Part shown: positions 1 to 64,000 of the stretch, in pieces
How positions within the stretch are numbered: position 1 is the first letter of the stretch
How the letters are laid out: the number at the start of each line of letters is the position of its first letter
DNA from: Barnesiella sp.
GTDB taxonomy: Bacteria; Bacteroidota; Bacteroidia; Bacteroidales; Barnesiellaceae_A
DNA length: 64,000 bases
Assembly (NCBI GenBank): GCA_045645425.1
Contig: JAZRIS010000026.1
Location: 3,785-67,784 of the forward strand
Reading direction: 5' to 3'
Position numbers and translations under genes: made by a program
Notes under the pieces: model-generated
The model's database searches: none
The model's input: the letters and a program-made list of their open reading frames with translations, nothing else
Told to the model about the DNA's origin: nothing

Positions 1-696
1 AACGACTATGTGCGTGCCGGAACACCTCTCTCGGATGGCGCTATTACACCCTCTGACATCTTGTCTATCAAGGGTCCCACAGCCGTACAAGAGTATATTG
101 TAAACGAGGTGCAAGATGTGTACCGCATGCAAGGTGTGAAGATTAACGATAAGCACTTTGAGGTTATTGTACGTCAAATGATGCGTAAAGTTAATATTCT
201 CGATCCGGGTGATACTCGCTTCCTTGAGCAACAAATTGTCGATAAGCGCGAGTTTATGGATGAGAACGATCGTATCTGGGGCAAGAAAGTTGTTGTAGAT
301 GCAGGCGATTCTCAAAACCTCCGTGCCGGACAAATTGTGACTGCCCGTCGTTTGCGTGACGAGAACTCATCATTGAAGCGCCGTGACTTGCGCATTGTTG
401 AGGTACGCGATGCTATACCTGCTACATCGGAGCAAATCTTGCAAGGTATCACTCGTGCCGCATTGCAAACATCAAGCTTCATGTCGGCAGCTTCGTTCCA
501 AGAAACTACCAAGGTGCTCAATGAAGCCGCCATCGTAGGTAAGGTAGATACCCTTGAGGGTATGAAGGAGAACGTAATATGCGGTCACCTCATTCCCGCC
601 GGTACCGGTTTGCGTGAGTACGATCGTCTTGTTGTAGGCTCAAAAGAAGACTTTGAGCGCAGCATGGCCAATCGTAAGACTGTGACTGACTTCTAA
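1..696 (+). CDS. rpoC: DNA-directed RNA polymerase subunit beta-prime, C-terminal fragment (5' end lies upstream of the window)
   Basis: The frame is open from base 1 with no start in the window. The translated tail ([31 protein letters not shown]...[24 protein letters not shown]) is the conserved beta-prime C-terminus. A strong terminator follows. Confidence 0.9.
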
Positions 697-720
697 TTTT
701 ACTATTAGATACTATATAAA

Positions 721-757
721 AGCGGTGTGCCTCACGATGTGGCACACCGCTTTTTTT
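721..757 (+). terminator. rho-independent terminator after rpoC
   Basis: An 11-bp perfect stem agcggtgtgcc / ggcacaccgct with a 9-nt loop, followed by tttttt. Confidence 0.85.
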
Positions 758-860
758 ACACAATTTATCTCGCTTTCTCTTGAAGCTAAATGGCTGGATA
801 AACGATGTGAAAACTCTGTTATTTTAATTGCCTATTGTTCGTTCATATCACATAAATTGC

Positions 861-868
861 TAACTTTG
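861..868 (+). promoter_or_regulatory. Bacteroides-type -7 promoter box (TAacTTTG) for the fumarate hydratase gene
   Basis: Exact TAnnTTTG match 35 nt upstream of the ATG at 904. Confidence 0.5.
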
Positions 869-903
869 TAGCAATGTAAATAACCCAATAATAAGATATA
901 TTT

Positions 904-2547
904 ATGGCAACAAAACCTTTTAAGTATCAGCCCATGTTTCCTAACGTCAAGCCCGACGAAACAGAGTATTATCTCTTGACCAAGGAACATGTATCAGTGT
1001 CAGAATGTAATGGACGTGAAATGCTTGTTGTAGAGCCCGAGGCTCTTACCCGTCTTGCCAATGCCGCTATGCGCGATGTGTCGTTTATGATGCGTCGTGA
1101 GCACAACGAGATGGTTGCCAAGGTACTGCACGATCCCGAAGCAAGTGATAATGACAAGTTTGTAGCTCTCACTATGTTGCGCAATGCCGAGGTGGCTTGC
1201 AAAGGCGTGTTGCCTTTCTGTCAAGATACCGGTACGGCTATTGTTATGGGTAAGAAGGGTCAGCAAGTGTGGACCGGAGGTGGCGACGAAGAGGCATTGT
1301 CACTCGGCGTTTATAAAACATATACCGAAGAAAATCTCCGTTATTCGCAAAATGCCCCTCTCAACATGTATGATGAGGTAAACACAGGTTGTAATCTCCC
1401 TGCTCAAATCGACCTTTTTGCCGTTGATGGTATGGAGTATAACTTCCTCTTCATTGCCAAGGGTGGTGGCTCGGCCAACAAAACCTATCTATATCAAGAA
1501 ACCAAAGCCCTCATCAATCCCAAGACTCTCGTTCCTTTCCTCGTTGAGAAGATGAAGACCTTGGGTACAGCGGCGTGTCCTCCCTATCACGTTGCTTTTG
1601 TTATCGGTGGTACAAGTGCCGAGACCAACCTCAAAACCGTAAAATTGGCATCGGCCAAGTATTACGACCGCCTTCCCACCGAAGGTAACGAATGGGGACA
1701 AGCCTTCCGCGATGTAGAGTTGGAAAAAGAGGTATTGGCTGCTGCACAAGCATCGGGTTATGGTGCTCAATTTGGTGGTAAATACTTTGCTCACGATATT
1801 CGTATCATTCGTTTGCCTCGTCACGGTGCATCTTGTCCTGTTGGTATGGGTGTATCTTGCTCGGCCGACCGCAATATCAAAGCCAAAATCAATAAGGATG
1901 GTCTGTGGATAGAGAAACTTGACGATCAACCTTCGACACTCATCCCCGAAGAGTTGCGCCAAGCCGGTGAAGGCAATGCCGTGCGCATCGACCTCAATCG
2001 CCCCATGAGCGACATCCTTGCCGAGCTTACCAAGTATCCCGTTGCTACTCGCCTCTCATTGAATGGTACAATTATCGTAGGTCGCGACATCGCGCATGCC
2101 AAGATCAAAGAGCGTCTTGATGCCGGTGAGCCTATGCCCGAGTATCTCAAAAATCACCCCATTTACTATGCCGGTCCTGCCAAGACTCCCGCAGGCATGG
2201 CTTCAGGTTCGTTTGGCCCCACAACTGCCGGTCGTATGGACTCGTATGTCGATCTTTTCCAATCGAATGGTGGCTCTATGGTGATGATTGCCAAGGGCAA
2301 CCGCAGCCAACAAGTTACCGATGCTTGTCACAAGCATGGCGGTTTCTATCTTGGTAGTATCGGTGGCCCCGCTGCAATCTTGGCGCAAAACAGTATCAAG
2401 AAGGTAGAGTGCTTGGAGTATCCCGAGTTGGGTATGGAGGCTATATGGAAAATCGAGGTAGAAGACTTCCCCGCATTTATCCTTGTAGATGACAAAGGAA
2501 ATGACTTCTTTAAGCAAATCAAGCCTACTTGCCCCGGCAAGTGCTGA
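904..2547 (+). CDS. class I (Fe-S) fumarate hydratase
   Basis: 547 aa. Contains [12 protein letters not shown] and a C-terminal GPTTAGRMD...GNRS region, typical of fused alpha/beta class I fumarases. Confidence 0.9.
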
Positions 2548-2574
2548 TAAATGATATATTTTATCTACATTCGA

Positions 2575-2608
2575 CGCTTTCGAGATATTTCTCGAAGGCG
2601 TTTTTTTT
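2575..2608 (+). terminator. rho-independent terminator after the fumarate hydratase gene
   Basis: Stem cgctttcgaga / tctcgaaggcg (one G-U pair), loop tatt, then tttttttt. Confidence 0.8.
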
Positions 2609-2757
2609 ATTGAAGATGTAAATTTTTTACTTCTATAACGCTTTATCGCTATCATCTTTGCGAGAGATTATGTACATTTGCATAATGATGTTAATTGCCT
2701 CATTGTGTGCCCATGCAAGGGGCCGATGGGTAAGAATTAATAAAAACATATAGTAAC

Positions 2758-3339
2758 GTGAATGTCGATAAAATACGAGTCGAGGTATTGGGAATAACAT
2801 ATAGCAACGTGCAGCAGGGTGCTTATGTGTTATTGTTGGCCGAAGAGGGTGGCTCTCGTCGCATACCCATCGTGGTGGGTACTGCCGAGGCACAGGCCAT
2901 AGCCATACAAATGGAAAAACTCACACCTCCTCGTCCTATGACACACGATCTGATGGTGAGTATCATGAAGCACTATGATGTGCAATCGCAAGAGGTCAAT
3001 ATCTATCGTTTTGAAAATGGTATATTTTACTCGACACTCACATTGAGCCGCGATGGGCATATCGAAGTGATAGACTCTCGCACATCGGATGCTATTGCCT
3101 TGGCATTGCGCACACAAGCACCCATTTACATCGCTGCATCGGTTGTGCAGCAGACCGCTTTTGAAGCATCACAAATTGAGAAAAAAGAAAATACCGATAA
3201 TGTATCGTCGGTGGCGCATGACAACCTCGATGAAATGACCGATGCCGAGTTGCAAGCTCGCATAGAGCGTGCCGTGGCAGTAGAGGCATATGAAGAGGCG
3301 GCCATGATACAGCAAATATTACAGAAAAGAAAATTATAA
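2758..3339 (+). CDS. bifunctional nuclease family protein (DUF151-like with a C-terminal UVR-like helix)
   Basis: 193 aa with a GTG start. The IPIVVGTAEAQAIAIQMEKLTPPRPMTHDLM core is typical of the family. An exact TAcaTTTG box lies at 2673-2680. Confidence 0.7.
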   Translation: MNVDKIRVEVLGITYSNVQQGAYVLLLAEEGGSRRIPIVVGTAEAQAIAIQMEKLTPPRPMTHDLMVSIMKHYDVQSQEVNIYRFENGIFYSTLTLSRDGHIEVIDSRTSDAIALALRTQAPIYIAASVVQQTAFEASQIEKKENTDNVSSVAHDNLDEMTDAELQARIERAVAVEAYEEAAMIQQILQKRKL

Positions 3340-3360
3340 ATCACAAAAAATATATGTCGT

Positions 3361-4587
3361 ATGAAAAACATTAAGTTTCGTCTTATCGTGATGAACTTCC
3401 TGCAATATGGAGTGTGGGGAGCTTGGCTCATCTCTTTGGGCGCCTACTTGGGTGGAAGTCTGCAATTTACAGGTTTGCAGATAGGTAGCTTTTTTGCAAC
3501 TATGGGTATAGCTTCGCTGTTTATGCCTGCCCTGATGGGTGTTGTTGCCGACCGTTGGATTCCCGCACAACGATTGTTGGGTATCTTGCACCTTTTGAGT
3601 GCACTTTGCATGATATATGCCGCCACACAAACCGAATATACAACGCTCTATGCAGCAGTGTTGATGGGTGTTATATTTTATATGCCTACCATTTCCATGT
3701 CTAACACGGTGGCCTATAATGCACTCACAAAGAGTGGATTGGATACGGTTAAGGATTTTCCTCCTATCCGTGTATGGGGTACGGTAGGTTTTATTTGCTC
3801 GATGATTGCCGTAGATTTGCTCGGCTTTGCTCAAAGTGCCAATCAACTCTATTTCTCGGCTGCGTTGGGTATCATCTTGGGACTCTATTCGTTTACCTTG
3901 CCTCATTGTCAAGTAAGTAAGAAAGCTCCTGAGGGTAATTGGGTAGATGCCTTGGGCTTGCGTGCCTTTGCCTTGTTTAAGGAGAAACGCATGGCCGTTT
4001 TCTTCATTTTCTCCATGTTCTTGGGTGTATCGTTGCAGATAACCAATGCCTTTGCCAACAGCTATCTTACCAACCACTTCGGTGCCATATCGGAGTATGC
4101 CGGCACATTTGGTGTTGAGCATGCCAATATACTCATTTCGCTCTCTCAGTTGAGCGAAACACTCTGTATCTTGCTTATACCCTTCTTCTTGAAACGCTAT
4201 GGTATCAAGAATGTGATGCTCATCAGTATGTTTGCATGGGTATTGCGCTTTGCTCTCTTGGGCTTGGGCGATCCCGGTGCGGGTGTATGGATGCTCATTC
4301 TCTCTATGATTGTATATGGTGTAGCTTTTGACTTCTTCAATATTTCGGGCTCGCTATATGTCGAGAAAGAAACATCGCCTGCCATCCGCGCAAGTGCACA
4401 GGGCGTATTTATGATGATGACCAACGGATTGGGTGCTACCATCGGCTCGTATGCAGCCGGAAAGGTAGTAGATATGTATGGTTGGCCCAACTCGTGGTTT
4501 ATCTTCGCCGGATATGCTCTTATAGTGGCTACTTTGTTTGCCATTGTTTTCCGTTACAAACACAATCCCGAAGAAACACAAGCATAA
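3361..4587 (+). CDS. nupG: nucleoside:H+ symporter (NupG/XapB family MFS permease)
   Basis: 408 aa and polytopic. The N-terminus FLQYGVWGAWLISLGAYL...FMPALMGVVADRW closely parallels E. coli NupG. Confidence 0.8.
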   Translation: MKNIKFRLIVMNFLQYGVWGAWLISLGAYLGGSLQFTGLQIGSFFATMGIASLFMPALMGVVADRWIPAQRLLGILHLLSALCMIYAATQTEYTTLYAAVLMGVIFYMPTISMSNTVAYNALTKSGLDTVKDFPPIRVWGTVGFICSMIAVDLLGFAQSANQLYFSAALGIILGLYSFTLPHCQVSKKAPEGNWVDALGLRAFALFKEKRMAVFFIFSMFLGVSLQITNAFANSYLTNHFGAISEYAGTFGVEHANILISLSQLSETLCILLIPFFLKRYGIKNVMLISMFAWVLRFALLGLGDPGAGVWMLILSMIVYGVAFDFFNISGSLYVEKETSPAIRASAQGVFMMMTNGLGATIGSYAAGKVVDMYGWPNSWFIFAGYALIVATLFAIVFRYKHNPEETQA

Positions 4588-4599
4588 GAAAAAGAACAA

Positions 4600-5316
4600 A
4601 TGCACCTCTTTTATACCCCCGATATTGCCGATACGCTCACACTTCCCGAGGTGGAAAGTGGGCATTGTGTGCGGGTGTTGCGATTGAGCGAGGGCGACGA
4701 GATAGGGCTTATTGATGGCCAAGGAACGTTCTACCGCGCCGAGATAACATTGGCACACAACAAGCGTTGCGGAGTGCGCATCATCGAAGCATGCAAGCAG
4801 CCTGCTCATTGGAGCGGAGAGATAGAGATAGCGATTGCTCCTACCAAAAATCTCGACCGCATTGAGTGGTTTGCCGAAAAAACCACCGAAATGGGTATCG
4901 ATGCTATTGTGCCTCTGTTGTGTCGCTTTTCCGAGCGCAAGGAGATGAAGAGGGAGCGCATAGAGAAGATACTTGTATCGGCCATGAAGCAGAGCCTCAA
5001 AGCCGTATTGCCGCGACTCGAAGAGATGACTCCCTTTGAGCAATATGTCAAGGAGGAGTATGATGGACAAAAGTTTATAGCCCACTGTCATGCCGAGAGT
5101 GAGCGACAACTTCTATCACAATGTTACACTCCGGGCTCGCGAGTGCGTGTGCTCATTGGTCCCGAGGGCGATTTCAGTCCGGAGGAGGTGGAGCTTGCAC
5201 TTGCCAACGGCTATCGTCCTGTTTCATTGGGCGCTTCTCGCCTACGCACCGAAACAGCCGGTGTCGTTGCTTGTCACACGATACATACGCTCAACGAGAT
5301 AGCTTCTCTCGAATAA
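4600..5316 (+). CDS. rsmE: 16S rRNA (uracil1498-N3)-methyltransferase
   Basis: 238 aa with an MHLFY N-terminus and the C-terminal LIGPEGDFSPEE ... LG.RLRTETA SPOUT motif. Confidence 0.8.
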   Translation: MHLFYTPDIADTLTLPEVESGHCVRVLRLSEGDEIGLIDGQGTFYRAEITLAHNKRCGVRIIEACKQPAHWSGEIEIAIAPTKNLDRIEWFAEKTTEMGIDAIVPLLCRFSERKEMKRERIEKILVSAMKQSLKAVLPRLEEMTPFEQYVKEEYDGQKFIAHCHAESERQLLSQCYTPGSRVRVLIGPEGDFSPEEVELALANGYRPVSLGASRLRTETAGVVACHTIHTLNEIASLE

Positions 5317-5337
5317 TTATAGAAAAACAAGAAAAAG

Positions 5338-6930
5338 ATGAAGATAACATTTCGCACACTGCTTGCACTTCTCTGTGTCATACCTACAATGGCCATGGCG
5401 CAAGATGGCAACTACATGAATAACCCTATGGTGCGTGTCGTATTGGAAACATACGCACAAATGTTGCAGGAAAATCCACAAGATTATGCCGCCTATTTCA
5501 ATCGTGCCAAGGAGTATTATCGTTATGGCGATTATACGCGCGCCATGGATGACCTCAATGAGGCCATACGCTATTTCCCTCGTCAAGAGGCATCGGATCT
5601 CTCGCAGGCATATACGATACGTGGATTGATATATCAAATGCAAGGCGATAATATGAAGGCGCTTGCCGACTTTAATGAGGCGCTTGTTTTGGAGCCTACA
5701 TCGAGATTTTCGCTCATAAGCCGTGCCGACCTGCTTCGTGATATGGGCGACTATGTGCATGCCAAGGAAGATTATCAACTATTGTTGCGCCGTGATGTGC
5801 GCTCGCAGGAGGCATACTTGGGACTTGCTATTGTTGCTTATAAAGAGAATAATATGGGCGTGTGCCACGATAACTTGGCCAAGGCCCAAACGGCCAATCC
5901 TTCCAATGCCGACTTCTACCTTGCAAGAGCAGCCATATATGAAGAGATGGGCGAGTGGCGTTTGGCAGCCGACGACTATGTGATGGCTATGATGTATGGC
6001 GAAAATCGTCGCTCGGTAGCGGCTATCAACAGGCTTTCGTCGATAGCCTATGAGCCGGTTGTGGCGGCTCTTTCTACGGCAATAGATACAGCCGAGGAGA
6101 AGGGTTACTACTATTTTATTCGTGGCTCGATACATATGAACAACAATCATTTCACGGCATCGATACAAGACTGGAATACCATTGTAGAGGAGAAATATCT
6201 GCACTATCATGCGGTATATTACAATCGCGGATATTGCTACATGCGTTTGGGACAGTTTGAGTATGCCTTGGATGATATAAGTGCGGCAATAAGAATGAAA
6301 AATGACTTGATGTCATACTATGTTACTCGTAGCAAGTTGCATAGAGTCATGGGCGACTTTGACAAGGCTACCGAAGACTTGTCTATGGCATCGACTTTTG
6401 ATATGACACACGTCGATGTCCTCACACAACGTGCCATGCTTGCCATTGAACAAGGCGACCAAGAGAGTGCCTTGAACTACTACAATGAGGCCATCATGTA
6501 CAAGGCCGACGATGCCATTCTCTATTTGTATCGTGGCGATTTGTGTGCCTTGATGGGCGATGAAGAGGGTGCATTAAGAAACTATAATATTATATTGAGT
6601 TTCTCGGAGGAGTCGCCTAAGTTCTCTTCTTATTACGGATTTGCTTTGGCTCGTGTAGGTAACGTTGTTGAGGCTGAGGCTTGGATGGAGCGTATTATCT
6701 CTTCGATAAAAGGTATTCCCGCTGCCGAGGATTATTATAACGCTGCTTGCTTATATGCTCACACAGGCAATAAAGTGAAAGCATATCAATATCTCGAAAA
6801 GGCACTCAAGGCCGGTTATGGCGATTATTTCAACCTCTATTTTGAGTATGACATGCCTACCTCATTGGCACCGTTGCGCAATGAGCCCGAATATCGCGAA
6901 CTCATCCAAAATTATAAAGAGGTTTTCTAA
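5338..6930 (+). CDS. secreted tetratricopeptide-repeat protein
   Basis: 530 aa. Signal peptide MKITFRTLLALLCVIPTMAMAQ, then many TPR-like A..Y/..A..D repeats. Confidence 0.6.
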   Translation: MKITFRTLLALLCVIPTMAMAQDGNYMNNPMVRVVLETYAQMLQENPQDYAAYFNRAKEYYRYGDYTRAMDDLNEAIRYFPRQEASDLSQAYTIRGLIYQMQGDNMKALADFNEALVLEPTSRFSLISRADLLRDMGDYVHAKEDYQLLLRRDVRSQEAYLGLAIVAYKENNMGVCHDNLAKAQTANPSNADFYLARAAIYEEMGEWRLAADDYVMAMMYGENRRSVAAINRLSSIAYEPVVAALSTAIDTAEEKGYYYFIRGSIHMNNNHFTASIQDWNTIVEEKYLHYHAVYYNRGYCYMRLGQFEYALDDISAAIRMKNDLMSYYVTRSKLHRVMGDFDKATEDLSMASTFDMTHVDVLTQRAMLAIEQGDQESALNYYNEAIMYKADDAILYLYRGDLCALMGDEEGALRNYNIILSFSEESPKFSSYYGFALARVGNVVEAEAWMERIISSIKGIPAAEDYYNAACLYAHTGNKVKAYQYLEKALKAGYGDYFNLYFEYDMPTSLAPLRNEPEYRELIQNYKEVF

Positions 6931-6947
6931 CCTCATGCAGTAAAATG

Positions 6948-6997
6948 AAAAAATGGGCGTACCACAAATAATTGCAATGGTACGCCCTTTGGTTTTT
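6948..6997. terminator. bidirectional terminator between convergent genes
   Basis: 10-bp perfect stem gggcgtacca / tggtacgccc, flanked by aaaaaa upstream and tttggttttt downstream. Confidence 0.75.
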
Positions 6998-7009
6998 AAG
7001 CCGACAATA

Positions 7010-8230
7010 TTATTGATTGAGGATTTTTATCTTGCAAGGTGTTTCCAACTCCTTGCGCCATGCCACAACATGTGCAAACCACTCTTCACTGCTTTTATAC
7101 CCGAAGCTCTCTTTCATTGAAGTAAAGGTAATGTAGTAACGGATAGATGTTGCACCCGGACTACTTACTTGATAGAGGTAGTTGGCCTTGTCTTTCACCT
7201 CGCCAATGATTATCTCTTGGGGTAGGCAGGTGGCCAATCCTACTGTTTCTTTGGCATATTTGATGGTATCATTTACGGGCCAATCTGTTCCCCAGCAGGC
7301 TATCAAACCACGATTGTCACTCATGCTCACCGAGCCTTTTATATCCTGTACTCCGGTGCAGAATATCTCATTGCCCAATGGTTGCGAGAAGATAACATCT
7401 ACTTGCACATCACGATGTTGGCCATACAGTGTGTATCGACAATTCATGTCAAGAAGTTTGCCATTGTATTGCCAATCTTCTACTGCCATCTCGACAATCG
7501 TGCGTATGGGGCCGTAACTTACTATTGTGGCACGACGGTTGCCAACGGGGTCTATGTGTGTGGCTTTTTTCTTTTTCATATCCCAGCCTTTGAGTGTGCC
7601 CACACCGCAACTACCGCTCACGCGCAGTACATCGTCGCCATAGCCTTGTGCCAACTGCTCGTCGTTGGGATACCATCCACTTGGCCCAACCTCAAATCCG
7701 GGGTTAAACTTGCCATATATATCTACCGTTTGTTTGCGGTCGAAGTAGATGCGATAGGCTACCAATTCGCTCTCGAATGCAGGGCCATGATGATGCAGAT
7801 AGTTGTATAAATCGCCTGTTGGCGATGCTATATTGTTGATGGGTGCATGCGGTCTTTTCTTGCTTTTGGTGGCAACGAGCATGTCGGCATATACTTGTGC
7901 CGGGTAGCGGTTGGGCGATGTTGCGGTGTCGCTCAATGCAATGTGTGCCACAATAGTCGATTGTGGTGCGATGTCGATGAGGAATGCTAATTCATCGGCT
8001 CTTTTATCTCCATCAAGGTCGTCTGTTTGAGAGGGTATCTCAAGGTTGTCGATATATACTGTTGCCGATGCAACCTCGATAGGAGCCTCTATCTCGTCGA
8101 TTGCTATTGTTATAGGCACCGCAGTGCGGGCTATATTCATTGTATTGGTTATTTCGATGTCTATGTTGTGTGTTGTGGCAGTTGCTATCAGTGCCACAAA
8201 GTACATGGTGAGTGAGAGCAATCTTTTCAT
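7010..8230 (-). CDS. DUF4861 domain protein (pectin-utilisation associated, function unknown)
   Basis: 406 aa with a signal peptide. The GPAFESELVAYRIYFDRKQTVDIYGK segment resembles the DUF4861 core. It lies directly downstream of the GH28 gene. Confidence 0.55.
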   Translation of the reverse strand: MKRLLSLTMYFVALIATATTHNIDIEITNTMNIARTAVPITIAIDEIEAPIEVASATVYIDNLEIPSQTDDLDGDKRADELAFLIDIAPQSTIVAHIALSDTATSPNRYPAQVYADMLVATKSKKRPHAPINNIASPTGDLYNYLHHHGPAFESELVAYRIYFDRKQTVDIYGKFNPGFEVGPSGWYPNDEQLAQGYGDDVLRVSGSCGVGTLKGWDMKKKKATHIDPVGNRRATIVSYGPIRTIVEMAVEDWQYNGKLLDMNCRYTLYGQHRDVQVDVIFSQPLGNEIFCTGVQDIKGSVSMSDNRGLIACWGTDWPVNDTIKYAKETVGLATCLPQEIIIGEVKDKANYLYQVSSPGATSIRYYITFTSMKESFGYKSSEEWFAHVVAWRKELETPCKIKILNQ

Positions 8231-8238
8231 AGTGCTAT

Positions 8239-9873
8239 TTATTTGAATTTTACAACCCTTTTATCAACACCCTCGGCCAAGGTGGTGTTGGTGTTATCAA
8301 TGTCACATTTGGTAATTGTTATTTTATCGCAGTTCTCTCCAATGTGAGCCGCAGCCGATGTCGCACCCGAGTGTAGCGCTTCGATATAGATGTCGGTAGC
8401 ACCCGAGAGGGTTATAATATCGCCCTTGCGAGGCTCAACGATTGTGTTTTTAATAGTTATGTCATCGGCCTGATTGATAACAATGCCACTCTTGGCATTG
8501 AGTATCGTAACGTTGTCGATAGTAATATTATTGATTTTCATTTCGGGTAAACCATTGAAATACATGGCACGGCCGGCACCTCTACATACGATATTGTTGA
8601 TGTGTATATCTCTGAAAATGGGTGTTTCTTCGCTCACTTCGGGTATTTGATTGGCGGTTTCCTTGCCTTTCTTTCCATAGAAAAGGTCAAAGAGTAGAGG
8701 CTCTTCGGGAATGTTGGTCATGACAATATTTTCGATGTAGATATTCTCTACAACACCACCTCGTCCGCGCGTACTTTTAAATCTCAATCCTACATCGGTG
8801 CCAATAAAACAACAATCTCCAATGTAGATGTTGCGTGCGCCTCCCGACATCTCGCTACCTACAACAAATCCACCGTGTCCATGCAACACTGTGTTGTTGC
8901 GAATGATGACATTCTCACACGGTATGGCACGTTCGCGCCCGTCTTTATCCTTGCCCGACTTGATACATATAGCATCATCGCCGGCATCAAAGGTGCTGTT
9001 GATAATCATCGCATTGCGACATGACTCCAAGTCGAGAGCATCGCCATTCTGTGCATACCATGGGTTGCTCACCTGTACGCCGTCGATAGTGATATGAGTG
9101 CACATGAGGGGGTGCAAGCACCATGCCGGAGAGTTCTTGAAAGTAGTGTTGGCAAGCAGAACAGTGTCGCAAGCGATAAAGTTGAGCAGGGTGGGGCGCA
9201 ACCAACGTTTGATGTTTTCCCATTGCTCGTCGGTGCTGATGTTGTCGGGTACGTTAAAGTCGTAACATGCTTCTGCGCCTTGTCGTGAAGCCTCGGAGGG
9301 ATACCATATATCGCCTTTTTCGTTGGTGATATTGCTCTTTTTGAGCAACTCTTTCCATTGTTTAGATGTTACTTTGCTCTTCTTTACCGGTCGCCAATCC
9401 TCGCCGCAACCATCAAAAGTGCCATGACCCGTGATGGCTATGTTGTGGGCCTTGTATGCATAGAGTGGCGATTGACAGCGACGGGTATTCAATCCCTCAA
9501 ACGAGGTGTCAATAATTTTGTAGGCATCCAAATCGCTTGTAAAGAGTACCAATGCGCCATATTCGCTGTGCAGACACACATTGCTCAATAGCTCAATAGG
9601 GCCGGTGTACCACAGTCCGGCAGGAATGACAACCGTGCCTCCTCCATGAGCATTGACATGTTCGATAGCGGCCTTAAAAGCGTCGGTACACAGGGTATGT
9701 CCGTCACTCACCGCTCCAAAATCGCGAATATCTACCCGATAGTCGGGAAATGAAGGAGTAGCTACACGAGGCATATCAAAAGGTACACCCTCGTACATAT
9801 TATCACTCTCGTGTGCGGTGGCAGTCAAGGCTATTGTTACCAAGAGCAGTGCCCATAAGTAATGTTTTGTCAT
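8239..9873 (-). CDS. glycoside hydrolase family 28 (polygalacturonase-like)
   Basis: 544 aa with a signal peptide. GH28 signature blocks are QNGDALD, AGDDAICIKSG, HGHGGFVVGSE and GLRFKS. Confidence 0.8.
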   Translation of the reverse strand: MTKHYLWALLLVTIALTATAHESDNMYEGVPFDMPRVATPSFPDYRVDIRDFGAVSDGHTLCTDAFKAAIEHVNAHGGGTVVIPAGLWYTGPIELLSNVCLHSEYGALVLFTSDLDAYKIIDTSFEGLNTRRCQSPLYAYKAHNIAITGHGTFDGCGEDWRPVKKSKVTSKQWKELLKKSNITNEKGDIWYPSEASRQGAEACYDFNVPDNISTDEQWENIKRWLRPTLLNFIACDTVLLANTTFKNSPAWCLHPLMCTHITIDGVQVSNPWYAQNGDALDLESCRNAMIINSTFDAGDDAICIKSGKDKDGRERAIPCENVIIRNNTVLHGHGGFVVGSEMSGGARNIYIGDCCFIGTDVGLRFKSTRGRGGVVENIYIENIVMTNIPEEPLLFDLFYGKKGKETANQIPEVSEETPIFRDIHINNIVCRGAGRAMYFNGLPEMKINNITIDNVTILNAKSGIVINQADDITIKNTIVEPRKGDIITLSGATDIYIEALHSGATSAAAHIGENCDKITITKCDIDNTNTTLAEGVDKRVVKFK

Positions 9874-9913
9874 AGCGTAGAGATTAATTGTGGTTGTGTG
9901 TCTTGATGGTGAA

Positions 9914-9951
9914 AATGGCGTATGATAGGGATATTTCCATCATACGCCATT
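9914..9951 (-). terminator. terminator hairpin after yidC
   Basis: 13-bp perfect stem aatggcgtatgat / atcatacgccatt. On the minus strand it is followed by tttc. Confidence 0.6.
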
Positions 9952-9974
9952 ATTACATTCTTTATAGATATAGC

Positions 9975-11912
9975 TTAATGGCGACCTTTGCCATTGTGCT
10001 TGGCTTGTTGCTTGCGTTGTTCACGCAAGAGGGCCTCTTGTTGGCGTTGAGCCTCTTCGAGTCGAGCCATAAAACCGCTTTTTTTGCGAGGTTTCTTGGC
10101 ATTGGCTTCCATCTGTGCCAATACTTTTTTCTCATCGACGAGCTTACGGAATGCCCATGTTTGTATGATGGTAATAAGCAATGACAAGAAGTAGTAGTAG
10201 CTAAGACCGGCAGCGTAGTTGTTGAAGAAGAACAAGAACATCAAGGGCATGAGGTACATCATCCACTTCATGCCGGGCATGGTGTTTTGTCCGCTTTGGT
10301 CCATTGTGACCTTTGTATAGAGTATGTTGGTAATGGTCATCAATAGGCAGAAGAGGCTGATGTGATTGCCAAATGTGCTGCTGATGAGGGGTATGTAGGT
10401 GTCCCACTCGACAATAGCATCGTATGAAGAGAGGTCTTTGGCCCACAAGAACGACTCGCCGCGCAACTCGATAGAAGAGGGGAAGAATGAGAACATAGCC
10501 ACGAGGATGGGCATTTGCAGCAACATAGGCAGACAGCCTCCCATCGGATTGACTCCGGCCTTGCTGTATAGCTCCATCATGGCATTTTGTTTCTTCATGG
10601 CATCCTCGGGGTTGGGATACTTCTCGTTGAGTGCTTGCATTTGCGGTTGTAATACACGCATCTTGGCTTGCGACTTGTACGACTTGTATGTGAAGGGGAA
10701 CAAGATGAGCTTGATAAATACAGTGAGCAAGAAGATGATAAGACCATAGTTGCTGATAAACTTACCGAGGAAGTCAAATACGTTGATGATAATGAGCGTA
10801 TTGATCCAGCGGAACAAGGGCCATCCCAAGGGTATCACGCGGTCGAGGTCGAGGCGGTCTTCTTTATCGACACCTTTGTCGTAAGAGCGGAACAACTTGT
10901 AGTCGTTGGGACCAAGGAAGATAGAGAAATTGGCAACGTTGGCATTGCTCGATGAGTAATCGATGAATGCTTCAGAGTGGAATTTCTTGAGGTATTTGGG
11001 GTCTTTCTCAAGGTCTTCGGTTACAAGGAATGCCTCATTGAAGTTGTTGTCGGCAATGAAGGCGGTAGTAAAGAATTGGTCTTTGTAACCTATCCATTTA
11101 AGACTTGTCTTGACATACTTGTCGTGATTGCCTTTCTCGCGAAGTTTTTCAACATCGTCACCGGCATACTTGTAGTAGAGGGCACTGTTGTTTTGCTCAA
11201 ACATACGACCCTTTTCCTGACGAGGCATCTTAAGATCCCAATACATGTCGAGATTGACAATGTTTTGAGGAATAACCTTCTGCATGCCGTTTTGAGTGAT
11301 GTCCATTTGCAAGCGATAGCTGTCTTGGGGTAGGGTGTATCGTACATTCCATGTAGAGCCACCTGCCAAGTTGAGAGTCATATCGACAATGCTGTCGCTT
11401 ACGGTGGGTGTGAAGTATAGATTTTGAGTGTCTATAACACGAGCACCTGTCTTGAAGATAAAGCCATAGTGGTTGTCATTCTCTTCAAAAAGTACCACGT
11501 TGGTGGTGTCCTTGCCGGTATAGTTTTTATAATCTTTGAGAGTAGCCTTGCGCAAGTAACCGCCTCGGCTCGAAAACTCAAGTGCAACAACGTTGTTTTC
11601 GAGAGTGATTGTTTGCTCCTCGCCTTCGGCAACTGTTGCAAATGCTCCATATTGAGATATTAACTCGGCTTTGTGTAGCGAATCGGCCGTGAGGCTATCG
11701 ACTTCGATAGCATTCATGGCTGCTTGTGCTTGTGCATCGGCCTCTTTTTGCCATGCCTCAAGTTCAAGCATTTTGGCTGCTTCGACAGCAGCAATAGAGT
11801 CGTTGTATCGTTGTTGCGCTTGTATCTCCTCGGCCGATGGCTTGGTAAACCACGAGAAGCCTATCACAACGGCAATCATCAATACAAATCCAATGATCGT
11901 GTTTTTGTCCAT
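9975..11912 (-). CDS. yidC: membrane protein insertase YidC (long Bacteroidota form)
   Basis: 645 aa: N-terminal TM, large periplasmic domain, and a C-terminal 60-kDa insertase core (GCLPMLLQMPILVAMF...). Confidence 0.9.
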   Translation of the reverse strand: MDKNTIIGFVLMIAVVIGFSWFTKPSAEEIQAQQRYNDSIAAVEAAKMLELEAWQKEADAQAQAAMNAIEVDSLTADSLHKAELISQYGAFATVAEGEEQTITLENNVVALEFSSRGGYLRKATLKDYKNYTGKDTTNVVLFEENDNHYGFIFKTGARVIDTQNLYFTPTVSDSIVDMTLNLAGGSTWNVRYTLPQDSYRLQMDITQNGMQKVIPQNIVNLDMYWDLKMPRQEKGRMFEQNNSALYYKYAGDDVEKLREKGNHDKYVKTSLKWIGYKDQFFTTAFIADNNFNEAFLVTEDLEKDPKYLKKFHSEAFIDYSSSNANVANFSIFLGPNDYKLFRSYDKGVDKEDRLDLDRVIPLGWPLFRWINTLIIINVFDFLGKFISNYGLIIFLLTVFIKLILFPFTYKSYKSQAKMRVLQPQMQALNEKYPNPEDAMKKQNAMMELYSKAGVNPMGGCLPMLLQMPILVAMFSFFPSSIELRGESFLWAKDLSSYDAIVEWDTYIPLISSTFGNHISLFCLLMTITNILYTKVTMDQSGQNTMPGMKWMMYLMPLMFLFFFNNYAAGLSYYYFLSLLITIIQTWAFRKLVDEKKVLAQMEANAKKPRKKSGFMARLEEAQRQQEALLREQRKQQAKHNGKGRH

Positions 11913-11948
11913 ACTTATTATAACTGTTGTTTTCTATATCTTATACAA

Positions 11949-13568
<1,620 letters not shown>

Positions 13569-13597
13569 TTATTGCTTTATGTGTAAAAATACGAGTA

Positions 13598-13605
13598 CAA
13601 AAGTA
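13598..13605 (-). promoter_or_regulatory. -7 promoter box (TActTTTG on the minus strand) for pyrG-yidC
   Basis: The plus strand reads caaaagta, an exact TAnnTTTG on the coding strand, about 50 nt upstream of the pyrG ATG. Confidence 0.5.
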
Positions 13606-13796
13606 GGAAAAATAATCGATATTACCTCGCTATATATGCCAATAAATAAAAAGAGTTTTATTTGTCTGGTGCACACGATATTGCGTATTGCTGTTATACG
13701 ATACTCTTTTCATTCTTATGGTAGATATTATTTCGTTTTAAACCAAATTTATATTATCTTCGCATCTGAAAACATTTTAACAATCAACATACAGCT

Positions 13797-15197
13797 ATGC
13801 GACGAGTAAGTTTTTTATCTCTTATAATCTCTCTTTTTACAGTATCTTTATTTGCGCAAGAGGTTGCCAATGATAGTATTGCAGCCGCTGTACCCGATGT
13901 GGCCAAGTGCGACACACTTGTGTCCGAAAGTACACTTATGCCCGATACTGCAAGTATTGATGATACTTTCATTTGCCTCGACTCTATATTGTGTGCCATG
14001 AATATCGATTCTATCCTCGATACTCCCGATGCCCGATATGCGGCAAGTGTGTTGTTTATGCCTCTTGTTTTTGAGAAGCACGAAACGATACCTTATGAGC
14101 AACTGTTTGTTGCCGATGTGCAGTTTGTGCCTCGTGCATATATGATGCAAAAAGAGTCTATAATGCCCTATAAAACAACATGGCTCTATCGTGCTGCATG
14201 TCAGTCTAATCGCCTTCGTGCAGCTCGTAACTATATGATTATCAATCGCCCCGATTTGGTAAAATATAATCTCGAAAACTTGCCCAAGGCTCCCAAAGAG
14301 TATGTCTTGGTCAATGACCCCACGAAGCAAACGATAACCATTGTAGAGAAGCCTCGTGAGATTATTGCATCGGACTTGGAGAGCAAGCCCGTGAAGATAA
14401 AGAAATGGAAGCTGTCATTTGGTAGCAATATACAGATTTCTCAAGTATATGTGTCTAAAAATTGGTATCAAGGAGGTAATAGCAACTTGAACTTGCTGAG
14501 CGACCAACTCTTCTCAATCAATTATATCGACCCATCGGGCAAGTTGTTGTTTGAAAATCTTGTGCAATGGAAATTTAACCTCACAACATCGGCCGAAGAT
14601 ACCGTACATAAGGTGCGAGTGAGTGAGGATTTGTTCCAAATCAACTCAAAGTTTGGTTACAAGGCTTTCGGCAAATGGTACTATTCGGCATCGATGCTCT
14701 TCAAGACGCAGTTGCTTACCAACTACGCCCCCAATTCAATGGTCAAAGAAACCGAATTTTTATCGCCCGGTGAGTTGAATGTCGGCCTTGGTCTTTCTTA
14801 CTCATTTGCTTATGAGAAGCCTGTTAAGTTGTCGCATACGCTCACATTGTCACCTTTGTCCTACAATCTGCGCTTTGTGGCCTTGCCCAATATTTCACCC
14901 ACCAAGTTTGGTATAGAATCGGGCAATACTCGTAATGAGGTGGGTTCGTCTTTGGACTATACCATGACATGGGACTTGCGTTACAATATACGTTGGATGA
15001 CACATTTATATGCTTTTACCAACTATAAAAACGCATTGTTGGAGTGGACCAACTCGCTCGACTTTTCGTTCTCTACCTATTTCTCGGCTCGCCTATATGT
15101 CGATTTGCGATATGACAATAGTGTGGCTCCCGATCCTACATTGGGCTATTGGCAAATCAAGGAGTTGTTGAGTATTGGTTTCTCCTATAAGATATGA
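13797..15197 (+). CDS. DUF3078-like outer-membrane beta-barrel protein
   Basis: 466 aa with a signal peptide. Has the NWYQGGNSN motif, alternating beta-strand pattern and a C-terminal aromatic-rich last strand (GFSYKI). Confidence 0.5.
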   Translation: MRRVSFLSLIISLFTVSLFAQEVANDSIAAAVPDVAKCDTLVSESTLMPDTASIDDTFICLDSILCAMNIDSILDTPDARYAASVLFMPLVFEKHETIPYEQLFVADVQFVPRAYMMQKESIMPYKTTWLYRAACQSNRLRAARNYMIINRPDLVKYNLENLPKAPKEYVLVNDPTKQTITIVEKPREIIASDLESKPVKIKKWKLSFGSNIQISQVYVSKNWYQGGNSNLNLLSDQLFSINYIDPSGKLLFENLVQWKFNLTTSAEDTVHKVRVSEDLFQINSKFGYKAFGKWYYSASMLFKTQLLTNYAPNSMVKETEFLSPGELNVGLGLSYSFAYEKPVKLSHTLTLSPLSYNLRFVALPNISPTKFGIESGNTRNEVGSSLDYTMTWDLRYNIRWMTHLYAFTNYKNALLEWTNSLDFSFSTYFSARLYVDLRYDNSVAPDPTLGYWQIKELLSIGFSYKI

Positions 15198-15206
15198 TAT
15201 TGATGG

Positions 15207-15764
15207 ATGTATAGACGTGCGATACATACTATATGGTGCATAGTTTTACTTCTGTTGTTGGTGGGCTGTTTCCCTCTATCCTATCGAAACGACCCTACCC
15301 GGCTTCCTATGGCCGAGTTGTCGCCTCCATTCGATCGCGAGCAGTTTATTGCTTACATTGATACTGTTGCAGTTGATGATTGGGAGGGTGTGTGGCTATT
15401 GACAGGCCCCGACTTGCACTACTACTTGGCAATAGAGCGTATCAATAATATGACTTACGATGCCTATTATTCGCATCGTATAAGGTTGTGGAATTCGGTA
15501 AATCCCTATTTGGAGTTTATATATCCCCATGGACAAGTAATAGGATATTTGGGTCAGGGGTTATATGAAAATACCAAGACGATGGTACTTTTTTCGGGGC
15601 TGTATTTAAAGAGTAACCTGTTTAAGAAAACTGTCAAGATTGACAAGACTCGCAAGTATATCTATATAGATAGAGGCGACAAGATTTTGGATGCCATAGG
15701 TTTGCGACGTATCTATCCCATACGTTCGGCCGAGGAAGATGAGTATAGAGTGCGTTACTTGTAG
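15207..15764 (+). CDS. hypothetical lipoprotein
   Basis: 185 aa with the lipobox LLVGC. I recognised no family. Starts 9 nt after the preceding gene. Confidence 0.5.
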   Translation: MYRRAIHTIWCIVLLLLLVGCFPLSYRNDPTRLPMAELSPPFDREQFIAYIDTVAVDDWEGVWLLTGPDLHYYLAIERINNMTYDAYYSHRIRLWNSVNPYLEFIYPHGQVIGYLGQGLYENTKTMVLFSGLYLKSNLFKKTVKIDKTRKYIYIDRGDKILDAIGLRRIYPIRSAEEDEYRVRYL

Positions 15765-15806
15765 CCTTTATAGACAGAAGTTCCCTATATTTCCCTTGGG
15801 CAAATC

Positions 15807-16250
15807 TCAGTTGAGTTTCTTGAAGAAGTACTTGTAGTCGTTGTATTGCAATGTCATGTATTGGTTGTTCAACTCCAATACCTGAAATAGCGGTGACACG
15901 GTATCTATGTGCAATGATACCAAATCGTTGAGCATGGCTTGTTTCTGCTCTTGGCTCACGGCATCTTGACCATTGTGATTGTATATGTTGAGTTGGAGAT
16001 AGTCGTCGTGGTGCTCATATAGACCCATAAAAACGGCATAGTCGTATGAGTTGTATAGAACTCTCTGAATTTTGAAAAGATTGGACTGGAATGCGAAAAA
16101 CACTGTATCACATTCGCTTTCAATCTCGTTGTAATCAACGTGTTCCAGTCGCCATTGACCATATAGATAGCCTATGTTGCCATCATTTTGCATACATGAG
16201 GCGAGTAGAGCGCATAGTGCGATAATGACGGTATATAAGAGATTTTTCAT
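15807..16250 (-). CDS. lipocalin-like domain lipoprotein
   Basis: 147 aa with the lipobox LLASC and the GQWRLEH motif typical of Lipocalin_4-type domains. Its start overlaps the stop of the upstream Wzi-like gene by 4 nt. Confidence 0.5.
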   Translation of the reverse strand: MKNLLYTVIIALCALLASCMQNDGNIGYLYGQWRLEHVDYNEIESECDTVFFAFQSNLFKIQRVLYNSYDYAVFMGLYEHHDDYLQLNIYNHNGQDAVSQEQKQAMLNDLVSLHIDTVSPLFQVLELNNQYMTLQYNDYKYFFKKLN

Positions 16251-17809
16251 TTTTTGTCCGATTTTTTGTTGAACTTAAATAGGGTTCCTCCTTTGATGAT
16301 TTTGATGCTGATACCCAGATTGTCGCCTATGAGGTTGCCTGCATCAACTGCTATTGCTGCACGAAATTGCCATCCTTCGAGTTTGGCGGGTCTGTATGTA
16401 CATTCGAGAAGTGCTGCAAATTGGCTCAAATCATATCGTGCAGGGATAAAGGGTGTTCCCCATGCCTGACGGTATGAACTCATAAAACGATACTGCCATT
16501 CGTTCAAGAAATATCCTTGCAAAGCTACATGATAACCTCTGACACGGGTGTTGAGATACCGCATATAACCATCGGTGTTGTACATGATAGAGGGCGACAT
16601 GGGGCTACCCAATCCCAATCCCTCTTGTTGCCATCCATTGAAGAAGTAGTTGTTGTAATAGTCGTCGCCTCCCGATGTGGCAGTTGATACCAATGTGCCG
16701 GGGCGGTCGGTGGGTTGCCAAGGTATGGGGCCACTTTGATTGTCAAGACCTATATACTCTACCAAAATATCCGAAACGATGCTGCGACGGTTGGTGTGAT
16801 AAGACAACCCCCATAAGCCATCAAATCCGTTTCCCTTGCGCATGCCCGAGCCATCTTCATATATCCATTGTGTGTAGGCTCGTATTTGCGAATTGTCCTT
16901 GAAAGTGTATTCAGCCGCCATATTGATAGAGCCTACATGATTGCCATACACAAATAGTTGGTCGCCCGATGCGGCGTTTTCGTCGCCGGCACTCGGAACA
17001 AATGCCTGTATAAATGACATGAATGTAATGGGCGATTGGTATGACGATTGCAGTACTCCATCTCTATATACTACCATGTCGCCACCAAATTGTACTCCGT
17101 CTTCCAGCCCGAGCATGAATACGAAGGGTTGGTTGGGATTGCTGCGAAACATCAGCGACTTGTAGTGATAGAAGGTATTGGTGGTGATAAAGGATGAGTA
17201 ATAGTTGTAGTGGTCGCGCAGGTAGTTGTCGCCCAGAAACTTACCATAGGCAATATCGCCTTTTATTTGCACCCAACCATTGGTGAAGGGTATATCGACA
17301 AATCGGTGAAAACCTATTCGCACTTGAGGTATGGGACGAGCATTGCCCGAAAGAATAAAGTTGCCTGACGATAGTCGGTGGTTGGTGATGTCGTTCTCGT
17401 GAGCATACTCCCGCATACCCACCGACAAGAATACAGCTCGATACTTGATGTCGGCATAGAGTTGTTGTATGCGAAAGATTTGTGGGCGGTTGTATATTGT
17501 GGTGAAACTTCCATTATCCCAACGACGAGTGGGTGACGCTGTTTCGTAAACGCCCATAAGGTCAATGCCGGCGGCGTACGAGAAGCGTTGAGTCGTGTCC
17601 ATCTTGATAAATGCACCGGCTCGCAAGTAGCCTCCGCTTCCATTGGTTACAGTACCATAAGTGTTGGCTGTCATGTAGTAGGGGGCGAATGTGCCTGTGG
17701 CCGCATGTCCTGCAATTTCGGCCGCATAGGTGACTCTATCTTGCGATAGTGCTACCGGTATGATGGCTATAAGCAGTGCGAGAGCGATGACTATTTTTTT
17801 CATTCCCAT
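16247..17809 (-). CDS. capsule assembly Wzi-family outer-membrane protein
   Basis: 520 aa with a signal peptide. FAPYYMTANTYG resembles the Wzi N-terminal motif, and the rest has beta-barrel character. A caaaggta -7 box lies at 17841-17848. Confidence 0.5.
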   Translation of the reverse strand: MGMKKIVIALALLIAIIPVALSQDRVTYAAEIAGHAATGTFAPYYMTANTYGTVTNGSGGYLRAGAFIKMDTTQRFSYAAGIDLMGVYETASPTRRWDNGSFTTIYNRPQIFRIQQLYADIKYRAVFLSVGMREYAHENDITNHRLSSGNFILSGNARPIPQVRIGFHRFVDIPFTNGWVQIKGDIAYGKFLGDNYLRDHYNYYSSFITTNTFYHYKSLMFRSNPNQPFVFMLGLEDGVQFGGDMVVYRDGVLQSSYQSPITFMSFIQAFVPSAGDENAASGDQLFVYGNHVGSINMAAEYTFKDNSQIRAYTQWIYEDGSGMRKGNGFDGLWGLSYHTNRRSIVSDILVEYIGLDNQSGPIPWQPTDRPGTLVSTATSGGDDYYNNYFFNGWQQEGLGLGSPMSPSIMYNTDGYMRYLNTRVRGYHVALQGYFLNEWQYRFMSSYRQAWGTPFIPARYDLSQFAALLECTYRPAKLEGWQFRAAIAVDAGNLIGDNLGISIKIIKGGTLFKFNKKSDKK

Positions 17810-17943
17810 GATTTGTCGTTATATCACTTATCAATGATGGCAAAGGTACAATTTTTTTGATATAAGACAAGCCTCCAATGAGTTGAAAAGCTCGTTGGAG
17901 GCTTGATTTTGATATTCAATAGGTGTATATACTGCTTGTGTTA

Positions 17944-18567
17944 TCAGAATGTGATACCGAGATTGAATCCTATGTTGTTATATCCGTTGATGTCATATAC
18001 AAGGCATTTTGTTTGATTGGTTGAGTAACTGTAATACAAACCCAAGTGTATGCCGGTGCGATTGATAGATGAGGGGAATATAGATACTCCTACCTCGGGT
18101 TGCACGTTGAAGCCCCACGCCTCGCTATAAAACTCCAAGACACTGTTGGTCGATGACATGCGGGTGTAGTTTGCTCCCAATTTCAATGTTGCATAGGGCT
18201 CAAAAAGGGAGTTCTCGACAAAACGATATTTTACCAAGGCACCAAATGGTATCTGGAAGAGGCTCTGGAGCTGGTCGGTATATAGGTCGCTCGATGACGA
18301 TAGATGTAAAACTTGCGCTTCTACATATTTGTTGTTGGTATGGAATGAGCCATAAAGACCCACTGCTACTTTGGGAGCGACATAAACTCCACTTTCAAAG
18401 TTCATACCCCATCCGCTGGCTGTGTTGGCATAGTCGGTGCATACGGGGGCACTAAATTGCCAGTCGATATTGAAGTAAGTATTTTTGACAAATTGTGCTT
18501 GTGTTGTTGTGGGTATAATGGCGGCGCATAGGAGTAGCGCAATACCCAATATCTTTGTTGCCTTCAT
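17944..18567 (-). CDS. small outer-membrane beta-barrel protein (OmpW/OmpA-barrel-like), copy 2
   Basis: 207 aa with a signal peptide ending in AQ. Shows an alternating hydrophobic strand pattern and the terminal beta-signal ...GFNLGITF. Confidence 0.6.
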   Translation of the reverse strand: MKATKILGIALLLCAAIIPTTTQAQFVKNTYFNIDWQFSAPVCTDYANTASGWGMNFESGVYVAPKVAVGLYGSFHTNNKYVEAQVLHLSSSSDLYTDQLQSLFQIPFGALVKYRFVENSLFEPYATLKLGANYTRMSSTNSVLEFYSEAWGFNVQPEVGVSIFPSSINRTGIHLGLYYSYSTNQTKCLVYDINGYNNIGFNLGITF

Positions 18568-18602
18568 TTTCTTCTATTTTTTGAGGTATTGTGTATAGTG
18601 GT

Positions 18603-19250
18603 TTATTGTGCTTGCATATAGGGCGATTGTTCAAACGCTTGATAGATACCTGCTATGGCGTGTGAAATGTTGAGTTGGTTGCTCGATTCGGCACCAACCA
18701 TGCAAGCAGTCCATACAAAGGGGAGTTTCTTGTTGGTATGGTCGGCTTTATTGAGAGCCATCATCTCTACAACAAGTGTTCCGGTTGTATATGTGTATGT
18801 TACCGGGTAGGGATAGTAGGGGTACCAGTCGATGTAGTAGGGGTCCCAATAGTCAAAGGGCCAATAATAGTAGAAATCATACCACCAATAGGGGTAGTAA
18901 TAATCGACATAGGTATTGGAACGCTTGACATAGCTGGTTATAATACCCAAGTCGGCTTGTGTGCGGTCATATACCTGTGTGTAGCCGCATCGAGTCATCT
19001 CGTTTGTCAGTACTTCTATGATGTTGCGGGCACGCGGGTCGTTGTCGTCTATATACACCGCCTCTTCTTGGCTGTTATCGAGCAAGAGAATACTATCGGG
19101 GATATAGAATGTATAGTTGTTGCTATAATCAAATTCTTGGTCGTAATGGGTATAAACCAGCAATTCGTTTGAGAGTTTGCCCCAATCCGGCTCCTTTTGG
19201 CAACTTGTGAGAGCTGCTGCAATGATAAGTAGTGTGAGTAATTTTTTCAT
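18603..19250 (-). CDS. DUF4136-like lipoprotein with a Trp/Tyr-rich insert, copy 2
   Basis: 215 aa with the lipobox LTSC and a central YVDYYYPYWWYDFYYYWPFDYWDPYYIDWYPYYPYP segment. An exact caaagata -7 box lies at 19288-19295. Confidence 0.5.
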   Translation of the reverse strand: MKKLLTLLIIAAALTSCQKEPDWGKLSNELLVYTHYDQEFDYSNNYTFYIPDSILLLDNSQEEAVYIDDNDPRARNIIEVLTNEMTRCGYTQVYDRTQADLGIITSYVKRSNTYVDYYYPYWWYDFYYYWPFDYWDPYYIDWYPYYPYPVTYTYTTGTLVVEMMALNKADHTNKKLPFVWTACMVGAESSNQLNISHAIAGIYQAFEQSPYMQAQ

Positions 19251-19507
19251 CTTGTGTGATTATAATATGGTTGTTATGAATGTGTAGCAAAGATAATTTT
19301 AAATTGTCAAAAATAAAATAATAAGTGAAGAAAATTAACAACTATAATAACTCGAATTGTCATTCGGTTTGTGCCTTGTGCTGTTTCGGAGTAAAGTGGC
19401 AGTGTGTATATATAATATCCCATAGCCGTTGCCTCGGCCATGGGATATTGTATTGATAAGGGGTGTATATATTCAATTTATGATGGATATGCTCTTTCTT
19501 TTTGATA

Positions 19508-20134
19508 TCAGAACGAAAGTCCGAGCCTAAATCCTATGTTGTTGTACCCGTCGATGTTGTATATGAGCACCTTGCTCTTGTTGGTGGAGTAGCTATAGTA
19601 TAGGGCAAGGTGTATGCCGGTGCGATTGTAGGGCATAGGGAAGAAACTTACACCAATTTCGGGTTGTACGTTAAATCCCCAACGGTCGTTGTAGTAGCTA
19701 TATACTTGAGTATCGGACTCCATGCGGGTGTACATGGCTCCAAGTTTGACACCGATATATGGCTCGAACATCTCATCTTTGATAAATCGCCATCGCGATG
19801 CTACACCAAAGGGAATTTGAAACAGAGAGTGCTGTTGGTCGGTATAGAGGTTTTCGGTATCGCTCAGTTGCAGTACTTGTTCGCCTATGTACTTGTTGTT
19901 GGTGTGGAACGACATATACAAGCCCAATGACATATTGGGGATAATGTAGTATCCACCTTCAAATCCCATGCCCCATCCGCTTGCAACGTTGGCAAAATCG
20001 TTGCTCACCGGTGCATTAAATTGCCAATCGACAGTCATGTATCCTCCCTTGATAATTTGAGCATTGCTCATCGTGGGTATAAATGTAGCTATTGCAAGCA
20101 ATAGTATTGCTGTTATTTGGGTTATCTTTTTCAT
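19508..20134 (-). CDS. small outer-membrane beta-barrel protein, copy 1
   Basis: 208 aa, a paralog of 17944-18567. It ends ...GFRLGLSF. A hairpin (19417-19450, atatcccatagccg / cggccatgggatat) follows it. Confidence 0.6.
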   Translation of the reverse strand: MKKITQITAILLLAIATFIPTMSNAQIIKGGYMTVDWQFNAPVSNDFANVASGWGMGFEGGYYIIPNMSLGLYMSFHTNNKYIGEQVLQLSDTENLYTDQQHSLFQIPFGVASRWRFIKDEMFEPYIGVKLGAMYTRMESDTQVYSYYNDRWGFNVQPEIGVSFFPMPYNRTGIHLALYYSYSTNKSKVLIYNIDGYNNIGFRLGLSF

Positions 20135-20183
20135 TGCTGTAATTGTTTATAGAGTTAGAGTTTACAATGTGTATGCCCTCTTT

Positions 20184-20843
20184 TTATTGTTCTACACCCG
20201 ACAATAAGTAGGGCGATTGTTCAAATGCTTGATAGATGCCCGTAATGGTGCGGTTGATGTTGAGCTGGTTGCTCGATAATATGCCGGCCATGTATGCTGT
20301 CCATATAACCGGTATTTTCTTGGTAACGGGATTGGCATCTTCGAGAGCAATTATCTCAATAATCAACGAGCCTATGGTGTAGGTGTAGCTTATAGGATAG
20401 GTATAGGAGGGAGTCCAGCCCCACCAATAGGGGTTCCAATAGCTACCCGGCCAATAGTAGTCGTACCCATACCACCAATAGGGATTGGTCGATGCGTAGG
20501 AAATAATGGTATTGGTGTCTTTGACATAGCTCACTTGTATGCCCATGTCGGCATCGGCATTCTCTATTACCTCGACGTAGCCGCGAGTCTTCATTTCGCT
20601 GTTTATGGCATTGATGATAGCGGTAGTGCGAGGGTCGTCGGCGGCAAAATAGGTGGGTTTGCTCTTGTCATCGAGTACCAAGATGCTATCGGGGATAGCA
20701 TAAGTTGCGTACTTGCCAAAGTTGGCATTTTTGTCATGATTGGTATAAACGATAAGATCGCTCGACAATTCGTTGAAGTCGGGATCTTTTTGGCAGGCGG
20801 CGCATGCTGCCACCAAGAGTAGAATGGGAATTACCTTCTTCAT
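20184..20843 (-). CDS. DUF4136-like lipoprotein with a Trp/Tyr-rich insert, copy 1
   Basis: 219 aa with the lipobox AACAAC, a paralog of 18603-19250. Contains PYWWYGYDYYWPGSYWNPYWWGWTPSYTYP. Confidence 0.5.
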   Translation of the reverse strand: MKKVIPILLLVAACAACQKDPDFNELSSDLIVYTNHDKNANFGKYATYAIPDSILVLDDKSKPTYFAADDPRTTAIINAINSEMKTRGYVEVIENADADMGIQVSYVKDTNTIISYASTNPYWWYGYDYYWPGSYWNPYWWGWTPSYTYPISYTYTIGSLIIEIIALEDANPVTKKIPVIWTAYMAGILSSNQLNINRTITGIYQAFEQSPYLLSGVEQ

Positions 20844-20967
20844 AACACTGTTTTTTGAGTAAATGAATAGATATTAGTTTACCCTAAAACAACGTTATGT
20901 AAGGAATAGTTTGGTCGTATGGTTGATATGTTATAGACCTATTGTTTGTTTATTGCCTGTTGCAACT

Positions 20968-22053
20968 CTACATAGAGTCGTATAACTCTTTGATTTGTTG
21001 GGCTATGTTGTCCCAATCGTATGGCGAGAGGTCGTATTGTCGAGGAGTGCGCAGGTTGTGTATTTTCTCTTCAAGTTTTTCTTTTAAAGAGTCTATATCG
21101 CTTGTCTTGTGGAAGTCTTGCGCATCAAGACACGATAGTGTGTTGGCGGGGATATCGCTTACTGTGACATCAAGATTGTAACTGAGAGCCTCTAAGAGCG
21201 CAATAGGCAATCCCTCATGTGAGGATGGTAATACATATAACGCTGCATGTGACAGTATTTCGTTGAGCTTTGCACCTCTGATAAAGCCTGTCAGTACCAC
21301 ATTGTTGTCGTGAGCCTTTTGTTTGAGTTGTCGGCTATATTCGTCGGGATGGTCGGCATCACCGGCAATGACAAGTCGATACTCGGTTGTAGCCAAGCGA
21401 CTGTAAGCATCTATAAGTTTGTCAAAACCTTTTTCTTTGACAAAACGACCTGTGGCAAGGATATACTTGCGAGGTTCGAGTCCAAGCGATTTGATGTATT
21501 CGGTTGATGTGGCGAGTTGAGGCGTGTTTACTCCGTTGTATATCAGGTTGGTGTCGTGTCTGTTGTGCTTGTTGCTACATATTTGAGCTATAACCTTTGA
21601 TATAACAACGACTTTGTTGGCGCAGCGTACGCCCCATGCTTCGCCTGTGCGAAGAATGAGTTTGGCGAGTTTTCCCCATTTCTGACGGTCGTAATCGGGG
21701 CCGTGATGTGTCATGACAACCTTGAGGCCCAAAAGTCGTGCAAATGGCACCAATAGAGAGGGGCCAATGGCATGAACGTGAACAATGTCGGCGTTCACTT
21801 TTCGTGCATATAGTAGAGCCAGAAAGGTGTGGATGATTGCTTCAAAACTTTTGCGTCGAGGAGCATATATATCATGCAGCTTTACGCCCTTGTAGTTGTT
21901 GCTTTCAATATCGGGAGTTACATAGCACGATCGGCGCACAACTGTTACGTCGCATCCCAATTTTACCAAGCGAGGATATAGCTCTTCGCAGTGAGTCTCT
22001 ACGCCTCCCATTATATTGGGTATGCCTCGCGTGCCTATAACAACAACTTTCAT
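20968..22053 (-). CDS. glycosyltransferase, GT4/GT1 fold with a DUF1972-type N-terminus (WchF-like)
   Basis: 361 aa. The N-terminus MKVVVIGTRGIPNIMGGVETHCEELYPRL is characteristic of DUF1972 glycosyltransferases, and the C-terminal block is PSSHEGLPIALLEAL. Confidence 0.7.
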   Translation of the reverse strand: MKVVVIGTRGIPNIMGGVETHCEELYPRLVKLGCDVTVVRRSCYVTPDIESNNYKGVKLHDIYAPRRKSFEAIIHTFLALLYARKVNADIVHVHAIGPSLLVPFARLLGLKVVMTHHGPDYDRQKWGKLAKLILRTGEAWGVRCANKVVVISKVIAQICSNKHNRHDTNLIYNGVNTPQLATSTEYIKSLGLEPRKYILATGRFVKEKGFDKLIDAYSRLATTEYRLVIAGDADHPDEYSRQLKQKAHDNNVVLTGFIRGAKLNEILSHAALYVLPSSHEGLPIALLEALSYNLDVTVSDIPANTLSCLDAQDFHKTSDIDSLKEKLEEKIHNLRTPRQYDLSPYDWDNIAQQIKELYDSM

Positions 22054-22059
22054 ATCTTC

Positions 22060-23127
22060 TTATTTGCGTGGTTGTAGATCTCCTTGTCGGGGGTCTTGTC
22101 CCACATCATACCATTTCTTGTCTATACATACGGGTTTTCCGCGCATTACATTCCATTTGTTGCGCAGTACCCATGCCAAAGGATGCTTGATGTAGGCTTT
22201 CTTTTTCATGACGGGCGAAGCGGTACCAACCATCCAACAGTTTTTGGGACAGGTGCGCACCAATTCTCTTACATGTTGGGCTTGTTCACTTTCCCATATC
22301 TCGGCAAAGTTTTTGGCCTTTTTAATGTTGCCCATGCTCTCTTTCCAAAATTTTTCTTCCAGACCATTGCATGGATATACTTCGCCATAGGGATCGACAA
22401 AGAAATTGACCATACCCGCCTCGCAAGGGAGCATGCGGCGGTTGCCTTCGATATAATTGATAAGACCCATGTTGAAGAATGCACGGAACCACGATTTGGG
22501 GTGCTTTTCCTTGAGCTGCATCTCAATGAGCTTGGCAAAATTGCTGCAAACTTCTTCTTTGTTGCTTATTGTATTGTCGTCTTTGTGGAAGTAGTATGAG
22601 TTGTGAAAAGCCGCCGTTGCAAATTCCATATTGAGCTTCTTTGACAAGCTGTATAATGATAGCATGTCGGAAGAGTTGTTGTTGGATACGGTGATGCCAA
22701 AACCAACATCTTTAACACCCATTTCGCGTAATTTCAAGAGTGTACGCAAGCCTTTGTCAAATCCTCCTTCGCGACCGCGCAACTCATCGTTTTTTTGTGA
22801 GAGGCCCTCTATACTGATGCGGATACCAATGTTGGGAAATCGCTTGGCAAGGGCAATAACTCTATCCTCAAACCATCCTGAAGTCGAAATGACAACACGG
22901 GGTGCCTTTCGGAAGGCTACCTCGACAATCTCTGCAAGGTCTTCACGAACAAAGGGCTCGCCTCCTGTGATATTGATAAATTTTACTTTGGGTAAAATTT
23001 CCAAATCTTTGGGCTGTATCTCATCCTTGGGGTTGGTGGGATTATTCCATATATTACACATCTTACAGCGCATGGGGCAACGGTAAGTGGTAATGATACT
23101 TATATCGGTGGGTGCTGGAATTTTCAT
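22060..23127 (-). CDS. radical SAM enzyme with a SPASM/twitch-like C-terminal Cys domain
   Basis: 355 aa. CPMRCKMC is a CxxxCxxC motif near the N-terminus, followed by GGEPF. The C-terminus has LPCEAG...YGEVYPC (Gx4C) and CPKNC. An exact caaatata -7 box lies at 23189-23196. Confidence 0.8.
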   Translation of the reverse strand: MKIPAPTDISIITTYRCPMRCKMCNIWNNPTNPKDEIQPKDLEILPKVKFINITGGEPFVREDLAEIVEVAFRKAPRVVISTSGWFEDRVIALAKRFPNIGIRISIEGLSQKNDELRGREGGFDKGLRTLLKLREMGVKDVGFGITVSNNNSSDMLSLYSLSKKLNMEFATAAFHNSYYFHKDDNTISNKEEVCSNFAKLIEMQLKEKHPKSWFRAFFNMGLINYIEGNRRMLPCEAGMVNFFVDPYGEVYPCNGLEEKFWKESMGNIKKAKNFAEIWESEQAQHVRELVRTCPKNCWMVGTASPVMKKKAYIKHPLAWVLRNKWNVMRGKPVCIDKKWYDVGQDPRQGDLQPRK

Positions 23128-23273
23128 GTCTAATATTTTTACAAATATTTGCCGGCAATATAGAGTGCTCTATTTGCATGACAATGTGCAAATATAGTAA
23201 AAAAATATTAGATAGAAGCCCGTAGATGTTTTTTTTAGAAAATTGTCAGAGGGTGTGCCGAGTTGTCTTTGCT

Positions 23274-24410
23274 TTACAGACTTTGTAGATATTGGTCGAT
23301 GTGTTGTGCAATATTCTCAAAGGATAATGTTTCATTACCGATTATCTCGTTCTTGAACGCATTGTTGTTGTGAGTTTGAAGATTGGGGTATGAATTGACC
23401 GGTATGTAGGGGCTTTCTTGTGTCGATTTTATCGCATTATAGTCGATAATCCAGATTGGCTTTTCAAAAAACAGCGGGAACATTAATGCTGTGCTATAGT
23501 GCCCTATGGCAAGGTCGCAATAGGCATATTCCTCTTTATTGGTAATGTATTTTACGGCAATGTCGGTATCGCTGTATAGTTGTGCGTATCGTTGTAATGA
23601 TTCGCGTGGGTGCAGGGCTACTACCAATGAAAGATTGTGTTGCTTAATATCATTGTTGAGTTTTATAAGCATCTCTTTCTCTTGGTCGTAGTTCCAGTCG
23701 GTTATCGTATCTAAGATAAACGGCTGATGTATGTATATGGCAACTCCATTGCGGGTGTCATTGCCTATTAATTGTTTTATATTGTTGTATTCTGTGTTAT
23801 TTTCAACAAGCGGATAGCCTATAAACTCGACACTGTGAGGCGAGTGGTGAAAATATTGATCGATGTGCTTGTAGCCGTATGGTGCAAAGAAGAAGGCACG
23901 AGTAAATTGTGTGCCACTGTAATCTTTTTTGCGAATGGCTTTGTAGAGTATAGACAACTCTTCCTTGAGGCGTTTGCTTTTTACAGCCATTTCTATGTAG
24001 CGATATAGAAAATATATATTGCGCGATAGAATATTGAGTACCTTGGAGGTGAATGCCTTCTTGTATGCTATATGTGCCGTGTCGCGCGAATATATGCCGT
24101 GTTCGAGAAAGAGGGTGGGCGTGTTTGACATTTTGGCCAAGCGCAACATATATAGCTCGTATATAGATATAAATCCCGGTAGAACAAAGGCTATGGGCTT
24201 GTCTTTGTGGAAAAGGTCTAAAATTTGCCGGGTGTTATAGTCCGAGATATCTATTTGGTGTATGTGGGCATACTCCTTATTGGCAAATCCATTCTTTTTG
24301 TTCAAGTGCAATATGGTGATATTGTACTCTTTCAACAGGAATTTGCAAATAGGATAGATAAAGTAATCTATAATACCTGTCTTGTGTATGTAGAAATATA
24401 TATTTCTCAT
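23274..24410 (-). CDS. uncharacterised capsule-locus protein, GT-B-like (possible nonulosonic-acid transferase)
   Basis: 378 aa, AT-rich, with no family I recognise confidently. The VVALHPRE (HP motif) and GHYSTAL blocks resemble bacterial sialyl-/polysialyltransferase and TagF-like folds. Its start overlaps the stop of the cytidylyltransferase gene by 4 nt. Confidence 0.35.
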   Translation of the reverse strand: MRNIYFYIHKTGIIDYFIYPICKFLLKEYNITILHLNKKNGFANKEYAHIHQIDISDYNTRQILDLFHKDKPIAFVLPGFISIYELYMLRLAKMSNTPTLFLEHGIYSRDTAHIAYKKAFTSKVLNILSRNIYFLYRYIEMAVKSKRLKEELSILYKAIRKKDYSGTQFTRAFFFAPYGYKHIDQYFHHSPHSVEFIGYPLVENNTEYNNIKQLIGNDTRNGVAIYIHQPFILDTITDWNYDQEKEMLIKLNNDIKQHNLSLVVALHPRESLQRYAQLYSDTDIAVKYITNKEEYAYCDLAIGHYSTALMFPLFFEKPIWIIDYNAIKSTQESPYIPVNSYPNLQTHNNNAFKNEIIGNETLSFENIAQHIDQYLQSL

Positions 24411-25570
24411 TCTTGCAATATAAATTCTATAAATTCTCTTACACAGCCTTCACCGCCTTTGAGCGAAAGTATTTTGATGCCCGGAATTTGTTTTATTTGC
24501 GACATTGCGTCATTGGGACAAGCCTTCAATCCGGCAGCCGAAAGCAGGTCGAAACAGTTGATGTCATCGCCAATGTATGCTACATTCTCGATAGAAATAT
24601 TCTCTTTATCGCATATTTCAAGTGCTGCGGCGAGCTTGCCTCCGTGTCGTTTGCCTTGGTACAAGTAGTCGATATTGAGCTTTTTGGCACGTCTGCTCAC
24701 TATGTCGGTTTCTTCCGATGTGATAATTGCAGTTTTGATACCGGCGTTTCGCAACAAGCTCATTCCCATACCGTCGTGGGTATTGAATTTTTTCAGTTCA
24801 TCGCCGTTTTCCGAGTAGTACATGCCTGCGTCGGTGAGAACTCCATCTACGTCGGTGATGAAGAGTTTTATGTTGTGCTTGTTGTCCTTATTGTGCGACA
24901 AGACGTGCCTTTGCATCAAATTTTCTATAATAGCCCAGTCGTCGGGTTCATCTATTTCGGTGGCAGTATATTCGGGCATTTCGTAGATGCCTATTTTGCC
25001 ACTGAGCCTATTGCCCGAGAGTCGTATGTTGGCAACGGTATTGATGTAGAAAGCTCCGTTTTCCATCAACTGTCCGTCGAAGTTTTGACGGCGCGGGCGG
25101 TTGCGATAATCATAGTTTTGGCTTGTGCCATCGCTATTCCAAAAGAAGCGGAAGTTGCGCACACAGGTGAGCATAGAGTCGTAATTGTGCATCGAATAGC
25201 TTTGCAGCGCTTCGGCAAAATGCTTGGTCTGTGTGAGCGGCGAAGTGGCTTGGACAAGCATAAATATATAGTCGTCGGGTAGTTGGGCATAGTCGATATA
25301 TTCCAACATAACACTCTCGGTAGAGGCGGTGTCGGTTGCATTTTGAGCTTGGCGACGATATAGTTTTGTTTTTTTATAATTGCGCGATTGGACCGTTTGT
25401 TCTATCTCGTCAGAGTCGGTTGCAACAACAATTTCATCGACAAGCTCGCATGCTTCGAGAGCCTCAATGTTCCAGCAAACCAAAGGCTTGTTGCATAGAG
25501 GTTTTATGTTCTTGAGAGGGATAGATTTACTGCCTCCTCTCACGGGAATAAATGCCACGACTTTACTCAT
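24407..25570 (-). CDS. bifunctional acylneuraminate (nonulosonate) cytidylyltransferase / HAD-IIIA KdsC-like sugar-acid phosphatase
   Basis: 387 aa. The N-terminus AFIPVRGGSKSIPLKNIKPL is CMP-NeuAc/KDO synthetase-like. The C-terminus FITDVDGVLTD...NTHDGMG...YIGDD carries the HAD DxDxV motifs of the KdsC / KDN-9-P phosphatase type. Confidence 0.8.
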   Translation of the reverse strand: MSKVVAFIPVRGGSKSIPLKNIKPLCNKPLVCWNIEALEACELVDEIVVATDSDEIEQTVQSRNYKKTKLYRRQAQNATDTASTESVMLEYIDYAQLPDDYIFMLVQATSPLTQTKHFAEALQSYSMHNYDSMLTCVRNFRFFWNSDGTSQNYDYRNRPRRQNFDGQLMENGAFYINTVANIRLSGNRLSGKIGIYEMPEYTATEIDEPDDWAIIENLMQRHVLSHNKDNKHNIKLFITDVDGVLTDAGMYYSENGDELKKFNTHDGMGMSLLRNAGIKTAIITSEETDIVSRRAKKLNIDYLYQGKRHGGKLAAALEICDKENISIENVAYIGDDINCFDLLSAAGLKACPNDAMSQIKQIPGIKILSLKGGEGCVREFIEFILQE

Positions 25571-25574
25571 CTTA

Positions 25575-26447
25575 TTACCACTTAACTTGGTTCCTTTTCA
25601 ATTTGTTGCGTTGAACGGCTTCTATGTCGAGAATTTCTTTCTCTTTGTAAGTGAGTGATTTGGCAACGGCACGACAGTCACGGGCTAATTTGCGCACACC
25701 ATCAGGCTCAAGTGATGCTGCATGGTCGGTACCTTTCCATGTTCTATCGAGGGTGTAGTGACGCTCGATATATTCAGCTCCGAGCGCTACGGCAGCCGAG
25801 TCTATGGCAATGCCGAGGTGGTGTCCGGAGAAACCTATTGCTTTCACTCTGTGTGCAAATTGGGTTTTCAATCGGTTTATTTCCAAAAGGCACACATCTT
25901 CAAAGGGTACGGGGTATCCCGATGTGCAATTATAAATTACAAGATCTTGGTTGCGTCTTTTCTGCTCAAAGAAGGCAACGATTTTCTCTTCCTCCTCATG
26001 TGTAGTCATACCAAAAGATAGGTGAATTTCGCCATGGAAATTATCGCAGAGGTATTCCAGCATTTCTCTGTTGAGGTTGCAAGCAGAAGGAACTTTTATA
26101 ATCTTGGGGTTAAGAGAGGTTATTTCGCGAGCCGAAGTTACATCCCATACCGATGTCGAATATTCGATATTAAACTCGTTGCACCACTCCAATAGTTGTT
26201 TGTGCTGTTCGAGAGTAAATTCGAGAAATTCTCTATGCTGACCGTAAGTGTCACCATAGGAGTTGGAGGGATTGGGGTGAGGTGCATTGTATTCTTCGGG
26301 AGTTAATAACTCGGTATTGCATCTTTTTTGAAATTTAACGATGTCGGCATTGCAATATGTGGCTGCTGTTTTTATCATTTCATACGCAATAGACATGTCG
26401 CCTTTGTGGTTGCAGCCTATTTCTGCTATTATTTTGGGTGTTTTCAT
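25575..26447 (-). CDS. neuB: NeuB-family nonulosonic acid (9-phosphate?) synthase, short form
   Basis: 290 aa with IIAEIGCNHKGD at the N-terminus and a TIM-barrel NeuB core. It ends without an obvious C-terminal SAF/antifreeze-like domain. Confidence 0.75.
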   Translation of the reverse strand: MKTPKIIAEIGCNHKGDMSIAYEMIKTAATYCNADIVKFQKRCNTELLTPEEYNAPHPNPSNSYGDTYGQHREFLEFTLEQHKQLLEWCNEFNIEYSTSVWDVTSAREITSLNPKIIKVPSACNLNREMLEYLCDNFHGEIHLSFGMTTHEEEEKIVAFFEQKRRNQDLVIYNCTSGYPVPFEDVCLLEINRLKTQFAHRVKAIGFSGHHLGIAIDSAAVALGAEYIERHYTLDRTWKGTDHAASLEPDGVRKLARDCRAVAKSLTYKEKEILDIEAVQRNKLKRNQVKW

Positions 26448-27583
26448 TGTAGTAGGTCTTTATATTGTGTTTGTATATATGTATTCATTTGGGTTATATA
26501 GTCGGTGGCTTGTTGTGATAGTTGTACTCGCCACTGTGGTTGTTCTATTAAGTCTATGATATGTTGTGCATATTCTTCGTATGTATGTCCTACCAATGCG
26601 GGCAACTCTTGTATTTTGTATAGCCCTTCTATGCTGTGGGCATCTACAACGATTGCCTTTCCGTATGAGAGTGCTTCGAGTGTCTTTATCTTTAAGCCGG
26701 TGCCTTGATATATGGGATTGATGACAATATCACCTTGTTTGTAGAATTGACACACATCGTCAATGCGGCCTTGCAGTGTTATGTTGCTGTGTGTAATGTT
26801 TTGTAGCTTACTGCATATATTGCCTGCAATGATGAGGTGAGCTTGAGGATGCTTGTCGAGGACTAACGGGAATATGTTGTCGATAAATCGTCTTATTCCA
26901 TTTATATTCAGCGCACTATCGCCCGAGAAGAATAGAATGTTCTTGTTCTCGGTGGTGCATTTTGCCTCGTGAACGGGAAATACCGAAAATACGGTTTTTA
27001 CGTCGCTATGAGGTGCCAAGTACTTGAAGAGGGTAGTTTCGTTTTCTTGTATCGACAACACTGTGTCGCAACGGCGTATGGCTTGAGCCTCGTCGTTGGG
27101 CTTGAGGTTGAAGAATGTCTTGTTTGTTTGCAATCGTTCGTTCTTGTATGTAAAGCAATCGTGCGAGAATAATACCTTTTGACAGTCTATTTGAGCCGTA
27201 AAGAGCCTTGATAGAGTGAGATAATTGATGATGATAATGTCAAAATGGTGTTTCTTTTGCAGTTTCTTTACATACGATGTAAGACCGAATGGGTATTTCT
27301 CATCCAAGTAGTTGAACGGAGTGAAAAATGACCTTACTTTTCCCCACATTCTGAATGGTATTTCCCACAATAAATTTCGGTTGTAGATGTGTAACTTTTC
27401 TCCCCAATAATTACGAAGGGTTTCAAGGTCGTCTTGGCTCAACTTCTTGGCTCCTTGAAGGTACAAAAAAGAGACATCGGCATTCAAATTTTTGAGCATT
27501 TCGCAATATTCAAAAATGCATTTTTGATTGCCGGCATACATGGGTGGTGTATGATTTTGCGATATAACCAAAATTTTTTTCAT
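26444..27583 (-). CDS. glycosyltransferase family 4
   Basis: 379 aa. The C-terminal GT-B block is INPIYQGTGLKIKTLEALSYGKAIV. An exact caaagata box at 27602-27609 suggests an internal promoter. Confidence 0.7.
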   Translation of the reverse strand: MKKILVISQNHTPPMYAGNQKCIFEYCEMLKNLNADVSFLYLQGAKKLSQDDLETLRNYWGEKLHIYNRNLLWEIPFRMWGKVRSFFTPFNYLDEKYPFGLTSYVKKLQKKHHFDIIIINYLTLSRLFTAQIDCQKVLFSHDCFTYKNERLQTNKTFFNLKPNDEAQAIRRCDTVLSIQENETTLFKYLAPHSDVKTVFSVFPVHEAKCTTENKNILFFSGDSALNINGIRRFIDNIFPLVLDKHPQAHLIIAGNICSKLQNITHSNITLQGRIDDVCQFYKQGDIVINPIYQGTGLKIKTLEALSYGKAIVVDAHSIEGLYKIQELPALVGHTYEEYAQHIIDLIEQPQWRVQLSQQATDYITQMNTYIQTQYKDLLQ

Positions 27584-27648
27584 CTCTTTTTGCCGTTTTT
27601 ACAAAGATACAATTTATGTTTGATATGTAAAGGAAAAGTGAGATTTTC

Positions 27649-29037
27649 TTATGTGTTTTTATCAAATGATTTGTTGTATGGGGCGCAGGCAACTATGAAG
27701 AATGCAAAAATCCAAATATTTCTCATAGGTGCATTCATCGGTGCCCAGTCGCTCATACCATGTACCAACAGATAGCAGAGAACTCCAATGGCAAATAATG
27801 CCGCAATGTGATAATTGGCCGGTGCTTCTCGGCGTAGTTGTTTCTTGATATTTGTAAATTTTTTTATTATAAAGACTATGATGGGAATAAATCCTATAAC
27901 GCCCAATTCGGTGAGGAATATGAGAAATATATTGTGAATGGGGTTGCTGAATATAAACTCTTCGGGGCGCCACGAGGATGTATTCAAGATTGTAAATATA
28001 TCGGGGTTGATATTGTTGCGTATGTATTCGAGGTGTGCATTAAGACCTACTCCAATGAATGGATGTTCGCCTATGGTCTCAAATGCACAATAGAAGTGCA
28101 TAAGACGCGCAATAAACATTTCATTGACGTTACTGCCTACAAAGCTCTCTTTGATAGGTGTGAGAAATATGAGTGCAACTGTCAAAATGATAAGTGGCAG
28201 GATACGATACATGATATTTTGTACCGTAAAGATAGAGCCATTGCGAGTATTGTATATCAAGTACATGATACCCACTGCAAATATACTTGCCAATAGAGCC
28301 GAGCGTGAGAAGGTAAAAAAGAGTACAAAACCTGCTAATAGGGCAAGCACGATGCTCTTCTTCTTTTTATAACCATATAGTGCGCAGGCTGTAAAAAAAG
28401 TTATTGCGTATGAAATGTATCCGCCCAATACGTTGGGGTGGGCAAAAGTACCCGGGGCACCGGGGCGTTCCTCTGCTCGTATTGATACACCTTCTCTGAA
28501 TAGTTCGGTGACTTGATATATACCCAATATGGGGTAGCAAAGTGTAAGAACCGATTCGAGAATGACGGTGTATGTAAACCCCTCATATATACCTCTTATT
28601 ATCACCTCTATCGAAGTGCTTGAGCATACAATATATAGGAATAATAGGTAGAGTAATAGTTGGGTAATGGCTATTACGGTAGATGGAACAGCCATATTGT
28701 TGGGGTTGAATATGTTGAGAAGGGCGAAAATGATAATTCCAAGTACAACGTACCATGGTATGGGCAACATCTGCCATTTGTGACGATGTGATAGTACGAT
28801 AAAGAATATAGGGGCAATAATCATGAATACTTCCAACCTTAGCATATAGCCAAAAGTACCATCGGTATATTGATTGTCTAAGCTGAAAAATGTGAGGCCG
28901 AAGTTTACACAGTTGGTAAATATAAAAAAGGAGATAAAAATCTCGCACCATTTGTCAAAGGTGAGATGACGGGAGTTGTGTAGGATTTTGATACCATACA
29001 CCAATACCGATATGACGATAAGTAGTATTGCTCCCAT
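27649..29037 (-). CDS. wzy: O-antigen/capsule repeat-unit polymerase (Wzy / O-antigen ligase family)
   Basis: 462 aa with about 10-12 TM helices and a large loop containing the TFSRSALLA-type motif. AT-rich. Confidence 0.6.
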   Translation of the reverse strand: MGAILLIVISVLVYGIKILHNSRHLTFDKWCEIFISFFIFTNCVNFGLTFFSLDNQYTDGTFGYMLRLEVFMIIAPIFFIVLSHRHKWQMLPIPWYVVLGIIIFALLNIFNPNNMAVPSTVIAITQLLLYLLFLYIVCSSTSIEVIIRGIYEGFTYTVILESVLTLCYPILGIYQVTELFREGVSIRAEERPGAPGTFAHPNVLGGYISYAITFFTACALYGYKKKKSIVLALLAGFVLFFTFSRSALLASIFAVGIMYLIYNTRNGSIFTVQNIMYRILPLIILTVALIFLTPIKESFVGSNVNEMFIARLMHFYCAFETIGEHPFIGVGLNAHLEYIRNNINPDIFTILNTSSWRPEEFIFSNPIHNIFLIFLTELGVIGFIPIIVFIIKKFTNIKKQLRREAPANYHIAALFAIGVLCYLLVHGMSDWAPMNAPMRNIWIFAFFIVACAPYNKSFDKNT

Positions 29038-29040
29038 GAT

Positions 29041-30435
29041 TTACTTCCCTTTGGTTGTAATAAAACGCTTGGCATATACCGCCAATGCGATTGTACCTAT
29101 AATGAGTAGTATGATGTTGGCATATATGGGCATGGTTATGTAGGCCAATATGCCTCCTATTGCGAGTATCAGCAACGACAAAAGGAAGAGGTGGTTGGGC
29201 GCAATCTTAAAGAAAAATCGCGTGTCGAACATGCGATATACCATCAGGTAACCATACGATATGACGAGCGATATAGATATACCCATAAGCCCCCACCGGC
29301 TGGCTGCAAAGTAGTATAGTGCAACGGCAAGGAAGGCGGTAGATATGATTGAGGGTAGTCCGCGATGGGTCTTGCGTGAGCATTGATATGCAAGGTCGAG
29401 AAATGAGCCCATGGCGTGTAATAACACTGCTATGAAGAGAGGGAATATGTATATATAACTCTCTTGATAGGCCTCGGCTACTATGTGGGGATAGAGAAGG
29501 CGCAGAGCCAATGTGCTCAACACTACTGTGGAGCTTAGTAGCAAAAAGTAGATGTTGAATATCCGTGAAAAGAACTGATTGCTATCCTTTGAGTTCATCT
29601 CTTTGATGGCTGTTTCTTGCCATGTCTGGTAGAATATGCTGGCAGCAATTTGCAGGATGTTGGAGAACTTCACCGCTATGGCAAAGATGCCATTGTATTC
29701 GAGTCCCAAGTATCGCTCGATAAATATTTTGCTCGAACTCTCTATAATCCACCATGCCAATACGTTGGGCAATAGGGGTATAGTGTATTTGAGCAACTCT
29801 TTGCCAATGCCTTTGCTGCACTCTTTGCGATGCTTGAGGTATATGGGTATAAACTTGAAGCGTACCTCGATAATAATGAGCGATATGACTCGGCTGATGA
29901 GATTGGCCAAGAATATAGCCAGCACGCCCATCTTGCATACTACCAAGAATATAATACTGAGTACAAGTATGAGCAGTGTGTTGATGATGCTGATATTGAC
30001 AAAGAAACGTGTGTGTCCCAATCCTCTCACTACCTGTATCATCACTTCGTAGCAGGCATAAGCAATGAGTGTTGCTACAATGACCGGATAGTAAGGTAGG
30101 TGTGACAGATAGTAGTAGCCAATGACCGATACAATAGCTATAACAATGCTGTTGCGAGCAAGTGTGCGTATGACGTAAGAGATAACGTCTTTTTGTGGAT
30201 GTGGGCAGGTCTTGTCTATGAGAAATCGGAAAGCACCGTCGCGCAAGTCAAATGTCACGAAGGGTACCAACATCATAATGAGCGTAATAGACAAGTCGAA
30301 GTAACCCATTTCTTCCTTTGCAAGGAAAAAGGTGTACAATGGCATCAGAGCAAAGGCTATGAGCTTTGCTCCTATTGTTCCTATCGCATAGATAGAGAAT
30401 GTGTTGATAAATGCCTTACCTCGACTTTGACTCAT
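29041..30435 (-). CDS. wzx: oligosaccharide flippase (Wzx, MOP superfamily)
   Basis: 464 aa and polytopic. The N-terminus NTFSIYAIGTIGAKLIAFALMPLYTFFL is typical of polysaccharide biosynthesis (PST) flippases. Confidence 0.7.
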   Translation of the reverse strand: MSQSRGKAFINTFSIYAIGTIGAKLIAFALMPLYTFFLAKEEMGYFDLSITLIMMLVPFVTFDLRDGAFRFLIDKTCPHPQKDVISYVIRTLARNSIVIAIVSVIGYYYLSHLPYYPVIVATLIAYACYEVMIQVVRGLGHTRFFVNISIINTLLILVLSIIFLVVCKMGVLAIFLANLISRVISLIIIEVRFKFIPIYLKHRKECSKGIGKELLKYTIPLLPNVLAWWIIESSSKIFIERYLGLEYNGIFAIAVKFSNILQIAASIFYQTWQETAIKEMNSKDSNQFFSRIFNIYFLLLSSTVVLSTLALRLLYPHIVAEAYQESYIYIFPLFIAVLLHAMGSFLDLAYQCSRKTHRGLPSIISTAFLAVALYYFAASRWGLMGISISLVISYGYLMVYRMFDTRFFFKIAPNHLFLLSLLILAIGGILAYITMPIYANIILLIIGTIALAVYAKRFITTKGK

Positions 30436-30469
30436 CTTGTGTCAGTTGAGATTGTTTCCCGATTTTTAT

Positions 30470-32794
30470 CTACTCTCCTTTTTTATTGTAGCCATATCCA
30501 TAGCCTTGCTTGGCTGTTGTGGCGTTGATTACGAGCGATACGTTGCGCAAACGTTGTTCTGCCACGAGCGAGTTGCAGTAACGTATAGCGTCAATCTCGG
30601 TGTAGTTGGCACGGCATACATATATCACTGTATCGGCCAATCGCATGAGTGAGAACGAGTCTGATACCATGCCTACGGGAGCCGAGTCAATTACGATGTA
30701 GTCGTAGCGACTGCGCAACTCCTCAAAGAGCTTGTCCAAACGACCATTCAACAACAATTCGGCAGGGTTGGGCGGAATGGGACCGGCAAGAATTACATCA
30801 AGCTCGGGATTGATATTCGACGGCAAGATGATGTCGTCTATAGTGATATTTTCGGATGACAGATAGTTGGTCATACCATATTTGTTCTGCAAATTCATGT
30901 ATGAGCCCAACTGAGGACTGCGTATGTCAAGACCAATGATAATGGTGCGCTTGTTAAGCAACGAAAGCGAAACAGAGAGGTTGGTGCTGACAAAAGATTT
31001 TCCTTCGCCACTTACCGACGAGGTGAGTAGTATAACCTTGTCGTTCTTGCCGGTGAGGAGGAATTGAAGGTTGGTGCGCAATAGACGGAACAGCTCGGCA
31101 ATAGAGCTTGTGTCGCCTTTGTGAACAACAATCTTTTCTTTGGTAGTGTTGATACATACCTCTCCCAAAACAGGGATGTTTGTGATTTTTTCGAGCTCTT
31201 CCTTGGTGCTGAATTTGGTGCGGAACAGAGCCTTGACATACAAGTATGCCGAGGGAATAACCACGCCTATGATTGCCGCAATAAAGAGGAGCATTAAGGT
31301 GGACATATTAGATGGCTCGCTGTAGTTAAATGCGGCATCTACAATTTGACCCTTGGGTGATGCCATTGCCAATGTGATGGCGTTCTCTTCTTGTTTTTGG
31401 AGAAGGAAAATATATAGTTCCTCTTTGATTACCTTCTGGCGGTAGATAGATATAAATTCGCGTTCTTGCGATGGCATGGTGCGTATGCGAGAGAGGTATT
31501 TATCTTCTTGTGAACGCAAATCGTTGAGTGCTATCTCGGCGCTCTCTTTGGCAGTGTGAACGCTTGCTATTACGTTCTTTCGTGAGGCATCAATCTGATT
31601 TTCTATTAATTTCATTGCAGGGCTGCCGGGCTTGGCGCTGCTTATCATGTTGATGCGAGAAAGAGCCAATTTGTTGTATTCGCTGATGGCATTGCTGGGT
31701 GAGTCACCTATGTTAGAGGTGAATGGTATGAGCGCATAGCGATTGTCGGGTTGTGAAATAAATTCCAATATATAATCCAATACCTTCACCTCGGTTTCTG
31801 CCTCGATGAGCTTGGTGCGGAGGATGATATCGTTTTCGAGAATTGCTTTGGCTTCGACCTCTATGTCCGACAAGTTGTTCTCTTTTTTATAAAGTTCAAC
31901 AGCGCGTTCGGCAGTGTTGAGCTCGGCTTCGATAATGGCGAGGCGTTCATTGATGAAGAGAGCGGTGTTGCTGGCCTCGATATTTTTCTCTGTTATACCG
32001 CGTTCGTTGTATAGCTGAACGATAGAGTTGAGTAGGGCTTTACCTTGCTCGATATAGGGTGTCTCGTAGCTCAATCGTATCAAGTTGGCCATTTTACTTG
32101 GCATAAAAATTTCGATGGATTGAGCCAAATCCTCTGTGGCGATGTCGTAGCCTTTTACTATCAAGTTGTAACCATACTTCTCTCCGGGTATGTAGCTGTC
32201 GGTTGTAGTGATGACAAAATCGCCATATATACAGCTTACTGTGTCGGGTAGGGTTACGTTCTTTTTGTTTACCAACTTTTTGAAAAAGTTCTTTTTCAAG
32301 GTAATATCGGCAAGGCCGTCTTTGTCAATGAGTACCTTGAAGTTGAGCGAGCGCTTGAGTGTATCGCAAACGTTGTTGATGTCGATAATATCAAGAGCGT
32401 AGTCGGAGTGTTCTTTGTAGCGCACGAAGAAGTTCTCACGATATATGTGCTCGATGTTGAGATCCATTTTTTCGGCAGTTTGGCGCAACAATGAGTGTGA
32501 CGATATGATGGTAATCTCGTCATCTACGCTTGTTCCTTGTCCCATGATGCTACCCAGACCCATTTGATGCATGAATGCTCCTGCCATATTGCTGGATGAT
32601 GACATATCGGTGCGTATCATCACGTTGGCTTCGACAATGTATTTGTCAAGCGTTATTTTGGAGTATGTAAATGCCAATGCTACGCAGATAAATATAGAGA
32701 TGGCATACAAGTACCAATTTTTGGCAATAGAGGCAACTATATCTTGAATATTGATGCTTTCGTTATTCATATTGTTGTGCGATGAATTTTCCAT
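30470..32794 (-). CDS. wzc: polysaccharide co-polymerase / tyrosine autokinase (Wzc-like)
   Basis: 774 aa: two TM segments flanking a coiled-coil periplasmic domain, Walker A SSVSGEGKS, and a C-terminal tyrosine cluster GYGYGYNKK. Confidence 0.85.
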   Translation of the reverse strand: MENSSHNNMNNESINIQDIVASIAKNWYLYAISIFICVALAFTYSKITLDKYIVEANVMIRTDMSSSSNMAGAFMHQMGLGSIMGQGTSVDDEITIISSHSLLRQTAEKMDLNIEHIYRENFFVRYKEHSDYALDIIDINNVCDTLKRSLNFKVLIDKDGLADITLKKNFFKKLVNKKNVTLPDTVSCIYGDFVITTTDSYIPGEKYGYNLIVKGYDIATEDLAQSIEIFMPSKMANLIRLSYETPYIEQGKALLNSIVQLYNERGITEKNIEASNTALFINERLAIIEAELNTAERAVELYKKENNLSDIEVEAKAILENDIILRTKLIEAETEVKVLDYILEFISQPDNRYALIPFTSNIGDSPSNAISEYNKLALSRINMISSAKPGSPAMKLIENQIDASRKNVIASVHTAKESAEIALNDLRSQEDKYLSRIRTMPSQEREFISIYRQKVIKEELYIFLLQKQEENAITLAMASPKGQIVDAAFNYSEPSNMSTLMLLFIAAIIGVVIPSAYLYVKALFRTKFSTKEELEKITNIPVLGEVCINTTKEKIVVHKGDTSSIAELFRLLRTNLQFLLTGKNDKVILLTSSVSGEGKSFVSTNLSVSLSLLNKRTIIIGLDIRSPQLGSYMNLQNKYGMTNYLSSENITIDDIILPSNINPELDVILAGPIPPNPAELLLNGRLDKLFEELRSRYDYIVIDSAPVGMVSDSFSLMRLADTVIYVCRANYTEIDAIRYCNSLVAEQRLRNVSLVINATTAKQGYGYGYNKKGE

Positions 32795-32820
32795 ATATCG
32801 AGCAGATATTTAAGTCAGTA

Positions 32821-33630
32821 TTATTTAACAAACAAAGCGATACAGAGCGATACAATAACCGATGCTGCCGATGTAATGGCACTAACAATAGATACGGTGT
32901 ATTGCTTGTCTTGGCTATATCTTGCAACACCTTGACGAGCATCATTGGGCTCTACATATACAATGTCGTTGCGTTGTATGTAGTAGTAGGGCGATGTAAA
33001 GATGTCGGGTTGTGTGAGGTCGAGGCGGTGGAACGAACGTTCTCCGTCTTTCTCTCGGATGAGCAGTATGTTGGTGTGGTTGCCATATATGGTCATGTCG
33101 TTGGCCATGCCTAGAGCATCGAGGATGGTGAGGCGCTCACTGCCAAATTTGTATGAGCCGGGGCGGGTTACCTCTCCCAATATCGTGAACTTATAGTTGG
33201 TGCATTGTACGCTGATAATGGGGTTATCGACATAATTGCTTATCTCTTCCTTGAGCATGATGGTGAGCTCTTCGCGAGTCATGCCGCCTACCTTTATCTT
33301 GCCGAGAATGGGAAAGTCGATGTAACCTTCGTTATCGACAATGTATGTTTGCATTGAAGGTGTAGTTATCAACTGTGTTGTTCCGGGCGTAAGGAAGTTT
33401 TGTGTCGGGAGGTTGAATATGGCTACCGCGTTGGGGTCTAATGCCGACACTGTTATGGCTAACATATCATCCGGCTCTATGATACTTTGAAAGTTCTTGA
33501 GCGAGTCGGGTATGGTTTGTACTACATCTGCTGTTTCTGCCATGCCGGGAAAGTATATCATTTCCTTGTTGGGGGCGCAAGATGCGAGTAGTATGATTGT
33601 GGCAACGAGTGCGAGTATGTATTGTTTCAT
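32821..33630 (-). CDS. wza: polysaccharide export outer-membrane protein (Wza/BexD family)
   Basis: 269 aa with the lipobox LLASC and the PES-type motif IEPDDMLAITV...; ends with a C-terminal TM helix. Confidence 0.85.
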   Translation of the reverse strand: MKQYILALVATIILLASCAPNKEMIYFPGMAETADVVQTIPDSLKNFQSIIEPDDMLAITVSALDPNAVAIFNLPTQNFLTPGTTQLITTPSMQTYIVDNEGYIDFPILGKIKVGGMTREELTIMLKEEISNYVDNPIISVQCTNYKFTILGEVTRPGSYKFGSERLTILDALGMANDMTIYGNHTNILLIREKDGERSFHRLDLTQPDIFTSPYYYIQRNDIVYVEPNDARQGVARYSQDKQYTVSIVSAITSAASVIVSLCIALFVK

Positions 33631-33655
33631 AGGCCTAATTTTTTTAAAAACGGGG

Positions 33656-33663
33656 CAAAGATA
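33656..33663 (-). promoter_or_regulatory. -7 promoter box (TAtcTTTG on the minus strand) for the wza-wzc-wzx-wzy operon
   Basis: The plus strand reads caaagata, 26 nt upstream of the wza ATG. Confidence 0.5.
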
Positions 33664-33894
33664 TTGTTTTTTTCTTTATTATTCTCTTTTTTAACGTACA
33701 AATAGAGCCGTTTATTGTGTTTTATTTCAAATATTAGTGATGCAAAAATTTGCTCTGATGTTATTATGTTGATATATAGTGTGATAGGTGTGCTTGTTTT
33801 GTTTGATTTTTACATTTTTTATGGCATATTGTTTGTTGCTTCGATTTTGTTGATAAAGCGATGTTTTTTATGCTCTTTTTTGCAAATATTTTTC

Positions 33895-33902
33895 TAAATT
33901 TG
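33895..33902 (+). promoter_or_regulatory. -7 promoter box (TAaaTTTG) for the GT2-DUF4861 pair
   Basis: Exact TAnnTTTG 21-27 nt upstream of the TTG (33924) / ATG (33930) starts. Confidence 0.5.
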
Positions 33903-33923
33903 TGCAACTAAAATTGGATATTA

Positions 33924-35141
33924 TTGAGTATGTTTTTGACTGCCTTATGGGGATTTTCTCCTATACAAATTATCGTTTTTCTGGCACTTTTATTGCTGTT
34001 TATCATAGAGCTTTTCTATCTGTTTGCGATATATAATTCGTTGTATCGCTACACGCGTCGAGCGCAAGCCGGAGGTGTGAGCTATTTGCCCGACTTGCCT
34101 CCTGTGTCGGTGGTTGTCTATGCGCATGATGACGAGGCCGAGGGGTTGCACGATTTGTTGCCTCTCTTGTTGCAACAGGAATATCCTTGTTATGAGGTGA
34201 TTGTGGTCAATGATAGGGTTTCTTTTGAGGTGCAGAATATGATTGCTCTCTATGAGTGTGAGCATAAAAATCTCTATCAGACTGCGGTGCCCGAAACGGT
34301 CTATAATGTGAGTCGCAAGAAGTTGGGTATCACTCTTGGTGTGAAGGCTGCCAAGCACGATATAATAATTCTCACCGAGGCGTGTTGCAAGCCGCAGAGC
34401 AACAGTTGGTTGAGTAGTATTGCTCGTAATTTTGTGCCCGGTGTCGATGTCGTGTTGGGGCATACTCGCATGGTGGCAAAGGATGGCTCTCAACGACGTG
34501 GATTTGCCTCTTTCGACAGGATGCTTTTTGCGTTGCGTTATTTGGCTTATGCGGTCATCAAAAAGCCCTATATGGGCATGGGTTGCAACATGGCCTATCG
34601 CCGGTCGGTGTTTTTCGATAACAAGGGTTTTTCGGCAACACTCAATTTGCACTATGGCGATGACGATTTGTTGATAAATGAGATAGCCCACGGCGGTAAT
34701 ACTCGTGTTGAGTTGTCGCAAGAGAGTCTTGTAGATAACATTCGGGAGGATGTAGGCGAGGCGTGGAATGAGTTGCGTGCAAGATACCATTTTACATCCA
34801 AGTATTTGCACACTTCATCACGCTCGGTATATCTTATCGAAGATTGTTTGCATTTGCTTTTTGTACTCTCTTTTGCAGTTGCTATGGCTTTGCTTTTGCC
34901 CGGAGTTATTGCGGGGCTTGTGCCCGCTATAATAGCGCTCGCTGCGGTGATAGTGACAGTGTTGCTGTGGTGGCTCATAGAGTGGCGCGTGTATCGTCGC
35001 ATAGTGCGGTTGATGGGAGAGCCTGTAACGCCTTTTGTGGTGCCCTTGTATCAGTTGTTTCGACCCTTCTATCGCCTCTATTGCTCGTTGCGTGACAAGG
35101 GCAATAAGAAGAGCAATTTTACATGGCAACATCTGCGTTGA
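33924..35141 (+). CDS. membrane-anchored glycosyltransferase family 2
   Basis: 405 aa (TTG start; alternative ATG at 33930). N- and C-terminal TM helices flank a GT-A core VSVVVYAHDD...VIVVNDRVS...ILTEACCKP. Confidence 0.75.
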   Translation: MSMFLTALWGFSPIQIIVFLALLLLFIIELFYLFAIYNSLYRYTRRAQAGGVSYLPDLPPVSVVVYAHDDEAEGLHDLLPLLLQQEYPCYEVIVVNDRVSFEVQNMIALYECEHKNLYQTAVPETVYNVSRKKLGITLGVKAAKHDIIILTEACCKPQSNSWLSSIARNFVPGVDVVLGHTRMVAKDGSQRRGFASFDRMLFALRYLAYAVIKKPYMGMGCNMAYRRSVFFDNKGFSATLNLHYGDDDLLINEIAHGGNTRVELSQESLVDNIREDVGEAWNELRARYHFTSKYLHTSSRSVYLIEDCLHLLFVLSFAVAMALLLPGVIAGLVPAIIALAAVIVTVLLWWLIEWRVYRRIVRLMGEPVTPFVVPLYQLFRPFYRLYCSLRDKGNKKSNFTWQHLR

Positions 35142-35180
35142 TGTTGTGTTTGAATGATTACTTATAATAAAATATTGTAT

Positions 35181-36407
35181 ATGAAGCGAATTTTGTTTTT
35201 TCTTGCACTTGTTGCATTGATGCAATCTTGTGTAGATCGCAATGGCGTTGTAGTTGAGGTGCATAATCCTACAACCAAAGTAAGAATGAATGAGATGGTG
35301 GAACTTGACTATTCGGACCTCTTGTCGCGTTTGCAACTTGTTGATACCAATACTGTTGAGGTTCTCGACCATAGTGGTGAACAAGTGCCATATCAGATAA
35401 CACACGACAATAAATTGATTTTTATGCCGGCTCCCATCGAGGCGGGTATGGTGGGTCAATATAGGGTCGTTGAGGGTGAGCCTCAGGCCTATGATGTGCG
35501 TACCGTAGGAGCTCACTATCCCCAGCGAGTAGATGATATTGCTTGGGAGAATGGATGTATTGCATTTCGCACTTATGGCCCTGCCTTGCAGGCTTCGGGC
35601 GAGCGTGCGTTTGGATATGATGTGTGGGTAAAGTGTGTCGATTATCCTGTTGTTGCCGACAGATATGCCGATGAGCTCGATCCAAGAGTTCTTGCCGAAA
35701 TAGAGGAATTTAGGGTTACTGCTCCCAAGGTGGCAGCATCTCTTTATAATACTATTTCGTATCATGTCGATCATGGTAACGGCCTCGATTACTATAAGGT
35801 GGGCCCGACATTGGGTGCAGGTACGGCTGCTTTGCTTGATAATAATGGCGAGATTGTCTATCCCTATTGCTATGAGTCTTACGAGATACTCGACAATGGC
35901 CCGTTGCGATTTACAGTGAGCTTGCGATATGTTCCGTTTATATACAATAACGACACGGTGACCGAGTGTCGTGTCATTACGCTCGATGAAGGCAGTCAGT
36001 TGAACAAAATAAGTATCAAGTACTGTGGTCTTACAGCACAAGCTCCCGTTGTATCGGGCATTGTATTGCATGATGTAGATAGTGTGATGGATTATAGTGC
36101 CGAGGCGCATTATGCCGCCTATGCCGAGCGACCTGACAGTATCAACGGGCAAATGTTTTTGGGCATGGCATCGGCACAGCTGGTGCAAAGTGTGTCGCCC
36201 TGCTATTTTGATGATGCCGAGCGTGCCGATAGAGGTGCCGAAGGACATTTGTTGATGCACTATCTCTATGAGCCGGGCGAAGAGCTTACCTACTATGCCG
36301 GTGCCGGTTGGAGCAAATGGGGATTTGAAAGTGCCGAAGATTGGTTTGTATATATGCGCCATTATAGCGAGGCATTGGCTACTCCATTGCAAGTAACATT
36401 GCGCTGA
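35181..36407 (+). CDS. DUF4861 domain lipoprotein (second copy in the window)
   Basis: Start chosen at MKRILFFLALVALMQSC (lipobox); the ORF track starts at 35154. RVDDIAWENGCIAFRTYGPAL resembles the DUF4861 core. Confidence 0.55.
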   Translation: MKRILFFLALVALMQSCVDRNGVVVEVHNPTTKVRMNEMVELDYSDLLSRLQLVDTNTVEVLDHSGEQVPYQITHDNKLIFMPAPIEAGMVGQYRVVEGEPQAYDVRTVGAHYPQRVDDIAWENGCIAFRTYGPALQASGERAFGYDVWVKCVDYPVVADRYADELDPRVLAEIEEFRVTAPKVAASLYNTISYHVDHGNGLDYYKVGPTLGAGTAALLDNNGEIVYPYCYESYEILDNGPLRFTVSLRYVPFIYNNDTVTECRVITLDEGSQLNKISIKYCGLTAQAPVVSGIVLHDVDSVMDYSAEAHYAAYAERPDSINGQMFLGMASAQLVQSVSPCYFDDAERADRGAEGHLLMHYLYEPGEELTYYAGAGWSKWGFESAEDWFVYMRHYSEALATPLQVTLR

Positions 36408-36431
36408 TATTGTAGTTGTCTATAAAATAAT

Positions 36432-36463
36432 GAGGCATGGTCACTTCACGCTGACCATGCCTC
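36432..36463 (+). terminator. terminator hairpin after the DUF4861 gene
   Basis: 12-bp perfect stem gaggcatggtca / tgaccatgcctc with an 8-nt loop. The downstream T-tract is weak (tattatt). Confidence 0.55.
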
Positions 36464-36518
36464 TATTATTATATGTATATGTCGAGTGTTATATTTCTAT
36501 TGCCAATGGTATTGTCGC

Positions 36519-36806
36519 TTATAGGTCGCGAATGTTGAGTTTTATTTTTCCATCGACTTTGTTCAGTACATAGATACTTGAACGCAGTATGATGTATAGT
36601 TCCTCTTCTTCATCTACGATGGCGTAGATGTTGGCACGAGGAATATTGTTGAGGGGCGATTGTTCGTGTTCGAGAATAATAGCACTATCGGTAATGGTAA
36701 TGCCAAATTGTTGTGTATAGGGAGCTAATATAGTCTTAGCATCTATCTCTGCACCCGATGGTTGTGTAGAGGTATATTTTTCGTAAAGAGAGTTGAAATG
36801 TGCCAT
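36519..36806 (-). CDS. hypothetical small protein
   Basis: 95-aa ORF with no recognisable family. It sits between two terminators, and I saw no exact -7 box. Confidence 0.35.
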   Translation of the reverse strand: MAHFNSLYEKYTSTQPSGAEIDAKTILAPYTQQFGITITDSAIILEHEQSPLNNIPRANIYAIVDEEEELYIILRSSIYVLNKVDGKIKLNIRDL

Positions 36807-36859
36807 GATAACAGTATGAGTAAAACGAGGTAAGAGGAGTAGGTTGATGTGTAAATAAT

Positions 36860-36890
36860 AAAAGACTGCCCCGTTGCGGGGCAGTCTTTT
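36860..36890 (-). terminator. rho-independent terminator after the decarboxylase operon
   Basis: 13-bp perfect stem aaaagactgcccc / ggggcagtctttt with loop gttgc. The T-run is part of or follows the stem on the minus strand. Confidence 0.8.
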
Positions 36891-36904
36891 ATAGAGAATA
36901 AATA

Positions 36905-38065
36905 TTACAATAAGAAGCCAAGCAATACACCGGCGGCAACAGCCGAACCGATAACACCGGCCACATTGGGACCCATAGCGTGCATCAACAAGTAGTTGGT
37001 GGGGTCATATTCCAAACCAACGTGTTGTGAGATACGAGCCGAGTCGGGTACAGCCGATACACCTGAGTTACCAATGAGGGGATTAATTTTGTTCTCTTTC
37101 TTCAAGAAGAGGTTGAAGAACTTCACAAACAATACACCCGATGTGGTAGCGATGATAAATGAGAGCGCACCAAGACCAAAGATGAGGATTGAATCGACGG
37201 TGAGGAACTCAGAAGCTTGTGTAGAAGCACCTACGGTAACACCGAGCAAGATAGTGATAACGTCGATGAGCGGACCGCGAGCAGTCTCGGCCAAACGGCG
37301 AGTAACACCACTTTCTTTCAAAAGGTTACCGAAGAACAACATACCCAACAAAGGAAGACCTGAGGGCACGAGGAAGCAAGTGAGCAACAAACCGATGATG
37401 GGGAACATCACTTTCTCGGTGTGCGATACGGCGCGGGGAGGTTTCATGCGGATAACACGCTCTTTTGATGTAGTGAGGAGTCGCATGATGGGCGGTTGTA
37501 TTACAGGCACAAGAGCCATGTAAGAGTAAGCCGACACTGCGATAGCACCCATCAAGTTGGGAGCAAGTTTCGATGAAAGGAAGATAGCAGTAGGACCGTC
37601 AGCACCACCGATGATACCGATAGCACCTGCTTGCATGGGGTCGAAGCCGAGCGCAAGAGCAATCATGTATGCACCAAAGATACCAAATTGGGCAGCTGCA
37701 CCGATGAGCATCAATTTGGGGTTGGAGATAAGAGCCGAGAAGTCGGTCATAGCACCAATGCCCAAGAAGATGAGCGGGGGATACCATCCTTGTTGTACAC
37801 CTTGATAGAAGATGTTGAGTACCGAGCCTTGTTCATAAAGACCTACTTGCAAACCGGCATCCATGTTGAAGGGGATGTTACCGATGAGCATACCAAAGCC
37901 GATAGGAATAAGGAGCATAGGCTCAAATTCCTTCGCCACGGCGAGGTATATGAAGAATATACCGATGGCAATCATGGCAAAGTGTTGCCATGTAGCGTTA
38001 TAGATACCGGTATATGTCCAGAAGTCGCCGAGGTTTTGTACTAAAAATTCACCAAATCCTCCCAT
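36905..38065 (-). CDS. mmdB: Na+-translocating decarboxylase beta subunit (methylmalonyl-CoA/oxaloacetate decarboxylase)
   Basis: 386 aa, polytopic, with conserved OadB/MmdB blocks (GIIGGADGPTAIF, IGNSGVSAVP). Confidence 0.9.
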   Translation of the reverse strand: MGGFGEFLVQNLGDFWTYTGIYNATWQHFAMIAIGIFFIYLAVAKEFEPMLLIPIGFGMLIGNIPFNMDAGLQVGLYEQGSVLNIFYQGVQQGWYPPLIFLGIGAMTDFSALISNPKLMLIGAAAQFGIFGAYMIALALGFDPMQAGAIGIIGGADGPTAIFLSSKLAPNLMGAIAVSAYSYMALVPVIQPPIMRLLTTSKERVIRMKPPRAVSHTEKVMFPIIGLLLTCFLVPSGLPLLGMLFFGNLLKESGVTRRLAETARGPLIDVITILLGVTVGASTQASEFLTVDSILIFGLGALSFIIATTSGVLFVKFFNLFLKKENKINPLIGNSGVSAVPDSARISQHVGLEYDPTNYLLMHAMGPNVAGVIGSAVAAGVLLGFLL

Positions 38066-38066
38066 A

Positions 38067-38495
38067 TTACTCGATTGTTACGAGAGCGGCACCTTCGAGA
38101 ACCGATTCTCCTTGTTTAACACTGATAGATGCAATCTTACCATCGCGGTCGGCTTTGATGGCATTCTCCATTTTCATGGCTTCGAGAATGATGATTGTGT
38201 CGCCTTTCTTCACGGCGTCGCCAACATTAACCTTAACGTTGAGGATAACACCGGGGAGGGGCGATTTGATAGTGCCGGCACCGGCTGCTGCCGAGGGGCG
38301 GTTGAGTTGAGTAGTAGGAGCTGCGGGAGTTGTGGGGCGAGCTTTTACTACGGGTTTGGCAACAGTTTTTACCACTTTTTCCATTTCGACAAGGTAAGGA
38401 GTACCGTTTACCTCTACGTGAGCAACGTTTTCTTCGATATCTCCGATTGTTACCTTATAAATATTGCCGTTAATGGTATATTTATAGTCTTTCAT
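38067..38495 (-). CDS. mmdC: biotin carboxyl-carrier subunit of the decarboxylase
   Basis: 142 aa with an Ala/Pro-rich linker and the biotinyl-lysine motif LEAMKMEN. Confidence 0.85.
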   Translation of the reverse strand: MKDYKYTINGNIYKVTIGDIEENVAHVEVNGTPYLVEMEKVVKTVAKPVVKARPTTPAAPTTQLNRPSAAAGAGTIKSPLPGVILNVKVNVGDAVKKGDTIIILEAMKMENAIKADRDGKIASISVKQGESVLEGAALVTIE

Positions 38496-38525
38496 TTTTC
38501 TTAAATTTAAATGTTAGGGATTAGA

Positions 38526-39467
38526 TTATTTTCTGGGAAGGTCACGCAAAGAGTAAATCTTAGAGTTCCATGGAGAGTAACGACGCTCAACCTTTTGGAT
38601 GGTGAGCACGGTATCCTCATAGTCGTGTGCATCTTCTTGCATTTCGTGCATTGCCATGGCAATCGCAGCAAATACTTCACCGGGAGTAGCACCCTTGGCC
38701 ATAGCCTCTTTGGTTTCTTCTTCGTTGAGGCCTTTGGCTTTACTTGCTGTGCGCATAGCCCACCATGCCGAGATTTTGCCAATCGTGCGGAAGATGATGT
38801 AGAGCAACAACAAGCCCGAGAACACAACAGACATAGCAGAGATAGCCATACCTATACCGTTGGCATCTTGAGTTTTGAATTTATCGGTCTTTGCATTCTT
38901 GTCGAGCGTGTAGTTGTTGGTGCTGGGTGTTACATACTTGGTAGTACCTGCACCGCGTACTTCCCACTCGCTCTCGCCATCGATGGCACGAGCGTATGAT
39001 TGGTCGGCCGAAAGGATGTTGGCGGGAATAGTCACTTCGTTGAGAAGCTTGTTACCACCATCATAGATACCTATCCACGATTCTTTGGTGGGGTCGAGTG
39101 TGAAATTGACGTGGAATGTACCGCGATTGGGTTGTCCGTCGGCCCAGAAGAGAGTGTGCTGACGAGGAGGAACGAGTGTGAGCACGTCGCCTTTGGGGAT
39201 AAAGTAAACAGCAGTATCACCGGGTGTGTTGCTAAACTTGAGCGAGTGAGATGCTACGTTGTAGCTACCGTATGATTTGTTGAATAACTCTACCCATGCG
39301 CTGTGCATGCCATAGTCGTCTTGGTAGTTGGTTTCGTTGATCATCAATATCTCGTTGATGAGAATTTTGCTACCAACTTCCTCGCCTTCTACCGCGGGCT
39401 TACATGATGTAAATGCCACGACAACAGCAAGCAGCATGCTCAATATTCCAAATTTATTTTTGTTCAT
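38526..39467 (-). CDS. lamin-tail-domain / OadG-like small-subunit fusion protein of the decarboxylase
   Basis: 313 aa with the lipobox AFTSC and an LTD-like ILINEIL...WVELFN block. The OadG-like TM is GIGMAISAMSVVFSGLLLLYIIF, followed by a charged tail. Confidence 0.6.
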   Translation of the reverse strand: MNKNKFGILSMLLAVVVAFTSCKPAVEGEEVGSKILINEILMINETNYQDDYGMHSAWVELFNKSYGSYNVASHSLKFSNTPGDTAVYFIPKGDVLTLVPPRQHTLFWADGQPNRGTFHVNFTLDPTKESWIGIYDGGNKLLNEVTIPANILSADQSYARAIDGESEWEVRGAGTTKYVTPSTNNYTLDKNAKTDKFKTQDANGIGMAISAMSVVFSGLLLLYIIFRTIGKISAWWAMRTASKAKGLNEEETKEAMAKGATPGEVFAAIAMAMHEMQEDAHDYEDTVLTIQKVERRYSPWNSKIYSLRDLPRK

Positions 39468-39486
39468 ATTGATATGTTTTTAAGGA

Positions 39487-41040
39487 TTATAGAGGAATGT
39501 TACCGTGCTTCTTGGCAGGATTTACGAGTTTCTTGGTGCGTAATTGCTCCAATGCGCGGATGATGCGGAAACGAGTATTGCGGGGCTCGATAACATCATC
39601 GATGTAGCCGTAACGTGCTGCATTGTAGGGGTTGGCAAACAACTTGGTGTATTCTGCCTCTTTCTCTGCAATGTATGCTTTGGGATCGGCTTGTTCTTTT
39701 GCCTCCTTGGCATAGAGAACGGCAGCAGCACCCGATGCACCCATAACGGCGATTTCGGCAGTAGGCCATGCGTAGTTCATGTCACCACGGAGTTGCTTAC
39801 AGCTCATCACGATGTGTGAGCCACCATAAGACTTGCGCAATGTTACAGTTACTTTGGGTACTGTAGCCTCACCGTAGGCATAGAGCAACTTGGCACCGTG
39901 TGAGATAACGGCATTGTACTCTTGACCTGTACCGGGCAAGAATCCGGGAACATCAACGAGTGTTACCAAAGGAATGTTGAATGCGTCGCAGAAACGTACG
40001 AAGCGAGCAGCCTTGCGTGAAGCGTTGCAGTCGAGTACGCCGGCGAGGTATTGAGGTTGGTTGGCAACGATACCTACCGATTGACCATTGAAACGTGCAA
40101 AACCGATGATGATGTTGCGTGCAAAGTCGCGTTGTACTTCGAGGAACTCACCATTGTCGATGATGGCACCGATAACTTGGTACATGTCGTAGGGTTGGTT
40201 GGGGCTGTCGGGAATAATCTCGTTGAGAGAGTCTTCAAGACGGTCGATGGGGTCTTCGCAAGTGAGTACGGGAGCTTCTTCGAGGTTGTTTTGGGGAATG
40301 AAGCTGATGAGTCGGCGTATCACGTCAAGACCTTCGTCACCGGTTTCGCAAGCAAAGTGTGCTACACCCGAAGTCTTAGAGTGCATTTCGGCACCACCAA
40401 GTTGCTCTTGTGTTACATCCTCGCCTGTTACAGTCTTAACAACTGCGGGGCCTGTGAGGAACATGTAAGAAATCTCTTTTACCATCACGATAAAGTCGGT
40501 GAGGGCGGGAGAATATACGGCACCACCGGCGCAAGGACCAAAGATACCCGAGATTTGGGGTACTACACCCGATGCCATGATGTTGCGTTGGAAGATTTCA
40601 GAATATCCGGCAAGTGCGTTGATACCTTCTTGGATACGTGCACCACCCGAGTCGTTGATACCGATAATGGGAGCACCCATCTTCATGGCCATATCCATTA
40701 CTTTGCATATCTTCATGGCCATTTGCTCAGAGAGTGAGCCACCAAATACGGTGAAGTCTTGTGCAAACACATAAACAAGACGACCTTCGATTGTACCATA
40801 ACCTGTTACAACACCGTCACCGAGATAAGATTTTTTCTCTTGACCGAAGTTGTAGCAACGGTGGCGTACAAACATGTCGATTTCTTCAAAACTACCTTCG
40901 TCGAGGAGTTGGTTGATACGCTCACGAGCTGTGTATTTACCACGTTCGTGTTGTTTGGCAATGGCTTTCTCGCCACCACCCAAACGAGCTTCATTGCGCA
41001 GTGCGATAAGCTCTTTTACTTTTTCGAGTTGATTGCTCAT
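39487..41040 (-). CDS. mmdA: methylmalonyl-CoA carboxyltransferase (decarboxylase alpha subunit; acyl-CoA carboxylase beta family)
   Basis: 517 aa with typical carboxyltransferase N and C halves ([24 protein letters not shown]). Confidence 0.9.
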
Positions 41041-41046
41041 TTTGTA

Positions 41047-41460
41047 TTATTTGTTAGGATTTTCACAAAGTTCTGTTAATACACTGCCTGTCGATTTGGG
41101 GTGAAGGAATGCGATGTTAAGACCTTCGGCACCTTTGCGAGGGGCTTTGTCGATGAGGCGTACGCCTTTGCCTTCTACTTCGGCCAATGCGTTGGCTACT
41201 CCGTCGGCTACGGCAAATGCGAGGTGGTGGATACCTTCGCCGCGTTTTTCAATGAAGCCGGCGATGGTGCTTTCGGGGCAGGTGGGCTCAAGCAATTCTA
41301 TTTTTGTTTGGCCTACTTTGAAGAAAGCTGTTCTTACTTTTTGGTCGGCTACTTCTTCGATTGAGTAGCATTTAAGACCCAAGATGTTTTCGTAGTAGGG
41401 AATAGCTTCTTCGAGGCTTTTTACAGCTATACCCAAGTGTTCAATGTGAGAAAGTTCCAT
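41047..41460 (-). CDS. mce: methylmalonyl-CoA epimerase (VOC/glyoxalase fold)
   Basis: 137 aa. Contains IEHLGIAV...IELLEP...GEGIHHLAF. An exact caaagata -7 box at 41527-41534 lies upstream. Confidence 0.85.
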
Positions 41461-41632
41461 TGTTTGTTGTTATTAAGTTAAACAGAATTTTTGGCTTGGT
41501 CGTCGGATATTATACCCGATGCGATGCAAAGATACTATTTTATATCCAAATATGTAAGCCTTTTTAAGAAAAAACACATTATAAAATAATCGCTTTTTCT
41601 CTCTGTTTTTTCTATGCTCTTGATACAGTGTG

Positions 41633-42574
41633 TCAATCGTTCCAAAATCCTCTTGAGCATTCCGATACTCTGAGCTTGTAGCGGGGGTCTTTTATATCGG
41701 TGATTTCTTCTTGTTCTTTTGTCTTCTCGGCTTCGCGCTTTATGATTTCTTTGAAGTCTTTGATGTCGGTGAAAAGGTGTATGTTGGGGTGCTTCTCAAG
41801 GATGGTAAATGTGATGTCGTTGCGCTTGTCGGGCGATAGTATGTATTCCCACAGATTTTGCTCTCTGTTGTTGAACATAAGTAGCAGAATACGAGGTATT
41901 TTCATCAGCGTTCGCTTGGATATTGTGGTGTCTGTTTGGGGGCTGTTTTGCTCTTGTATGGGGTAGTAGCTTGCACTTTCTCTTTTCCTGTCGGAACCCG
42001 GAAAATAGGAGCCTATACTGCCGTCGCTGTTGATGGTGAGAATGGCACAATGAAAGGAGGAAATAATCCATCTTCCCATGAATGATTTTCTTGCCTCGTC
42101 AGAGTTGTAGGGATAGTAAATTCCTTGTGTGTAGGGTAGGTTTGCGGCGTAATATTTGGCGCTCTTTTCGTCGCTTTCGAGAGATTCTATCATGTGTATT
42201 TGCGAGGTGGGTATTCGCCCCTTTCTGAAGAAGTAGTGTTGCGACCAGATTTTTCCTCTTGACTCCTTGTATTGTGGGTTGTATCGCTCGTTTGTCTGGT
42301 AGTAATTTATCCTTTTCCAGATGGGGCGATACCTGTGATTTTTGTGCCAGAAATCGAGCAGTTCTATGCCGGCTTCTTTGCCCGGTAGTGCCAGATTGAA
42401 GGTGTTGGAAATTCTTTTTCTCGTGTCGAGATCGTCGGGTATCGGGAGGAAATCCCGAGGCCATGTGTCAATGTCGGGTCTTACAAAATGTGTTGTTTCT
42501 ATGTGCTTGAATAGCTGTTGTGTAAGTCCCTCGTAGGCATCGTTTTTGTTGTCGTATGTGTGTAATCTTACCAT
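41633..42574 (-). CDS. highly divergent 6-phosphogluconolactonase/NagB-fold protein (function unknown)
   Basis: Start placed at MVRLHTY (alternative ATG at 42646). FNLALPGKEAG...W.RINYYQTNERYNP and FHCAILTINSDGSIGSYFPGS parallel the 6PGL family blocks LSGGSTP...W..vhff.gDERcVP and LLGmG.DGHtASlFPgs. Confidence 0.45.
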   Translation of the reverse strand: MVRLHTYDNKNDAYEGLTQQLFKHIETTHFVRPDIDTWPRDFLPIPDDLDTRKRISNTFNLALPGKEAGIELLDFWHKNHRYRPIWKRINYYQTNERYNPQYKESRGKIWSQHYFFRKGRIPTSQIHMIESLESDEKSAKYYAANLPYTQGIYYPYNSDEARKSFMGRWIISSFHCAILTINSDGSIGSYFPGSDRKRESASYYPIQEQNSPQTDTTISKRTLMKIPRILLLMFNNREQNLWEYILSPDKRNDITFTILEKHPNIHLFTDIKDFKEIIKREAEKTKEQEEITDIKDPRYKLRVSECSRGFWND

Positions 42575-42655
42575 GATGAAAAATATATAAATTGTGTTGA
42601 TATAGTCTTTATTATATAAACACATTGAGGGGCTTGTTTGTTCCATCGTTTATGT

Positions 42656-42709
42656 AAAAAACATCGACTTTATATGTCTTTTTTTGTGAGTGACATATAA
42701 AGTCGATGT
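42656..42709 (-). terminator. rho-independent terminator/attenuator upstream of the 6PGL-like gene
   Basis: Perfect 18-bp stem (acatcgactttatatgtc / gacatataaagtcgatgt) with a 13-nt loop. On the minus strand it is followed directly by ttttt. Confidence 0.75.
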
Positions 42710-42816
42710 TTCTTACAATCATATAACCTAATATTCCAACTGCATTGAGTTGTGGTCTTCTCGTTGTCGCATCGCGCGTGTGCCGAAACAAACCCTGTCC
42801 TTTCTCTTGGACACTG
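42710..42816 (-). ncRNA. candidate cis-regulatory leader or small RNA (unclassified)
   Basis: About 100 nt lies between an exact minus-strand -7 box (42817-42824, caaagata on plus) and the terminator at 42656-42709. It contains local hairpins (UGUCC/GGACA, CAACU/AGUUG). I recognised no known riboswitch consensus. Confidence 0.35.
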
Positions 42817-43032
42817 CAAAGATAGCTCCTTGTGTTGCTATGCGACAATAACGCAATGTAGTGAATTTGCATTCGTTTGTTACCAATATATGATTAGTGC
42901 ATGAAAAATGCCTGTGTTTTGCGGTGCTTTCTGTTGTTTGTGGTTATCGGTTTGATATTCAATGTGTTGTGCTGTTGATAAATTCCTTGAAAATTCTTCT
43001 TATATTATTGTGTAAAAGCTAATAAAAATTAG

Positions 43033-43040
43033 TATTTTTG
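43033..43040 (+). promoter_or_regulatory. -7 promoter box (TAttTTTG) for purH
   Basis: Exact TAnnTTTG 26 nt upstream of the ATG at 43067. Confidence 0.5.
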
Positions 43041-43066
43041 CCGACACATAACGAAAGAAAACAGTG

Positions 43067-44590
43067 ATGGCAAATCAGAAAAAAATAAAAACCGCCTTGG
43101 TGTCGGTTTTTCACAAAGATGGTCTTGATGACATTATAAAAATGTTGCATGCCGATGGTGTAGAGTTCCTTTCAACCGGCGGCACACAGTCGTTTATCGA
43201 GTCTTTGGGCATTCCTTGCAATGCCGTAGAAGATCTCACGGGTTATCCTTCTATCTTGGGAGGTCGTGTAAAGACATTGCACCCCAAAGTGTTTGGTGGT
43301 ATTCTCAATCGTCGCGACAATGCTACCGATATAGCTCAGATAGCCGAGTATGAGATACCTTCGATAGACTTGGTTATTGTCGATTTGTATCCCTTTGAGC
43401 AAACAGTTGCTTCGGGTGCAGAGGAGAGTGCGATTATCGAAAAGATAGATATAGGCGGTATATCGCTTATACGCGCTGCGGCCAAGAACTTCAATGATGT
43501 GGCTATTGTGGCATCTAAAGGACAATATGCTATCTTGTCGGATATTCTCAAACGCAACGGCGCCTCAACAACACTCGAAGAGCGTCGCTTGTTGGCACGA
43601 GAGGCGTTTGCTGTTTCGTCGGGATATGATAGCGCTATTTTCAACTACTTTGATGCCGGCGAGGGCTCGACATTCCGCGCTGCTGTCAATGGTAGCAAAG
43701 CCTTGCGATATGGCGAAAATCCTCATCAACAAGGAGCTTTCTATGGCGACTTTGAGGCTATGTTTGAGCAGTTGCATGGCAAGGAAATATCGTACAACAA
43801 CTTGCTCGATATAGATGCTGCCGTGTCGTTGATATCGGAGTTTGACGAAACAACTTTTGCTGTGCTCAAGCACAATAATGCTTGCGGAATAGCCTCGCGC
43901 GATACCATTCTTGATGCGTGGAAGGCTGCGCTCGAATGTGATCCCGTATCGGCTTTTGGCGGTGTGCTTATAGCTAATCGCCCCATCGACTTGGCTACTG
44001 CCGAGGAGGTGAATAAGATATTCTTTGAGGTAATCATTGCTCCCGAATATGCTCCTGAAGCATTGGAAGTGTTGAAACAAAAGAAAAATCGTATCATCCT
44101 CGTTCAAAAGCAAGCCAACAAAACAACCAAGCAATATCGTTCGTTGTTGGGCGGTGTCTTGGTACAAGACCGTGACTTGCACACCGAGCAACCTTGCGAG
44201 TTGCGACAAGCTACCAACCGTGCGGTTGAGGCTGATCGCATTGCCGACTTGCTCTTTGCCAATAAGATTGTGAAACATAGCAAATCTAACGCTATTGTGT
44301 TGGCCAAAAATCGTCAGCTATGTGCCAGCGGTGTAGGCCAAACTTCGCGTGTGGATGCTTTGCGTCAGGCTATCGAGAAGGCTCATTCGTTCAATTTCGA
44401 CCTCAATGGTGCAGTGATGGCATCCGATGCCTTCTTCCCCTTTGCCGATTGTGTAGAGATTGCACACAAGGCCGGAGTGGATGCAGTGATACAACCCGGT
44501 GGCTCGGTAAGAGATCAAGAGACCATAGACTATTGCAATGACAATAATATTGCGATGGTAATGACCGGCATACGCCACTTTAAACATTAA
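43067..44590 (+). CDS. purH: bifunctional AICAR formyltransferase / IMP cyclohydrolase
   Basis: About 507 aa (ATG at 43067; the ORF track starts at GTG 43064). Contains ALVSVFHKDG...LSTGGT and the C-terminal AICARFT domain. Confidence 0.95.
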   Translation: MANQKKIKTALVSVFHKDGLDDIIKMLHADGVEFLSTGGTQSFIESLGIPCNAVEDLTGYPSILGGRVKTLHPKVFGGILNRRDNATDIAQIAEYEIPSIDLVIVDLYPFEQTVASGAEESAIIEKIDIGGISLIRAAAKNFNDVAIVASKGQYAILSDILKRNGASTTLEERRLLAREAFAVSSGYDSAIFNYFDAGEGSTFRAAVNGSKALRYGENPHQQGAFYGDFEAMFEQLHGKEISYNNLLDIDAAVSLISEFDETTFAVLKHNNACGIASRDTILDAWKAALECDPVSAFGGVLIANRPIDLATAEEVNKIFFEVIIAPEYAPEALEVLKQKKNRIILVQKQANKTTKQYRSLLGGVLVQDRDLHTEQPCELRQATNRAVEADRIADLLFANKIVKHSKSNAIVLAKNRQLCASGVGQTSRVDALRQAIEKAHSFNFDLNGAVMASDAFFPFADCVEIAHKAGVDAVIQPGGSVRDQETIDYCNDNNIAMVMTGIRHFKH

Positions 44591-44621
44591 CAGAAGATTA
44601 ACCCTTAAAAAAAGTAAGAAA

Positions 44622-45641
44622 ATGGGATTTTTCTCATTAACACAAGAAATAGCAGTGGACCTCGGAACGGCCAATACCATTATCATACATGATGGCAAGA
44701 TAGTGGTAGATGAGCCTTCGGTGGTAGCATTGGAAAAGAAGACCGAGAAACTCGTGGCGGTAGGTGAGAAGGCTCGCCAGATGCACGAGAAGACAGCGCC
44801 CCATATCACTACCATTCGCCCCTTGCGCGATGGTGTTATTGCCGATTTCTATGCGGCCGAGCAGATGATACGCGGTATGGTGAAGATGGTCAATCCTCAA
44901 CGTCGCTGGTTTACTCCGTCGTTGCGTATGGTGGTATGTATCCCATCGGGAAGTACCGAGGTGGAGATACGTGCCGTGCGTGACTCGGCCGAGCATGCCG
45001 GTGGTCGCGATGTCTATATGATATATGAGCCTATGGCGGCAGCCATTGGTATAGGTATTGATGTTACTGCCCCCGAAGGTAACATGATTGTGGATATAGG
45101 TGGCGGTAGCACCGAGATTGCCGTAATCTCATTGGGTGGTATCGTTTCTAACAAGTCGATACGCATTGCGGGTGACGACCTCACTGCCGATATACAGGAG
45201 TATATGCGCCGTCAGCACAATGTGCGCATCGGTGAGCGTACTGCCGAGTTGATAAAAATCAACGTGGGCTCGGCTTTGACCGAGTTGGCCGATCCTCCCG
45301 AAGACTATATCGTGCATGGTCCCAACCAGATGACTGCATTGCCCATGGAGATACCTGTGTCATACCAAGAGGTGTCGCACTGCATCGAGAAGTCAATCTC
45401 GAAAATTGAAGCGGCTGTCCTCAGTGCCTTGGAGCAGACTCCTCCTGAGTTGTATGCCGACTTAGTGCGCAATGGTATCTATTTGGCCGGTGGTGGTGCT
45501 CTGTTGCGCGGTCTTGACAAGCGTCTTACCGACAAGATTGGTATTACCTTCCACATTGCCGACGATCCTTTGCATGCCGTTGCCAAAGGTACAGGTGTTG
45601 CACTGAAGAATATTGACGAATTTAACTTCCTTATTCGATAA
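44622..45641 (+). CDS. mreB: rod shape-determining protein MreB
   Basis: 339 aa, actin-fold, with IAVDLGTANT and DIGGGSTEIAV. Confidence 0.95.
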   Translation: MGFFSLTQEIAVDLGTANTIIIHDGKIVVDEPSVVALEKKTEKLVAVGEKARQMHEKTAPHITTIRPLRDGVIADFYAAEQMIRGMVKMVNPQRRWFTPSLRMVVCIPSGSTEVEIRAVRDSAEHAGGRDVYMIYEPMAAAIGIGIDVTAPEGNMIVDIGGGSTEIAVISLGGIVSNKSIRIAGDDLTADIQEYMRRQHNVRIGERTAELIKINVGSALTELADPPEDYIVHGPNQMTALPMEIPVSYQEVSHCIEKSISKIEAAVLSALEQTPPELYADLVRNGIYLAGGGALLRGLDKRLTDKIGITFHIADDPLHAVAKGTGVALKNIDEFNFLIR

Positions 45642-45741
45642 TAATAGTTGTGATATTGCTCCGAGTTACACGCTTTGTAATAAAGTTGTGTAACTCGTTG
45701 CGGTAAAACACTATGTCGTAATAGATACCCCATATACTTCG

Positions 45742-46587
45742 ATGCGCAATCTTATAGACTTTCTTATCAAGCATCACACATGGATATTTTTTATATTCTA
45801 TGTGGTGATAAGTTGTATTCTGTTGTTCTCTTCCAATCCCTATCAGCGCAGTGTCTTTTTTGGCTCTTCCAATAGGGTGGTAGCACAGGTTTATGAGTTG
45901 TCTAACGAGGTGTCGGGATATTTTGGATTGCGCAAGGCCAATGATGAATTGTTGATGCAGAATGGCGAGTTGGCTATGGAAAATATGCGCTTGCGACGCA
46001 TGTTGCAACGATATAGTTATGCCGCCGTGGCCGACTCTATTGCGGTGAATGACCCTATGTTGCAACAATACGATTTCATTATGGCGCATGTCATCAACAA
46101 CAGTGTGGCGCACCTCGAAAATTATATCACACTCGATAAGGGCAGTGCCGATGGTGTGGCACCGGAGATGGCTGTGGTAGATCATCGAGGTATAGTAGGT
46201 ATTGTCAATGTAGTCAATGAACACAACTCGGTGGCCATATCGGTGTTGAATACCAAGTTGCATGTGAGTTGCAAGGTAAAAGGAACAGATTGTTTCGGCT
46301 CGTTGGTGTGGGATGGACGCAGTGCGGCTTATGCCGTTCTTGAAGAGATGCCTCGTCATGTCGAGTTTGTTCCCGGCGACACAATCGTAACGAGCGGTTT
46401 TTCGGCAGTTTTCCCCGATGGTGTTATGGTGGGAACAATTCACGACTATGCCAAGCAGAAAGATGATAATTTCTATGCCATGCAGGTGAAATTATCTACC
46501 GACTTTACACAATTAGGAGCTGTGCGTATCATCAATAATCACATGCAGGACATGCAACAAATGTTGGAGAAGGAGGCACGACAATGA
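45742..46587 (+). CDS. mreC: rod shape-determining protein MreC
   Basis: 281 aa: N-terminal TM, a coiled coil (LLMQNGELAMENMRLRRML), then a beta-rich domain. Position is between mreB and mreD. Confidence 0.85.
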   Translation: MRNLIDFLIKHHTWIFFIFYVVISCILLFSSNPYQRSVFFGSSNRVVAQVYELSNEVSGYFGLRKANDELLMQNGELAMENMRLRRMLQRYSYAAVADSIAVNDPMLQQYDFIMAHVINNSVAHLENYITLDKGSADGVAPEMAVVDHRGIVGIVNVVNEHNSVAISVLNTKLHVSCKVKGTDCFGSLVWDGRSAAYAVLEEMPRHVEFVPGDTIVTSGFSAVFPDGVMVGTIHDYAKQKDDNFYAMQVKLSTDFTQLGAVRIINNHMQDMQQMLEKEARQ

Positions 46588-47102
46588 ACATCAATGTGTT
46601 GCGAGAAATATGTATTGCGCTCCTGTTTGTGTTATTGCAGGCAGTGGTTTTCAATCAAATATACCTCTTTGGTGTTGCTGTTCCGTTGGTATTTATCTAT
46701 GTGATATTGCGCATGCCTTTGTCGTTATCTACCGCATGGTTGCTCACGGCTTCGTTTTTCTTGGGCTTGGTGGTAGATATTTTTGGCAATACTCCCGGAA
46801 TGAATGCCCTTGCTTGTACGATATTGGCCTTTGTACGTCGTCCCATCCTCTCGCTCTATCTGCCTCATGGTAGCGACTATGTTGCCGAGATACCTTCGAT
46901 AAGAGGTTTTGGTATGTGGCTCTATGTGCGTTATTCTCTCACGCTTACATTCGTTTATTGCTTGTTGCTGTTTGCCATCGAGTCGTTGTCGCTGTTCGAT
47001 TTGCCTTATATGCTCGTGCGCATTGTGTGCAGTACGTTGCTTACATTTATCCTCATTCTTTGTGTCGATAGTTTAAATCAAGGTCGTGAGAAAAGATTAT
47101 AA
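46584..47102 (+). CDS. mreD: rod shape-determining protein MreD
   Basis: 172 aa with about 5 TM helices. Its start overlaps the mreC stop by 4 nt, the canonical operon position. Confidence 0.7.
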   Translation: MNINVLREICIALLFVLLQAVVFNQIYLFGVAVPLVFIYVILRMPLSLSTAWLLTASFFLGLVVDIFGNTPGMNALACTILAFVRRPILSLYLPHGSDYVAEIPSIRGFGMWLYVRYSLTLTFVYCLLLFAIESLSLFDLPYMLVRIVCSTLLTFILILCVDSLNQGREKRL

Positions 47103-48939
47103 TCTTGAAAAGAGAAAGTATGTCATAGCGGCAGCATTGCTTGTGGTTGTGGCTGTGTTTCTTGTGCGCCTGTTTTCGCTGCAAGTGGGAGATAACGACT
47201 ACAAACGTTATGCCGACAGTAATGCCTTTCAACGCAAGGTGCTATATCCCTCGCGCGGATTTATCTATGACCGCAATGGCGAGCTCTTGGTGTATAACCA
47301 ACCGGCCTATGATGTGATGATGATACCCCGCGAGATGCGCTCGATAGATACGCTCGATTTTTGCGCAACGCTGGGTATCGATACGGTGCAGTTCAAGCGC
47401 TATATGCTTGACATGAGAAAGAGTCCCGGTTATTCGTCATATACACCGCAAGTCTTTATGACGCAGTTGTCGGCTCGCGATTATGGACGTTTGCAAGAGA
47501 AGTTGTATCGCTATCCGGGTGTTTATATCCAAAATCGCGTATTGCGTGAATATAGCCGTCCCATTGCGGCCAATGTGTTGGGAAACATTCGAGAGGTGTC
47601 GCCCTCCGACATTGAGCGTGACGAATATTATCGTCGAGGCGATTACACCGGCGATTTGGGCGTTGAAAAGTCTTTTGAAGAGGTGTTGCGTGGTGTCAAA
47701 GGCGAGGAGATACTATTGCGGGATGTGCATGGACGCATCAAGGGCAAGTATGAAGATGGTCGTTATGATATACAACCCGTGTCGGGCAGAAACGTAACTC
47801 TCTCGATTGATGCCGATTTGCAAGCCTATGGCGAGAAGTTGATGCAGAACAAGACCGGTGCTATTGTGGCAATAGAGCCCTCTACCGGTGAGATATTGGC
47901 TCTGGTATCGAGTCCTACTTACGACCCCTCCATCTTGGTGGGTAGGGAGCGTGGCAAGAATTATGCGCGCCTCACTCGCGACCCCGGCAATCCGCTTTAC
48001 GACCGTGCCATCATGGCCGTCTATCCTCCCGGCTCTACATTCAAGCCTACTCAGGGCCTTATATTTCTTGAAGAAGGCATCATAACACCGCAAACACACT
48101 ATTCTTGTACAGGCGGTTTTGTAGTAGGAGGATTGCGTGTAGGATGTCATGCCCATGCCGCTCCATTGCCGTTGATACCCTCATTGGCTACATCGTGCAA
48201 TGCCTACTATTGTTGCGGATTGCGCTCGATGCTCGACAATCGCTCGCTCTATGATAGCACTTCCGAGGCTTTTGAGATATGGAAAAACCATCTTGTTTCG
48301 ATGGGTTATGGCTATAAATTGGGTATAGACTTGCCCGGCGAGAAGCGAGGCTTCTTGCCCAATAGTGCATACTATGATAAGTTTTATGGACAAAATAGAT
48401 GGAAGGCTCTCACCATCATATCTATCGCCATAGGGCAAGGTGAGATATTGGCTACACCATTGCAGATAGCCAACCTTGCTGCCACAATAGCCAATAGGGG
48501 ATATTTCTATACACCTCATGTTGTGAAGGCTATACAAGACACGGTGATAGATACGACCTATACGGTGCGTCGTTATCCTACGGTAGATGCTCGTCATTAT
48601 GATGCGATAGTAGAGGGTATGCGTATGGCAGTGACCGATGGTACTTGTCGTACGGCCAATCTTCCCGATATAGAGGTGTGTGGCAAGACAGGTACTGCTC
48701 AAAATCCGCATGGACGCGACCACTCGGCTTTCATGGGATTTGCTCCGATGGACAATCCTCGCATTGCTATTGCTGTGTATGTCGAGAATGCCGGTTTCGG
48801 TGCTACCTATGGCGTGCCTATCGGTAGTCTTATGATGGAGTATTATCTCAATGGCGAGATAACAGACCCTGCTCGTAAGGACTTGGAACAAAGAATGTTT
48901 AACTCAAAAGTAGTAGGTAATAGTGGCAAGAAACGTTGA
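47086..48939 (+). CDS. mrdA: penicillin-binding protein 2 (elongasome transpeptidase)
   Basis: 617 aa with a GTG start. Has the PBP dimerisation domain plus transpeptidase motifs STFKP, SCN and KTGTA. Confidence 0.9.
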   Translation: MRKDYNLEKRKYVIAAALLVVVAVFLVRLFSLQVGDNDYKRYADSNAFQRKVLYPSRGFIYDRNGELLVYNQPAYDVMMIPREMRSIDTLDFCATLGIDTVQFKRYMLDMRKSPGYSSYTPQVFMTQLSARDYGRLQEKLYRYPGVYIQNRVLREYSRPIAANVLGNIREVSPSDIERDEYYRRGDYTGDLGVEKSFEEVLRGVKGEEILLRDVHGRIKGKYEDGRYDIQPVSGRNVTLSIDADLQAYGEKLMQNKTGAIVAIEPSTGEILALVSSPTYDPSILVGRERGKNYARLTRDPGNPLYDRAIMAVYPPGSTFKPTQGLIFLEEGIITPQTHYSCTGGFVVGGLRVGCHAHAAPLPLIPSLATSCNAYYCCGLRSMLDNRSLYDSTSEAFEIWKNHLVSMGYGYKLGIDLPGEKRGFLPNSAYYDKFYGQNRWKALTIISIAIGQGEILATPLQIANLAATIANRGYFYTPHVVKAIQDTVIDTTYTVRRYPTVDARHYDAIVEGMRMAVTDGTCRTANLPDIEVCGKTGTAQNPHGRDHSAFMGFAPMDNPRIAIAVYVENAGFGATYGVPIGSLMMEYYLNGEITDPARKDLEQRMFNSKVVGNSGKKR

Positions 48940-50371
48940 TGTGTGGAAGTCGGTAGATAAGTTTACCATCTTTCTTTATGTTATACTTGTTTTCTTTGGC
49001 TGGGTGAGTATATATGCGGCCAGCTACGACTATGATCAGGCCAGCATTTTCGACTTTGCCGAGCGCTCGGGCAAGCAGCTTGTGTGGATAGGGCTTGCTT
49101 TTGTATTGGCTTCGGTCATTCTGCTTGTCGATTCACGCATGTTTGAGACGTATGCCTACTTGATATACATTGCTTTTATACTCCTGTTGCTTTTTACCTT
49201 GGTAGTTGCCGATGATGTCAAAGGCTCCCGATCGTGGCTCACCATTACCTCTTCGATACGATTGCAACCGGCCGAGTTTGCCAAGTTTGCGACGGCATTG
49301 GCGGTGTCAAAGATGTTCAATGGCTATAATTTCAAGTTTACCGAGCCGGCCAACTTTTTCAAGATTGTAGGTTTGGTATTGTTGCCGATGTTGATTATTG
49401 TGATGCAGAAGGAGATGGGGTCGGCATTGGTATATCTGTCGTTTGTCTTGATGATGTATCGCGAGGGTATGACAGGCTTGGTGCTGTTTGGCGGTATATG
49501 TGCCATTGTCTATTTTGTATTGGGTATAAAATTTAGCTCGGAAATGTGGATGGGTGCCCCGTTGGGCGAGAGTATTGTCCTCATTCTCATTTGCCTTGTA
49601 TTGGTGGGTATCATACGATTTTTTGCCCAAAATCGCATCGTGGCGCGCAATTTGTCCATATTCTACATAGTTGTGGCAATAGTAGTGAGTGTGCTCGGTG
49701 CGTGTCATGTCGCTGTGCCTATGTTGTATGTGCTTTTGGGCGTTATAGCGCTCTCGTTGCTCTATCTTATTGCCATCTATTTCTCTCACTTTACCTCAAA
49801 GATATTGATTGCCGTAGCGGTTACGATTGTTTCGGTGGTGTTTATGTTTTCGAGCAATTATATATTCAATAAACTCGACGACCACCAACGCACACGTATC
49901 GAAGTATTGTTGGGCATAAAGGAGGACTTGCGTGATGCCGGTTATAATGTCAATCAGTCGAAGATAGCCATAGGCTCCGGCGGGTTTTGGGGCAAGGGCT
50001 TCTTGAATGGCACACAAACCAAGCTCAAATATGTTCCCGAACAAGATACCGACTTTATCTTCTGTACGATAGGCGAAGAAGAGGGTTTCTGGGGGTCGTG
50101 TCTTTTATTATTGCTATTTACGGTCTTTATATTGCGTATCATGACAATAGCCGAGCGGCAACCGCGACCCTTTGGACGTGTGTATGCCTATTGTGTCTTG
50201 GGTATTTTCTTCTTTCACCTCTTTATCAATGTGGGTATGGTGATAGGATTGTGCCCTGTTATAGGTATTCCGTTGCCATTTTTTAGCTATGGAGGCTCGT
50301 CGTTGTGGGGATTTACCATTCTCTTGTTTATACTCTTGCGCATTGATGCCTCGCGTAGTGAGCATTTCTAA
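48923..50371 (+). CDS. rodA: SEDS peptidoglycan polymerase RodA
   Basis: 482 aa with a GTG start, in the FtsW/RodA/SpoVE family (LQPAEFAK, PEQDTDFIF, PFFSYGGSS). Follows mrdA. Confidence 0.9.
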   Translation: MARNVDVWKSVDKFTIFLYVILVFFGWVSIYAASYDYDQASIFDFAERSGKQLVWIGLAFVLASVILLVDSRMFETYAYLIYIAFILLLLFTLVVADDVKGSRSWLTITSSIRLQPAEFAKFATALAVSKMFNGYNFKFTEPANFFKIVGLVLLPMLIIVMQKEMGSALVYLSFVLMMYREGMTGLVLFGGICAIVYFVLGIKFSSEMWMGAPLGESIVLILICLVLVGIIRFFAQNRIVARNLSIFYIVVAIVVSVLGACHVAVPMLYVLLGVIALSLLYLIAIYFSHFTSKILIAVAVTIVSVVFMFSSNYIFNKLDDHQRTRIEVLLGIKEDLRDAGYNVNQSKIAIGSGGFWGKGFLNGTQTKLKYVPEQDTDFIFCTIGEEEGFWGSCLLLLLFTVFILRIMTIAERQPRPFGRVYAYCVLGIFFFHLFINVGMVIGLCPVIGIPLPFFSYGGSSLWGFTILLFILLRIDASRSEHF

Positions 50372-50392
50372 ATTGCGCATGCGAGCATAACG

Positions 50393-50434
50393 CAACAGAG
50401 GCAGTACCTTGTGGCGCTGCCTCTGTTGTATTTA
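50393..50434. terminator. bidirectional terminator between rodA and a convergent gene
   Basis: 12-bp perfect stem caacagaggcag / ctgcctctgttg with a 12-nt loop. Confidence 0.65.
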
Positions 50435-50449
50435 TAGATTGATGGAGTT

Positions 50450-50791
50450 TTACTTTTCTTTTTCTCTTTCGCGAGAGATAGCAATAGAGGTGTATAACTG
50501 CAAGAATGCCGATATGGTGAGTAGTACAATCCAATCGTTACCACCTCTGAACATCAAATGGGATGCAAACAACAACATCAATGTTGCCAACAACTCGATG
50601 AGTACAAGGCGACGCATGCGGGTGTTCTTGCCCTTATAGGGTGTGATGAGGCGTATTACAGACATGCCGGCAGCACCTACTGCAAATATATAGGGTACCC
50701 ATGCTTCAAATACAATGAGAGGTAGTAATGCACCGGCAACCACAAGCATGGCCGATGTCTTGAAAATAATCTCTTTAATATCTATCTTCAT
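50450..50791 (-). CDS. small integral membrane protein (unknown function)
   Basis: About 113 aa from MKIDIKEIIF, with 3-4 TM helices. The longer ORF start at 50842 would overlap the upstream gene. Confidence 0.45.
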   Translation of the reverse strand: MKIDIKEIIFKTSAMLVVAGALLPLIVFEAWVPYIFAVGAAGMSVIRLITPYKGKNTRMRRLVLIELLATLMLLFASHLMFRGGNDWIVLLTISAFLQLYTSIAISREREKEK

Positions 50792-50804
50792 TTCTATACT
50801 CTTG

Positions 50805-51146
50805 TTATTGAATTGTTGTCGTGTCGGTGGGCGACTCAACAATCATGAAAACGTCTTCGTGAGGGCGTTGCATGCCATGCTTTTCGCGTGCAATGCGATT
50901 GATGGTGGCAACATCCGACTCGGAGTTGTTTATCTCTTCTTGAAGTTGCTGTATAGTCGCCTCCTCTTGTGCAATCTCTTGTTTCAATGCTCTTATGTGT
51001 GCATCGTTCTTGCAGATGTCTATATAGCTGTTGTCTTTGAGAATGAACAGATGCCATATAACAAATCCGACTATGAGTGCTACCGAAAGGTATGGGCTGA
51101 TATATTGCTTGATAAAATGCAACGTCTTGGCCAACTTCTCATTCAT
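50805..51146 (-). CDS. septum formation initiator family protein (FtsB/DivIC-like)
   Basis: 113 aa with one TM followed by the leucine-zipper-like coiled coil IRALKQEIAQEEATIQQLQEEINN and ...INRIAREKHGM. Confidence 0.6.
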   Translation of the reverse strand: MNEKLAKTLHFIKQYISPYLSVALIVGFVIWHLFILKDNSYIDICKNDAHIRALKQEIAQEEATIQQLQEEINNSESDVATINRIAREKHGMQRPHEDVFMIVESPTDTTTIQ

Positions 51147-51176
51147 ATCTTCTCTTGTTGTGGATGCAAAACGGTA

Positions 51177-51884
51177 TTACAATAGCAAAGCGTCGTCCTT
51201 GATGTATTGGTCGAGAAATTGGGCTACAAGAATAAGACTGTTGAAGTCTTTCCACTTGATTTTGTTCTCTTTGATAAACTTGTTGAACTCTTTCTTTTGT
51301 TCGCGAGTGAGCAACTCGTTTACACCGCGCTTGGTTGCTTGGCATATTGCACGGTCATTGACAACCATCACGGTGTGGGTGATGGTGGGTATGGGGTTGG
51401 TATTGTATTTGTCCTCGGTCAATTCCTTGAAGCGAAGTACGGCTACTGTGCCATAATCTCTCAACGACGAGAGGTTTTGAGTGGCGGCAGTGGTAGTAGG
51501 TGAGCCATATGCGCCATTGCTGTCGGTGAGCGCATTGAGGTCGCATTCGCATGTTGTACCTATAACGACATACTCTGTTTTATATAGGCAAGTCACATAT
51601 TTATTGCCTCGTCTTATGAGTACGGTTTTGTCTTCGCACACCACCGAGTCAATCTTGTGTTTGTCGCGCACAACCTTTATCTGTACGCTGTCGGTAAAGT
51701 GCAATTCGTTGCTTATGAGGTGCACATTGATATTGGCGCTTTCGGCTTTATTGTCGTTGTAATATACGATAGCGGGTTTGAAGTCGTGGTAGAGGTAAGG
51801 CCATCCTTCGGTAGGCTCATATTCTTTGGAAAATCCTGCAATGGCAGCACCGATAAACAATGCGATGAATATAAATTTTTTCAT
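51177..51884 (-). CDS. hypothetical secreted protein
   Basis: 235 aa with a signal peptide MKKFIFIALFIGAAIAGFS. I recognised no family. Confidence 0.5.
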   Translation of the reverse strand: MKKFIFIALFIGAAIAGFSKEYEPTEGWPYLYHDFKPAIVYYNDNKAESANINVHLISNELHFTDSVQIKVVRDKHKIDSVVCEDKTVLIRRGNKYVTCLYKTEYVVIGTTCECDLNALTDSNGAYGSPTTTAATQNLSSLRDYGTVAVLRFKELTEDKYNTNPIPTITHTVMVVNDRAICQATKRGVNELLTREQKKEFNKFIKENKIKWKDFNSLILVAQFLDQYIKDDALLL

Positions 51885-52137
51885 AATCGTTTTTTGTGTT
51901 TAAAATTTTACTTCAAGGTACGAATTTACGCATATTTTTCAATCTGCTGTCATTTTCTCTCATATTTTATTGCTCGATGCTCGAATTTAATATTTTTTAG
52001 TAGCTACATTCAATCACCGTTGTGCGAGAGATAACTATAATTTTAGATATGATATATTAATTTTAATAAAGAAGCAATGGATGCAGGCAAAAAATAGCGT
52101 ATATTTGCACACAAGAAACAATTATTATCAAATATTT

Positions 52138-55053
52138 ATGATTATGAAAACAAGAAAATTAGCATTGCTGTTGCTCTTGCTTGTTACCACCTGTTTCTAC
52201 TCGGTGGCACAGTTGAGCACATTTACATTGCGTAACGGAGCAACCGTGTATATCTGGGAGGACAAGTCGCAACCCGATGTGTATGGTATGGTGACATTCA
52301 ATGTCGGCTCTATAGATGACCCCGTTGAGTACACAGGTCTTGCTCACTACCTTGAGCATGTGATGTTTAAGGGTACACAAACCATCGGTGCTCTCGATTG
52401 GGAAAAAGAGAAGCCTTTGTATGAGCAAATCATTGCCAAATATGACGAGATGGCTGCTACTACCGATGCCAAGGCCAAGGAGGCTTTGGGTCTTGAAATC
52501 AACAAGCTGTCGGTAGAGGCTGCACAATATGCCGCCGCCAATGAATTTACTTTGTTGGTAGATGGTATGGGTGGTCAAGGTCTTAATGCCGGTACCGGTT
52601 ATGATCAGACAATGTACTTCAATACATTCCCTCCCACACAGCTCGAAAAGTGGTTGGAGCTTTATAGCGAGCGCCTTATCGACCCCGTTTTCCGTGGCTT
52701 CCAAACAGAGCTTGAGGCTGTATATGAGGAGTACAATATGTATCAAGACAACATTGGCTCCAACCTCTCTCAATTTATCTTTGGTGAGGCTTTCAAGGGT
52801 ACTCCTTACGGACGTCCCATCATCGGTTTGCCCGAGCACTTGAAAAACCCCAGCCTCAGCAATTTGATTAACTTCTACGAAAATTGGTATGGCCCCGAGA
52901 ATATGGCTATTATCCTTGTAGGTAATCTCGATGCCGCTCAAGCCGTTTCTCTCGTTCGTCAAAAGTTTGAACGTATTCCTCGCCGCGGTGTACAAGCGCA
53001 CCAAGAGGTTGTTCGCACTCCCTTCAGTGGCCGTAAGGTTATCTCGGAGAAACTTTTCTACCAACCCTTTGTAGCTATGGTATATAATGGTGTGCCCTCA
53101 AATGCTCCCGATGAAATTGCATTGTCGGTGGCTACACAGTTGCTCACCAACGGACAGTCGAGCGGTATTCTTGACAAACTTGCCGTAGATGGTACTATCA
53201 TGGGCGCTGTTGCATCGCCGGTATCGTTCCGCAATGCCGGTATCGTGATGTTGCAAATCTTCCCCGCTTACGACCAAAGTCAAGGTAAGTATGATAGCCA
53301 CGCATCGGTCGAGAAGAAAATGGTCGATGCCATCGAGCAGTTGCGCAATGGCAACTTTACAGTAGAGCAGTTGGAGGCTGTCAAGAATGCTATGATACGC
53401 GACTTCCAGCTCAGTATGGAGTCGAACGAAACTAAAGCACAAAACCTCTCTAACGTCTTCAATACAGGTACAAATCCCGTTGAGATTGTCAATTATACAC
53501 AAAACGTAGCCGCTGTTACTGCCGAGGATGTAATCAATGTGGTAAACAAATACTTGAACTCGGATGTATTGGTGGTTAATGTACAAGAGATAAGAGGTGA
53601 CCGCAAGGTGTCGAAACTTGACAAAGTAGCCAAGCCCGGTTATATGCCCGTAGAGGCTGTGCGCGGTGTCAAGAGTGACTATGCTCAATATTTGGAGTCG
53701 ATGGAAGTTCCTGCTCCTCAACCCGATTATTGCGACTTCAACTCGGTGCAAACTGTTCCCATCAATACTCGCAGTAAACTCTATTATACTGTCAATCCCG
53801 AGAATGATGTGTACAGCCTCACACTTCGCTATGGTGTAGGTACACGTCGCATGCCCATCCTTGCCTATGCAGTGCCTTTGATGAACAATGCCGGAACAAT
53901 GGCTCATCTTTCGCCCTATGAGTTTAAGCAAGCATTGGCTCACCTCAACACTACCATCAACTACTCGGTGTCTGATGATTATATGACTGTTACGCTCTAT
54001 GGCTCTGAAAGTTCATTGACTGCTGCTTGTCAGCTCTTGCAACGACAAATTCTTATGCCCCAATTGGATGAGCAACAATTACAAGGTATCATCGGTCAAG
54101 AGTATAGCTCTCGTATGAGCGAGAAGGAGAGTGTAGAGTCGCAACAACAAGCCTTGTTGCAATACATGTTGCATGGACAGAACTCTGACTACCTCACTCG
54201 TATGCCTCTCCAAAAGGTTGTTGAACTCTCTGCTGGTGAGTTGTCGGCTGCTTTCCGTGAGGCTACCAACTATGAGTTTACTGCTCACTATGTGGGTACA
54301 ATGCCCTTTGAGCAAGTTTCTCAAATATTGAGCACCAACTTGCCTCTTATCGAGAACGAAACAGTATCGCTCTCTCCCGAGGTGATGGATCGTGAGGTAT
54401 ATACCGAGAATACTGTATATTTCTTGCCCAACGACAAGGCTAAACAAAGCAATATCTACTTCTTTGTAGAAGGTGAGCCTTTTGATATCGACAACTCTAT
54501 TGTAATGGAGGCCTTTACAACCTATTTCGGTGCCGGATTTGGTAGCCTTGTGGTTGATGAGATACGCGAAAAACGTGCTATGGCCTACTCGGCTTACGGT
54601 GGTATCAGTGCGCCCCAGCTCCCGGGTAAGAATTGGATGTTGATGGGTTATGTGGGTACTCAAGGCGACAAGACTGTTGAGGCTTTGCAAGTATATACCG
54701 ACTTGTTGAAGGATATGCCCCAAGCTCGCGAAAACTTTGATGTTATCAAGGTGAATATGCGTGAGTCGCTCTTGAGCGAGAAACCGAGCTTCCGTAGCCG
54801 CAGTATGGTGTTTGAGTATTGGAAGCGTATGGGTTATACTCAAGACCCCGCTATCGACAATATGAAGCGTATTGAGGAACTCACTTTTGATGATGTTGTG
54901 AAGTTCTATGAGGAGAATATCAAGGGCAAACCTATCGCTATTGCTATCGTAGGTAGTCCCAAAGATGTGAAGGAGAAAGACCTTGCCAAGTTTGGTAAAG
55001 TTGTGAAAGTACAACGCTCTAAACTCTATACCGACGATACTCTCTCGTTCTAA
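52138..55053 (+). CDS. M16 family (pitrilysin/insulinase-like) zinc peptidase, double-length form
   Basis: Start trimmed to MIMKTRKLALLLLL because an exact TAtaTTTG box (52100-52107) lies inside the longer ORF. The inverted zinc motif HYLEHVMFKG (HxxEH) is present, and the length fits a four-domain M16 architecture. Confidence 0.85.
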   Translation: MIMKTRKLALLLLLLVTTCFYSVAQLSTFTLRNGATVYIWEDKSQPDVYGMVTFNVGSIDDPVEYTGLAHYLEHVMFKGTQTIGALDWEKEKPLYEQIIAKYDEMAATTDAKAKEALGLEINKLSVEAAQYAAANEFTLLVDGMGGQGLNAGTGYDQTMYFNTFPPTQLEKWLELYSERLIDPVFRGFQTELEAVYEEYNMYQDNIGSNLSQFIFGEAFKGTPYGRPIIGLPEHLKNPSLSNLINFYENWYGPENMAIILVGNLDAAQAVSLVRQKFERIPRRGVQAHQEVVRTPFSGRKVISEKLFYQPFVAMVYNGVPSNAPDEIALSVATQLLTNGQSSGILDKLAVDGTIMGAVASPVSFRNAGIVMLQIFPAYDQSQGKYDSHASVEKKMVDAIEQLRNGNFTVEQLEAVKNAMIRDFQLSMESNETKAQNLSNVFNTGTNPVEIVNYTQNVAAVTAEDVINVVNKYLNSDVLVVNVQEIRGDRKVSKLDKVAKPGYMPVEAVRGVKSDYAQYLESMEVPAPQPDYCDFNSVQTVPINTRSKLYYTVNPENDVYSLTLRYGVGTRRMPILAYAVPLMNNAGTMAHLSPYEFKQALAHLNTTINYSVSDDYMTVTLYGSESSLTAACQLLQRQILMPQLDEQQLQGIIGQEYSSRMSEKESVESQQQALLQYMLHGQNSDYLTRMPLQKVVELSAGELSAAFREATNYEFTAHYVGTMPFEQVSQILSTNLPLIENETVSLSPEVMDREVYTENTVYFLPNDKAKQSNIYFFVEGEPFDIDNSIVMEAFTTYFGAGFGSLVVDEIREKRAMAYSAYGGISAPQLPGKNWMLMGYVGTQGDKTVEALQVYTDLLKDMPQARENFDVIKVNMRESLLSEKPSFRSRSMVFEYWKRMGYTQDPAIDNMKRIEELTFDDVVKFYEENIKGKPIAIAIVGSPKDVKEKDLAKFGKVVKVQRSKLYTDDTLSF

Positions 55054-55072
55054 AACCTCCTCTTATGGTAAT

Positions 55073-55112
55073 AAAAAATCCTATCGCGCGAGTTGCGATA
55101 GGATTTTTTTTA
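55073..55112. terminator. bidirectional rho-independent terminator
   Basis: Stem atcctatcgc / gcgataggat, flanked by aaaaa upstream and tttttttt downstream. It lies between convergent genes. Confidence 0.8.
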
Positions 55113-55149
55113 TGTCACCATCTGTGTTGTTGATGGGTGTCATGTTTTG

Positions 55150-55896
55150 TTATTTAAATCCTTGAGTGGCGATAAAGTCGGTCCAGATGCGAGAGAAGTG
55201 CTCGTTGTCTTTCTTGTTGTATCGTATGTCGGTAAAGACCTGTGCAAGGCTCTCTTTGTTATTCTCCTCGACGTATTGTTTATTGATAGGCAAGGCTTCT
55301 TTGTCGGCATATAGCGCCTTTATGCGCTCGGTAGAGTAATCGTTGTACTGCTCGTGGTGTATGCAGGCTTCGATGGGGAGTCGCTCAACCTGTTGGGGTG
55401 TGCCATCGGGGTATCCCACGGTGAGCGTTGCTACGGGCACAACTCGTTGGGGGAGGTTGAGAATTTCGGCTATCTGTGGTGCATTGTAGGTAGTAGTACC
55501 CAAGTAGCAGCATCCCAATCCCTTTGCCTCGGCCGCTGTGTTGAATTGCTGTGCAACCAAGAGGGCATCAATCATGGCGGTGTTGAACGATATGAAATTG
55601 TCGTATCCGGGTTGAGCGTTACTTGCTTCGCACCATTTGACAAATCGGTTGAAGTCGGCGCAGAATGTGAGTACAACGGGTGCGCTTGTCACGGTGGGTT
55701 GGTTGAAGTGAGTGGGGGCAAGGCGTTGCTTCATCTCTTCATTACGTGTTACTATCACGCTGTATAGTTGCATGCCTCCGGTAGTGGGCGCACGGAATGC
55801 GGCTTCAAATAGTTTGTTGAGTAGCTCGTCGCTCACGGGAGTATCGTTGTAACGACGAATGGTGCGTCGGTTGCGCAAGAAATCCAATGTATCCAT
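55150..55896 (-). CDS. nitroreductase-family NAD(P)H oxidoreductase (NfsA-like)
   Basis: 248 aa. N-terminus RRTIRRY...; has FMN-binding nitroreductase fold blocks. Confidence 0.75.
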   Translation of the reverse strand: MDTLDFLRNRRTIRRYNDTPVSDELLNKLFEAAFRAPTTGGMQLYSVIVTRNEEMKQRLAPTHFNQPTVTSAPVVLTFCADFNRFVKWCEASNAQPGYDNFISFNTAMIDALLVAQQFNTAAEAKGLGCCYLGTTTYNAPQIAEILNLPQRVVPVATLTVGYPDGTPQQVERLPIEACIHHEQYNDYSTERIKALYADKEALPINKQYVEENNKESLAQVFTDIRYNKKDNEHFSRIWTDFIATQGFK

Positions 55897-56003
55897 AGGG
55901 TGTGTATATTGAATAGTATTTGTATTATTTTTATGGGGTAGGGGCTATGCGCCATCATAGGTAATGATACAAAAAAAGCTGTCGGTTGTGACAGCTCTCT
56001 TTG

Positions 56004-56086
56004 TGGGCGAAGATGGATTCGAACCACCGAAGGTAAAAACCAGCAGATTTACAGTCTGCCCCATTTGGCCACTCTGGTATTCGCCC
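56004..56086 (-). tRNA. tRNA-Tyr (anticodon GUA), long variable arm, CCA not encoded
   Basis: The reverse complement GGGCGAAUACCAGAGUGGCCAAAUGGGGCAGACUGUAAAUCUGCUGGUUUUUACCUUCGGUGGUUCGAAUCCAUCUUCGCCCA parallels E. coli tRNA-Tyr almost block for block. An exact caaagata -7 box lies at 56097-56104. Confidence 0.95.
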
Positions 56087-56192
56087 ATTGCGAGTGCAAA
56101 GATAAGAATAAATATGTCAATTATGCAACTTTGAGAGCTACTTTTTTGTATTTATTTTTCTTTATTTTTGCAATCTCTTATACTTCAATATC

Positions 56193-56714
56193 TTACAATG
56201 TAACTTCCTTTTTGCTGCAAAGTGTTGTTGCTTTCAATGCGGTCATTTTGAGTGCGGTTGCGGCACACTCGCTACCCTTGTTGCCCATCACACCACCGGC
56301 ACGGTCGTATGCTTGTTGCATGTTGTTGGTGGTGATGACACCAAATATTACGGGTACTTGTGTGTGCAAGTTCAATTCGGTAACGCCTTGTGTTACGCTA
56401 TCGCATACATAGTCGAAGTGTGGGGTATCGCCACGCACTACACATCCCAACACGATGACAGCATCGGGTGATATGCTCTCAATCATACGCTTTGCACCGT
56501 ATGTGAGTTCTACTGTTCCGGGTACGCGAGTTACATAGATATTATCGGGATATACGCCTTGTTGCGAGAGTGTGTCTATTGCACCTTGCAGCAGGGGCGA
56601 GATAATATTGTCGTTCCATTCGGCGGCTACGATGCCTACTCTTAGCTTTTTGCAGTGTTCGGCCGAGGGCATTCCGGCAGTGAATACTTGTGTATTGTCG
56701 TTTGCGTTTGCCAT
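56193..56714 (-). CDS. ribH: 6,7-dimethyl-8-ribityllumazine synthase
   Basis: 173 aa with [23 protein letters not shown] and TPHFDYV blocks. An exact caaagata -7 box lies at 56749-56756. Confidence 0.9.
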
Positions 56715-56790
56715 ATTACGAGTGTTAAAAAGGGGCTGAAATCTTGTGCAAAGATATCACAGCCCCTTGTTTGGTTATTGATGAAATCTA

Positions 56791-57450
56791 TTATTTCACG
56801 CGCTCAATGTAAGCATCGATAGTAGATGCTTGTTGTGATGCGGGATATTCTTTTTTGATTTGCTCATATACTTTCAATGCAGCAGCTTTGTCACCAAGTT
56901 TCTCGTAAACGTTGGCAGCCTTAATCAAGTATATGGGAGAGAATATGTCGTTGTTGGCGGTTTTGGCAGCTTTCTCAAAGTATTTAACAGCTTCGGTAGC
57001 GTTGTCCATATCAACAAGAGCATTACCGATAGCGGCTGTCACGGCGGGAGCTAACAATGCGTCGTTGGCGCTGAACTTGCTCAAGTAAGTTTTGGCACTT
57101 TCATACTCGCCTTTTTTGTAGTATGCCAATCCTGCATATACGTTTGCGATGTTGCCGGCGTCGGTTGAGCCATAGTTGTCGATAACGGTAAGAAGACCGT
57201 CAAACTCTTCGTTGCCGTTCAAGGCGAGGTCGAGAGAGTCTTGTTCAAAGGCCAATACCGATTGGAACAAAGCCTCTTGAGCCTTCTCTTCGCGGGGCTC
57301 AAAGTAGAATTGCTTCACTGCCAATATTATCGCTATAACTGCGATGATTGCACACAAGACTGTTACGATTGTCTTTTGATTTTTTACTAAGAATTTCTCT
57401 GATGACGATATTGCTTCTTGCATTACTTCGTCTTTTCTTTCTTCTGTCAT
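56791..57450 (-). CDS. membrane-anchored tetratricopeptide-repeat protein (YfgM-like)
   Basis: 219 aa: N-terminal TM IVTVLCAIIAVIAIILAV, then TPR-like helices. An exact caaaaata -7 box lies at 57504-57511. Confidence 0.6.
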   Translation of the reverse strand: MTEERKDEVMQEAISSSEKFLVKNQKTIVTVLCAIIAVIAIILAVKQFYFEPREEKAQEALFQSVLAFEQDSLDLALNGNEEFDGLLTVIDNYGSTDAGNIANVYAGLAYYKKGEYESAKTYLSKFSANDALLAPAVTAAIGNALVDMDNATEAVKYFEKAAKTANNDIFSPIYLIKAANVYEKLGDKAAALKVYEQIKKEYPASQQASTIDAYIERVK

Positions 57451-57594
57451 ATCTTTGTATTATTTTTTTATTCCTTTTTTCAGAATGCTTATTTTTCGAC
57501 CGACAAAAATAACTCTTTTCTTTTGATATACGAAATTTCACGCTTGTTTTTTTGCTTCCAATTTGTTTTTGATGCTTGCGAGGCCTGTTGCGCT

Positions 57595-58071
57595 CTATAT
57601 TTTCTCTTTTTTTCTACTATCGGCACTATGCTGTGAGTTGTGTCTTATGAGTAGAACAATGCTTGTCAGTTGCGAGGCGAGGCAGAGTGTAACGAACAGA
57701 TACTCCCATTTGTGCGGGCTGTCGCCATTGCCCTCGTTGATGGGTATTGCGTAGGGTATGGAGTCGATGATGTGTACCTCCTTGGTGTGTATGGCAACGC
57801 TGTCGCGACGCGGCTCGACGATGAGGGTGTGCAGTAGCGTGCCGTTTGTTACCGAGGCTCGGCTCGACACTCCGTTGCCTTGTAGGAGGCTTGTGGTGTC
57901 GATAGTGTGGTTGTAGTATGCTTCGCCATTCGATATTATTTCTACAACGGTGTCTTTTATCAAGACAACTTCGCTATGATGTCTTTCTGCGGGGATATAA
58001 GTCCTCTTGTTGCAACTTGTTATTGATAATATCATGCTTGCAACGATAGCGAGGTATGGTAGCCATTTCAT
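57595..58071 (-). CDS. lipoprotein with a C-terminal TM anchor (unimolecular-spanin-like architecture)
   Basis: 158 aa with the lipobox SITSC at the N-terminus, a beta-rich middle, a C-terminal TM WEYLFVTLCLASQLTSIVLLI and a basic tail. Its start overlaps the stop of the M15 gene by 4 nt (ATGA). Confidence 0.4.
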   Translation of the reverse strand: MKWLPYLAIVASMILSITSCNKRTYIPAERHHSEVVLIKDTVVEIISNGEAYYNHTIDTTSLLQGNGVSSRASVTNGTLLHTLIVEPRRDSVAIHTKEVHIIDSIPYAIPINEGNGDSPHKWEYLFVTLCLASQLTSIVLLIRHNSQHSADSRKKEKI

Positions 58072-58475
58072 TGGTATAACACCTCCTTTCTGTTTTCTCC
58101 GTTACGCTTGTAGCTCACGTGTATCCATGCCGGTCCCTGTTTGTTGCCTCGTTCCCATATAAGTTGGTCGAAAGGCAGTTTGAGAAGTATCTCAAATAGC
58201 CTTTTGTTCTCGGCCGGATGTCCTGTGTCGATGTCGGCCGCTTCTCCTATGGTGTGCTGGCTGTTATCTACACCTCCTACGCATTTGTTGAGTCGAGGAC
58301 AACGATAGCCACTGTTCACTCTGATGGGCTTGCCCAAGGCTTCGCGTGCGGGGTCAAGAACATGCTCCACCAACGCTTGCAAGTTCTGTATGCACATCTT
58401 GTCTGGCGTGTTGTCGATGTGCAGTTGGCGAGCTACGGCACTGTCGGTGAGTTCTTCGATAATAAAATATTTCAT
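58068..58475 (-). CDS. peptidase M15 (Peptidase_M15_3 / phage endolysin-type cell-wall peptidase)
   Basis: 135 aa. Zn ligand pattern SQHTIGEAADI (H..D) plus WIHVS (H). No signal peptide. Confidence 0.8.
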   Translation of the reverse strand: MKYFIIEELTDSAVARQLHIDNTPDKMCIQNLQALVEHVLDPAREALGKPIRVNSGYRCPRLNKCVGGVDNSQHTIGEAADIDTGHPAENKRLFEILLKLPFDQLIWERGNKQGPAWIHVSYKRNGENRKEVLYQ

Positions 58476-58702
58476 TCCTCGCCTCCTTTCTTGTCGCGAT
58501 GAATGTGCGTGCGAATGCGGTAACTGTAATCGACCCCAAACAGTGCTCCGGCAAAAGTCACCACTTCGCCAAAAGCTACCAATACGCTGTTGTGTATTTC
58601 GCCTTCAGGAGCCACCCAAAATCCCGAAAAAATAAGCACCAATCCCGCCAAGCACATAATGCAAGCGGTGATGAGGTGTATTGTCATTTTGTCTATTTTC
58701 AT
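58472..58702 (-). CDS. holin-like small membrane protein (two TM helices, charged C-tail)
   Basis: 76 aa. TM1 is IHLITACIMCLAGLVLIFSGFWV, TM2 is VLVAFGEVVTFAGALFGV, and the tail is RIRTHIHRDKKGGEE. Its stop overlaps the M15 start by 4 nt. Confidence 0.45.
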   Translation of the reverse strand: MKIDKMTIHLITACIMCLAGLVLIFSGFWVAPEGEIHNSVLVAFGEVVTFAGALFGVDYSYRIRTHIHRDKKGGEE

Positions 58703-58826
58703 TTTGCTACTTTTTTATGCAAATATGTAGTGCCAAAAGTTGTATTTTATGCGATAAAAATAGATTTGGATGAAATATTGTGGTTACAATTTATTACAAT
58801 TACTTGTTTATTAATATTTATATGTA

Positions 58827-58834
58827 TATATTTG
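58827..58834 (+). promoter_or_regulatory. -7 promoter box (TAtaTTTG) for the GrpE-like/Hsp70-like operon
   Basis: Exact TAnnTTTG 32 nt upstream of the ATG at 58867. A direct repeat TTACAATT-n2-TTACAATT (58784-58801) sits over the expected -33 region. Confidence 0.5.
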
Positions 58835-58866
58835 CGGAGTGTATAACCCTTTAAAACGTTAAAATC

Positions 58867-59670
58867 ATGGGCTTATTTGGTAATAATGATAGCGAATTGA
58901 GAAGCTTTGAGCAGACAATAGAACGCTTGAAAGTGGAGTATGCTGCACTTGAAGACGAAAACCGACGTAAAGATGCCGAAATAGAACGCCTGAAGACAAT
59001 AGTTGAGGGTATGGGTAGCACTCCCGAAGTTGTGGTGCCTGCTCCTGAAACTGTGCCCGCAGAAGAGCCTGTGTCGGGTGTTGATTGTGCACCGGCAATG
59101 GAGGCTATCAACGCATCGCTCAATGAGTTGAAAGAACAAACGCAGGCTCAAAAGGCATTGATGGACGAGTTTAAAGTATTGTTGGGACATCGTGACCGCC
59201 AAGACGAGAACATGCGTGCCATGCACAAGGAGCTGGAACAATATAAGGGCGACTTTTTTGTCAAGATTACACAGCCCTATTTAAAGGCATTGCTCGACCT
59301 CCACGGCCGTTTTTATGGCACATACACCCATTTCGACCAGCTCGACAATGCCGAGTGCGATTGGGCTGAGTTGTATGGCAACCTGATGCGCGAATTTAAG
59401 AGCGCCATTATGGCCCTGAGCGATAGAGCATACAATGACTTTGGTGTAGAATATTATGAGCCGCAAGAGGGTGAGGAGTTCAACCGTAAGTTGCATCAAC
59501 AACTTCAAGGCGACTCGGTAGATACAACCAACCCCGAATTGAATGGCCGCATCGCCAAGGTGGTATGTGGAGGCTTTATCAATGTCGATACCGAGAAGGT
59601 GGTGCGTTATGCACGCGTGAAAGTCTATAAATACACCGAGGCAACACAAACACCCGAAAACAACGAATAA
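58867..59670 (+). CDS. GrpE-like nucleotide-exchange factor paralog
   Basis: 267 aa. It has an N-terminal coiled coil (ERLKVEYAALEDENRRKDAEIERLK) and an acidic/Pro linker. The C-terminal half parallels GrpE: RAMHKELEQYKGDFFVKITQPYLKALLDL; FGVEYYEPQEGEEFNRKLHQ; GRIAKVVCGGF...VVRYARVKVYK. Confidence 0.55.
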   Translation: MGLFGNNDSELRSFEQTIERLKVEYAALEDENRRKDAEIERLKTIVEGMGSTPEVVVPAPETVPAEEPVSGVDCAPAMEAINASLNELKEQTQAQKALMDEFKVLLGHRDRQDENMRAMHKELEQYKGDFFVKITQPYLKALLDLHGRFYGTYTHFDQLDNAECDWAELYGNLMREFKSAIMALSDRAYNDFGVEYYEPQEGEEFNRKLHQQLQGDSVDTTNPELNGRIAKVVCGGFINVDTEKVVRYARVKVYKYTEATQTPENNE

Positions 59671-59691
59671 ACAAATAAAAAATATATAACT

Positions 59692-61284
59692 ATGGCAAAC
59701 GATAAAAGTAGAGCCGTATATGGCATAGACTTGGGTACAACATTTAGTTGTATCTCACAAGTAGATAGATATGATCAAGCAGTGGTACTTCGTAACTTTG
59801 AGGGCGATGCTACCACTCCATCGGTCGTGTACATTGAGTCGGAAAATAACATGATTGTGGGTAAAGAGGCCAAAAACCAGTTGGCTGTCGAGCCCGAAAA
59901 GACTGTTGCCTTTATCAAACGCGAGATAGGTAATGACGAGGCTTTTGACAAGAGCAAGAACACTACTCCCATGCACCTCGACCCCGTTGAAATTTCGGCT
60001 CTTATTCTCAAAAAACTCGTACAAGATGCCAACAACTTGGGCGAAAATCCCGAGCCTATCACCGACGTGGTGATTACTTGTCCGGCCTATTTTGGTAACA
60101 AAGAGCGCTTGCAAACCAAGCAAGCCGGTATCAGTGCCGGTCTTAACGTATTGGCTATCATCAACGAGCCTACTGCTGCCGCTATTTCTTACGGTTTGAA
60201 GGTAGATGAGCGTCGTACTATCCTTGTGTATGACTTGGGTGGTGGTACATTTGACGTTACTATCATTGCTGTCAATGGCGGTGCTATCAAGGTAGTTGCT
60301 ACCGGTGGCGACCACCATTTGGGTGGTGTCGATTGGGATACCGAGTTGGCCAAGTATGTTCTCAATACATTCAACTCGCAAAATGGTACTTCTTACGACT
60401 TCGATTCTCTCTCTCCCAATGCTCGCTATGAACTCTTGCTCAATGCCGAGAACTGGAAGAAGAATCTCACTGCTCGTCAAACCGCCAAAATCAACTTCTC
60501 GTACGAAGGTAAATCGGTTAGCTTTGATCTTCCTCGCGAAACATTCAACGCCATTACCGAGGATCGCTTGAATGAAACTATCGATGCTACTCGCAAGATT
60601 ATTGAAATTGCCGAGGAGAAAGGTTACAAGAAAATAGATGAGATTATACTCGTGGGTGGTAGTAGCAAGATGCCTCAAATCAAGACTCGCGTTGAGGCCG
60701 AGTTTGGCTTGCCTACACACATTACCGACCCCGATGAGTGTGTTGCCAAGGGTGCCGCCATCTTTGCCATGAATGAGGCTTACGATGCAGCGTTGAAGAA
60801 ATCGGAGGAGGAAGGTACAAAAGCTCCCGAACCTCTTATGACCAAACGTACTCGCATTGTCAATGTTACAAGTAAGACCTATGGACTTGGCCTTATCGAC
60901 AACCAAGTGGGTAATATGATTTTTGCCAACACTACCTTGCCGGTGTCGCGTACACGCGTGTTTGAAACCGTGCGCGATGGTCAAACAGGTGTGACACTCC
61001 CCATCTACGAGAGCGACTTTACCGATGAGGAGAAAGACCAAACCGTAGAGGACCGCTTCTGTAACTTGGCTACCGAGGATATATCGGAGTTGAAACTTAC
61101 CGGCAACCATCCCAAAGGTACCGAAATCAAGGTTACGTTCAGCATCAGCGAGGAGGGTATTCTCAGTGTCAATGCTACCCGCGATAGCGACGTTATAGAT
61201 TTCCAATTAAAAGTAGCCGGTGTGAAGAGCGAAGAAGAGTTGAGAAAATCTCAAAACTTCATTGCCAATGCTACTGTCGAATAA
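59692..61284 (+). CDS. Hsp70-family ATPase, short form lacking the helical lid
   Basis: 530 aa with intact actin-fold motifs GIDLGTTFS, DLGGGTFDV and LVGGSSKMP. A beta-sandwich SBD-like region (VTSKTYGLGL...) is present, but the protein ends about 100 aa short of canonical DnaK. Confidence 0.9.
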   Translation: MANDKSRAVYGIDLGTTFSCISQVDRYDQAVVLRNFEGDATTPSVVYIESENNMIVGKEAKNQLAVEPEKTVAFIKREIGNDEAFDKSKNTTPMHLDPVEISALILKKLVQDANNLGENPEPITDVVITCPAYFGNKERLQTKQAGISAGLNVLAIINEPTAAAISYGLKVDERRTILVYDLGGGTFDVTIIAVNGGAIKVVATGGDHHLGGVDWDTELAKYVLNTFNSQNGTSYDFDSLSPNARYELLLNAENWKKNLTARQTAKINFSYEGKSVSFDLPRETFNAITEDRLNETIDATRKIIEIAEEKGYKKIDEIILVGGSSKMPQIKTRVEAEFGLPTHITDPDECVAKGAAIFAMNEAYDAALKKSEEEGTKAPEPLMTKRTRIVNVTSKTYGLGLIDNQVGNMIFANTTLPVSRTRVFETVRDGQTGVTLPIYESDFTDEEKDQTVEDRFCNLATEDISELKLTGNHPKGTEIKVTFSISEEGILSVNATRDSDVIDFQLKVAGVKSEEELRKSQNFIANATVE

Positions 61285-61306
61285 GTAATAATATACCCTA
61301 CCAATA

Positions 61307-61340
61307 GAGGTTGTGTCACTCGTGACACAACCTCATTTTT
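61307..61340 (+). terminator. strong intra-operon hairpin + T-run between the Hsp70-like gene and the 841-aa gene
   Basis: gaggttgtgtcac / gtgacacaacctc (up to 13 bp, tight loop), followed by attttt. It ends 12 nt before the ATG at 61353. Confidence 0.6.
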
Positions 61341-61352
61341 GAATGAATATAG

Positions 61353-63878
61353 ATGGATAAGACACTTCTAAAGCAGAAAATTGCCGAATGGGAGAAGGCG
61401 TGCGACTTCTTTGCATCGCCCGCCATTGCCAAGCAACTTGACAAAGACGAGAAAGAGGCTATTGTGTTCTTATGTAACTTCTGGCGCGATAAAGAGTTTG
61501 ACAAAGAGGTGTGCCAAAAGCGAATAGACCTGCTGAAACATTGCGATAAACTCCACTCCAATAATCGTGAGATTATAGAGAAGAGCAAGACCTTGCGAGG
61601 TATTGCACAGACATTCTATACCAAGGATGCCGCTTCGTTTGACGAGTTTCGCAGGGAATTGGGCTGGACACCCGGCACCAAGAAGACACCTACTCCCGAA
61701 ACAAAGAAAACGCCTGTGCCCACTCCCAAGCCCGACTCTACACCGCAACACGACGAGGCGTTGATTATAACCAATGTACAGAAGTGGTCGCGTTCATTAC
61801 AGTTTCTCAAGAGCGAGGAGATAACACCGCAACTCGATACCGCCGAAATTACTGCCATAGAGGTGTTGAGCGATATGTGGCGACGTCCCACTTTCGATGC
61901 TTCGATGAAAGAGGAGGCTGCCGAGATGGTAAAGGTGTTGGTCAATTCGCACAAACTTCATTCAAATAATCGTGAAATCATCGAGCATAGCAAAAACCTT
62001 TGTGCTGTGGCTCGTAAGATGTATGAGGATAAGAAATCCTTTGATGTATTCAAGAAGGCTCTCGCCGAGTATTATCAAAACAACAAGCCTCCTCGTCGCG
62101 ATATTCCTGTTCCCGAGAAGAAAAAGAAGCCCATACCTCAATCGCCGCATAAAGATAGCGAGTTGATTGTACGCGATGTGCTCTTTGCCGATACTACATA
62201 TAACAACGAGATTATTAAGGACTTTGGTAGGGTACTCTTTACCAATACGCAATATATAGTGCCCCGCTTGTCGGTATCGAGCGACTACTATGGTACCGAG
62301 ACGATTGAGATTATCTTGAAGTATCCCAATGGCGAAACTTGCAACTATGATACCGAAGTAACATTCAACGGTAAGGGCGATTATACATTGTCGGGCTGGG
62401 GTAGCAAGAGTGGTACGTCGTATGCTTCATACGGTTATGTCGAATATACTTTCAAGTGCAAGGGTAAGAAATTGTGGCAGGGTCGTGTGACAATAGGTCG
62501 CGACGCTAACAGTCCCCGCTTGCCCGAAATTTCCACTGTCAAGTTTGGTGCAGTAGATTACGATGGCAATATCAAGGTGAACTTTGGCTCGCCTATTCCC
62601 ACCGGTATTCCCTACTTGAAGCCTCGTATTGTGGTGTCTAACAACTTCCGTGGTGCGGTTACTATCGATATAACCTTTGAATATAAAGATAGGGCTACCG
62701 AGCGTACATCGAGCGATATAAGCATACAAGGCCCCGGAGAATATAATTTGACGGGATGGGGTCGTCGCGATTGTACATCATGGACCAAGAACGAAACCGT
62801 TAAAATCACCTTCAGTTGTGAGGGTAAGGTGCTCTATACCGCACAAGTGAAGATAGGCTCAGGCAGTGGCTGGGGCCCTAAAAAGACCAATAAGACTCCC
62901 TACCGACGCAGTAGTTCGGGCGACTCGTTGTGGGCTCGCTTTGATGACAAGATAAGATCGATAGGCGATAGCCTTGAAGATAGCAGTGAAACAATCACCA
63001 GTATCCTATCGTTCCTTCTTTTCATTATCTTGGTTGTCGGTGTGATATTTGAGTGGATAGATGAGGGATTTGGGGCTGCTCTATTGACCGGTGTGATAGG
63101 CTTCATCATACTATCTATTATTATAGCTGTCATGAGTTATATTATGCCTTTGATAGTATATGTACTGCGATTGGTATTTAAGAATGCTTGGACATTCCTC
63201 ATTGCGCTTATTCTTATCTTTGGCCCATCGATAGCCGGCATTGTGACAGGCGTGGCCAAAGGTGTATTTACTCGTAATGCAAGCAACTTACCCGCCATAG
63301 AAGAGATAGCAACTTCTACTACAACAACCTACTATTGCATTGCCCAATCGGGTGTGAGGGTGCGCCAAGAGCCCTCGGCAAGTGCTGCACAGTTGGGTGG
63401 TTTGCAATACAATGAAGAGGTAGAAGTGTATGAAATAAGAGATGGATATGCCCGCATAGATTATTACGGCAATGAGGCCTATGTAAGCAGCCGTTACCTT
63501 ACCATGGTAGAGGGTGAAGAATTTCTGAAAGAGAATGCTTCTCGCAAGGGCGTTGTGACCCTCAAAAGTGGATTGCAGTATGAGGTGTTGGAAAAGGGTA
63601 AAGGGAAAAAACCTGCCGAGAATAGCGATGTTTTGTGTCGCTATAAGCTCTCGCTGCTCGATGGTACAATAATTGATGATACCTTCTCATCGGATCCTAT
63701 CAAGCTCAATTTGGGAGGTACGATAAAAGGATTTCAGCAAGGTGTGCAGTTGATGAAGGAGGGAGCCAAGTATAAGTTTTATATCCCTGCTTCACTCGCT
63801 TATGGAAGTAAGTCGGTAAGAAATATTCCTGCTCATGCCACGCTTGTTTATGAAGTAGAGTTGGTAGAGGTGTTGTAG
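61353..63878 (+). CDS. multidomain membrane protein: 2 helical repeats + 2 beta-rich repeats + TM bundle + SH3b-like domain + FKBP-type peptidyl-prolyl isomerase
   Basis: 841 aa. The helical repeats share KLHSNNREIIE.SK.L. The beta repeats share G.Y.L.GWG...F.C.GK.L....V.IG. Hydrophobic segments span aa 547-636. The SH3b-like segment is YYCIAQSGVRVRQEPS...EVYEIRDGYARIDYYGNEAYVSSRYL. The FKBP domain is SGLQYEVLEKGKG...IKGFQQGVQLMKEGAKYKFYIPASLAYG...LVYEVELVEV. Confidence 0.7.
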   Translation: MDKTLLKQKIAEWEKACDFFASPAIAKQLDKDEKEAIVFLCNFWRDKEFDKEVCQKRIDLLKHCDKLHSNNREIIEKSKTLRGIAQTFYTKDAASFDEFRRELGWTPGTKKTPTPETKKTPVPTPKPDSTPQHDEALIITNVQKWSRSLQFLKSEEITPQLDTAEITAIEVLSDMWRRPTFDASMKEEAAEMVKVLVNSHKLHSNNREIIEHSKNLCAVARKMYEDKKSFDVFKKALAEYYQNNKPPRRDIPVPEKKKKPIPQSPHKDSELIVRDVLFADTTYNNEIIKDFGRVLFTNTQYIVPRLSVSSDYYGTETIEIILKYPNGETCNYDTEVTFNGKGDYTLSGWGSKSGTSYASYGYVEYTFKCKGKKLWQGRVTIGRDANSPRLPEISTVKFGAVDYDGNIKVNFGSPIPTGIPYLKPRIVVSNNFRGAVTIDITFEYKDRATERTSSDISIQGPGEYNLTGWGRRDCTSWTKNETVKITFSCEGKVLYTAQVKIGSGSGWGPKKTNKTPYRRSSSGDSLWARFDDKIRSIGDSLEDSSETITSILSFLLFIILVVGVIFEWIDEGFGAALLTGVIGFIILSIIIAVMSYIMPLIVYVLRLVFKNAWTFLIALILIFGPSIAGIVTGVAKGVFTRNASNLPAIEEIATSTTTTYYCIAQSGVRVRQEPSASAAQLGGLQYNEEVEVYEIRDGYARIDYYGNEAYVSSRYLTMVEGEEFLKENASRKGVVTLKSGLQYEVLEKGKGKKPAENSDVLCRYKLSLLDGTIIDDTFSSDPIKLNLGGTIKGFQQGVQLMKEGAKYKFYIPASLAYGSKSVRNIPAHATLVYEVELVEVL

Positions 63879-64000
63879 CGCTTTACCCATCATACATAGC
63901 ATTATCGCCCCGCAAGAGAGTTATCTCCTGTGGGGCGATGACATTTATAGCGTTGGTTGCTCTTCTTTGAAATGAGGATATTTACTTGACAAGGTTTTGT

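Follow-up and report, generated by a model that had tools for sequence, protein, structure and literature searches.

How iron and redox metabolism are controlled after transcription is well understood in Proteobacteria, Firmicutes and cyanobacteria; in the Bacteroidota the study of such control has barely begun. The regulons of RyhB-type small RNAs (sRNAs) contain ferredoxin, ferritin, fumarate reductase/succinate dehydrogenase and Fe-S enzymes (PMC13750123; bioRxiv 10.1101/2025.09.08.672848). The Bacteroidota are without Hfq and ProQ, and GibS, MasB and similar RNAs act there in trans and independently of Hfq, using single-stranded seeds that pair near translation starts which have no Shine-Dalgarno sequence (PMC13750123). 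The only iron-responsive sRNA reported in the phylum is IroR (BTnc022) of Bacteroides thetaiotaomicron, which is induced by iron limitation and required for iron homeostasis; the ferredoxin BT_2414 falls under the same conditions, effects on capsule and PUL genes have been reported, and no direct target is known (bioRxiv 10.1101/2025.09.08.672848). IroR, encoded at NC_004663.1:643196–643459, is 263 nt long (supplement of PMC7366714).

Here we describe an RNA unit in a 64,000-nucleotide stretch of Barnesiella sp. DNA (the window), where it lies in the 417-bp spacer between the divergent genes purH (plus strand, from 43064) and a Glucosamine_iso/6PGL-like gene (minus strand). We favour, with somewhat better than even confidence, the reading that this unit encodes a stand-alone, trans-acting, base-pairing sRNA of ~157 nt that targets the mRNAs of ferredoxin and other iron proteins and so would have a RyhB-like regulon. 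In the mechanism we propose, a Bacteroidetes-type promoter of its own (-33 TTG, -7 TAnnTTTG) would drive an RNA whose 5’ part folds into three helices, followed by a 23-nt invariant stretch and a strong intrinsic terminator. The two halves of the 23-nt stretch, the putative seed, would bind several mRNAs in the 5’ UTR or around the start codon, namely those for ferredoxin, an NfnA-like subunit, a 4Fe-4S subunit encoded near the Rnf genes and rubrerythrin and, more weakly, those for pyruvate:ferredoxin oxidoreductase (PFOR), ferritin and fumarate reductase. Such pairing would most likely reduce translation and/or mRNA stability, and iron-rich, ferredoxin-centred electron-transfer proteins would be turned down, as they are by RyhB-type iron-sparing sRNAs. 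We infer from sequence that a discrete transcript is made, that it pairs with these mRNAs in vivo and that the effect is repression.

The RNA would be read from the minus strand. The original prediction had pointed to an exact minus-strand -7 box at 42817–42824, and we confirm it: the box, TATCTTTG (42824–42817), fits the Bacteroidetes primary-sigma element TAnnTTTG, and the extended form TAnnTTTGCA shows no variation in any of the 13 species aligned on this box (this genome and the 12 congeners that carry the RNA). The -33 element, TATTG (42846–42850, minus strand, with its TTG core at 42848–42846), lies 21 nt further upstream, a gap that is typical of Bacteroides promoters, and in all 13 species reads (G/C)(C/T)(T/G)ATTG(C/T). 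The alignment of the 13 promoters also contains a box of the CAAAATCAC type directly upstream of the -33 element (42861–42869, minus strand) and a second conserved box, ACTAATCATATATTGGTAAC (42879–42898, minus strand), at about -85 to -66 from the predicted start. The distance from ACTAATCATATATTGGTAAC to the -7 box is constant in the 13 species and its GGTA is invariant, and this box may be a transcription-factor site. A position weight matrix of the conserved promoter box, scanned over the genome, found no second copy.

The predicted transcript (42656–42813, minus strand, ~157 nt) would start at 42813 ± 2, as judged from the position of the -7 box, and end in the T-run. The 176-nt stretch folds at -57.5 kcal/mol compared to -30.5 ± 3.7 kcal/mol for shuffled sequences (z = -7.4), and none of 200 shuffles folds as well. 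The first element of the fold, P1 (42796–42813), is a 5’ hairpin that is short in this genome and 9–12 bp long in most relatives. It is followed by the P2 domain (42754–42794), in which an outer stem, GGUUUG.../...AGACC, surrounds an inner stem and the small hairpin CGC-GYGAU-GCG (42778–42768). P3 (42737–42752) is a small hairpin, CAACU/AGUUG, found in 11 of the 13 species and showing no covariation; its position in G005 (L020) is occupied by another hairpin. All these helices, like the elements that follow, are read from the minus strand. The proposed seed is the 23-nt stretch AAUAUUAGGUUAUAUGAUUGUAA (42713–42735; the minus strand reads 42735–42713), which is identical in all 13 species; some of its bases are paired in the predicted fold, where the probability of being unpaired ranges from 0.2 to 0.98. 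The perfect 18-bp hairpin and T-run described originally proved to be real and larger than stated: the intrinsic terminator (42653–42717) has a perfect 19-bp stem (26 bp with one mismatch), a 13-nt loop and a run of six T (42661–42656). Its 26-nt arms (42653–42678 and 42692–42717) are 96% complementary and form the longest inverted repeat of the window. The intergenic region thus holds, at the sequence level, both of the features by which an sRNA gene is recognized, promoter boxes and an intrinsic terminator. Three public metatranscriptomes that contain this organism gave pieces of purH only, at a word depth of ~3, and a separate run of unspecified kind gave a 151-nt contig over 42644–42794.

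The region between promoter and terminator appears to be free of protein-coding sequence. The ~100 nt between the -7 box and the hairpin, described earlier as non-coding, read as such, and the overlapping 86-aa ORF (42612–42872), in which the original prediction saw no coding features, has no Pfam match and an ATG that is not conserved. Of the two starts proposed for the downstream CDS, 42646 and 42574, the latter stands, as the alignment of orthologues begins there; the former does not, with stop codons following the ATG in four species. We therefore rejected both the ATG at 42646 and the 86-aa ORF as coding, since neither is conserved as a reading frame among relatives. An AUG that lies inside the seed was likewise rejected as a coding start: the frames that open from it vary in length (12–17 codons in three species and much longer in L019), cross the terminator stem and share only Met-Ile-Val.

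Comparison across the genus shows that the predicted fold is conserved. The spacer is present in 12 of the 13 other genomes of the genus, at ~70% identity, and was not found in any of the 27 genomes from other families in which it was sought. Over the whole element the mean column identity is 62% in the 13 species, compared to complete invariance of the 23-mer. We built a covariance model on the P1/P2/P3/seed/terminator architecture, which scores 71–174 bits in these species. In the alignment fitted to the model, 85.6% of cells are paired, compared to 35–43% when the partners are slid, and compensatory changes occur in 36 of the 51 pairs, compared to 16–25 with slid partners. The covariation score reaches 0.374 and that of the control no more than 0.13, and none of 500 shuffles reaches the observed values; fitting the alignment to the model somewhat favours structure, and folds of the single sequences give the same helices independently. 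The sequence of P1 differs between species, yet compensatory changes are seen in all 11 of its modelled pairs. They are also seen in 6 of the 10 pairs of the P2 outer and inner stems, and one species has CGU/ACG in place of CGC/GCG in the small P2 hairpin. The terminator hairpin and its T-run are kept in all 13 species despite their differing sequences, with compensatory changes in 18 of 22 pairs. An alignment of upstream regions in search of covariation had been suggested as a check of the locus, and the outcome is that three helices vary in sequence and keep their pairing. Because these helices covary and are also recovered in independent single-sequence folds, we conclude that the locus encodes a structured RNA under selection.

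Searches for relatives of this RNA suggest that it is confined to one lineage. A cmscan of 42300–43200 against 4227 Rfam families at E ≤ 10 gave no relevant match, in agreement with the earlier inspection by eye, which had matched the leader to none of the TPP, FMN, SAM, cobalamin, glycine, lysine, ZTP, fluoride or SRP/6S consensus elements; the sole matches are chance miRNA-type hairpins on the terminator, far under the gathering scores. The element is present in a single copy in its genome, which rules out a repeat or mobile element. The exact 19-mer of the seed occurs on 13 contigs among 185,579 species genomes, of which 12 belong to congeners; the thirteenth, in a MAG labelled 'archaeon', lies inside an ORF, is unrelated and was set aside as a chance match. 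The covariance model was run over 151 genomes of the order and gave no convincing match in the 149 that belong to other genera. Two weak matches, in G147 and G109 (26–28 bits; E values of 1e-3 to 6e-3 per genome), look like a seed plus terminator and were treated as chance; the one in G147 resembles an ordinary gene 3’ end. The carriers are MAGs of uncultured Bacteroidales sampled from the human gut and from the rectum or colon of ruminants. Most likely, then, the unit is an undescribed, genus-restricted sRNA gene, as far as sequence comparison can tell.

The original prediction had left two readings side by side, a riboswitch or leader that attenuates transcription of the 6PGL-like gene and an independent sRNA of ~150 nt. 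In the former, the 5’ part would be the sensor for a ligand or protein, with read-through into the gene controlled at the terminator; in a variant, the terminated by-product of the leader might also act in trans. The arrangement itself invites such a reading, with a promoter, a structured leader and a terminator followed 82 nt on by a gene on the same strand, and the 5’ domain contains conserved unpaired bases. The 6PGL-like gene also adjoins the RNA in 10 of the 12 RNA-carrying congeners (in an eleventh, G010, the contig stops too close behind the RNA to tell), and this adjacency holds in G011 and G012 although their upstream neighbour is not purH. The linkage is not obligate, however: in G008 the gene is absent and ~560 nt of CA-rich non-coding DNA precede the next gene, and the promoter, the structure, the invariant stretch and the terminator are all kept. 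The 6PGL-like protein is only 25–40% identical between species, compared to 88–100% for the flanking proteins, and this very fast divergence contrasts with the invariance of the 23-mer. Two further conserved motifs, 42646–42638 and 42625–42614, lie between the terminator and the gene; they are found only in species that carry the gene and may be its own promoter. In addition, the 5’ region of the gene is not complementary to the seed (mean -9.6 kcal/mol). Together, G008, the fast divergence of the gene, the separate motifs and this lack of complementarity argue against an obligate leader.

The RNA itself also looks unlike a riboswitch. It matches no Rfam aptamer class, and its most conserved part is the unstructured 23-mer rather than a junction or pocket. 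The folds of the 13 species show no evident conserved antiterminator pairing, since the arms of the terminator do not have the same sequence from one species to the next; weak pairing of the 3’ arm with UUAUAUG of the seed is a candidate alternative in some of them. The seed is, moreover, complementary to conserved mRNA sites elsewhere in the genome. We therefore regard a cis-acting leader, attenuator or riboswitch as a distinctly unlikely account of this locus. The independent sRNA fits the conserved unit, the situation in G008 and the complementarity in trans, whereas the riboswitch or leader is poorly supported. Because 10 of the 12 RNA-carrying congeners keep the RNA beside the 6PGL-like gene, a secondary role in cis, by read-through of the terminator, is possible.

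We searched for complements of the 23-mer over the whole 2.14-Mb assembly and ranked 1917 predicted 5’ regions. Besides the RNA gene itself, the best complement in the genome is a 15-nt perfect match in the 5’ UTR of a gene for a 55-aa 2x[4Fe-4S] ferredoxin. Including wobbles, the predicted pairing extends to 18–19 bp with a duplex energy of -22.0 kcal/mol, which places ferredoxin first of the 1917 (mean -8.5, sd 2.1). It again ranks first when the intramolecular structure of both RNAs is charged (ddG -18.6; mean -5.7, sd 2.6). The site lies 8–9 nt past the -7 box of the ferredoxin gene, that is, at the predicted extreme 5’ end of the mRNA, and ends 21 nt ahead of the AUG. This leader occupies about 96420–96379 on the minus strand of contig G000:C2 of the assembly. 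Among dinucleotide-shuffled seeds, 1.7% have a 15-nt match in any 5’ region. The site is conserved in all 12 genomes in which it was retrieved, and in 10 species a block of 20 nt in the UTR, co-extensive with the paired stretch, shows no variation, while its neighbouring bases do. In G011 and G012 the site has one mismatch each, which the seed does not follow; as the seed never varies, there is no compensatory change between seed and target. Outside the genus, the 20-mer of the ferredoxin leader (≤2 mismatches) occurs at control level, and the 23-mer (≤3 mismatches) gave 18 matches in 397 genomes against ~20 for a reversed control. Since neither the seed nor the ferredoxin-leader block rises above control in other families, the RNA and its sites appear together in this lineage.

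Several other mRNAs of iron proteins carry complementary sites in their start regions. For an NfnA-like Fe-S flavoprotein subunit, whose gene starts at 2770 on the minus strand of contig G000:C28, the predicted duplex of 17 pairs, interrupted by one bulge, spans the AUG of the mRNA, and the site is kept in 14 of 14 genomes at -13.4 to -21.6 kcal/mol. The gene for a small 4Fe-4S subunit adjoins the Rnf genes; its site persists in each of the 11 genomes retrieved, with energies of -14.7 kcal/mol or lower and stronger pairing in G011 and G012. The rubrerythrin gene, which is directly downstream of a Fur-family gene, keeps its site in 11 of 14 genomes, and the PFOR site, ACCTAATA, is shared by 13 of 14 and differs by a single base in G005. 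The ferritin site is only partially conserved. The flavoprotein of fumarate reductase, its predicted cytochrome b subunit and RnfA are also high in the ranked lists; the cytochrome b subunit is named by gene position only, and the other target identities were confirmed by Pfam. Genus-mean duplex energies are -19.4 kcal/mol for ferredoxin, -16.7 for the NfnA-like subunit, -15.6 for the 4Fe-4S subunit, -14.4 for rubrerythrin, -13.2 for PFOR and -12.9 for ferritin. Those of five control families (purH, mreB, mce, mmdA and the 6PGL-like gene) lie between -9.3 and -10.8 kcal/mol, and at most 1 of 200 shuffled seeds equals the real genus means. When the full-length RNA was cofolded with each target, the seed was used every time. 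Different targets pair with different halves of the 23-mer, which would explain why the whole of it is invariant. Conserved complementary sites in the start regions of predicted target mRNAs, one of the features by which sRNAs are classed, are thus found in silico, and a regulon of the RyhB type, which consists of non-essential iron, Fe-S or heme proteins, is predicted here.

The complementarity could nevertheless mislead: the RNA might be an independent structured sRNA for which we have named the wrong targets, its 23-mer serving as a protein platform or pairing with other RNAs and the matches arising from AU-richness and post-hoc selection. The promoter boxes, the invariant seed and the covariation would hold equally for such an RNA, and the missing compensatory change between seed and target, like the fraction of shuffled seeds that find a 15-nt match, leaves room for it. 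The seed is AU-rich, and its core word AACCTAA is ~1.5–2 times commoner in 5’ regions than words of like composition, a modest enrichment; our first estimate, a 13-fold enrichment, was inflated by composition and was discarded for this corrected value. Iron, Fe-S or ferredoxin-linked proteins make up 8 of the top 32 cofold ranks, and the top 20 include 2 of the 10 proteins that have the 4Fe-4S ferredoxin motif (hypergeometric p = 0.004); the 4Fe-4S proteins as a class show no rank shift (Mann-Whitney p = 0.40). The statistics for targets other than ferredoxin are optimistic because these were chosen after ranking in this genome. Against mistaken targets, two scoring methods both put the ferredoxin site ahead of every other in the genome, and the conserved block of its UTR is the very stretch that is predicted to pair. 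Six target families keep low duplex energies over 11–14 genomes, which the five control families do not. The sites also sit at start regions whatever the distance to a promoter, as in PFOR and rubrerythrin, where they lie in short intergenic spacers. We consider it rather unlikely, on this evidence, that the targets have been misassigned altogether.

The matches could in principle also reflect recognition of DNA. Here AATATTAGGTTATAT and its complement would be an operator bound by a transcription factor at the promoters of ferredoxin, PFOR and other genes and inside the spacer, and the RNA would have no function. The RNA gene and the leader DNA of several iron-protein genes do share this double-stranded motif; at ferredoxin it lies just past the predicted start, a common position for a repressor site, and the genome encodes two Fur-family genes, at G000:C35:26738–27022 and C11:19108–19377. 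However, the compensatory changes in three helices reflect selection on RNA structure, and the motif in the spacer follows the promoter of the RNA at a distance of ~80–100 nt. In 5’ regions, the 7-nt core of the complement occurs 19 times on the sense strand and once on the antisense strand. The motif tracks the start codon rather than the promoter, being intercistronic at PFOR and rubrerythrin and over the AUG in the NfnA-like gene. Finally, different targets match different halves of the 23-mer, a pattern that is easier to reconcile with RNA pairing than with a fixed operator. An operator without a functional RNA therefore seems to us very improbable, and we continue with the base-pairing sRNA as the preferred reading.

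If the RNA acts in this way, its predicted targets give some indication of when it would be made. The presence of ferritin and rubrerythrin beside Fe-S enzymes points, by analogy to RyhB, to iron limitation as the inducing signal, and redox or growth-phase control would fit the predicted targets nearly as well. With the position weight matrix of the promoter box run over the genome, we identified no recurring Fur-type box in the RNA promoter. The genome contains no Flavodoxin_1 gene whose product could substitute for ferredoxin, and this weakens the case for an iron-sparing role.

It is tempting to go further and to see in this RNA the Bacteroidota counterpart of RyhB, independent of Hfq and with direct targets, Nfn and Rnf/2-oxoacid oxidoreductase subunits among them, that can be read from sequence, whose seed and target leaders arose together in a single uncultured gut genus. 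We put this forward tentatively, as a possibility with the odds somewhat against it. If true, it would be the first iron-sparing sRNA in the phylum with defined pairing sites. The locus offers concrete pairings, between a 23-nt seed and the extreme 5’ end of the ferredoxin mRNA as well as several start codons, and, in a phylum without Hfq and without initiation led by Shine-Dalgarno sequences, such pairings bear on how sRNAs repress mRNAs of this kind. It would also mean that a lineage-specific sRNA and the leaders of its targets can be recognized from MAGs alone. The practical weight of the finding is limited because the host is uncultured.

Among the described systems, IroR is the nearest relative by host. 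The two RNAs differ in length (263 nt compared to ~157 nt here), and B. thetaiotaomicron does not contain the 19-mer of the seed, the two points on which this comparison is based. Our RNA resembles GibS, MasB and similar sRNAs in its predicted seed pairing near translation starts. Those regulons concern glycan metabolism or tetracycline tolerance, whereas the proteins predicted here belong to energy and iron metabolism, and both the sequence and the host genus differ; no homology to these sRNAs was detected in the Rfam scan or with the covariance model over the order. RyhB shares no similarity of sequence or structure with this RNA, which matches no Rfam family of iron sRNAs at E ≤ 10. RyhB is also shorter, at 90 nt compared to ~157 nt with a three-helix 5’ domain, and our RNA further differs in being confined to one genus and in having no identified Fur-type box. 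The likeness to RyhB (RF00057) and to PrrF, FsrA, IsrR, IsaR1, NrrF and MrsI instead lies in the design and in the predicted regulon. Like them, it is short and intergenic and has a promoter of its own, an intrinsic terminator and a conserved seed, single-stranded in those sRNAs, and its predicted targets correspond to the classical iron-sparing set of ferredoxin, ferritin, fumarate reductase/succinate dehydrogenase and further Fe-S enzymes.

The divergent neighbour of the sRNA, purH, has its own TAnnTTTG box (TATTTTTG, 43026-43033, plus strand), which lies about 30 nt upstream of the purH start and inside a block conserved across the genus. The spacer thus contains a pair of promoters that point away from each other, with about 200 bp between them. 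On the other side, the interval between the sRNA terminator and the start of the 6PGL-like gene holds two conserved non-coding motifs on the minus strand, ATGGAACAA (42646-42638) and ATGTGTTTATAT (42625-42614), and these are found only in species that retain the 6PGL-like gene. They may be that gene's own promoter, perhaps one for an alternative sigma factor. The ATG at 42646 is not conserved as the start of an ORF.

The 6PGL-like protein itself (41633-42574, minus strand; loci L053-L065) is only 25–40% identical between congeners, and the gene is wholly absent from one of them, G008. The products of the flanking purH, mce, mmdA and mreB genes are 88–100% identical in the same congeners. The 6PGL-like gene is either evolving very fast or decaying.

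Beyond the genus, the only exact match to the 19-mer core of the sRNA seed was in a MAG labelled 'archaeon' (JABHQR010000017.1, L064). The ORF that contains this match is AT-rich and HAD-phosphatase-like, and the match was rejected as a chance hit.

Among the predicted targets is the gene for a small 4Fe-4S subunit, which follows rnfA; its leader (about 94460-94546 of contig C24 in the source genome, G000; L081, L140) is nearly invariant within the genus. It carries UGUGAUUGUAA, which resembles the 3' half of the seed and is flanked on either side by a copy of UUACAAU (two copies). These elements make up an internal hairpin, with which the predicted sRNA could compete.

Flavodoxin_1 (PF00258) had no match in the whole G000 assembly, which is 99.7% complete, despite the reliance of this genome on ferredoxin-dependent enzymes, namely PFOR, 2-oxoacid oxidoreductase, Rnf and Nfn-like ones.

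Another predicted sRNA site falls in the short intergenic spacer between a Fur-family gene and the rubrerythrin gene immediately 3' of it (G000:C11:19108-20071; L153, L160). The rubrerythrin has a rubredoxin-like domain at its N-terminal end, and the two genes look like a PerR-rubrerythrin pair.

Follow-up and report, generated by a model that had tools for sequence, protein, structure and literature searches.

Three minus-strand genes in the 64-kb stretch of DNA analysed here (hereafter the window) form what is probably, though by no means securely, a complete holin, endolysin and unimolecular-spanin (u-spanin) lysis cassette of Bacteroidales-phage origin, domesticated as a stand-alone, host-controlled and vertically inherited unit. 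All three genes are of phage ancestry, their catalytic and topological features are intact, and they occupy a fixed chromosomal position at which they have evolved under purifying selection and diverged together with the host genes. Since the cassette has passed down vertically and under purifying selection, it has probably been retained by the bacterium for self-controlled lysis or for the release of cell contents.

The first gene, p76 (58472..58702, minus strand), encodes a holin-like protein of 76 aa with two transmembrane (TM) segments, predicted to form an N-in/C-in hairpin with a charged C-terminal tail. It is followed by M15 (58068..58475, minus strand), whose product is a signal-less predicted zinc metallopeptidase endolysin of 135 aa, belonging to the Peptidase_M15_3 family within the LAS superfamily, and by p158 (57595..58071, minus strand), which encodes a u-spanin-like lipoprotein of 158 aa. 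The start of M15 overlaps the stop of p76, and the start of p158 the stop of M15, by 4 nt in each case; both junctions read ATGA, exactly as claimed in the original prediction, which was made from this DNA before any database search. Since the same ORFs and both overlaps recur in all eight syntenic loci that we compared, the arrangement is not due to chance. The G+C content of the cassette (0.47–0.51) is the same as that of its flanks.

M15 matches the Pfam family Peptidase_M15_3 (PF08291) at 6e-16, with a score of 58.9 bits against a gathering cut-off of 23.2, and PHROG 894 ('endolysin') at 9e-36; it is 51–58% identical to the endolysins of Bacteroides phages and crAss-like phages. Its zinc ligands, arranged as SQH74-x6-D81 ... 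H119, and its SGYR motif are invariant among 12 homologues. A profile search for solved relatives placed the Zn D-Ala-D-Ala carboxypeptidase 1LBU nearest and Hedgehog N-domains next, and NCBIfam yielded nothing of use. The protein has no N-terminal hydrophobic segment. A signal-less Peptidase_M15_3 enzyme with H..D...H ligands had been proposed for this gene, and the family matches and the invariance of H74, D81 and H119 bear this out; M15 is an intact predicted Peptidase_M15_3 endolysin.

Hydropathy places two hydrophobic segments in p76, at approximately residues 5–33 and 39–58, ahead of the charged tail, and an AF2 model of low to moderate confidence (pLDDT 68) has helices at 5–30 and 36–71; the two agree with the topology first proposed for this protein. 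No Pfam, NCBIfam or PHROG family matched p76 above threshold, and a PDB profile search returned nothing meaningful; a Pfam match to PF20712 (CyanoTRADDas_TM) at E 0.004 fell below the cut-off and is not relied upon. The family is nevertheless large, with more than 657 homologues in Bacteroidales, and members occur in 76 GenBank phage records and on no fewer than 142 viral contigs of IMG/VR. In Porphyromonas and Bacteroides phages a homologue immediately precedes the endolysin gene, and the p76-family gene at 72 IMG/VR loci precedes an endolysin of the Amidase_2 (37), Amidase_3 (15), M15_3 (3) or GH19 (1) type, the junction in viral contigs being mostly an overlap of 4–23 nt. The next gene is an ORF with a lipobox and a C-terminal TM segment at 54 of 69 such loci. 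Overlap of one family with the starts of unrelated endolysin types, here four, is typical of holins, and p76 thus combines the TM segments, the charged tail and the company of unrelated endolysins expected of one. The N-terminal sequence MKIDKM might suggest a dual start of the antiholin kind, an idea that we rejected since the second Met is not conserved in three of the related loci (L009, L012 and L013).

p158 begins with a signal carrying the lipobox ITSC (Cys20) and ends with a hydrophobic segment at 123–143 and a basic tail. These features, on which attention had been drawn to the protein, are all present; Cys20 is conserved without exception in orthologues and distant homologues alike, and the C-terminal segment and basic tail are retained in 8/8 orthologues. 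The AF2 model, with a low mean pLDDT of 58.5, has a helix at 3–19, five strands across 30–107 and a second helix at 121–157. The window protein contains no periplasmic cysteine, and some orthologues do. Two matches by word-indexed search had made p158 look like an orphan gene, which proved to be an artefact of sensitivity: a profile search found 11 and an exhaustive search 741 representative clusters, and all three topological features are present in 131 of the top 156 family members. Homologues are the third cassette gene in 18–23 IMG/VR contigs, and another occupies third place in the lysis module of a prophage (L046), where it follows an M15_3 endolysin beside antirepressor and integrase genes.

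The architecture of p158 recalls that of the unimolecular spanin gp11 of phage T1, which has an N-terminal lipoprotein signal, a C-terminal TM domain and a beta-rich periplasmic domain (Kongari et al. 2018, PMC6139136). Both proteins possess the lipoprotein signal and the C-terminal TM segment, and p158 too is the last gene of its cassette; a beta-rich middle is suggested for p158 by the low-confidence model. The two differ in having no detectable sequence similarity. Because p158 matched no Pfam, NCBIfam or PHROG family, and showed no sequence homology to a described u-spanin family, we class it by analogy as a protein that would work like a u-spanin, rather than as a member of the gp11 family.

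The absence of a surrounding prophage, also part of the original prediction, was upheld. A Pfam scan of 47 window ORFs, six of which had no Pfam match and from which the ORF at 50715-51185 was left out, gave no match to a phage family. The matches are to housekeeping and envelope functions only, including the end of rpoC, fumarase, YidC, pyrG, a capsule locus, oxaloacetate-decarboxylase-type subunits, purH, mreBC-PBP2-rodA, and GrpE-like and Hsp70-like proteins, and genes for an M16 peptidase, a nitroreductase and ribH are also named among the surroundings of the cassette. A repeat scan for att-like direct repeats flanking the cassette found short chance matches only, and an Rfam scan of 55–60 kb found tRNA-Tyr (56003-56086) and no riboswitch or leader; the TPR-ribH genes stand between this tRNA and the cassette. 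With housekeeping synteny conserved and phage families absent from the 47 ORFs, the cassette is not part of a phage or prophage genome. Nor were the marks of a defective prophage remnant, further phage genes or pseudogenes together with relaxed selection, found in the window. No transcription-factor gene adjoins the cassette, no cargo, regulator or toxin gene is linked to it at the locus, and PADLOC found no match in the cassette or its neighbours.

Conservation of the cassette at this position in relatives, an obvious check on its status, was found: it stands intact at the same locus beside TPR-ribH in eight genomes, six of them representing different species, with all three ORFs and both overlaps preserved in every one. 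The alternative outcome, in which related genomes would carry it only inside intact prophages, did not materialise, as the relatives have it at the same non-prophage locus. These relatives are all metagenome-assembled genomes or metagenome contigs, for each of which up to 10 kb of flank was inspected. TPR-ribH are the only constant neighbours, and at one locus (L013) the cassette adjoins an M16 peptidase gene in place of the GrpE-like operon. Estimates of dN/dS were 0.04–0.13 for p76, 0.04–0.16 for M15 and 0.12–0.37 for p158, compared to 0.04–0.13 for flanking genes, values that are rough, most species pairs being saturated in dS; in each cassette gene pN lies far below pS. Distances for the cassette genes correlate with those for the flanks (Mantel r 0.78, 0.95 and 0.89; p<0.001), and the eight M15 sequences are monophyletic with respect to phage copies. 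The fixed locus, the intact ORFs, overlaps and upstream motif, the low dN/dS and the co-divergence with the flanks therefore indicate a domesticated cassette rather than decaying debris. In one contig (L047), p76 and M15 are gone, as are the first ~50 codons of p158; either at least one strain can do without the cassette or this contig is chimeric.

A putative promoter element lies upstream of p76 (58718..58756, minus strand) and reads TATCGCA-N22-CAT(A/C)TTTGCA, then TAAAAA. Both blocks and their 22-nt spacing are invariant in 8/8 loci, including L013 with its different upstream neighbour. The second block agrees with the Bacteroides -7 box TAnnTTTG at 7/8 positions, its end lying 17 nt upstream of the ATG; the pattern, even in a relaxed version, occurs once in the 64 kb. 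A scan for sigma-70 promoters and terminators, which does not model Bacteroides promoters, gave no more sites than expected by chance. Because TPR-ribH has a canonical promoter of its own, the cassette is regarded as a separate unit.

These observations can be assembled into a mechanism, much of it conjectural. The cassette would go back to a single capture in the ancestor of a clade of uncultured Bacteroidales from the ruminant gut, and its dedicated non-canonical promoter (TATCGCA-N22-CATnTTTGCA) would keep the operon silent unless a specific signal arrives, or in all but a subpopulation of cells. On induction, the two ATGA overlaps may couple translation of the three proteins. p76 would then build up in the inner membrane as a two-TM hairpin and open holes, through which the cytoplasmic M15 zinc peptidase would pass to cut the peptide stems of peptidoglycan. 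p158, bridging the outer membrane (through lipidated Cys20) and the inner membrane (through its C-terminal TM segment), would disrupt or fuse the outer membrane once the peptidoglycan was cut. The expressing cell would thereby undergo regulated lysis and release cytoplasmic contents (proteins, DNA and vesicles) of benefit to its kin, much like a lytic type 10 secretion system (T10SS).

The original prediction recognised a phage-type holin, M15 endolysin and u-spanin-like cassette standing alone in the chromosome, a reading with which both homology and gene context in phages agree, and it offered three roles for it. Of these, a domesticated module is favoured by purifying selection, by co-divergence with the flanks and by the conserved private promoter. 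The effector arm of a neighbouring chaperone-like system finds no support, since the cassette at L013 adjoins an M16 gene instead and PADLOC gave no match. The remnant of a decayed prophage stands as a statement of origin and fails if neutral decay is meant. That the three genes are merely a functionless leftover, not yet deleted, might be argued from their phage derivation, from the loss of most of the cassette in L047 and from the want of linked cargo or regulator; however, ORFs, overlaps and promoter motif have stayed intact in eight genomes whose flanking genes approach synonymous saturation, pN is far below pS for every gene, divergence follows that of host genes, and no other phage gene or pseudogene lies nearby. 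We regard neutral persistence as very improbable.

Other explanations accept a function and dispute its nature. A non-lytic role in the envelope, in which M15 would act in peptidoglycan remodelling, in the formation of vesicles or in non-lytic protein export, p76 and p158 being its membrane gate and tether and no cell dying, has precedents in the holin-dependent non-lytic protein translocation proposed for several systems (PMC9527704) and in the DLP12 lysis module, which modulates vesicle production in E. coli (PMC7918800); the elongasome genes mreBC-PBP2-rodA also lie 7–13 kb from the cassette. This is loose proximity only, however, all three are full-length counterparts of lytic phage cassette proteins, and the archetypal T10SS of Serratia acts lytically (PMC10847048), so that we consider a non-lytic role unlikely. 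The cassette might instead release a phage-derived particle encoded elsewhere in the genome, be it a tailocin, a gene-transfer agent or a satellite, as the lysis genes of Pseudomonas pyocins do. Separated lysis modules that serve phage-tail-like weapons are known (PMC7815802), and our view of the genome spans 64 kb, with at most 10 kb of flank in relatives; but neither window nor syntenic flanks contain a structural phage gene, nor is a shared regulator motif present elsewhere in the window, and we hold this proposal to be improbable. Much the same low credence attaches to abortive infection, whereby the host would fire the captured genes early in phage infection and burst before progeny mature. 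Such a role would suit a host-controlled, lytic-type and tightly conserved module, the non-canonical promoter of which may need a specific signal, and phage pressure on gut Bacteroidales is heavy; against it, PADLOC recognised neither the cassette nor its neighbours, there is no linked sensor gene, and the region is one of housekeeping genes, not a defence island.

If the cassette is indeed domesticated for regulated lysis, its interest extends beyond this locus. Known examples of programmed lysis by means of captured phage genes come from Proteobacteria and clostridia, which release toxins and enzymes in this way. Bacteroidota dominate gut communities, in which their release of vesicles, DNA and enzymes shapes cross-feeding and host signalling. 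In the literature searched, we found no description of comparable programmed lysis by captured phage genes in Bacteroidota, nor of a T10SS in that phylum. A vertically conserved cassette with a recognisable promoter-like motif provides a testable handle on regulated autolysis in these bacteria. Probable roles can also now be given to two large unannotated families, p76 as holin-like (>657 homologues) and p158 as u-spanin-like (741 clusters), both of which are part of the lysis module in many Bacteroidales phages, and this should improve the annotation of gut phages. More speculatively, stand-alone holin, endolysin and u-spanin cassettes might reflect recurrent, independent domestication in gut Bacteroidales, with at least two captures (in this clade and in the HU-HIG-linked cassettes of Parabacteroides), and amount to a Bacteroidota version of the T10SS, in which a subpopulation bursts on a host signal acting through a dedicated non-canonical promoter and releases public goods, DNA or vesicles to the gut community without linked cargo; we put this forward tentatively, as a possibility that we would not yet favour.

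Among known systems the closest in kind is the T10SS, exemplified by ChiWXYZ of Serratia marcescens and YenLC of Yersinia entomophaga. ChiX, the endolysin of the Serratia system, is an M15-type zinc peptidase, like that of the cassette. Clusters of holin, endolysin and spanin genes outside phages act as lytic T10SSs in a subpopulation of cells (PMC10847048), and here likewise such a cluster is chromosomally conserved outside any phage, with regulated lysis or release the likely outcome in both, as judged from the genes alone in the present case. The T10SS differs in having a pair of i- and o-spanins rather than a unimolecular spanin-like p158, in its cargo (chitinases, Tc toxin) and dedicated regulator (ChiR, RoeA), neither of which adjoins the cassette here, and in the lack of detectable sequence homology between its components and ours. 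Genetic or transcriptional coupling to cargo and regulator, by which a T10SS is recognised, was not seen at this locus, where the neighbours are TPR-ribH, with its own promoter, and the GrpE-like operon or an M16 gene.

A different comparison is offered by the DLP12 defective prophage of E. coli K-12 (essD-rrrD-rzpD/rzoD), which also retains phage lysis genes in the chromosome, and for which host benefits such as vesicles or biofilm are proposed (PMC7918800). The DLP12 module sits inside a recognisable defective prophage in one species, whereas the cassette described here is without other phage genes and spans several species. The cassettes of Parabacteroides that are linked to HU-HIG genes present the same trio of p76-like protein, M15_3 endolysin and ~150-aa protein with lipobox and TM segment, likewise in a non-phage chromosomal setting. 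Unlike ours, they are always preceded by an HU-HIG gene, and they occupy different loci; a profile built from eight p158 sequences found no homology to their third gene, nor to that of Bacteroides phage BS-TP2, the resemblance being one of architecture only. Because their M15 forms a branch separate from that of the window clade, the sequences suggest that the Parabacteroides cassettes represent an independent capture. Gene order and overlaps are the same in cassettes of Bacteroidales phages and prophages (Bacteroides phage BS-TP2, P. gingivalis phages, IMG/VR contigs and the L046 prophage), which share with this one the p76 holin-like, M15_3 endolysin and p158 lipoprotein/TM families. What sets the present cassette apart from them is its freedom from any phage, its fixed position, its private promoter-like element of host type and its vertical inheritance.

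The cassette comprises three minus-strand genes, p76 (58472-58702, 76 aa), M15 (58068-58475, 135 aa) and p158 (57595-58071, 158 aa), and the window sequence confirms the original prediction that these are joined by two ATGA stop/start overlaps, at the p76/M15 and M15/p158 junctions. Hydropathy analysis gives p76 two hydrophobic segments and a charged tail, and its AF2 model (pLDDT 68) has two helices, at residues 5-30 and 36-71. M15 has no signal sequence and matches Pfam Peptidase_M15_3 (6e-16, better than the curated cut-off) and PHROG 894 'endolysin' (9e-36). Its SGYR motif and zinc ligands (H74, D81 and H119) are unchanged across 12 homologues, and the nearest solved structure is the zinc D-Ala-D-Ala carboxypeptidase 1LBU, followed by Hedgehog N-domains; by sequence, M15 is a member of the LAS superfamily. 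p158 has a lipobox (ITSC, with Cys20), a hydrophobic C-terminal segment (123-143) and a basic tail, which is the predicted architecture and that of the published unimolecular spanin definition (PMC6139136); searches of Pfam and PHROG detected no sequence homology to described spanins. Its low-confidence AF2 model (pLDDT 58.5) places five strands in residues 30-107, between helices at the N- and C-termini.

The cassette had been described as having no prophage around it, and this holds: when 47 window ORFs were compared with Pfam (six without a match; the short ORF 50715-51185 lay outside the scan), no capsid, tail, terminase, integrase or repressor family was found among them. The families present include the end of rpoC, fumarase, a nucleoside symporter, YidC, pyrG, outer-membrane proteins, a capsule locus, decarboxylase subunits, purH, mreB-mreC-PBP2-rodA, GrpE-like and Hsp70-like proteins and an SH3/FKBP membrane protein; an M16 peptidase, a nitroreductase and ribH are also named among the genes of the region. 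Cassette G+C is the same as that of the flanks, no att-like repeats were found around it, and tRNA-Tyr (56003-56086) was the one RNA family detected in the vicinity. Divergent from the cassette, an operon on the plus strand (58867-63878) encodes a GrpE-like protein of 267 aa, a short Hsp70-like protein of 530 aa without a full lid, and an 841-aa membrane protein with SH3_3 and FKBP domains; PADLOC returned no match for it. Elsewhere in the window, and unrelated to the cassette, are tandemly duplicated OMP_b-brl and DUF4136 lipoprotein-like pairs (17944-20843, minus) and two DUF4861 paralogues (7010-8230, minus; 35154-36407, plus), one beside a GH28 gene.

Species-representative genomes were scanned with the neighbouring TPR protein as query, yielding six ruminant-gut MAGs in which TPR is 71-87% identical. 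The p76-M15-p158 trio lies directly upstream of TPR-ribH in all six, and a metagenome contig (L004, 96-98% identical) has the same arrangement, so that the cassette is conserved at this locus in relatives. The GrpE-like/Hsp70-like operon adjoins it in L004 and five of the six MAGs, as in the window, and is replaced by an M16 peptidase gene in the sixth (L013), which identifies TPR-ribH as the constant partner. More distant Bacteroidales with TPR-ribH lack the cassette.

Across these eight loci all 24 cassette ORFs are intact, and every locus keeps both 4-nt overlaps. Pairwise dN/dS is 0.04-0.13 for p76, 0.04-0.16 for M15 and 0.12-0.37 for p158, compared with 0.04-0.13 for the flanking TPR and ribH; these figures are rough because dS is saturated in many pairs, and pN is far below pS throughout. 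Cassette and flank distances correlate (Mantel r 0.78, 0.95 and 0.89 for p76, M15 and p158; p<0.001), and M15 of the eight loci forms one clade, apart from phage and Parabacteroides copies, which together point to a single capture followed by vertical descent. Neutral decay is accordingly disfavoured, and the cassette reads as domesticated; its ancestry and the selection on it are well supported. One related contig, L047, is 98.6% identical to the MAG locus L011 from nt 674 on; within its positions 1-1000, unrelated sequence stands in place of p76, M15 and the initial ~50 codons of the p158 orthologue, giving a hybrid ORF whose lipoprotein signal is new. This represents either strain-level cassette loss or a chimeric assembly.

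The proposal of a phage-type lysis cassette is supported by phage relatives of all three genes. M15 shares 51-58% identity with endolysins from Bacteroides phages and from crAss-like phages, and there too the endolysin gene begins within a 4-nt overlap with a small ORF. In the crAss-like phages cr52_1 and cr125_1 the small ORFs around the endolysin show in-frame stops under table 11, leaving their holin and spanin candidates unreadable; stop-codon recoding is known for some crAss-like phages, and the stops are consistent with it. p76 has more than 657 homologues; its family occurs in at least 142 IMG/VR contigs and in 76 GenBank phage records, among them those of P. gingivalis phages and Bacteroides phage BT681P3, in which the annotated endolysin comes immediately after it. 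At 72 IMG/VR loci with a callable ORF (representatives confirmed by Pfam), the gene after the p76-family ORF mostly overlaps by 4-23 nt and encodes Amidase_2 (37), Amidase_3 (15), M15_3 (3), GH19 (1) or another protein (13). Holins are classically recognised by such a position, as small 2-TM proteins encoded ahead of muralytic enzymes that are unrelated to one another. At 54 of 69 loci the ORF that follows this second gene combines a hydrophobic N-terminus leading to a lipobox-type Cys with a C-terminal TM and basic tail, a rule that only 55 of 634 size-matched ORFs satisfy across those loci as a whole. Other prophage or phage settings of the family are L043-45, L050-51 and L132. In Prevotella-type prophages (L043 8677-10228; L050 6680-8246) the p76-like gene directly follows an RVT_1 reverse-transcriptase gene that resembles a component of a diversity-generating retroelement; its distance to the M15_3 endolysin in L043 is ~4 kb, so holin-like gene and endolysin are not adjacent in every case.

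Initial searches with p158 gave 2 matches, then 11 with a profile; the view of it as an orphan was dropped when an exhaustive profile search gave 741 clusters (representatives at 50% identity), 205 of them at E<=1e-10. Most members (P0123-P0278) are of 140-165 aa with a lipobox Cys and C-terminal TM, all three topological features occur in 131 of the 156 best, and a motif, C-(T/S)-K-T-V-Y-V-P-V, is conserved. The broad family HMM matches the third cassette gene in 18-23 IMG/VR contigs (1e-13 to 1e-20). A distant member, P0131, follows a multi-TM holin and M15_3 endolysin with a 4-nt overlap, at a prophage end beside tail-fibre-like, antirepressor, HTH and integrase genes. The family, for which Pfam, PHROG and NCBIfam have no matching model, is large and unannotated, and its members are candidate u-spanins of Bacteroidota phages.

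Three further non-phage settings of the p76 family were found: one each in Parabacteroides timonensis, in P. goldsteinii and on a metagenome contig. Each is a four-gene module (L038 9510-11107; L048 7547-9077; L133 8546-10117) in the order HU-HIG DNA-binding gene, p76-like, M15_3 and a ~150-aa protein with lipobox-type signal and C-terminal TM, and their chromosomal contexts differ. Their M15 proteins form a separate branch, which suggests independent capture. Since HU-HIG genes are almost entirely without conserved operonic links according to the defining paper (PMC5499826), the linkage to this trio may be new.

Upstream of p76 is the element TATCGCA-N22-CAT(A/C)TTTGCA, then TAAAAA; both blocks are invariant with fixed spacing at all eight loci, including L013, and the window contains the pattern only once. 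Bacteroides promoters have a -7 box TAnnTTTG and usually a -33 TTTG. The second block resembles the -7 box; the first is unlike the usual -33 TTTG, which may point to a special factor for the putative cassette promoter. TPR-ribH has its own conserved, canonical-looking putative promoter, TTTCG-N21-TA(A/T)TTTTG, between p158 and TPR. The intergenic block here (57451-57594, minus; also in L004 and L008-L013), upstream of TPR (YfgM-like, TPR_21) and ribH, reads GCGCGAAATTTCGTATATCGAAAGAAAACAATTAATTTTGTCGGTCGAAT and contains the canonical TAnnTTTG box; its conservation is far above the need of a promoter alone, and it may also hold a regulatory site.

The evidence from sequence supports a domesticated lysis cassette, like a type 10 secretion system (T10SS), with a putative biological role. 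On some signal, the private promoter would give a tricistronic mRNA, with the overlaps coupling translation of p76, M15 and p158. By analogy with the canonical lysis pathway (PMC6139136, PMC10865782), p76 would open holes in the inner membrane, the cytoplasmic M15 peptidase would reach the peptidoglycan and cut peptide stems, and p158, linking the outer membrane (lipidated Cys20) to the inner membrane (C-terminal TM), would disrupt the outer membrane once the wall is cut. A module lethal to the expressing cell and yet under long-term purifying selection would imply restricted expression and benefit to kin, as in lytic T10SS (PMC10847048). Alternatives are that the cassette acts in abortive infection, that it releases an unlinked phage-derived particle, or that it has a non-lytic role in the envelope.

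As a T10SS-like cassette, it would sit in a phylum without a described domesticated lysis cassette, no description of a T10SS-like system in Bacteroidota having been found in the literature searched. Characterised T10SS have linked cargo, a dedicated regulator and a two-component spanin, whereas the window cassette lacks the first two, has a putative unimolecular spanin and shows no detectable sequence homology to their components. Compared with the DLP12 lysis module of E. coli (PMC7918800), it is free of other prophage genes and, unlike that module, is conserved over several species.

Follow-up and report, generated by a model that had tools for sequence, protein, structure and literature searches.

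The locus examined here raises the question of how an Hsp70 and a GrpE-like protein encoded side by side would operate when the third product of the same gene set is a membrane protein without a J domain. It lies within a 64,000-nucleotide stretch of Barnesiella sp. DNA (the window), which also carries yidC, mreBCD-PBP2-RodA and purH and so represents core chromosome. A sequence-only reading had described three co-directional genes with gaps of 21 and 68 nt, and the open reading frames were found to have exactly these boundaries. The genes, all on the forward strand as are all features below, are g1 (58867..59670), g2 (59692..61284) and g3 (61353..63878), encoding a divergent 267-aa GrpE-like nucleotide-exchange factor, a 530-aa lidless Hsp70 and an 841-aa inner-membrane protein, respectively.

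Conservation and expression signals of the trio

The order GrpE-like gene, Hsp70 gene, g3 homologue was present in all 16 GTDB genome loci found with a profile of the g3 N-terminus (Bacteroidaceae, Barnesiella, Alistipes, Rikenellaceae and Butyricimonas), bearing out the proposal that the trio is a syntenic unit. The same order was seen in loci L007/8, L025 (Marinifilum), L026, L029 and L032, with E-values for the g3 N-terminal module down to 3e-6; the distant loci derive from Marinifilum, Prevotella and metagenomes. In Prevotella (L027/28) the three gene families are accompanied by a second Hsp70 gene, located between the first and the module protein gene, and adjoin VapE-type primase and helicase genes, which are typical of mobile elements. 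Two weak module matches with no adjoining Hsp70 gene, in L031 (E 5e-5) and L033 (E 2e-7), count against the Hsp70 cycle proposed below. All-against-all clustering of open reading frames from 24 loci returned these three shared families only, and among those loci no fourth conserved gene was found, including any for an effector, nuclease, GTPase, STAND protein or McrBC. The lysis cassette beside the trio, in view of which a defence role had been raised as a speculation, is kept only in Bacteroidaceae-type loci; elsewhere the trio stands without it. The cassette lends no support to a role in defence or lysis. So far the trio has been found only in Bacteroidota. No named system matching it was found in PADLOC, NCBIfam or the literature searched, and it appears to be uncharacterised, as had been supposed. 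Strain-to-strain comparison indicated purifying selection on all three genes, with dN/dS below 0.3 in all parts, 0.06-0.09 for g1 and 0 nonsynonymous against 15-22 synonymous changes in g2.

The predicted promoter box, TATATTTG (58827..58834), is present as originally reported, 33 nt 5' of the g1 start codon, and matches the Bacteroidetes-type -7 promoter element. Taken alone, however, it is weak evidence of a promoter because TAnnTTTG is common in the window, with 68 matches against approximately 50 expected by chance. In L009-L012, the closest four of the genome loci, a TA[TA]ATTTG box precedes the start codon by 37-41 nt. Between g2 and g3 a strong terminator-like hairpin with ATTTTTGAAT occupies 61307..61344, its stem-loop (61307-61334, a 12 bp stem and 4-nt loop) falling within the 68-nt gap and being followed by ATTTTT. 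Its folding energy is -20 kcal/mol (z = -5.1), and about 17 of 20 related loci have a hairpin with a T-rich tail at the same position, the stems being unrelated in sequence in L016, L017, L026, L019 and L023; the hairpin had no match in Rfam. It is a putative attenuator that would set how much Hsp70 and GrpE is made relative to the membrane partner. The suggested single transcript is thus to be qualified: the trio is probably expressed from one promoter, but with partial termination 3' of the Hsp70 gene. Directly 3' of the g3 stop codon is a strong inverted repeat (63902..63941; -28.9 kcal/mol, z = -7.7), unlisted in a terminator scan of the window since it lacks a T-run. This repeat probably marks the operon end and may act as a terminator in both directions, serving also the convergent 148-aa gene of L001.

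A divergent GrpE-like protein and an Hsp70 with an altered docking surface

The g1 product matched the Pfam GrpE profile with 44.7 bits against a curated cut-off of 25.8, residues 82-255 (nt 59110-59631) aligning with profile positions 10-165 of 165, although it scored far under the NCBIfam GrpE equivalog cut-offs. The best PDB matches of the g1 family profile were likewise GrpE structures, 4ANI (E 2e-4), aligned along almost the entire chain, and 3A6M (E 3.7e-4), aligned in the C-terminal beta domain, in agreement with the alignment to GrpE first proposed. Besides the GrpE-homologous region the protein contains a coiled coil at its N-terminus (aa 6-49) and an acidic, Pro-rich linker.

The g2 product matched the Pfam HSP70 profile with 347 bits over positions 1-501 of 599 only, and it ends at the equivalent of DnaK residue 526 so that only a remnant of lid helix A remains. 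It comprises a nucleotide-binding domain (NBD), an insertion of approximately 25 aa, a modified linker (KRTRIVN where DnaK residues 387-393 read KDVLLLD) and the beta-sandwich part of the substrate-binding domain (SBD-beta), which retains a hydrophobic substrate cleft. D8, K70, E171, D194, T199 and D201 are each kept in all family members with a residue at the column in question (118 or 119 of 119), so the description of a lidless Hsp70 with intact ATPase motifs is sustained. Residues contacted by J domains were assigned from a list of contacts and an E. coli DnaK reference sequence, with landmark residues checked. At these positions R167 is replaced by Ala, Gly or Ser in 119/119 family members, the acidic J patch is either missing or of opposite charge (E217 to Lys, residues 209-211 deleted), D393 is replaced by Asn and K414 by Ala. 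By these alignment data, the surface on which canonical J domains dock has not been retained in the g2 family. The protein also has a 6-aa deletion at DnaK positions 290-295, a loop regarded as a GrpE signature in the review by Mayer, despite which K55 and E267 are retained; this deletion fits oddly with a GrpE partner and counts against the cycle proposed below.

Architecture of the membrane protein

Separate searches of g3 segments against Pfam at E<=10 gave no J-domain match, in keeping with the reported lack of an HPD-containing J protein. The duplicated helical and beta modules, the SH3b-like domain and the C-terminal Mip/FkpA-type FKBP domain described initially were all recovered, and of the three to four transmembrane (TM) helices suggested, hydropathy gave three (62997..63257, about aa 549-567, 575-597 and 612-635); distant homologues have a single TM segment at the equivalent place. 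The preceding ~545 residues lack any signal sequence, and charge counts place the acidic loop EWIDEGFG outside and the basic loop RLVFKN inside. The N-terminus is therefore predicted to be cytoplasmic and the C-terminus periplasmic. The C-terminal domains found in relatives (FkpA-type FKBP, thioredoxin-fold and TonB_C) usually occur outside the cytoplasm, which counts in favour of this topology.

On the predicted periplasmic side are an SH3b domain (63348..63503; SH3_3, aa 666-717, 47.9 bits against a cut-off of 27), conserved in most of the family and annotated in nearly all full-length homologues, and the FKBP unit (63510..63866). The latter consists of the end of a long FKBP_N helix (aa 720-745, 32.9 bits, profile positions 72-97 only) and FKBP_C (aa 752-838, 73.5 bits), and it scored 97 bits with NCBIfam FkpA-type models, whose cut-off is 215. 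What follows the SH3b domain differs among g3 homologues, being thioredoxin, TonB_C, additional beta modules or nothing at all, with FKBP swapped for thioredoxin, TonB_C or nothing in P0011/12, P0014 and P0016-30. Relative to L009, identity is 86% in the N-terminal part, 65% in the TM-SH3 region and 58% in FKBP. On these comparisons the FKBP domain, originally viewed as a defining part, is a variable, lineage-specific end of g3 and not the core of the system. The predicted cytoplasmic Ig-like beta-sandwich tandem (62169..62855, aa 273-382 and 393-501) was modelled by AF2 as all-beta sandwiches with a mean pLDDT of 86.7, for which the best Foldseek PDB matches were the RbmA FnIII tandem, transglutaminase C-terminal barrels and Vps26 (E 1e-6 to 1e-4). 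The copy number of these modules ranges from 0 to 4 across homologues, and MORN repeats substitute for them in others.

Third-gene products of distant loci have only the N-terminal helical module in common. In g3 it occurs twice, as module 1 (61353..61667, aa 1-105) and a paralogous module 2 (61743..62087, aa 131-245), modelled by AF2 as two helical bundles of ~100 aa with pLDDT above 85, module 1 having five main helices; residues 132-276 also matched module 1 of related loci in tblastn self-comparisons. An alignment of 19 diverse modules showed E33, W44, L61, H68 and F99 to be invariant and yielded the signature K-L-H-S-x-N-R-E-I-I ... F-R-G-I-A ... Y-T-K-D. The module had no Pfam match and no fold match in PDB or among viral structures, its profile bore no similarity to that of the J domain, and a search for viral relatives returned none. 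Among 1.84 billion proteins it matched 164 clusters, in which it is nearly always N-terminal with TM segments after it, and no other part of g3 is as constrained as module 1 (dN/dS 0-0.06). What is conserved as the third component, described initially just as a duplicated helical module, is thus a new helical domain of ~100 aa at the N-terminus, present in one or two copies, and a candidate Hsp70-docking element. Module 1 is followed by a disordered Pro/Lys/Thr-rich linker (61674..61748, aa 108-132, pLDDT <50) and module 2 by a second Pro/Lys-rich linker (aa 245-270). Of 96 family representatives, 52 have a Pro-rich segment of net basic charge after the module, compared with 14% of control windows. 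The Hsp70 substrate-binding domain may take the Pro/Lys/Thr-rich linker as an in-cis ligand, although the presence of such a segment in only about half of the representatives weighs against the cycle proposed below.

A proposed inner-membrane-anchored Hsp70 cycle and its alternatives

Somewhat favoured over all other explanations combined is that the trio forms a dedicated Hsp70 machine anchored in the inner membrane, in which the new helical domain would take the place of a J domain. Such a machine would resemble HscC-DjlB/DjlC in function, by analogy, without belonging to the HscC family. HscC has as its partners the J proteins DjlB and DjlC, which are tail-anchored in the membrane, and, like g2, is a specialised non-housekeeping Hsp70 encoded beside genes for membrane-anchored partners (PMC8215388; locus L030), an arrangement that implies a site of action on the cytoplasmic side of the inner membrane. 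Both g2 and HscC have the D211 loop deletion and a deletion in NBD lobe I, whereas E. coli HscC (556 aa) has a shortened lid and R167, both missing from g2, and in BLASTP g2 scores higher against DnaK (242 bits) than against HscC (186 bits). HscC also uses true J domains and no GrpE, in contrast to the private GrpE-like gene and J-less partner of the trio. In Myxococcus xanthus a second GrpE gene lies immediately 5' of a second Hsp70 gene (GrpS-SglK; MXAN_6672, MXAN_6671), a two-gene unit apart from the heat-shock system in which SglK (MxDnaK2) is treated as a DnaK paralogue working with J-domain proteins (PMC11019930). No linked membrane protein with the helical module was reported for it in the literature searched, and the likeness, to a pair from another phylum, is by description and not by sequence. 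The GAP1-N2 systems (Kaur et al. 2020) combine HSP70 and GrpE with an FNIII protein that is fused to DnaJ or TPR (PMC7159879), and thus share with the trio the operonic linkage of a dedicated Hsp70 and GrpE to a beta-sandwich protein that contains repeats; they differ in being GTPase-defined, mainly from Actinobacteria and Firmicutes, and in having a true J domain or TPR, while the trio has no conserved GTPase or fourth gene. The CoCoNuT protein CnuD is, like g2, a lidless unit of NBD and SBD-beta only (PMC11090510). Its ATPase motifs are degenerate and it is fused or linked to McrB or McrC, whereas g2 has all catalytic residues and no McrBC neighbours. The mitochondrial import motor (mtHsp70, Mge1, Tim44 and Pam18) imports polypeptides through a channel and requires the J protein Pam18. 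With an Hsp70 and a GrpE-type exchange factor that are held at a membrane by a docking protein other than a J protein, it resembles the trio by analogy only; the trio shows no sign of a channel.

Strict gene linkage would also fit a chaperone-client pair, and it is possible, though considerably less probable, that g3 is a dedicated client and not a co-chaperone, held and delivered by the lidless Hsp70 and GrpE, with its ~545-aa cytoplasmic head before late TM segments and its 200-aa exported tail; the module would then be a recognition tag, by analogy with IscU for HscA. DnaK guides membrane insertion of DjlC (PMC8215388), the Pro-rich basic linkers are like Hsp70 ligands and the hairpin after the Hsp70 gene implies an excess of chaperone over g3. 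The module is, however, a well-folded and highly constrained domain and not an exposed degenerate peptide, the remainder of g3 is freely exchanged among relatives so that only the module itself would be served, and the J-docking surface has been remodelled systematically, which speaks for a new regulatory partner and not simply for a new client.

An envelope sensor or anti-phage conflict module, in which damage or invaders would be sensed through the variable periplasmic end, with the Hsp70 cycle serving as a threshold switch as proposed for HSP70/GrpE-containing GTPase systems, is a doubtful alternative. It could account for the domain shuffling and faster divergence of the periplasmic end and for the VapE-type primase and helicase genes beside the Prevotella variant, and Hsp70 and GrpE do occur in predicted conflict systems (PMC7159879). 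Against it stand the absence of a PADLOC match, of viral relatives of the module and of any conserved effector, nuclease, GTPase or STAND gene among the loci clustered, together with the core-chromosome setting, the low dN/dS throughout and the restriction of the lysis cassette to one lineage. Least probable is that g3 is an anchor only, with the lidless Hsp70 acting as an Hsp110-like exchange factor or holdase on housekeeping DnaK or being driven by a J protein encoded elsewhere. A 2026 review proposes Hsp110-like roles for bacterial DnaK derivatives with reduced substrate-binding domains (PMC13580251), and the J proteins of the genome lie outside what the window can show. Yet g2 retains the full set of catalytic residues as well as a hydrophobic SBD-beta pocket, there would be no point in a private GrpE if the Hsp70 were an exchange factor itself, and R167 and the acidic patch on which J domains rely are missing from 119/119 family members.

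In the favoured membrane-anchored machine the helical domain would dock on the Hsp70 and assume the recruiting, and possibly ATPase-stimulating, role of the J domain in DnaK systems, and the open SBD-beta may capture the Pro/Lys-rich linker that follows. The GrpE-like dimer would then bring about ADP release and reset the cycle, while the hairpin after the Hsp70 gene probably holds the membrane partner sub-stoichiometric. Repeated binding and release at the membrane face would remodel or pull the cytoplasmic part of g3, or proteins bound by its Ig-like modules. On the other side of the membrane the SH3b domain would anchor g3 to peptidoglycan and the exchangeable domain at its end, in this locus an FKBP prolyl isomerase, may act on envelope proteins. 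By such a cycle the trio would couple ATP hydrolysis in the cytoplasm to events in the envelope.

Gene order, conservation and setting of the three-gene unit

The three co-directional open reading frames of the unit (hereafter the trio; 58867-63878, + strand) lie exactly where the sequence-only reading had placed them. The first (58867-59670, +) encodes a 267-aa GrpE-like protein, the second (59692-61284, +) a 530-aa lidless Hsp70 and the third (61353-63878, +) an 841-aa inner-membrane protein, with intergenic gaps of 21 nt and 68 nt, respectively. Scanning a single genome for each GTDB species yielded 16 loci, all from uncultured animal-gut Bacteroidales and most from ruminant hindguts, belonging to Bacteroidaceae, Barnesiella, Alistipes, Rikenellaceae and Butyricimonas; the taxonomic range given for the trio is that of the sampled loci. 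The order GrpE-like gene, Hsp70 gene and membrane-protein homologue was retained at 16 of 16, confirming synteny in related genomes. When ORFs were clustered across 24 related loci, the three families common to them were those of the trio, the remaining recurrent 'families' being antisense ORFs within the highly conserved Hsp70 gene. The lidless Hsp70 has many further relatives of 524-545 aa and 57-66% identity, including some from Prevotella and Marinifilum, with a GrpE-like gene upstream and a membrane-protein gene downstream; in the Prevotella loci the first Hsp70 gene is followed by a second and only then by the membrane-protein gene.

The three proteins diverge at very different rates across related loci. 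Identity to the window protein was 83-98% for the Hsp70 (61.6% in the Butyricimonas locus L024), 31-80% for the GrpE-like protein and, in full-length matches, 43-88% for the cytoplasmic part of the membrane protein. Comparison of near-identical strains indicated purifying selection on all three genes alike, with 0 nonsynonymous against 15-22 synonymous differences in the Hsp70 gene.

The promoter box claimed ahead of the trio was located as TATATTTG at 58827-58834, 33 nt upstream of the first gene, and the four closest loci have a similar box at -37 to -41; since the motif occurs often across the window, the box is weak evidence alone. In the gap between the Hsp70 and membrane-protein genes no -7 box was found; this gap carries a hairpin with a 12-bp stem and, after it, ATTTTT (61307-61344, z = -5.1). 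At this position approximately 17 of 20 related loci also have a hairpin with a T-rich tail (gaps of L007, L009-L021, L023 and L026). Its stem, GAGGTTGTGTC...GACACAACCTC, is nearly identical in the Bacteroidaceae-type and Alistipes loci despite differing flanking gap sequence, and in several other loci the stem sequence is unrelated and the position the same, which argues for a conserved function of the hairpin. No Rfam match was obtained that would assign it to a known RNA family. We infer partial termination at this site, leaving the membrane partner less abundant than the Hsp70 and GrpE-like proteins. A strong inverted repeat is present at the operon end (63902-63941, z = -7.7).

Elsewhere in the window (9975-11912, 30470-32794 and 47086-50371) are genes for YidC, a Wzz/tyrosine-kinase capsule protein and PBP2 with RodA, and ORFs just upstream of PBP2 (44622-47102) are of the sizes expected of mreBCD, for which they are candidates by size. 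The context of the operon is ordinary core chromosome, without defence island or prophage. Divergent from the operon is a lysis-type cassette (57595-58702, - strand) encoding a 76-aa holin-like protein with two transmembrane segments, an M15_3 peptidase matching phage endolysin family phrog_894 (E 9e-36) and a 158-aa unimolecular-spanin-like protein, lipobox-like at its N-terminus and with a transmembrane segment at its C-terminus. Stops and starts of these genes overlap, and no other phage genes lie nearby. In 8 species-level Bacteroidaceae-type MAG loci the cassette keeps this chromosomal position, with the TPR/ribH genes on one side and the operon on the other, and it is under purifying selection (dN/dS 0.02-0.42), so that it looks like a domesticated lysis module. 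It is absent beside the trio in Alistipes, Rikenellaceae, Butyricimonas, Marinifilum and Prevotella. Being conserved only in those 8 loci, the cassette was rejected as a part of the system, and it gives no support for the conflict or defence role considered in the sequence-only reading.

The GrpE-like protein and the lidless Hsp70

The 267-aa protein matched the Pfam GrpE profile PF01025 at 44.7 bits, above the curated cut-off of 25.8, with aa 82-255 aligned to positions 10-165 of 165, almost the entire profile, long helix, helical bundle and C-terminal beta domain included, which places it among GrpE proteins. A profile built from 17 homologues gave the GrpE structures 4ANI (E 2e-4) and 3A6M (E 3.7e-4) as best PDB matches, aligning with nearly the whole 4ANI chain and with the C-terminal domain of 3A6M; these searches bear out the GrpE-like assignment made from sequence. 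A single-sequence phmmer search of the PDB matched no GrpE structure, suggesting that homology to these structures is detectable by profiles only. Scores against the NCBIfam GrpE equivalogs (13.6-14.7 bits) were far under the cut-offs of 176-266, outside the range of housekeeping GrpE. These data indicate that the gene encodes a divergent GrpE paralogue rather than the housekeeping protein.

The 530-aa protein matched Pfam Hsp70 PF00012 at 347 bits over profile positions 1-501 of 599, comprising a nucleotide-binding domain with intact catalytic residues plus the beta-sandwich substrate-binding domain (SBD-beta). In an alignment of 119 family Hsp70s, D8, K70, E171, D194, T199 and D201 (E. coli DnaK numbering, used throughout) were kept in 118/119 or 119/119, counted over members with a residue at that column, and Q433 and V436 of the SBD-beta pocket were largely conserved. 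The protein ends at DnaK residue 526 with the lid reduced to helix A, and the description of a lidless Hsp70 with intact ATPase motifs is thus upheld. Scores against NCBIfam equivalogs were 332 bits for DnaK (cut-off 648) and 313 for HscA (cut-off 709), placing the protein in neither; the full alpha-helical lid and C-terminal tail of these Hsp70s are also missing.

The family differs from DnaK at the positions associated with J-domain docking. The R167 position is Ala, Gly or Ser in 119/119; in the acidic patch of lobe IIA residues 209-211 are deleted and E217 is replaced by Lys; D393 is replaced by Asn and K414 by Ala; and after an insertion of approximately 25 aa the DVLLLD linker reads T-R-[VI]-V-N. 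We take the canonical docking set to be Arg167, the acidic patch E206/D208/E209/D211/E217 and the DVLLLD linker. Judged against this contact list, the Hsp70 lacks Arg167, the acidic patch and DVLLLD and does not qualify as J-domain driven. In the E. coli DnaK reference of the alignment, landmarks K70, R167, E171, T199 and VLLLD were verified. D211 is cited as a J-docking residue (PMC8215388). Also missing is the DnaK 290-295 loop, the GrpE signature according to the Mayer review, yet K55 and E267 are retained; beside a GrpE-like gene, the absence of this loop is puzzling. Overall, the alignment predicts an ATPase-competent, lidless Hsp70 without canonical J-docking residues.

The membrane protein and its N-terminal helical module

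AF2 models of the 841-aa protein, made from family alignments, predicted two helical bundles of approximately 100 aa (aa 1-105 and 131-245, pLDDT >85), separated by disordered Pro/Lys-rich linkers, and two all-beta sandwiches (aa 273-382 and 393-501, mean pLDDT 86.7), in agreement with the duplicated helical and beta modules proposed from sequence. Foldseek matched the sandwiches to generic Ig-like/FnIII-like tandems, such as RbmA, Vps26 and the C-terminal barrels of transglutaminases. Of the three to four transmembrane helices claimed, hydropathy supports three. The first loop is acidic and the second basic (RLVFKN), which fits an N-terminus in, C-terminus out topology; with this predicted orientation the SH3b and FKBP domains are periplasmic. 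Such a placement agrees with the alternative C-termini of homologues, namely thioredoxin-fold, TonB_C and FkpA-type FKBP domains, which are usually extracytoplasmic.

Pfam matches substantiated the SH3b-like and C-terminal FKBP domains: SH3_3 at 47.9 bits (cut-off 27), a domain kept across most homologues, FKBP_C at 73.5 bits and only the last 26 positions of FKBP_N, so that the protein lacks the N-terminal dimerisation domain. The C-terminus scored 97 bits against NCBIfam FkpA (cut-off 215). By eye, and against what we presume to be the FkpA/Mip consensus, the pocket keeps Tyr and Asp, with FKBP12 W59 replaced by Phe and F36 by Ile. A search with the cytoplasmic 550 aa recovered 36 clusters only, and their C-termini carried FKBP, thioredoxin (P0011/12), TonB_C (P0014), extra beta modules (P0034/35) or nothing after SH3b. 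The FKBP domain of the third component is thus exchanged or absent in homologues; the conserved unit is the trio, and the FKBP is not its core. Present labels of the third protein ('FKBP-type peptidyl-prolyl isomerase FklB' or 'hypothetical') overlook its conserved core. Positive selection on the periplasmic end was not seen, dN/dS being 0.14-0.29 on small counts from close strains only, with deeper, saturated pairs left out. In P0034 and P0035 (locus L006) the same type of beta sandwich stands before the transmembrane segments and after SH3b, on both membrane sides, which is unusual for a domain assumed to belong to a single compartment.

In distant third proteins the N-terminal helical module is the sole part in common with the window protein, and within that protein it is the most constrained part (dN/dS 0-0.06). 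Its signature, from the alignment of helical modules, is W..FWR, K-x-H-x-x-N, F-R-G-[IL]-A and Y-T-K-D..F..F. Searched against 1.84 billion proteins, a profile of the module recovered 164 clusters at the 50% identity level, with the module nearly always N-terminal and usually followed by transmembrane segments. Distant members at L029 (E 3e-6) and L032 (P0167) again lie within a GrpE/Hsp70/module-protein trio. Two of the weakest matches, both motif-bearing (L031, 6001-8145, P0298; L033, 1975-3513, P0262), have no recognisable Hsp70 or GrpE among the genes on either side; the trio may not be the only setting of the module, or these proteins may have their partners elsewhere in the genome. An Alistipes MAG (L023, 6148-7944) encodes between the Hsp70 and membrane-protein genes a soluble paralogue (P0019, P0025, P0026) that combines one helical module with four beta-sandwich modules and lacks a transmembrane segment. 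Two Prevotella loci (L027 and L028) contain two tandem short Hsp70 genes, a gene for a 443-aa module protein and 4-5 further unknown genes including DUF6175; this variant adjoins primase and helicase genes of VapE/BT4734-like type, suggesting that a mobile element carries it.

The module had no Pfam match. Its helix, invariant His loop, second helix and 'TKD' had raised the idea of a degenerate J domain (HSN/HPN in place of HPD), which was rejected on sequence: no Pfam DnaJ match was obtained, and hhalign against a J-domain alignment gave a probability of 0.7%. The motif equivalent to HPD is H-[SAGP]-x-[NHD], with HPN in few members only, so that neither the HPD motif nor profile similarity to J domains is present. 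All three trio proteins were scanned for J domains, including segments at E<=10, and none was detected, as the sequence-only reading had anticipated. Foldseek, which is weak on small helical domains, gave nothing below E 0.86 in the PDB with the AF2 model of the module, and none of its 50 best matches was a J domain; across the PDB and viral libraries only chance-level helical-bundle matches were observed. The module is the invariant cytoplasmic N-terminal element of the trio's membrane protein, and the trio is a specialised Hsp70 system containing a new domain family.

Known Hsp70 systems and a proposed cycle

Bacterial DnaK derivatives are essentially uncharacterised according to a 2026 review (PMC13580251), and neither the trio nor the module was described in the open-access full text searched. 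The nearest functional analogue is HscC with its tail-anchored J proteins DjlB/DjlC. Members of the HscC subfamily have 550-580 aa and a shortened lid, with a cognate J protein of the DjlB/DjlC type encoded nearby (PMC8215388) and no GrpE partner, whereas the 530-aa Hsp70 has no lid, a GrpE-like neighbour and no J protein nearby, and falls outside the subfamily. It is also closer to DnaK than to HscC in BLASTP (242 vs 186 bits), and E. coli HscC, a J-protein user, keeps the R167 that the present family has lost; on these grounds an HscC orthologue was rejected. The two share only the D211-loop and lobe I deletions, for which the Mayer review is the source. Myxococcus (grpS-sglK; PMC11019930) and the GAP1-N2 GTPase systems (PMC7159879) provide known cases of a dedicated GrpE-Hsp70 pair, and CoCoNuT systems (PMC11090510) of lidless Hsp70 units. 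The GAP1-N2 and CoCoNuT systems are defined by a linked GTPase or McrB/McrC, in contrast to the three families only of the trio in 24 loci, and no GTPase or McrBC was found among Pfam-labelled neighbours of related loci. The trio fails the defining features of the HscC, Myxococcus, GAP1-N2 and CoCoNuT systems. It also gave no significant match when its three proteins were scanned against PADLOC-DB 2.0, and no named system matched it in PADLOC, NCBIfam or the literature searched.

In current understanding, Hsp70s need J-domain proteins for targeting and ATPase activation. On balance, we favour a dedicated membrane-tethered Hsp70 cycle with the module replacing the J domain. The helical module would tether, and perhaps activate, the Hsp70 at the membrane, and the Pro/Lys-rich linker after it (present in 52/96 representatives vs 14% of control windows) may occupy the open SBD-beta. 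The GrpE-like dimer would reset the cycle, which may remodel the cytoplasmic part of the membrane protein or partners on its Ig-like modules. SH3b would anchor the protein to peptidoglycan, and a lineage-specific activity would come from the periplasmic end, which is exchangeable and is an FKBP here.

The main rival, which we consider unlikely, makes the membrane protein a client instead of a co-chaperone; the constant gene order accords with either role, and the module remains the one part common to the distant third proteins. A sensor or conflict role appears less likely still. The Prevotella loci with primase and helicase neighbours would be in keeping with it; the PADLOC scan argues against a known defence system, and no relative of the module was found in IMG/VR or BFVD, on which basis its phage origin was rejected, phage Hsp70 matches being <=35.5% identical and DnaK-like. 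Least probable of all is an Hsp110-like Hsp70, or one served by a J protein in trans: a J protein could be encoded outside the window, but the kept catalytic residues and lost docking residues speak against this reading. A stronger form of the preferred reading is less likely than not: the module would be a new class of Hsp70 co-chaperone domain, unrelated to J domains, that docks on and activates a lidless Hsp70 without a J site, in the first J-independent, GrpE-assisted bacterial cycle to be described.

The interest of the trio lies in a possible J-independent Hsp70 cycle tied to the envelope. A well-conserved Hsp70 lineage has kept its ATPase and a private GrpE and, without lid or J-docking residues, is always paired with an unclassified helical domain on a membrane protein, in a system of three genes only with clear predictions. 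If the module substitutes for the J domain, it would represent a second way of driving an Hsp70. If this is true, the membrane partner would couple ATP consumption in the cytoplasm to folding or redox domains that are held at the peptidoglycan of the periplasm, a compartment free of ATP, as a candidate route in gut Bacteroidales from cytoplasmic energy to periplasmic and peptidoglycan-associated functions.

Follow-up and report, generated by a model that had tools for sequence, protein, structure and literature searches.

A candidate non-J docking domain for a lid-less Hsp70 at the cytoplasmic N-terminus of a Bacteroidales inner-membrane protein

In mitochondria, Tim44-type tethers, i.e., membrane-associated non-J proteins, hold Hsp70 and its GrpE-type exchange factor at the membrane, and Pam16/Tim16 is a J-like domain that lacks the HPD motif. 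J-domain proteins are described in reviews as obligatory co-chaperones of Hsp70 (PMC8215388; preprint 10.1101/2020.01.13.901538), and R167 and Q378 of DnaK have roles in binding the HPD motif, with whose Asp they pair (PMC8215388). A review describes bacterial “DnaK derivatives” as chaperone dark matter, a class that is largely unexplored (PMC13580251). Among the closest known systems is Escherichia coli HscC with DjlC and DjlB (the djlB-ybeT-ybeU-djlC-hscC locus), where a specialized, non-housekeeping Hsp70 is encoded next to a membrane-anchored protein through which the chaperone would reach the membrane (PMC8215388). Here, we describe an operon from Barnesiella sp. that likewise pairs a specialized Hsp70 with a membrane protein, located in a window of 64,000 nucleotides, i.e., the whole stretch of DNA that was analyzed. 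The third gene of this operon (ORF 61353-63878, + strand) encodes an 841-aa protein that begins with two helical repeats. Structure predictions suggest that these repeats most likely dock the neighboring lid-less Hsp70 without being J-domains. A search of the literature found no description of the operon or of the helical domain.

Architecture of the protein and its helical domain

The features discussed below are listed with their positions in the window and their strand; residue numbers are those of the encoded protein.

58867..59670 (+): GrpE-like gene, 267 aa, the first of the operon (Pfam GrpE, E 1.5e-11)
59692..61284 (+): private Hsp70 gene, 530 aa (Pfam HSP70, E 2e-103)
61353..61673 (+): repeat 1, residues 1-107 (AlphaFold2 model; BLASTP internal repeat)
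61548..61580 (+): first copy of the motif KLHSNNREIIE, residues 66-76 (from the end of helix 3 across the S-N-N loop into the start of helix 4)
61674..61745 (+): linker 1, Pro/Thr/Lys-rich and disordered, residues 108-131 (AlphaFold2 pLDDT <50 at 109-132)
61746..62081 (+): repeat 2, residues 132-243, a second copy of the helical domain of repeat 1
61953..61985 (+): second copy of the motif KLHSNNREIIE, residues 201-211 (translation; homologue alignment)
62082..62162 (+): linker 2, Pro/Lys-rich and disordered, residues 244-270 (AlphaFold2 pLDDT <50 at 246-270)
62163..62912 (+): two beta-rich repeats, family unassigned, residues ~271-520 (translation; tblastn conservation in 17 loci)
62991..63260 (+): hydrophobic transmembrane region, residues ~547-636 (translation)
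63348..63503 (+): bacterial SH3 domain, residues 666-717 (Pfam SH3_3, E 1.5e-12)
63510..63872 (+): FKBP-type peptidyl-prolyl isomerase domain, residues 720-840 (Pfam FKBP_C, E 1.8e-20; FKBP_N, E 1.2e-07)

The internal repeat of the 841-aa protein is far beyond chance. BLASTP aligns residues 1-130 with residues 131-270 over 137 columns at 39% identity (E 5e-27), and repeat 2 is matched by the family profile with E 1.0e-33 in the window's own genome. The original prediction had placed internal repeats at residues ~1-105 and ~137-242, with KLHSNNREIIE shared by both and a Pro/Lys/Thr-rich linker after each. All three observations are confirmed, with the units now set at residues 1-107 and 132-243. 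The end coordinate proposed at that stage, 62078, corresponds to residue 242, and repeat 2 ends at about residue 243. The motif occurs exactly twice in the protein, in identical form. Both copies of the domain are kept in 26 aligned homologues, as is the motif in the form K-L-H-[SAP]-[SNA]-N-R-[ED]-I-I, with the histidine being invariant; linker 1 varies among homologues in both sequence and length.

A single-repeat AlphaFold2 model, built from a 120-sequence alignment (pLDDT 96.8, pTM 0.87), shows a domain of about 105 residues with a three-residue loop and five main helices, a fold that is modeled with confidence for each of the two units. The helices of repeat 1 span residues 3-21, 31-46, 51-68, 72-89, and 93-102, with a short turn at residues 23-26. 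In the model, KLHSNNREIIE is the tip of the helix 3-loop-helix 4 hairpin. Comparison of the single repeat with 350,542 PDB chains using Foldseek yielded nothing significant (best E 1.0; 64 matches at E≤10), the two-repeat model matched no structure below E 0.97, although its flexible linker makes it an unfair query, and the best ESM Atlas look-alike of residues 1-107 scored 0.61, i.e., noise. Similarly, the family profile matched PDB sequences only at chance level (the best being collagenase G, E 0.0025 over 47 residues), and searches of Pfam, NCBIfam, and PADLOC returned nothing for the domain. None of the three operon proteins matches any PADLOC defense model.

The domain family is small, with 155 representatives recovered by a profile search of 1.84 billion proteins, in which the domain is almost always N-terminal and present in one or two copies. 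Across 77 family members, the N-terminal domain is constant while the C-terminal domains vary, with Pfam matches to SH3_3 (34 members), MORN (18), TonB_C (7), FKBP (4), and thioredoxin (3). The MORN or Sel1 repeats of other members lie, where checked, between the N-terminal domain and the membrane/SH3 part. We conclude that the repeats are two copies of a previously undescribed helical domain, which forms the cytoplasmic N-terminus of inner-membrane proteins. Judging from its sequence, the transmembrane region of the 841-aa protein probably comprises three helices; an odd number is inferred because the C-terminal domains are of periplasmic type. The domain was duplicated in tandem on several independent occasions, as would fit selection for two docking sites.

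The neighboring Hsp70 and its predicted complex with the repeats

Conserved linkage to an Hsp70 gene is a mark of a docking or tether module, and such linkage is seen here. The order GrpE-like gene, Hsp70 gene, family gene occurs at 21/21 genome loci and likewise for the distant members P0178, P0083, and P0138, and the P0061 gene comes after a C-terminal fragment of an Hsp70. Altogether, 25 of the 30 loci with usable context have an Hsp70 gene immediately upstream of the family gene (21/21 genome loci and 4/9 divergent members), and an Hsp70 gene precedes every checked member with a profile E <1e-20. The five divergent cases without an adjacent Hsp70 gene are P0065, P0157, P0153 with P0150, P0116, and P0130, a kinase fusion in which the domain follows a Ser/Thr kinase within a VWA-PP2C-kinase operon. 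These members indicate that the domain is not exclusively tied to Hsp70. They are what would be expected of a general interaction, oligomerization, or signaling module with no special tie to Hsp70, in which case the chaperone pair would have the membrane protein as its client or regulated target, or the GrpE-like protein would be bound instead. We consider this reading unlikely, given the predominance of loci with an Hsp70 gene directly upstream and the constancy of the N-terminal domain beside a variable remainder, the pattern expected where a constant Hsp70 partner is met. A divergent, phage-type lysis cassette was rejected as part of the system, being adjacent only in the closest clade (9/21 loci), with housekeeping synteny.

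The operon Hsp70 is 35% identical to the genome's own DnaK, and its ATPase/catalytic residues are intact. Its alignment stops at about DnaK residue 526, so that the helical lid is missing. The equivalent of DnaK R167 is Ala or Gly in 21/21 operon Hsp70s, and the equivalents of E217, Q378, and D393 are also changed in this clade. All four residues are kept in E. coli DnaK, HscA, and HscC, and the operon Hsp70s form a clade of their own, set apart from these three by a long branch.

Prediction of a complex of the operon Hsp70, ATP, and repeat 1 gave ipSAE values of 0.76, 0.73, and 0.76, with all three controls at 0.00. The ipSAE mark is reached by 58 of 80 solved complexes and by 2 of 110 mismatched pairs, a calibration that holds only roughly here because unpaired custom alignments and an ATP ligand were used. 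The repeat side of the predicted interface includes motif residues 65-70, 72, 75-76, and 79-80. The Hsp70 side consists of residues 208-236, 284-298, 440-444, and 455-458, equivalent to DnaK 225-246, 304-318, 442-446, and 457. The predicted contacts are mostly with lobe IIB, plus outer SBD-beta loops, with no contact to the equivalents of DnaK R167, 206-218, Q378, L391, P419, or D477. Conservation in the repeat-side interface does not exceed that elsewhere in the domain (permutation p 0.56; motif side, 0.24), E33, the most conserved residue of the domain, falls outside it, and clade-specific conserved Hsp70 residues are not significantly enriched at the interface (10/25 vs. 135/505, p 0.11). 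On the Hsp70 side, only the SBD-beta loops, ESDFT and an F-C insertion, stand out. These conservation patterns would also suit a general module; the strength and reproducibility of the complex prediction, with controls at zero, argue against it.

A lid supplied in trans would also place a helical domain on a lid-less Hsp70. The helical bundle of the repeats would then close over the outer loops of the beta-sandwich and trap clients only at the membrane. The operon Hsp70 lacks the lid bundle, its alignment ending at ~DnaK residue 526, the repeat is of similar size to the lid, and contact is predicted with the equivalents of DnaK 442-446 and 457. Nevertheless, we judge this reading very unlikely, since the repeats resemble the lid (SBD-alpha) neither by fold nor by sequence. 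Hsp70 lid structures make up 3 of the 64 weak Foldseek matches, but with E values of 5.4-6.6 and query-normalized TM-scores of 0.24-0.33 they are at chance level, and an alignment of 31 DnaK lids gives an hhalign probability of 0.4% (score 12.2). Moreover, the predicted interface is mostly lobe IIB and not the position of the lid.

Comparison of the repeats with J-domains

The original prediction had read the repeats as degenerate J-domains, based on a by-eye alignment of the motif with the HPD region. No Pfam DnaJ match was found for this protein at E≤1, nor any DnaJ profile match for the 77 family members at E≤0.001. Using hhalign, the family profile matches an alignment of 29 Bacteroidota J-domains with a probability of 2.8% and a score of 15.9 over 23-24 columns; the best alignment, which pairs K-L-H-S with K-Y-H-P and F-R-G-I-A with F-K-E-A-A, is the same as that made by eye. 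This score is slightly above what shuffling yields, with 2 of 200 J-domain profiles reaching it after their columns were shuffled (null 9.7, SD 1.9), but the resulting p of 0.01 is optimistic because column shuffling destroys helical periodicity, and the DnaK lid, taken as a real helical control, reaches 12.2. While the alignment itself was recovered, the local resemblance at the level of sequence is too weak and short to establish homology.

Both copies carry H-S-N-N in place of the HPD tripeptide. Across the family, only the His of the motif is nearly invariant, with an occasional Pro and, in some distant members, an Asp one position later (K-H-P-x-D). The model has five main helices, as opposed to the four of a J-domain, and none of the 64 Foldseek matches of the single repeat at E≤10 is a J-domain, so the AlphaFold and Foldseek comparison that had been suggested as a check went against the proposed fold. 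Docking onto the Hsp70, also suggested, gave a mixed outcome for repeat 1: the predicted complex is strong (0.76 vs. 0.00), but it forms on lobe IIB and not at the J-site, the groove of lobe IIA, linker, and SBD-beta. Nor does the protein belong with membrane-anchored J-proteins such as DjlA, DjlB, and DjlC, having a membrane region but no J-domain. With the J-site residues also lost from the Hsp70, the degenerate J-domain claim is not supported; the repeats are not J-domains by sequence, fold, or predicted docking site. What survives of the proposal that the operon carries its own two-copy cytoplasmic co-chaperone module is a putative Hsp70-binding module, supported by gene order and the controlled complex prediction, that is not a J-domain.

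True but highly divergent J-domains, with H-S-N standing for H-P-D, would stimulate the ATPase at the lobe IIA/linker/SBD-beta site, and the change of R167 to Ala/Gly would be compensatory. We regard this as highly improbable. The recovered alignment with its 2/200 shuffles, the K-H-P-x-D of distant members, and the co-occurrence of motif Asp loss with Hsp70 R167 loss are consistent with it, as is an operon without a J-protein in a genome whose single J-domain protein is DnaJ. Against it stand the 2.8% hhalign probability with an optimistic shuffle p, the missing DnaJ profile match, the five-helix fold with its three-residue loop, and a predicted interface that misses the J-site equivalents. 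Moreover, the J-domain family is far larger than the 155 profile matches found among 1.84 billion proteins.

A proposed docking module and its relation to known chaperone systems

We favor the interpretation that the repeats are a non-J docking or tether module for the private Hsp70, to which we assign a probability of roughly 0.6. A repeat would dock onto the operon Hsp70 through its hairpin face and first helix, with contacts on lobe IIB of the nucleotide-binding domain and on two outer loops of the beta-sandwich that forms the substrate-binding domain. With two copies, as many as two Hsp70 molecules would be kept at the membrane, next to the cytoplasmic beta-repeats, with SH3b and FKBP on its other side. 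The helical domain would occupy the position in which a J-protein is normally looked for, in a genome that has only one J-domain protein, which is in line with this reading. A more tentative proposal, which we hold with less than even confidence, is that this is a new class of non-J Hsp70 partner, in which two copies on an envelope-spanning protein use lobe IIB and the SBD-beta loops to recruit an Hsp70 that has lost both its lid and its J-site, and couple cytoplasmic ATP turnover to periplasmic wall-binding or folding domains. Such a class would represent a fourth type of bacterial Hsp70 system, working without a J-protein.

A conserved Hsp70 clade that lacks the J-contact residues, and whose genes always come with one for another conserved helical protein, would offer a natural setting in which to test a J-less Hsp70 cycle. 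If docking is true, a domain family that has lacked annotation would gain a function, and gut Bacteroidales would have a route by which an ATPase in the cytoplasm is linked to SH3b, FKBP, thioredoxin, or TonB_C modules in the periplasm. Should the repeats serve only as a client or scaffold, what is left is the annotation of a new domain, a modest result.

The operon Hsp70 fits the class of DnaK derivatives reviewed in PMC13580251, being a DnaK-derived paralogue with truncated domains and altered DnaJ-binding features; a term search of that review found no mention of Bacteroidota or of a comparable non-J partner. The Hsp70/GrpE theme of PMC7159879 belongs to a different, GTPase-centered system, whose partner carries a real DnaJ domain. 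The J-domain (PF00226) and J-like domains without HPD, such as Pam16/Tim16, would share with the repeat a helical hairpin whose turn carries a conserved His and the gene slot or complex position of an Hsp70 co-chaperone; for the J-domain, there is also a weak local sequence resemblance. However, the J-domain has four helices in ~70 residues and docks lobe IIA and the linker, whereas the repeat has five main helices in ~105 residues, a three-residue loop without Asp, and a predicted site on lobe IIB. Tim44-type tethers are an analogy only, with no relation to the repeats in sequence or fold; in contrast to the Tim44 system, the operon is bacterial, has no evident translocation channel, and has periplasmic SH3b/FKBP/thioredoxin/TonB_C ends. 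Lastly, the HscC system differs from the operon in three respects: (i) DjlB and DjlC carry true J-domains, while the operon partner does not; (ii) HscC keeps R167, E217, Q378, and D393, all four of which are lost from the operon Hsp70; (iii) the lid of HscC is shortened and GrpE is thought not to be used, whereas the operon Hsp70 has lost its lid and is accompanied by its own GrpE-like gene.

Operon setting and architecture of the repeat protein

Three co-directional genes lie in the order GrpE-like, Hsp70, membrane protein:

58867-59670, GrpE-like gene (Pfam GrpE, E = 1.5e-11)
59692-61284, Hsp70 gene, 530 aa (Pfam HSP70, E = 2e-103)
61353-63878, + strand, membrane-protein gene (ORF), 841 aa, last of the three

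The Barnesiella sp. genome (2.14 Mb, 99.7% complete) encodes one canonical DnaK and one DnaJ, and no other J-domain was found in it; the original prediction was therefore correct in noting that the operon lacks a J-protein of its own. Directly 3' of the stop codon of the 841-aa gene is a G+C-rich inverted repeat (63880-63930) that looks like the operon terminator. A divergent cassette encoding a phage-type holin, an M15 peptidase, and a spanin-like protein (57595-58702) adjoins the operon in 9 of 21 related loci. All nine belong to the closest clade, and the same housekeeping genes lie alongside in eight of them, the ninth contig being too short to tell. Because the adjacency is confined to this nearest clade, we rejected the cassette as part of the Hsp70 system.

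Pairwise alignment of residues 1-130 with residues 131-270 of the 841-aa protein gives 39% identity (E = 5e-27), and the motif KLHSNNREIIE occurs at residues 66-76 and 201-211, confirming the tandem internal repeats first noticed by inspection. The Pro/Lys/Thr-rich stretch described behind each unit is likewise present, and is disordered in the AlphaFold2 model. Both units are kept in 26 homologues, together with the motif K-L-H-[SAP]-[SNA]-N-R-[ED]-I-I, in which the His is invariant. Further downstream are two beta-rich repeats, a hydrophobic region (~547-636), SH3b, and FKBP. The beta-rich modules, ~110 residues each (residues ~271-382 and ~391-502; window 62163-62912), are a second internal duplication and match no family. 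Other proteins with the same helical domain (hereafter, the family) have MORN or Sel1 repeats instead; in the members whose domain positions were inspected, these follow the N-terminal domain and precede the membrane or SH3 part.

An undescribed helical domain and its comparison with J-domains

A single repeat unit, modelled from a 120-sequence alignment (pLDDT 96.8, pTM 0.87), has helices at residues 3-21, 23-26 (a short turn), 31-46, 51-68, 72-89, and 93-102. Within the motif, K66-H68 close helix 3, S69-N71 make up a three-residue loop, and the remaining residues open helix 4. With a profile of 56 repeat units, only 155 proteins among 1.84 billion representative proteins were found to carry the domain, in one or two copies and N-terminally in nearly all. 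There was no match in Pfam, NCBIfam, PADLOC, PDB sequences, or the ESM Atlas, nor in a Foldseek search of the repeat model against the PDB (best E-value 1.0). The repeats are real members of an undescribed helical domain family, one that is unannotated and has no recognisable solved relative. A literature search returned no description of the operon or the domain; a 2026 review (PMC13580251) refers to DnaK derivatives of this kind as unexplored dark matter.

The original prediction raised the possibility that the repeats are degenerate J-domains with HPD replaced by HSN. The DnaJ profile matches neither the 841-aa protein (E ≤ 1) nor any of 77 family members (E ≤ 0.001). When the family was compared by hhalign with a profile of 29 J-domains from Bacteroidota genomes, the probability was 2.8% (score 15.9, 23-24 columns), and the best local alignment was the one originally proposed, with K-L-H-S on K-Y-H-P and F-R-G-I-A..Y on F-K-E-A-A..Y. 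Column-shuffled J-domain profiles scored 9.7 (sd 1.9), with 2 of 200 reaching the observed score, a p-value that is optimistic because column shuffling destroys helical periodicity; the DnaK lid, used as an actual helical control, scored 12.2. At the level of sequence, the resemblance is slightly above chance but far too short to show homology. Foldseek, the structure search that had been proposed as a check, returned 64 matches at E ≤ 10, none of them a J-domain. In some distant family members the motif reads K-H-P-x-D, which puts the Asp one residue away from its place in HPD; the J-domain-contacting arginine is still missing from the Hsp70 partners of these members (locus L061). A true divergent J-domain is thus scarcely probable: the repeats are not J-domains by any test run, and the docking model described below leaves the J-domain contact site of Hsp70 unused.

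Gene linkage, duplication, and distribution

The order GrpE-like, Hsp70, family protein is found in 21/21 loci of species genomes, which are Bacteroidales MAGs, mostly from ruminant gut. Among nine divergent family members looked up, four directly follow an Hsp70 gene (P0178, P0083, P0138, and P0061) and the remaining five lack this arrangement (P0065, P0157, P0116, the tandem pair P0150/P0153, and P0130). P0130 (L063:2949-4865) is encoded in a VWA-PP2C-kinase operon that has no neighbouring Hsp70 gene, and its divergent copy of the domain (residues 375-472) comes after a Ser/Thr kinase domain. Contexts such as these could suit a general interaction or client domain, a reading that we consider unlikely. 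The rest of the protein is variable, with SH3_3 in 34 of 77 members, MORN in 18, TonB_C in 7, FKBP and Sel1 in 4 each, and thioredoxin in 3; a constant N-terminal domain with a constant Hsp70 partner is how a docking module would be expected to look.

The tandem pair (L065:670-3513) consists of two paralogous genes, both domain-first, that adjoin a SusR-like gene and have no Hsp70 gene nearby. In one Alistipes MAG (L054:5148-9133), two partner genes in a row follow the Hsp70 gene, with an additional N-terminal repeat and beta module ahead of the full-length partner gene.

In a tree of repeat copies, all first copies group together and all second copies group together within this protein's clade, so the duplication is old there. 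Five further lineages show the copies of one protein as mutual closest relatives with strong support, so that each such pair arose by independent duplication or was homogenised by gene conversion. That two copies were reached repeatedly fits an advantage of bivalence, e.g., holding two Hsp70 molecules. Of 301 genomes sampled from the order, only the window's own was found to have the domain, and two other members of the genus lack it. In the Hsp70 tree, hosts labelled as different families intermingle over short distances. The system has a patchy distribution, which may reflect horizontal transfer, and is possibly mobile.

Predicted docking and the partner Hsp70

Docking on Hsp70, also proposed originally, was predicted for repeat 1 (120-row alignment) with Hsp70 (21-row alignment) and ATP. 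Three runs gave ipSAE values of 0.76, 0.73, and 0.76, with 96-98% contact agreement, whereas three controls, two with an unrelated protein in place of the repeat and one with Hsp70 replaced, all gave 0.00. Such a score is reached by 58 of 80 solved complexes and 2 of 110 mismatched pairs, a calibration that is only rough here because our own alignments and a ligand were supplied. On the repeat, the predicted interface comprises the motif hairpin and first helix (residues 1-5, 7-8, 11, 28, 30, 62, 65-70, 72, 75-76, 79-80, 83-84, and 86-87). On Hsp70, residues 208-236 and 284-298 correspond to E. coli DnaK 225-246 and 304-318 (lobe IIB), and residues 440-444 and 455-458 to DnaK 442-446 and 457 (beta-sandwich outer loops). 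The complex prediction is strong, and the interface touches none of the J-site positions.

H68, K79, K66, and R72 of the repeat lie inside the interface. Repeat conservation is dominated by the buried core, the top residue, E33, lies outside, and interface positions are no more conserved than the rest of the domain (p = 0.56). In Hsp70, an ESDFT loop and F-C insertion in the beta-sandwich are invariant and clade-specific; clade-specific conserved residues are not significantly enriched at the interface (10/25 versus 135/505, p = 0.11). Because neither conservation check is significant, the interface is a model and not an established fact. The best-supported explanation, to which we give a probability of roughly 60%, is that the repeats would form an operon-encoded, two-copy, cytoplasmic Hsp70-binding module replacing the missing J-protein. 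Predicted docking and conserved gene order thus favor the functional core of the original proposal, but not its J-domain identity.

Across its ATPase and beta-sandwich domains, the operon Hsp70 shares 35% identity with the DnaK of this genome. Beyond about DnaK residue 526 the two no longer align; the helical lid is therefore absent, a gap that the repeats might fill as a lid supplied in trans; we regard this as very unlikely. Catalytic residues D8, K70, E171, D194, T199, and D201 are intact in 21/21 operon-type Hsp70s. The clade has a six-residue gap opposite DnaK 286-291, adjoining the GrpE-signature region; a GrpE-like gene still precedes the Hsp70 gene in 21/21 genome loci and three complete divergent loci. 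The allosteric residues D148, D326, and D393 differ as well.

At the J-domain contact residues (PMC8215388), the DnaK R167 equivalent is Ala or Gly in 21/21 operon-type Hsp70s, E206 is replaced in every case (by A, V, N, or R), K, R, or T stands in for E217, Gln is missing at Q378, Asn takes the place of D393 in 20/21, and Ser is the usual residue at D477. With these changes, this Hsp70 has lost the canonical J-site, which speaks against any ordinary J-domain acting on it, even a degenerate one in the same groove. With a support of 100/100, the operon Hsp70s group in a single clade, which a long branch separates from E. coli DnaK, HscA, and HscC; these three, in contrast, keep R167, E217, Q378, and D393.
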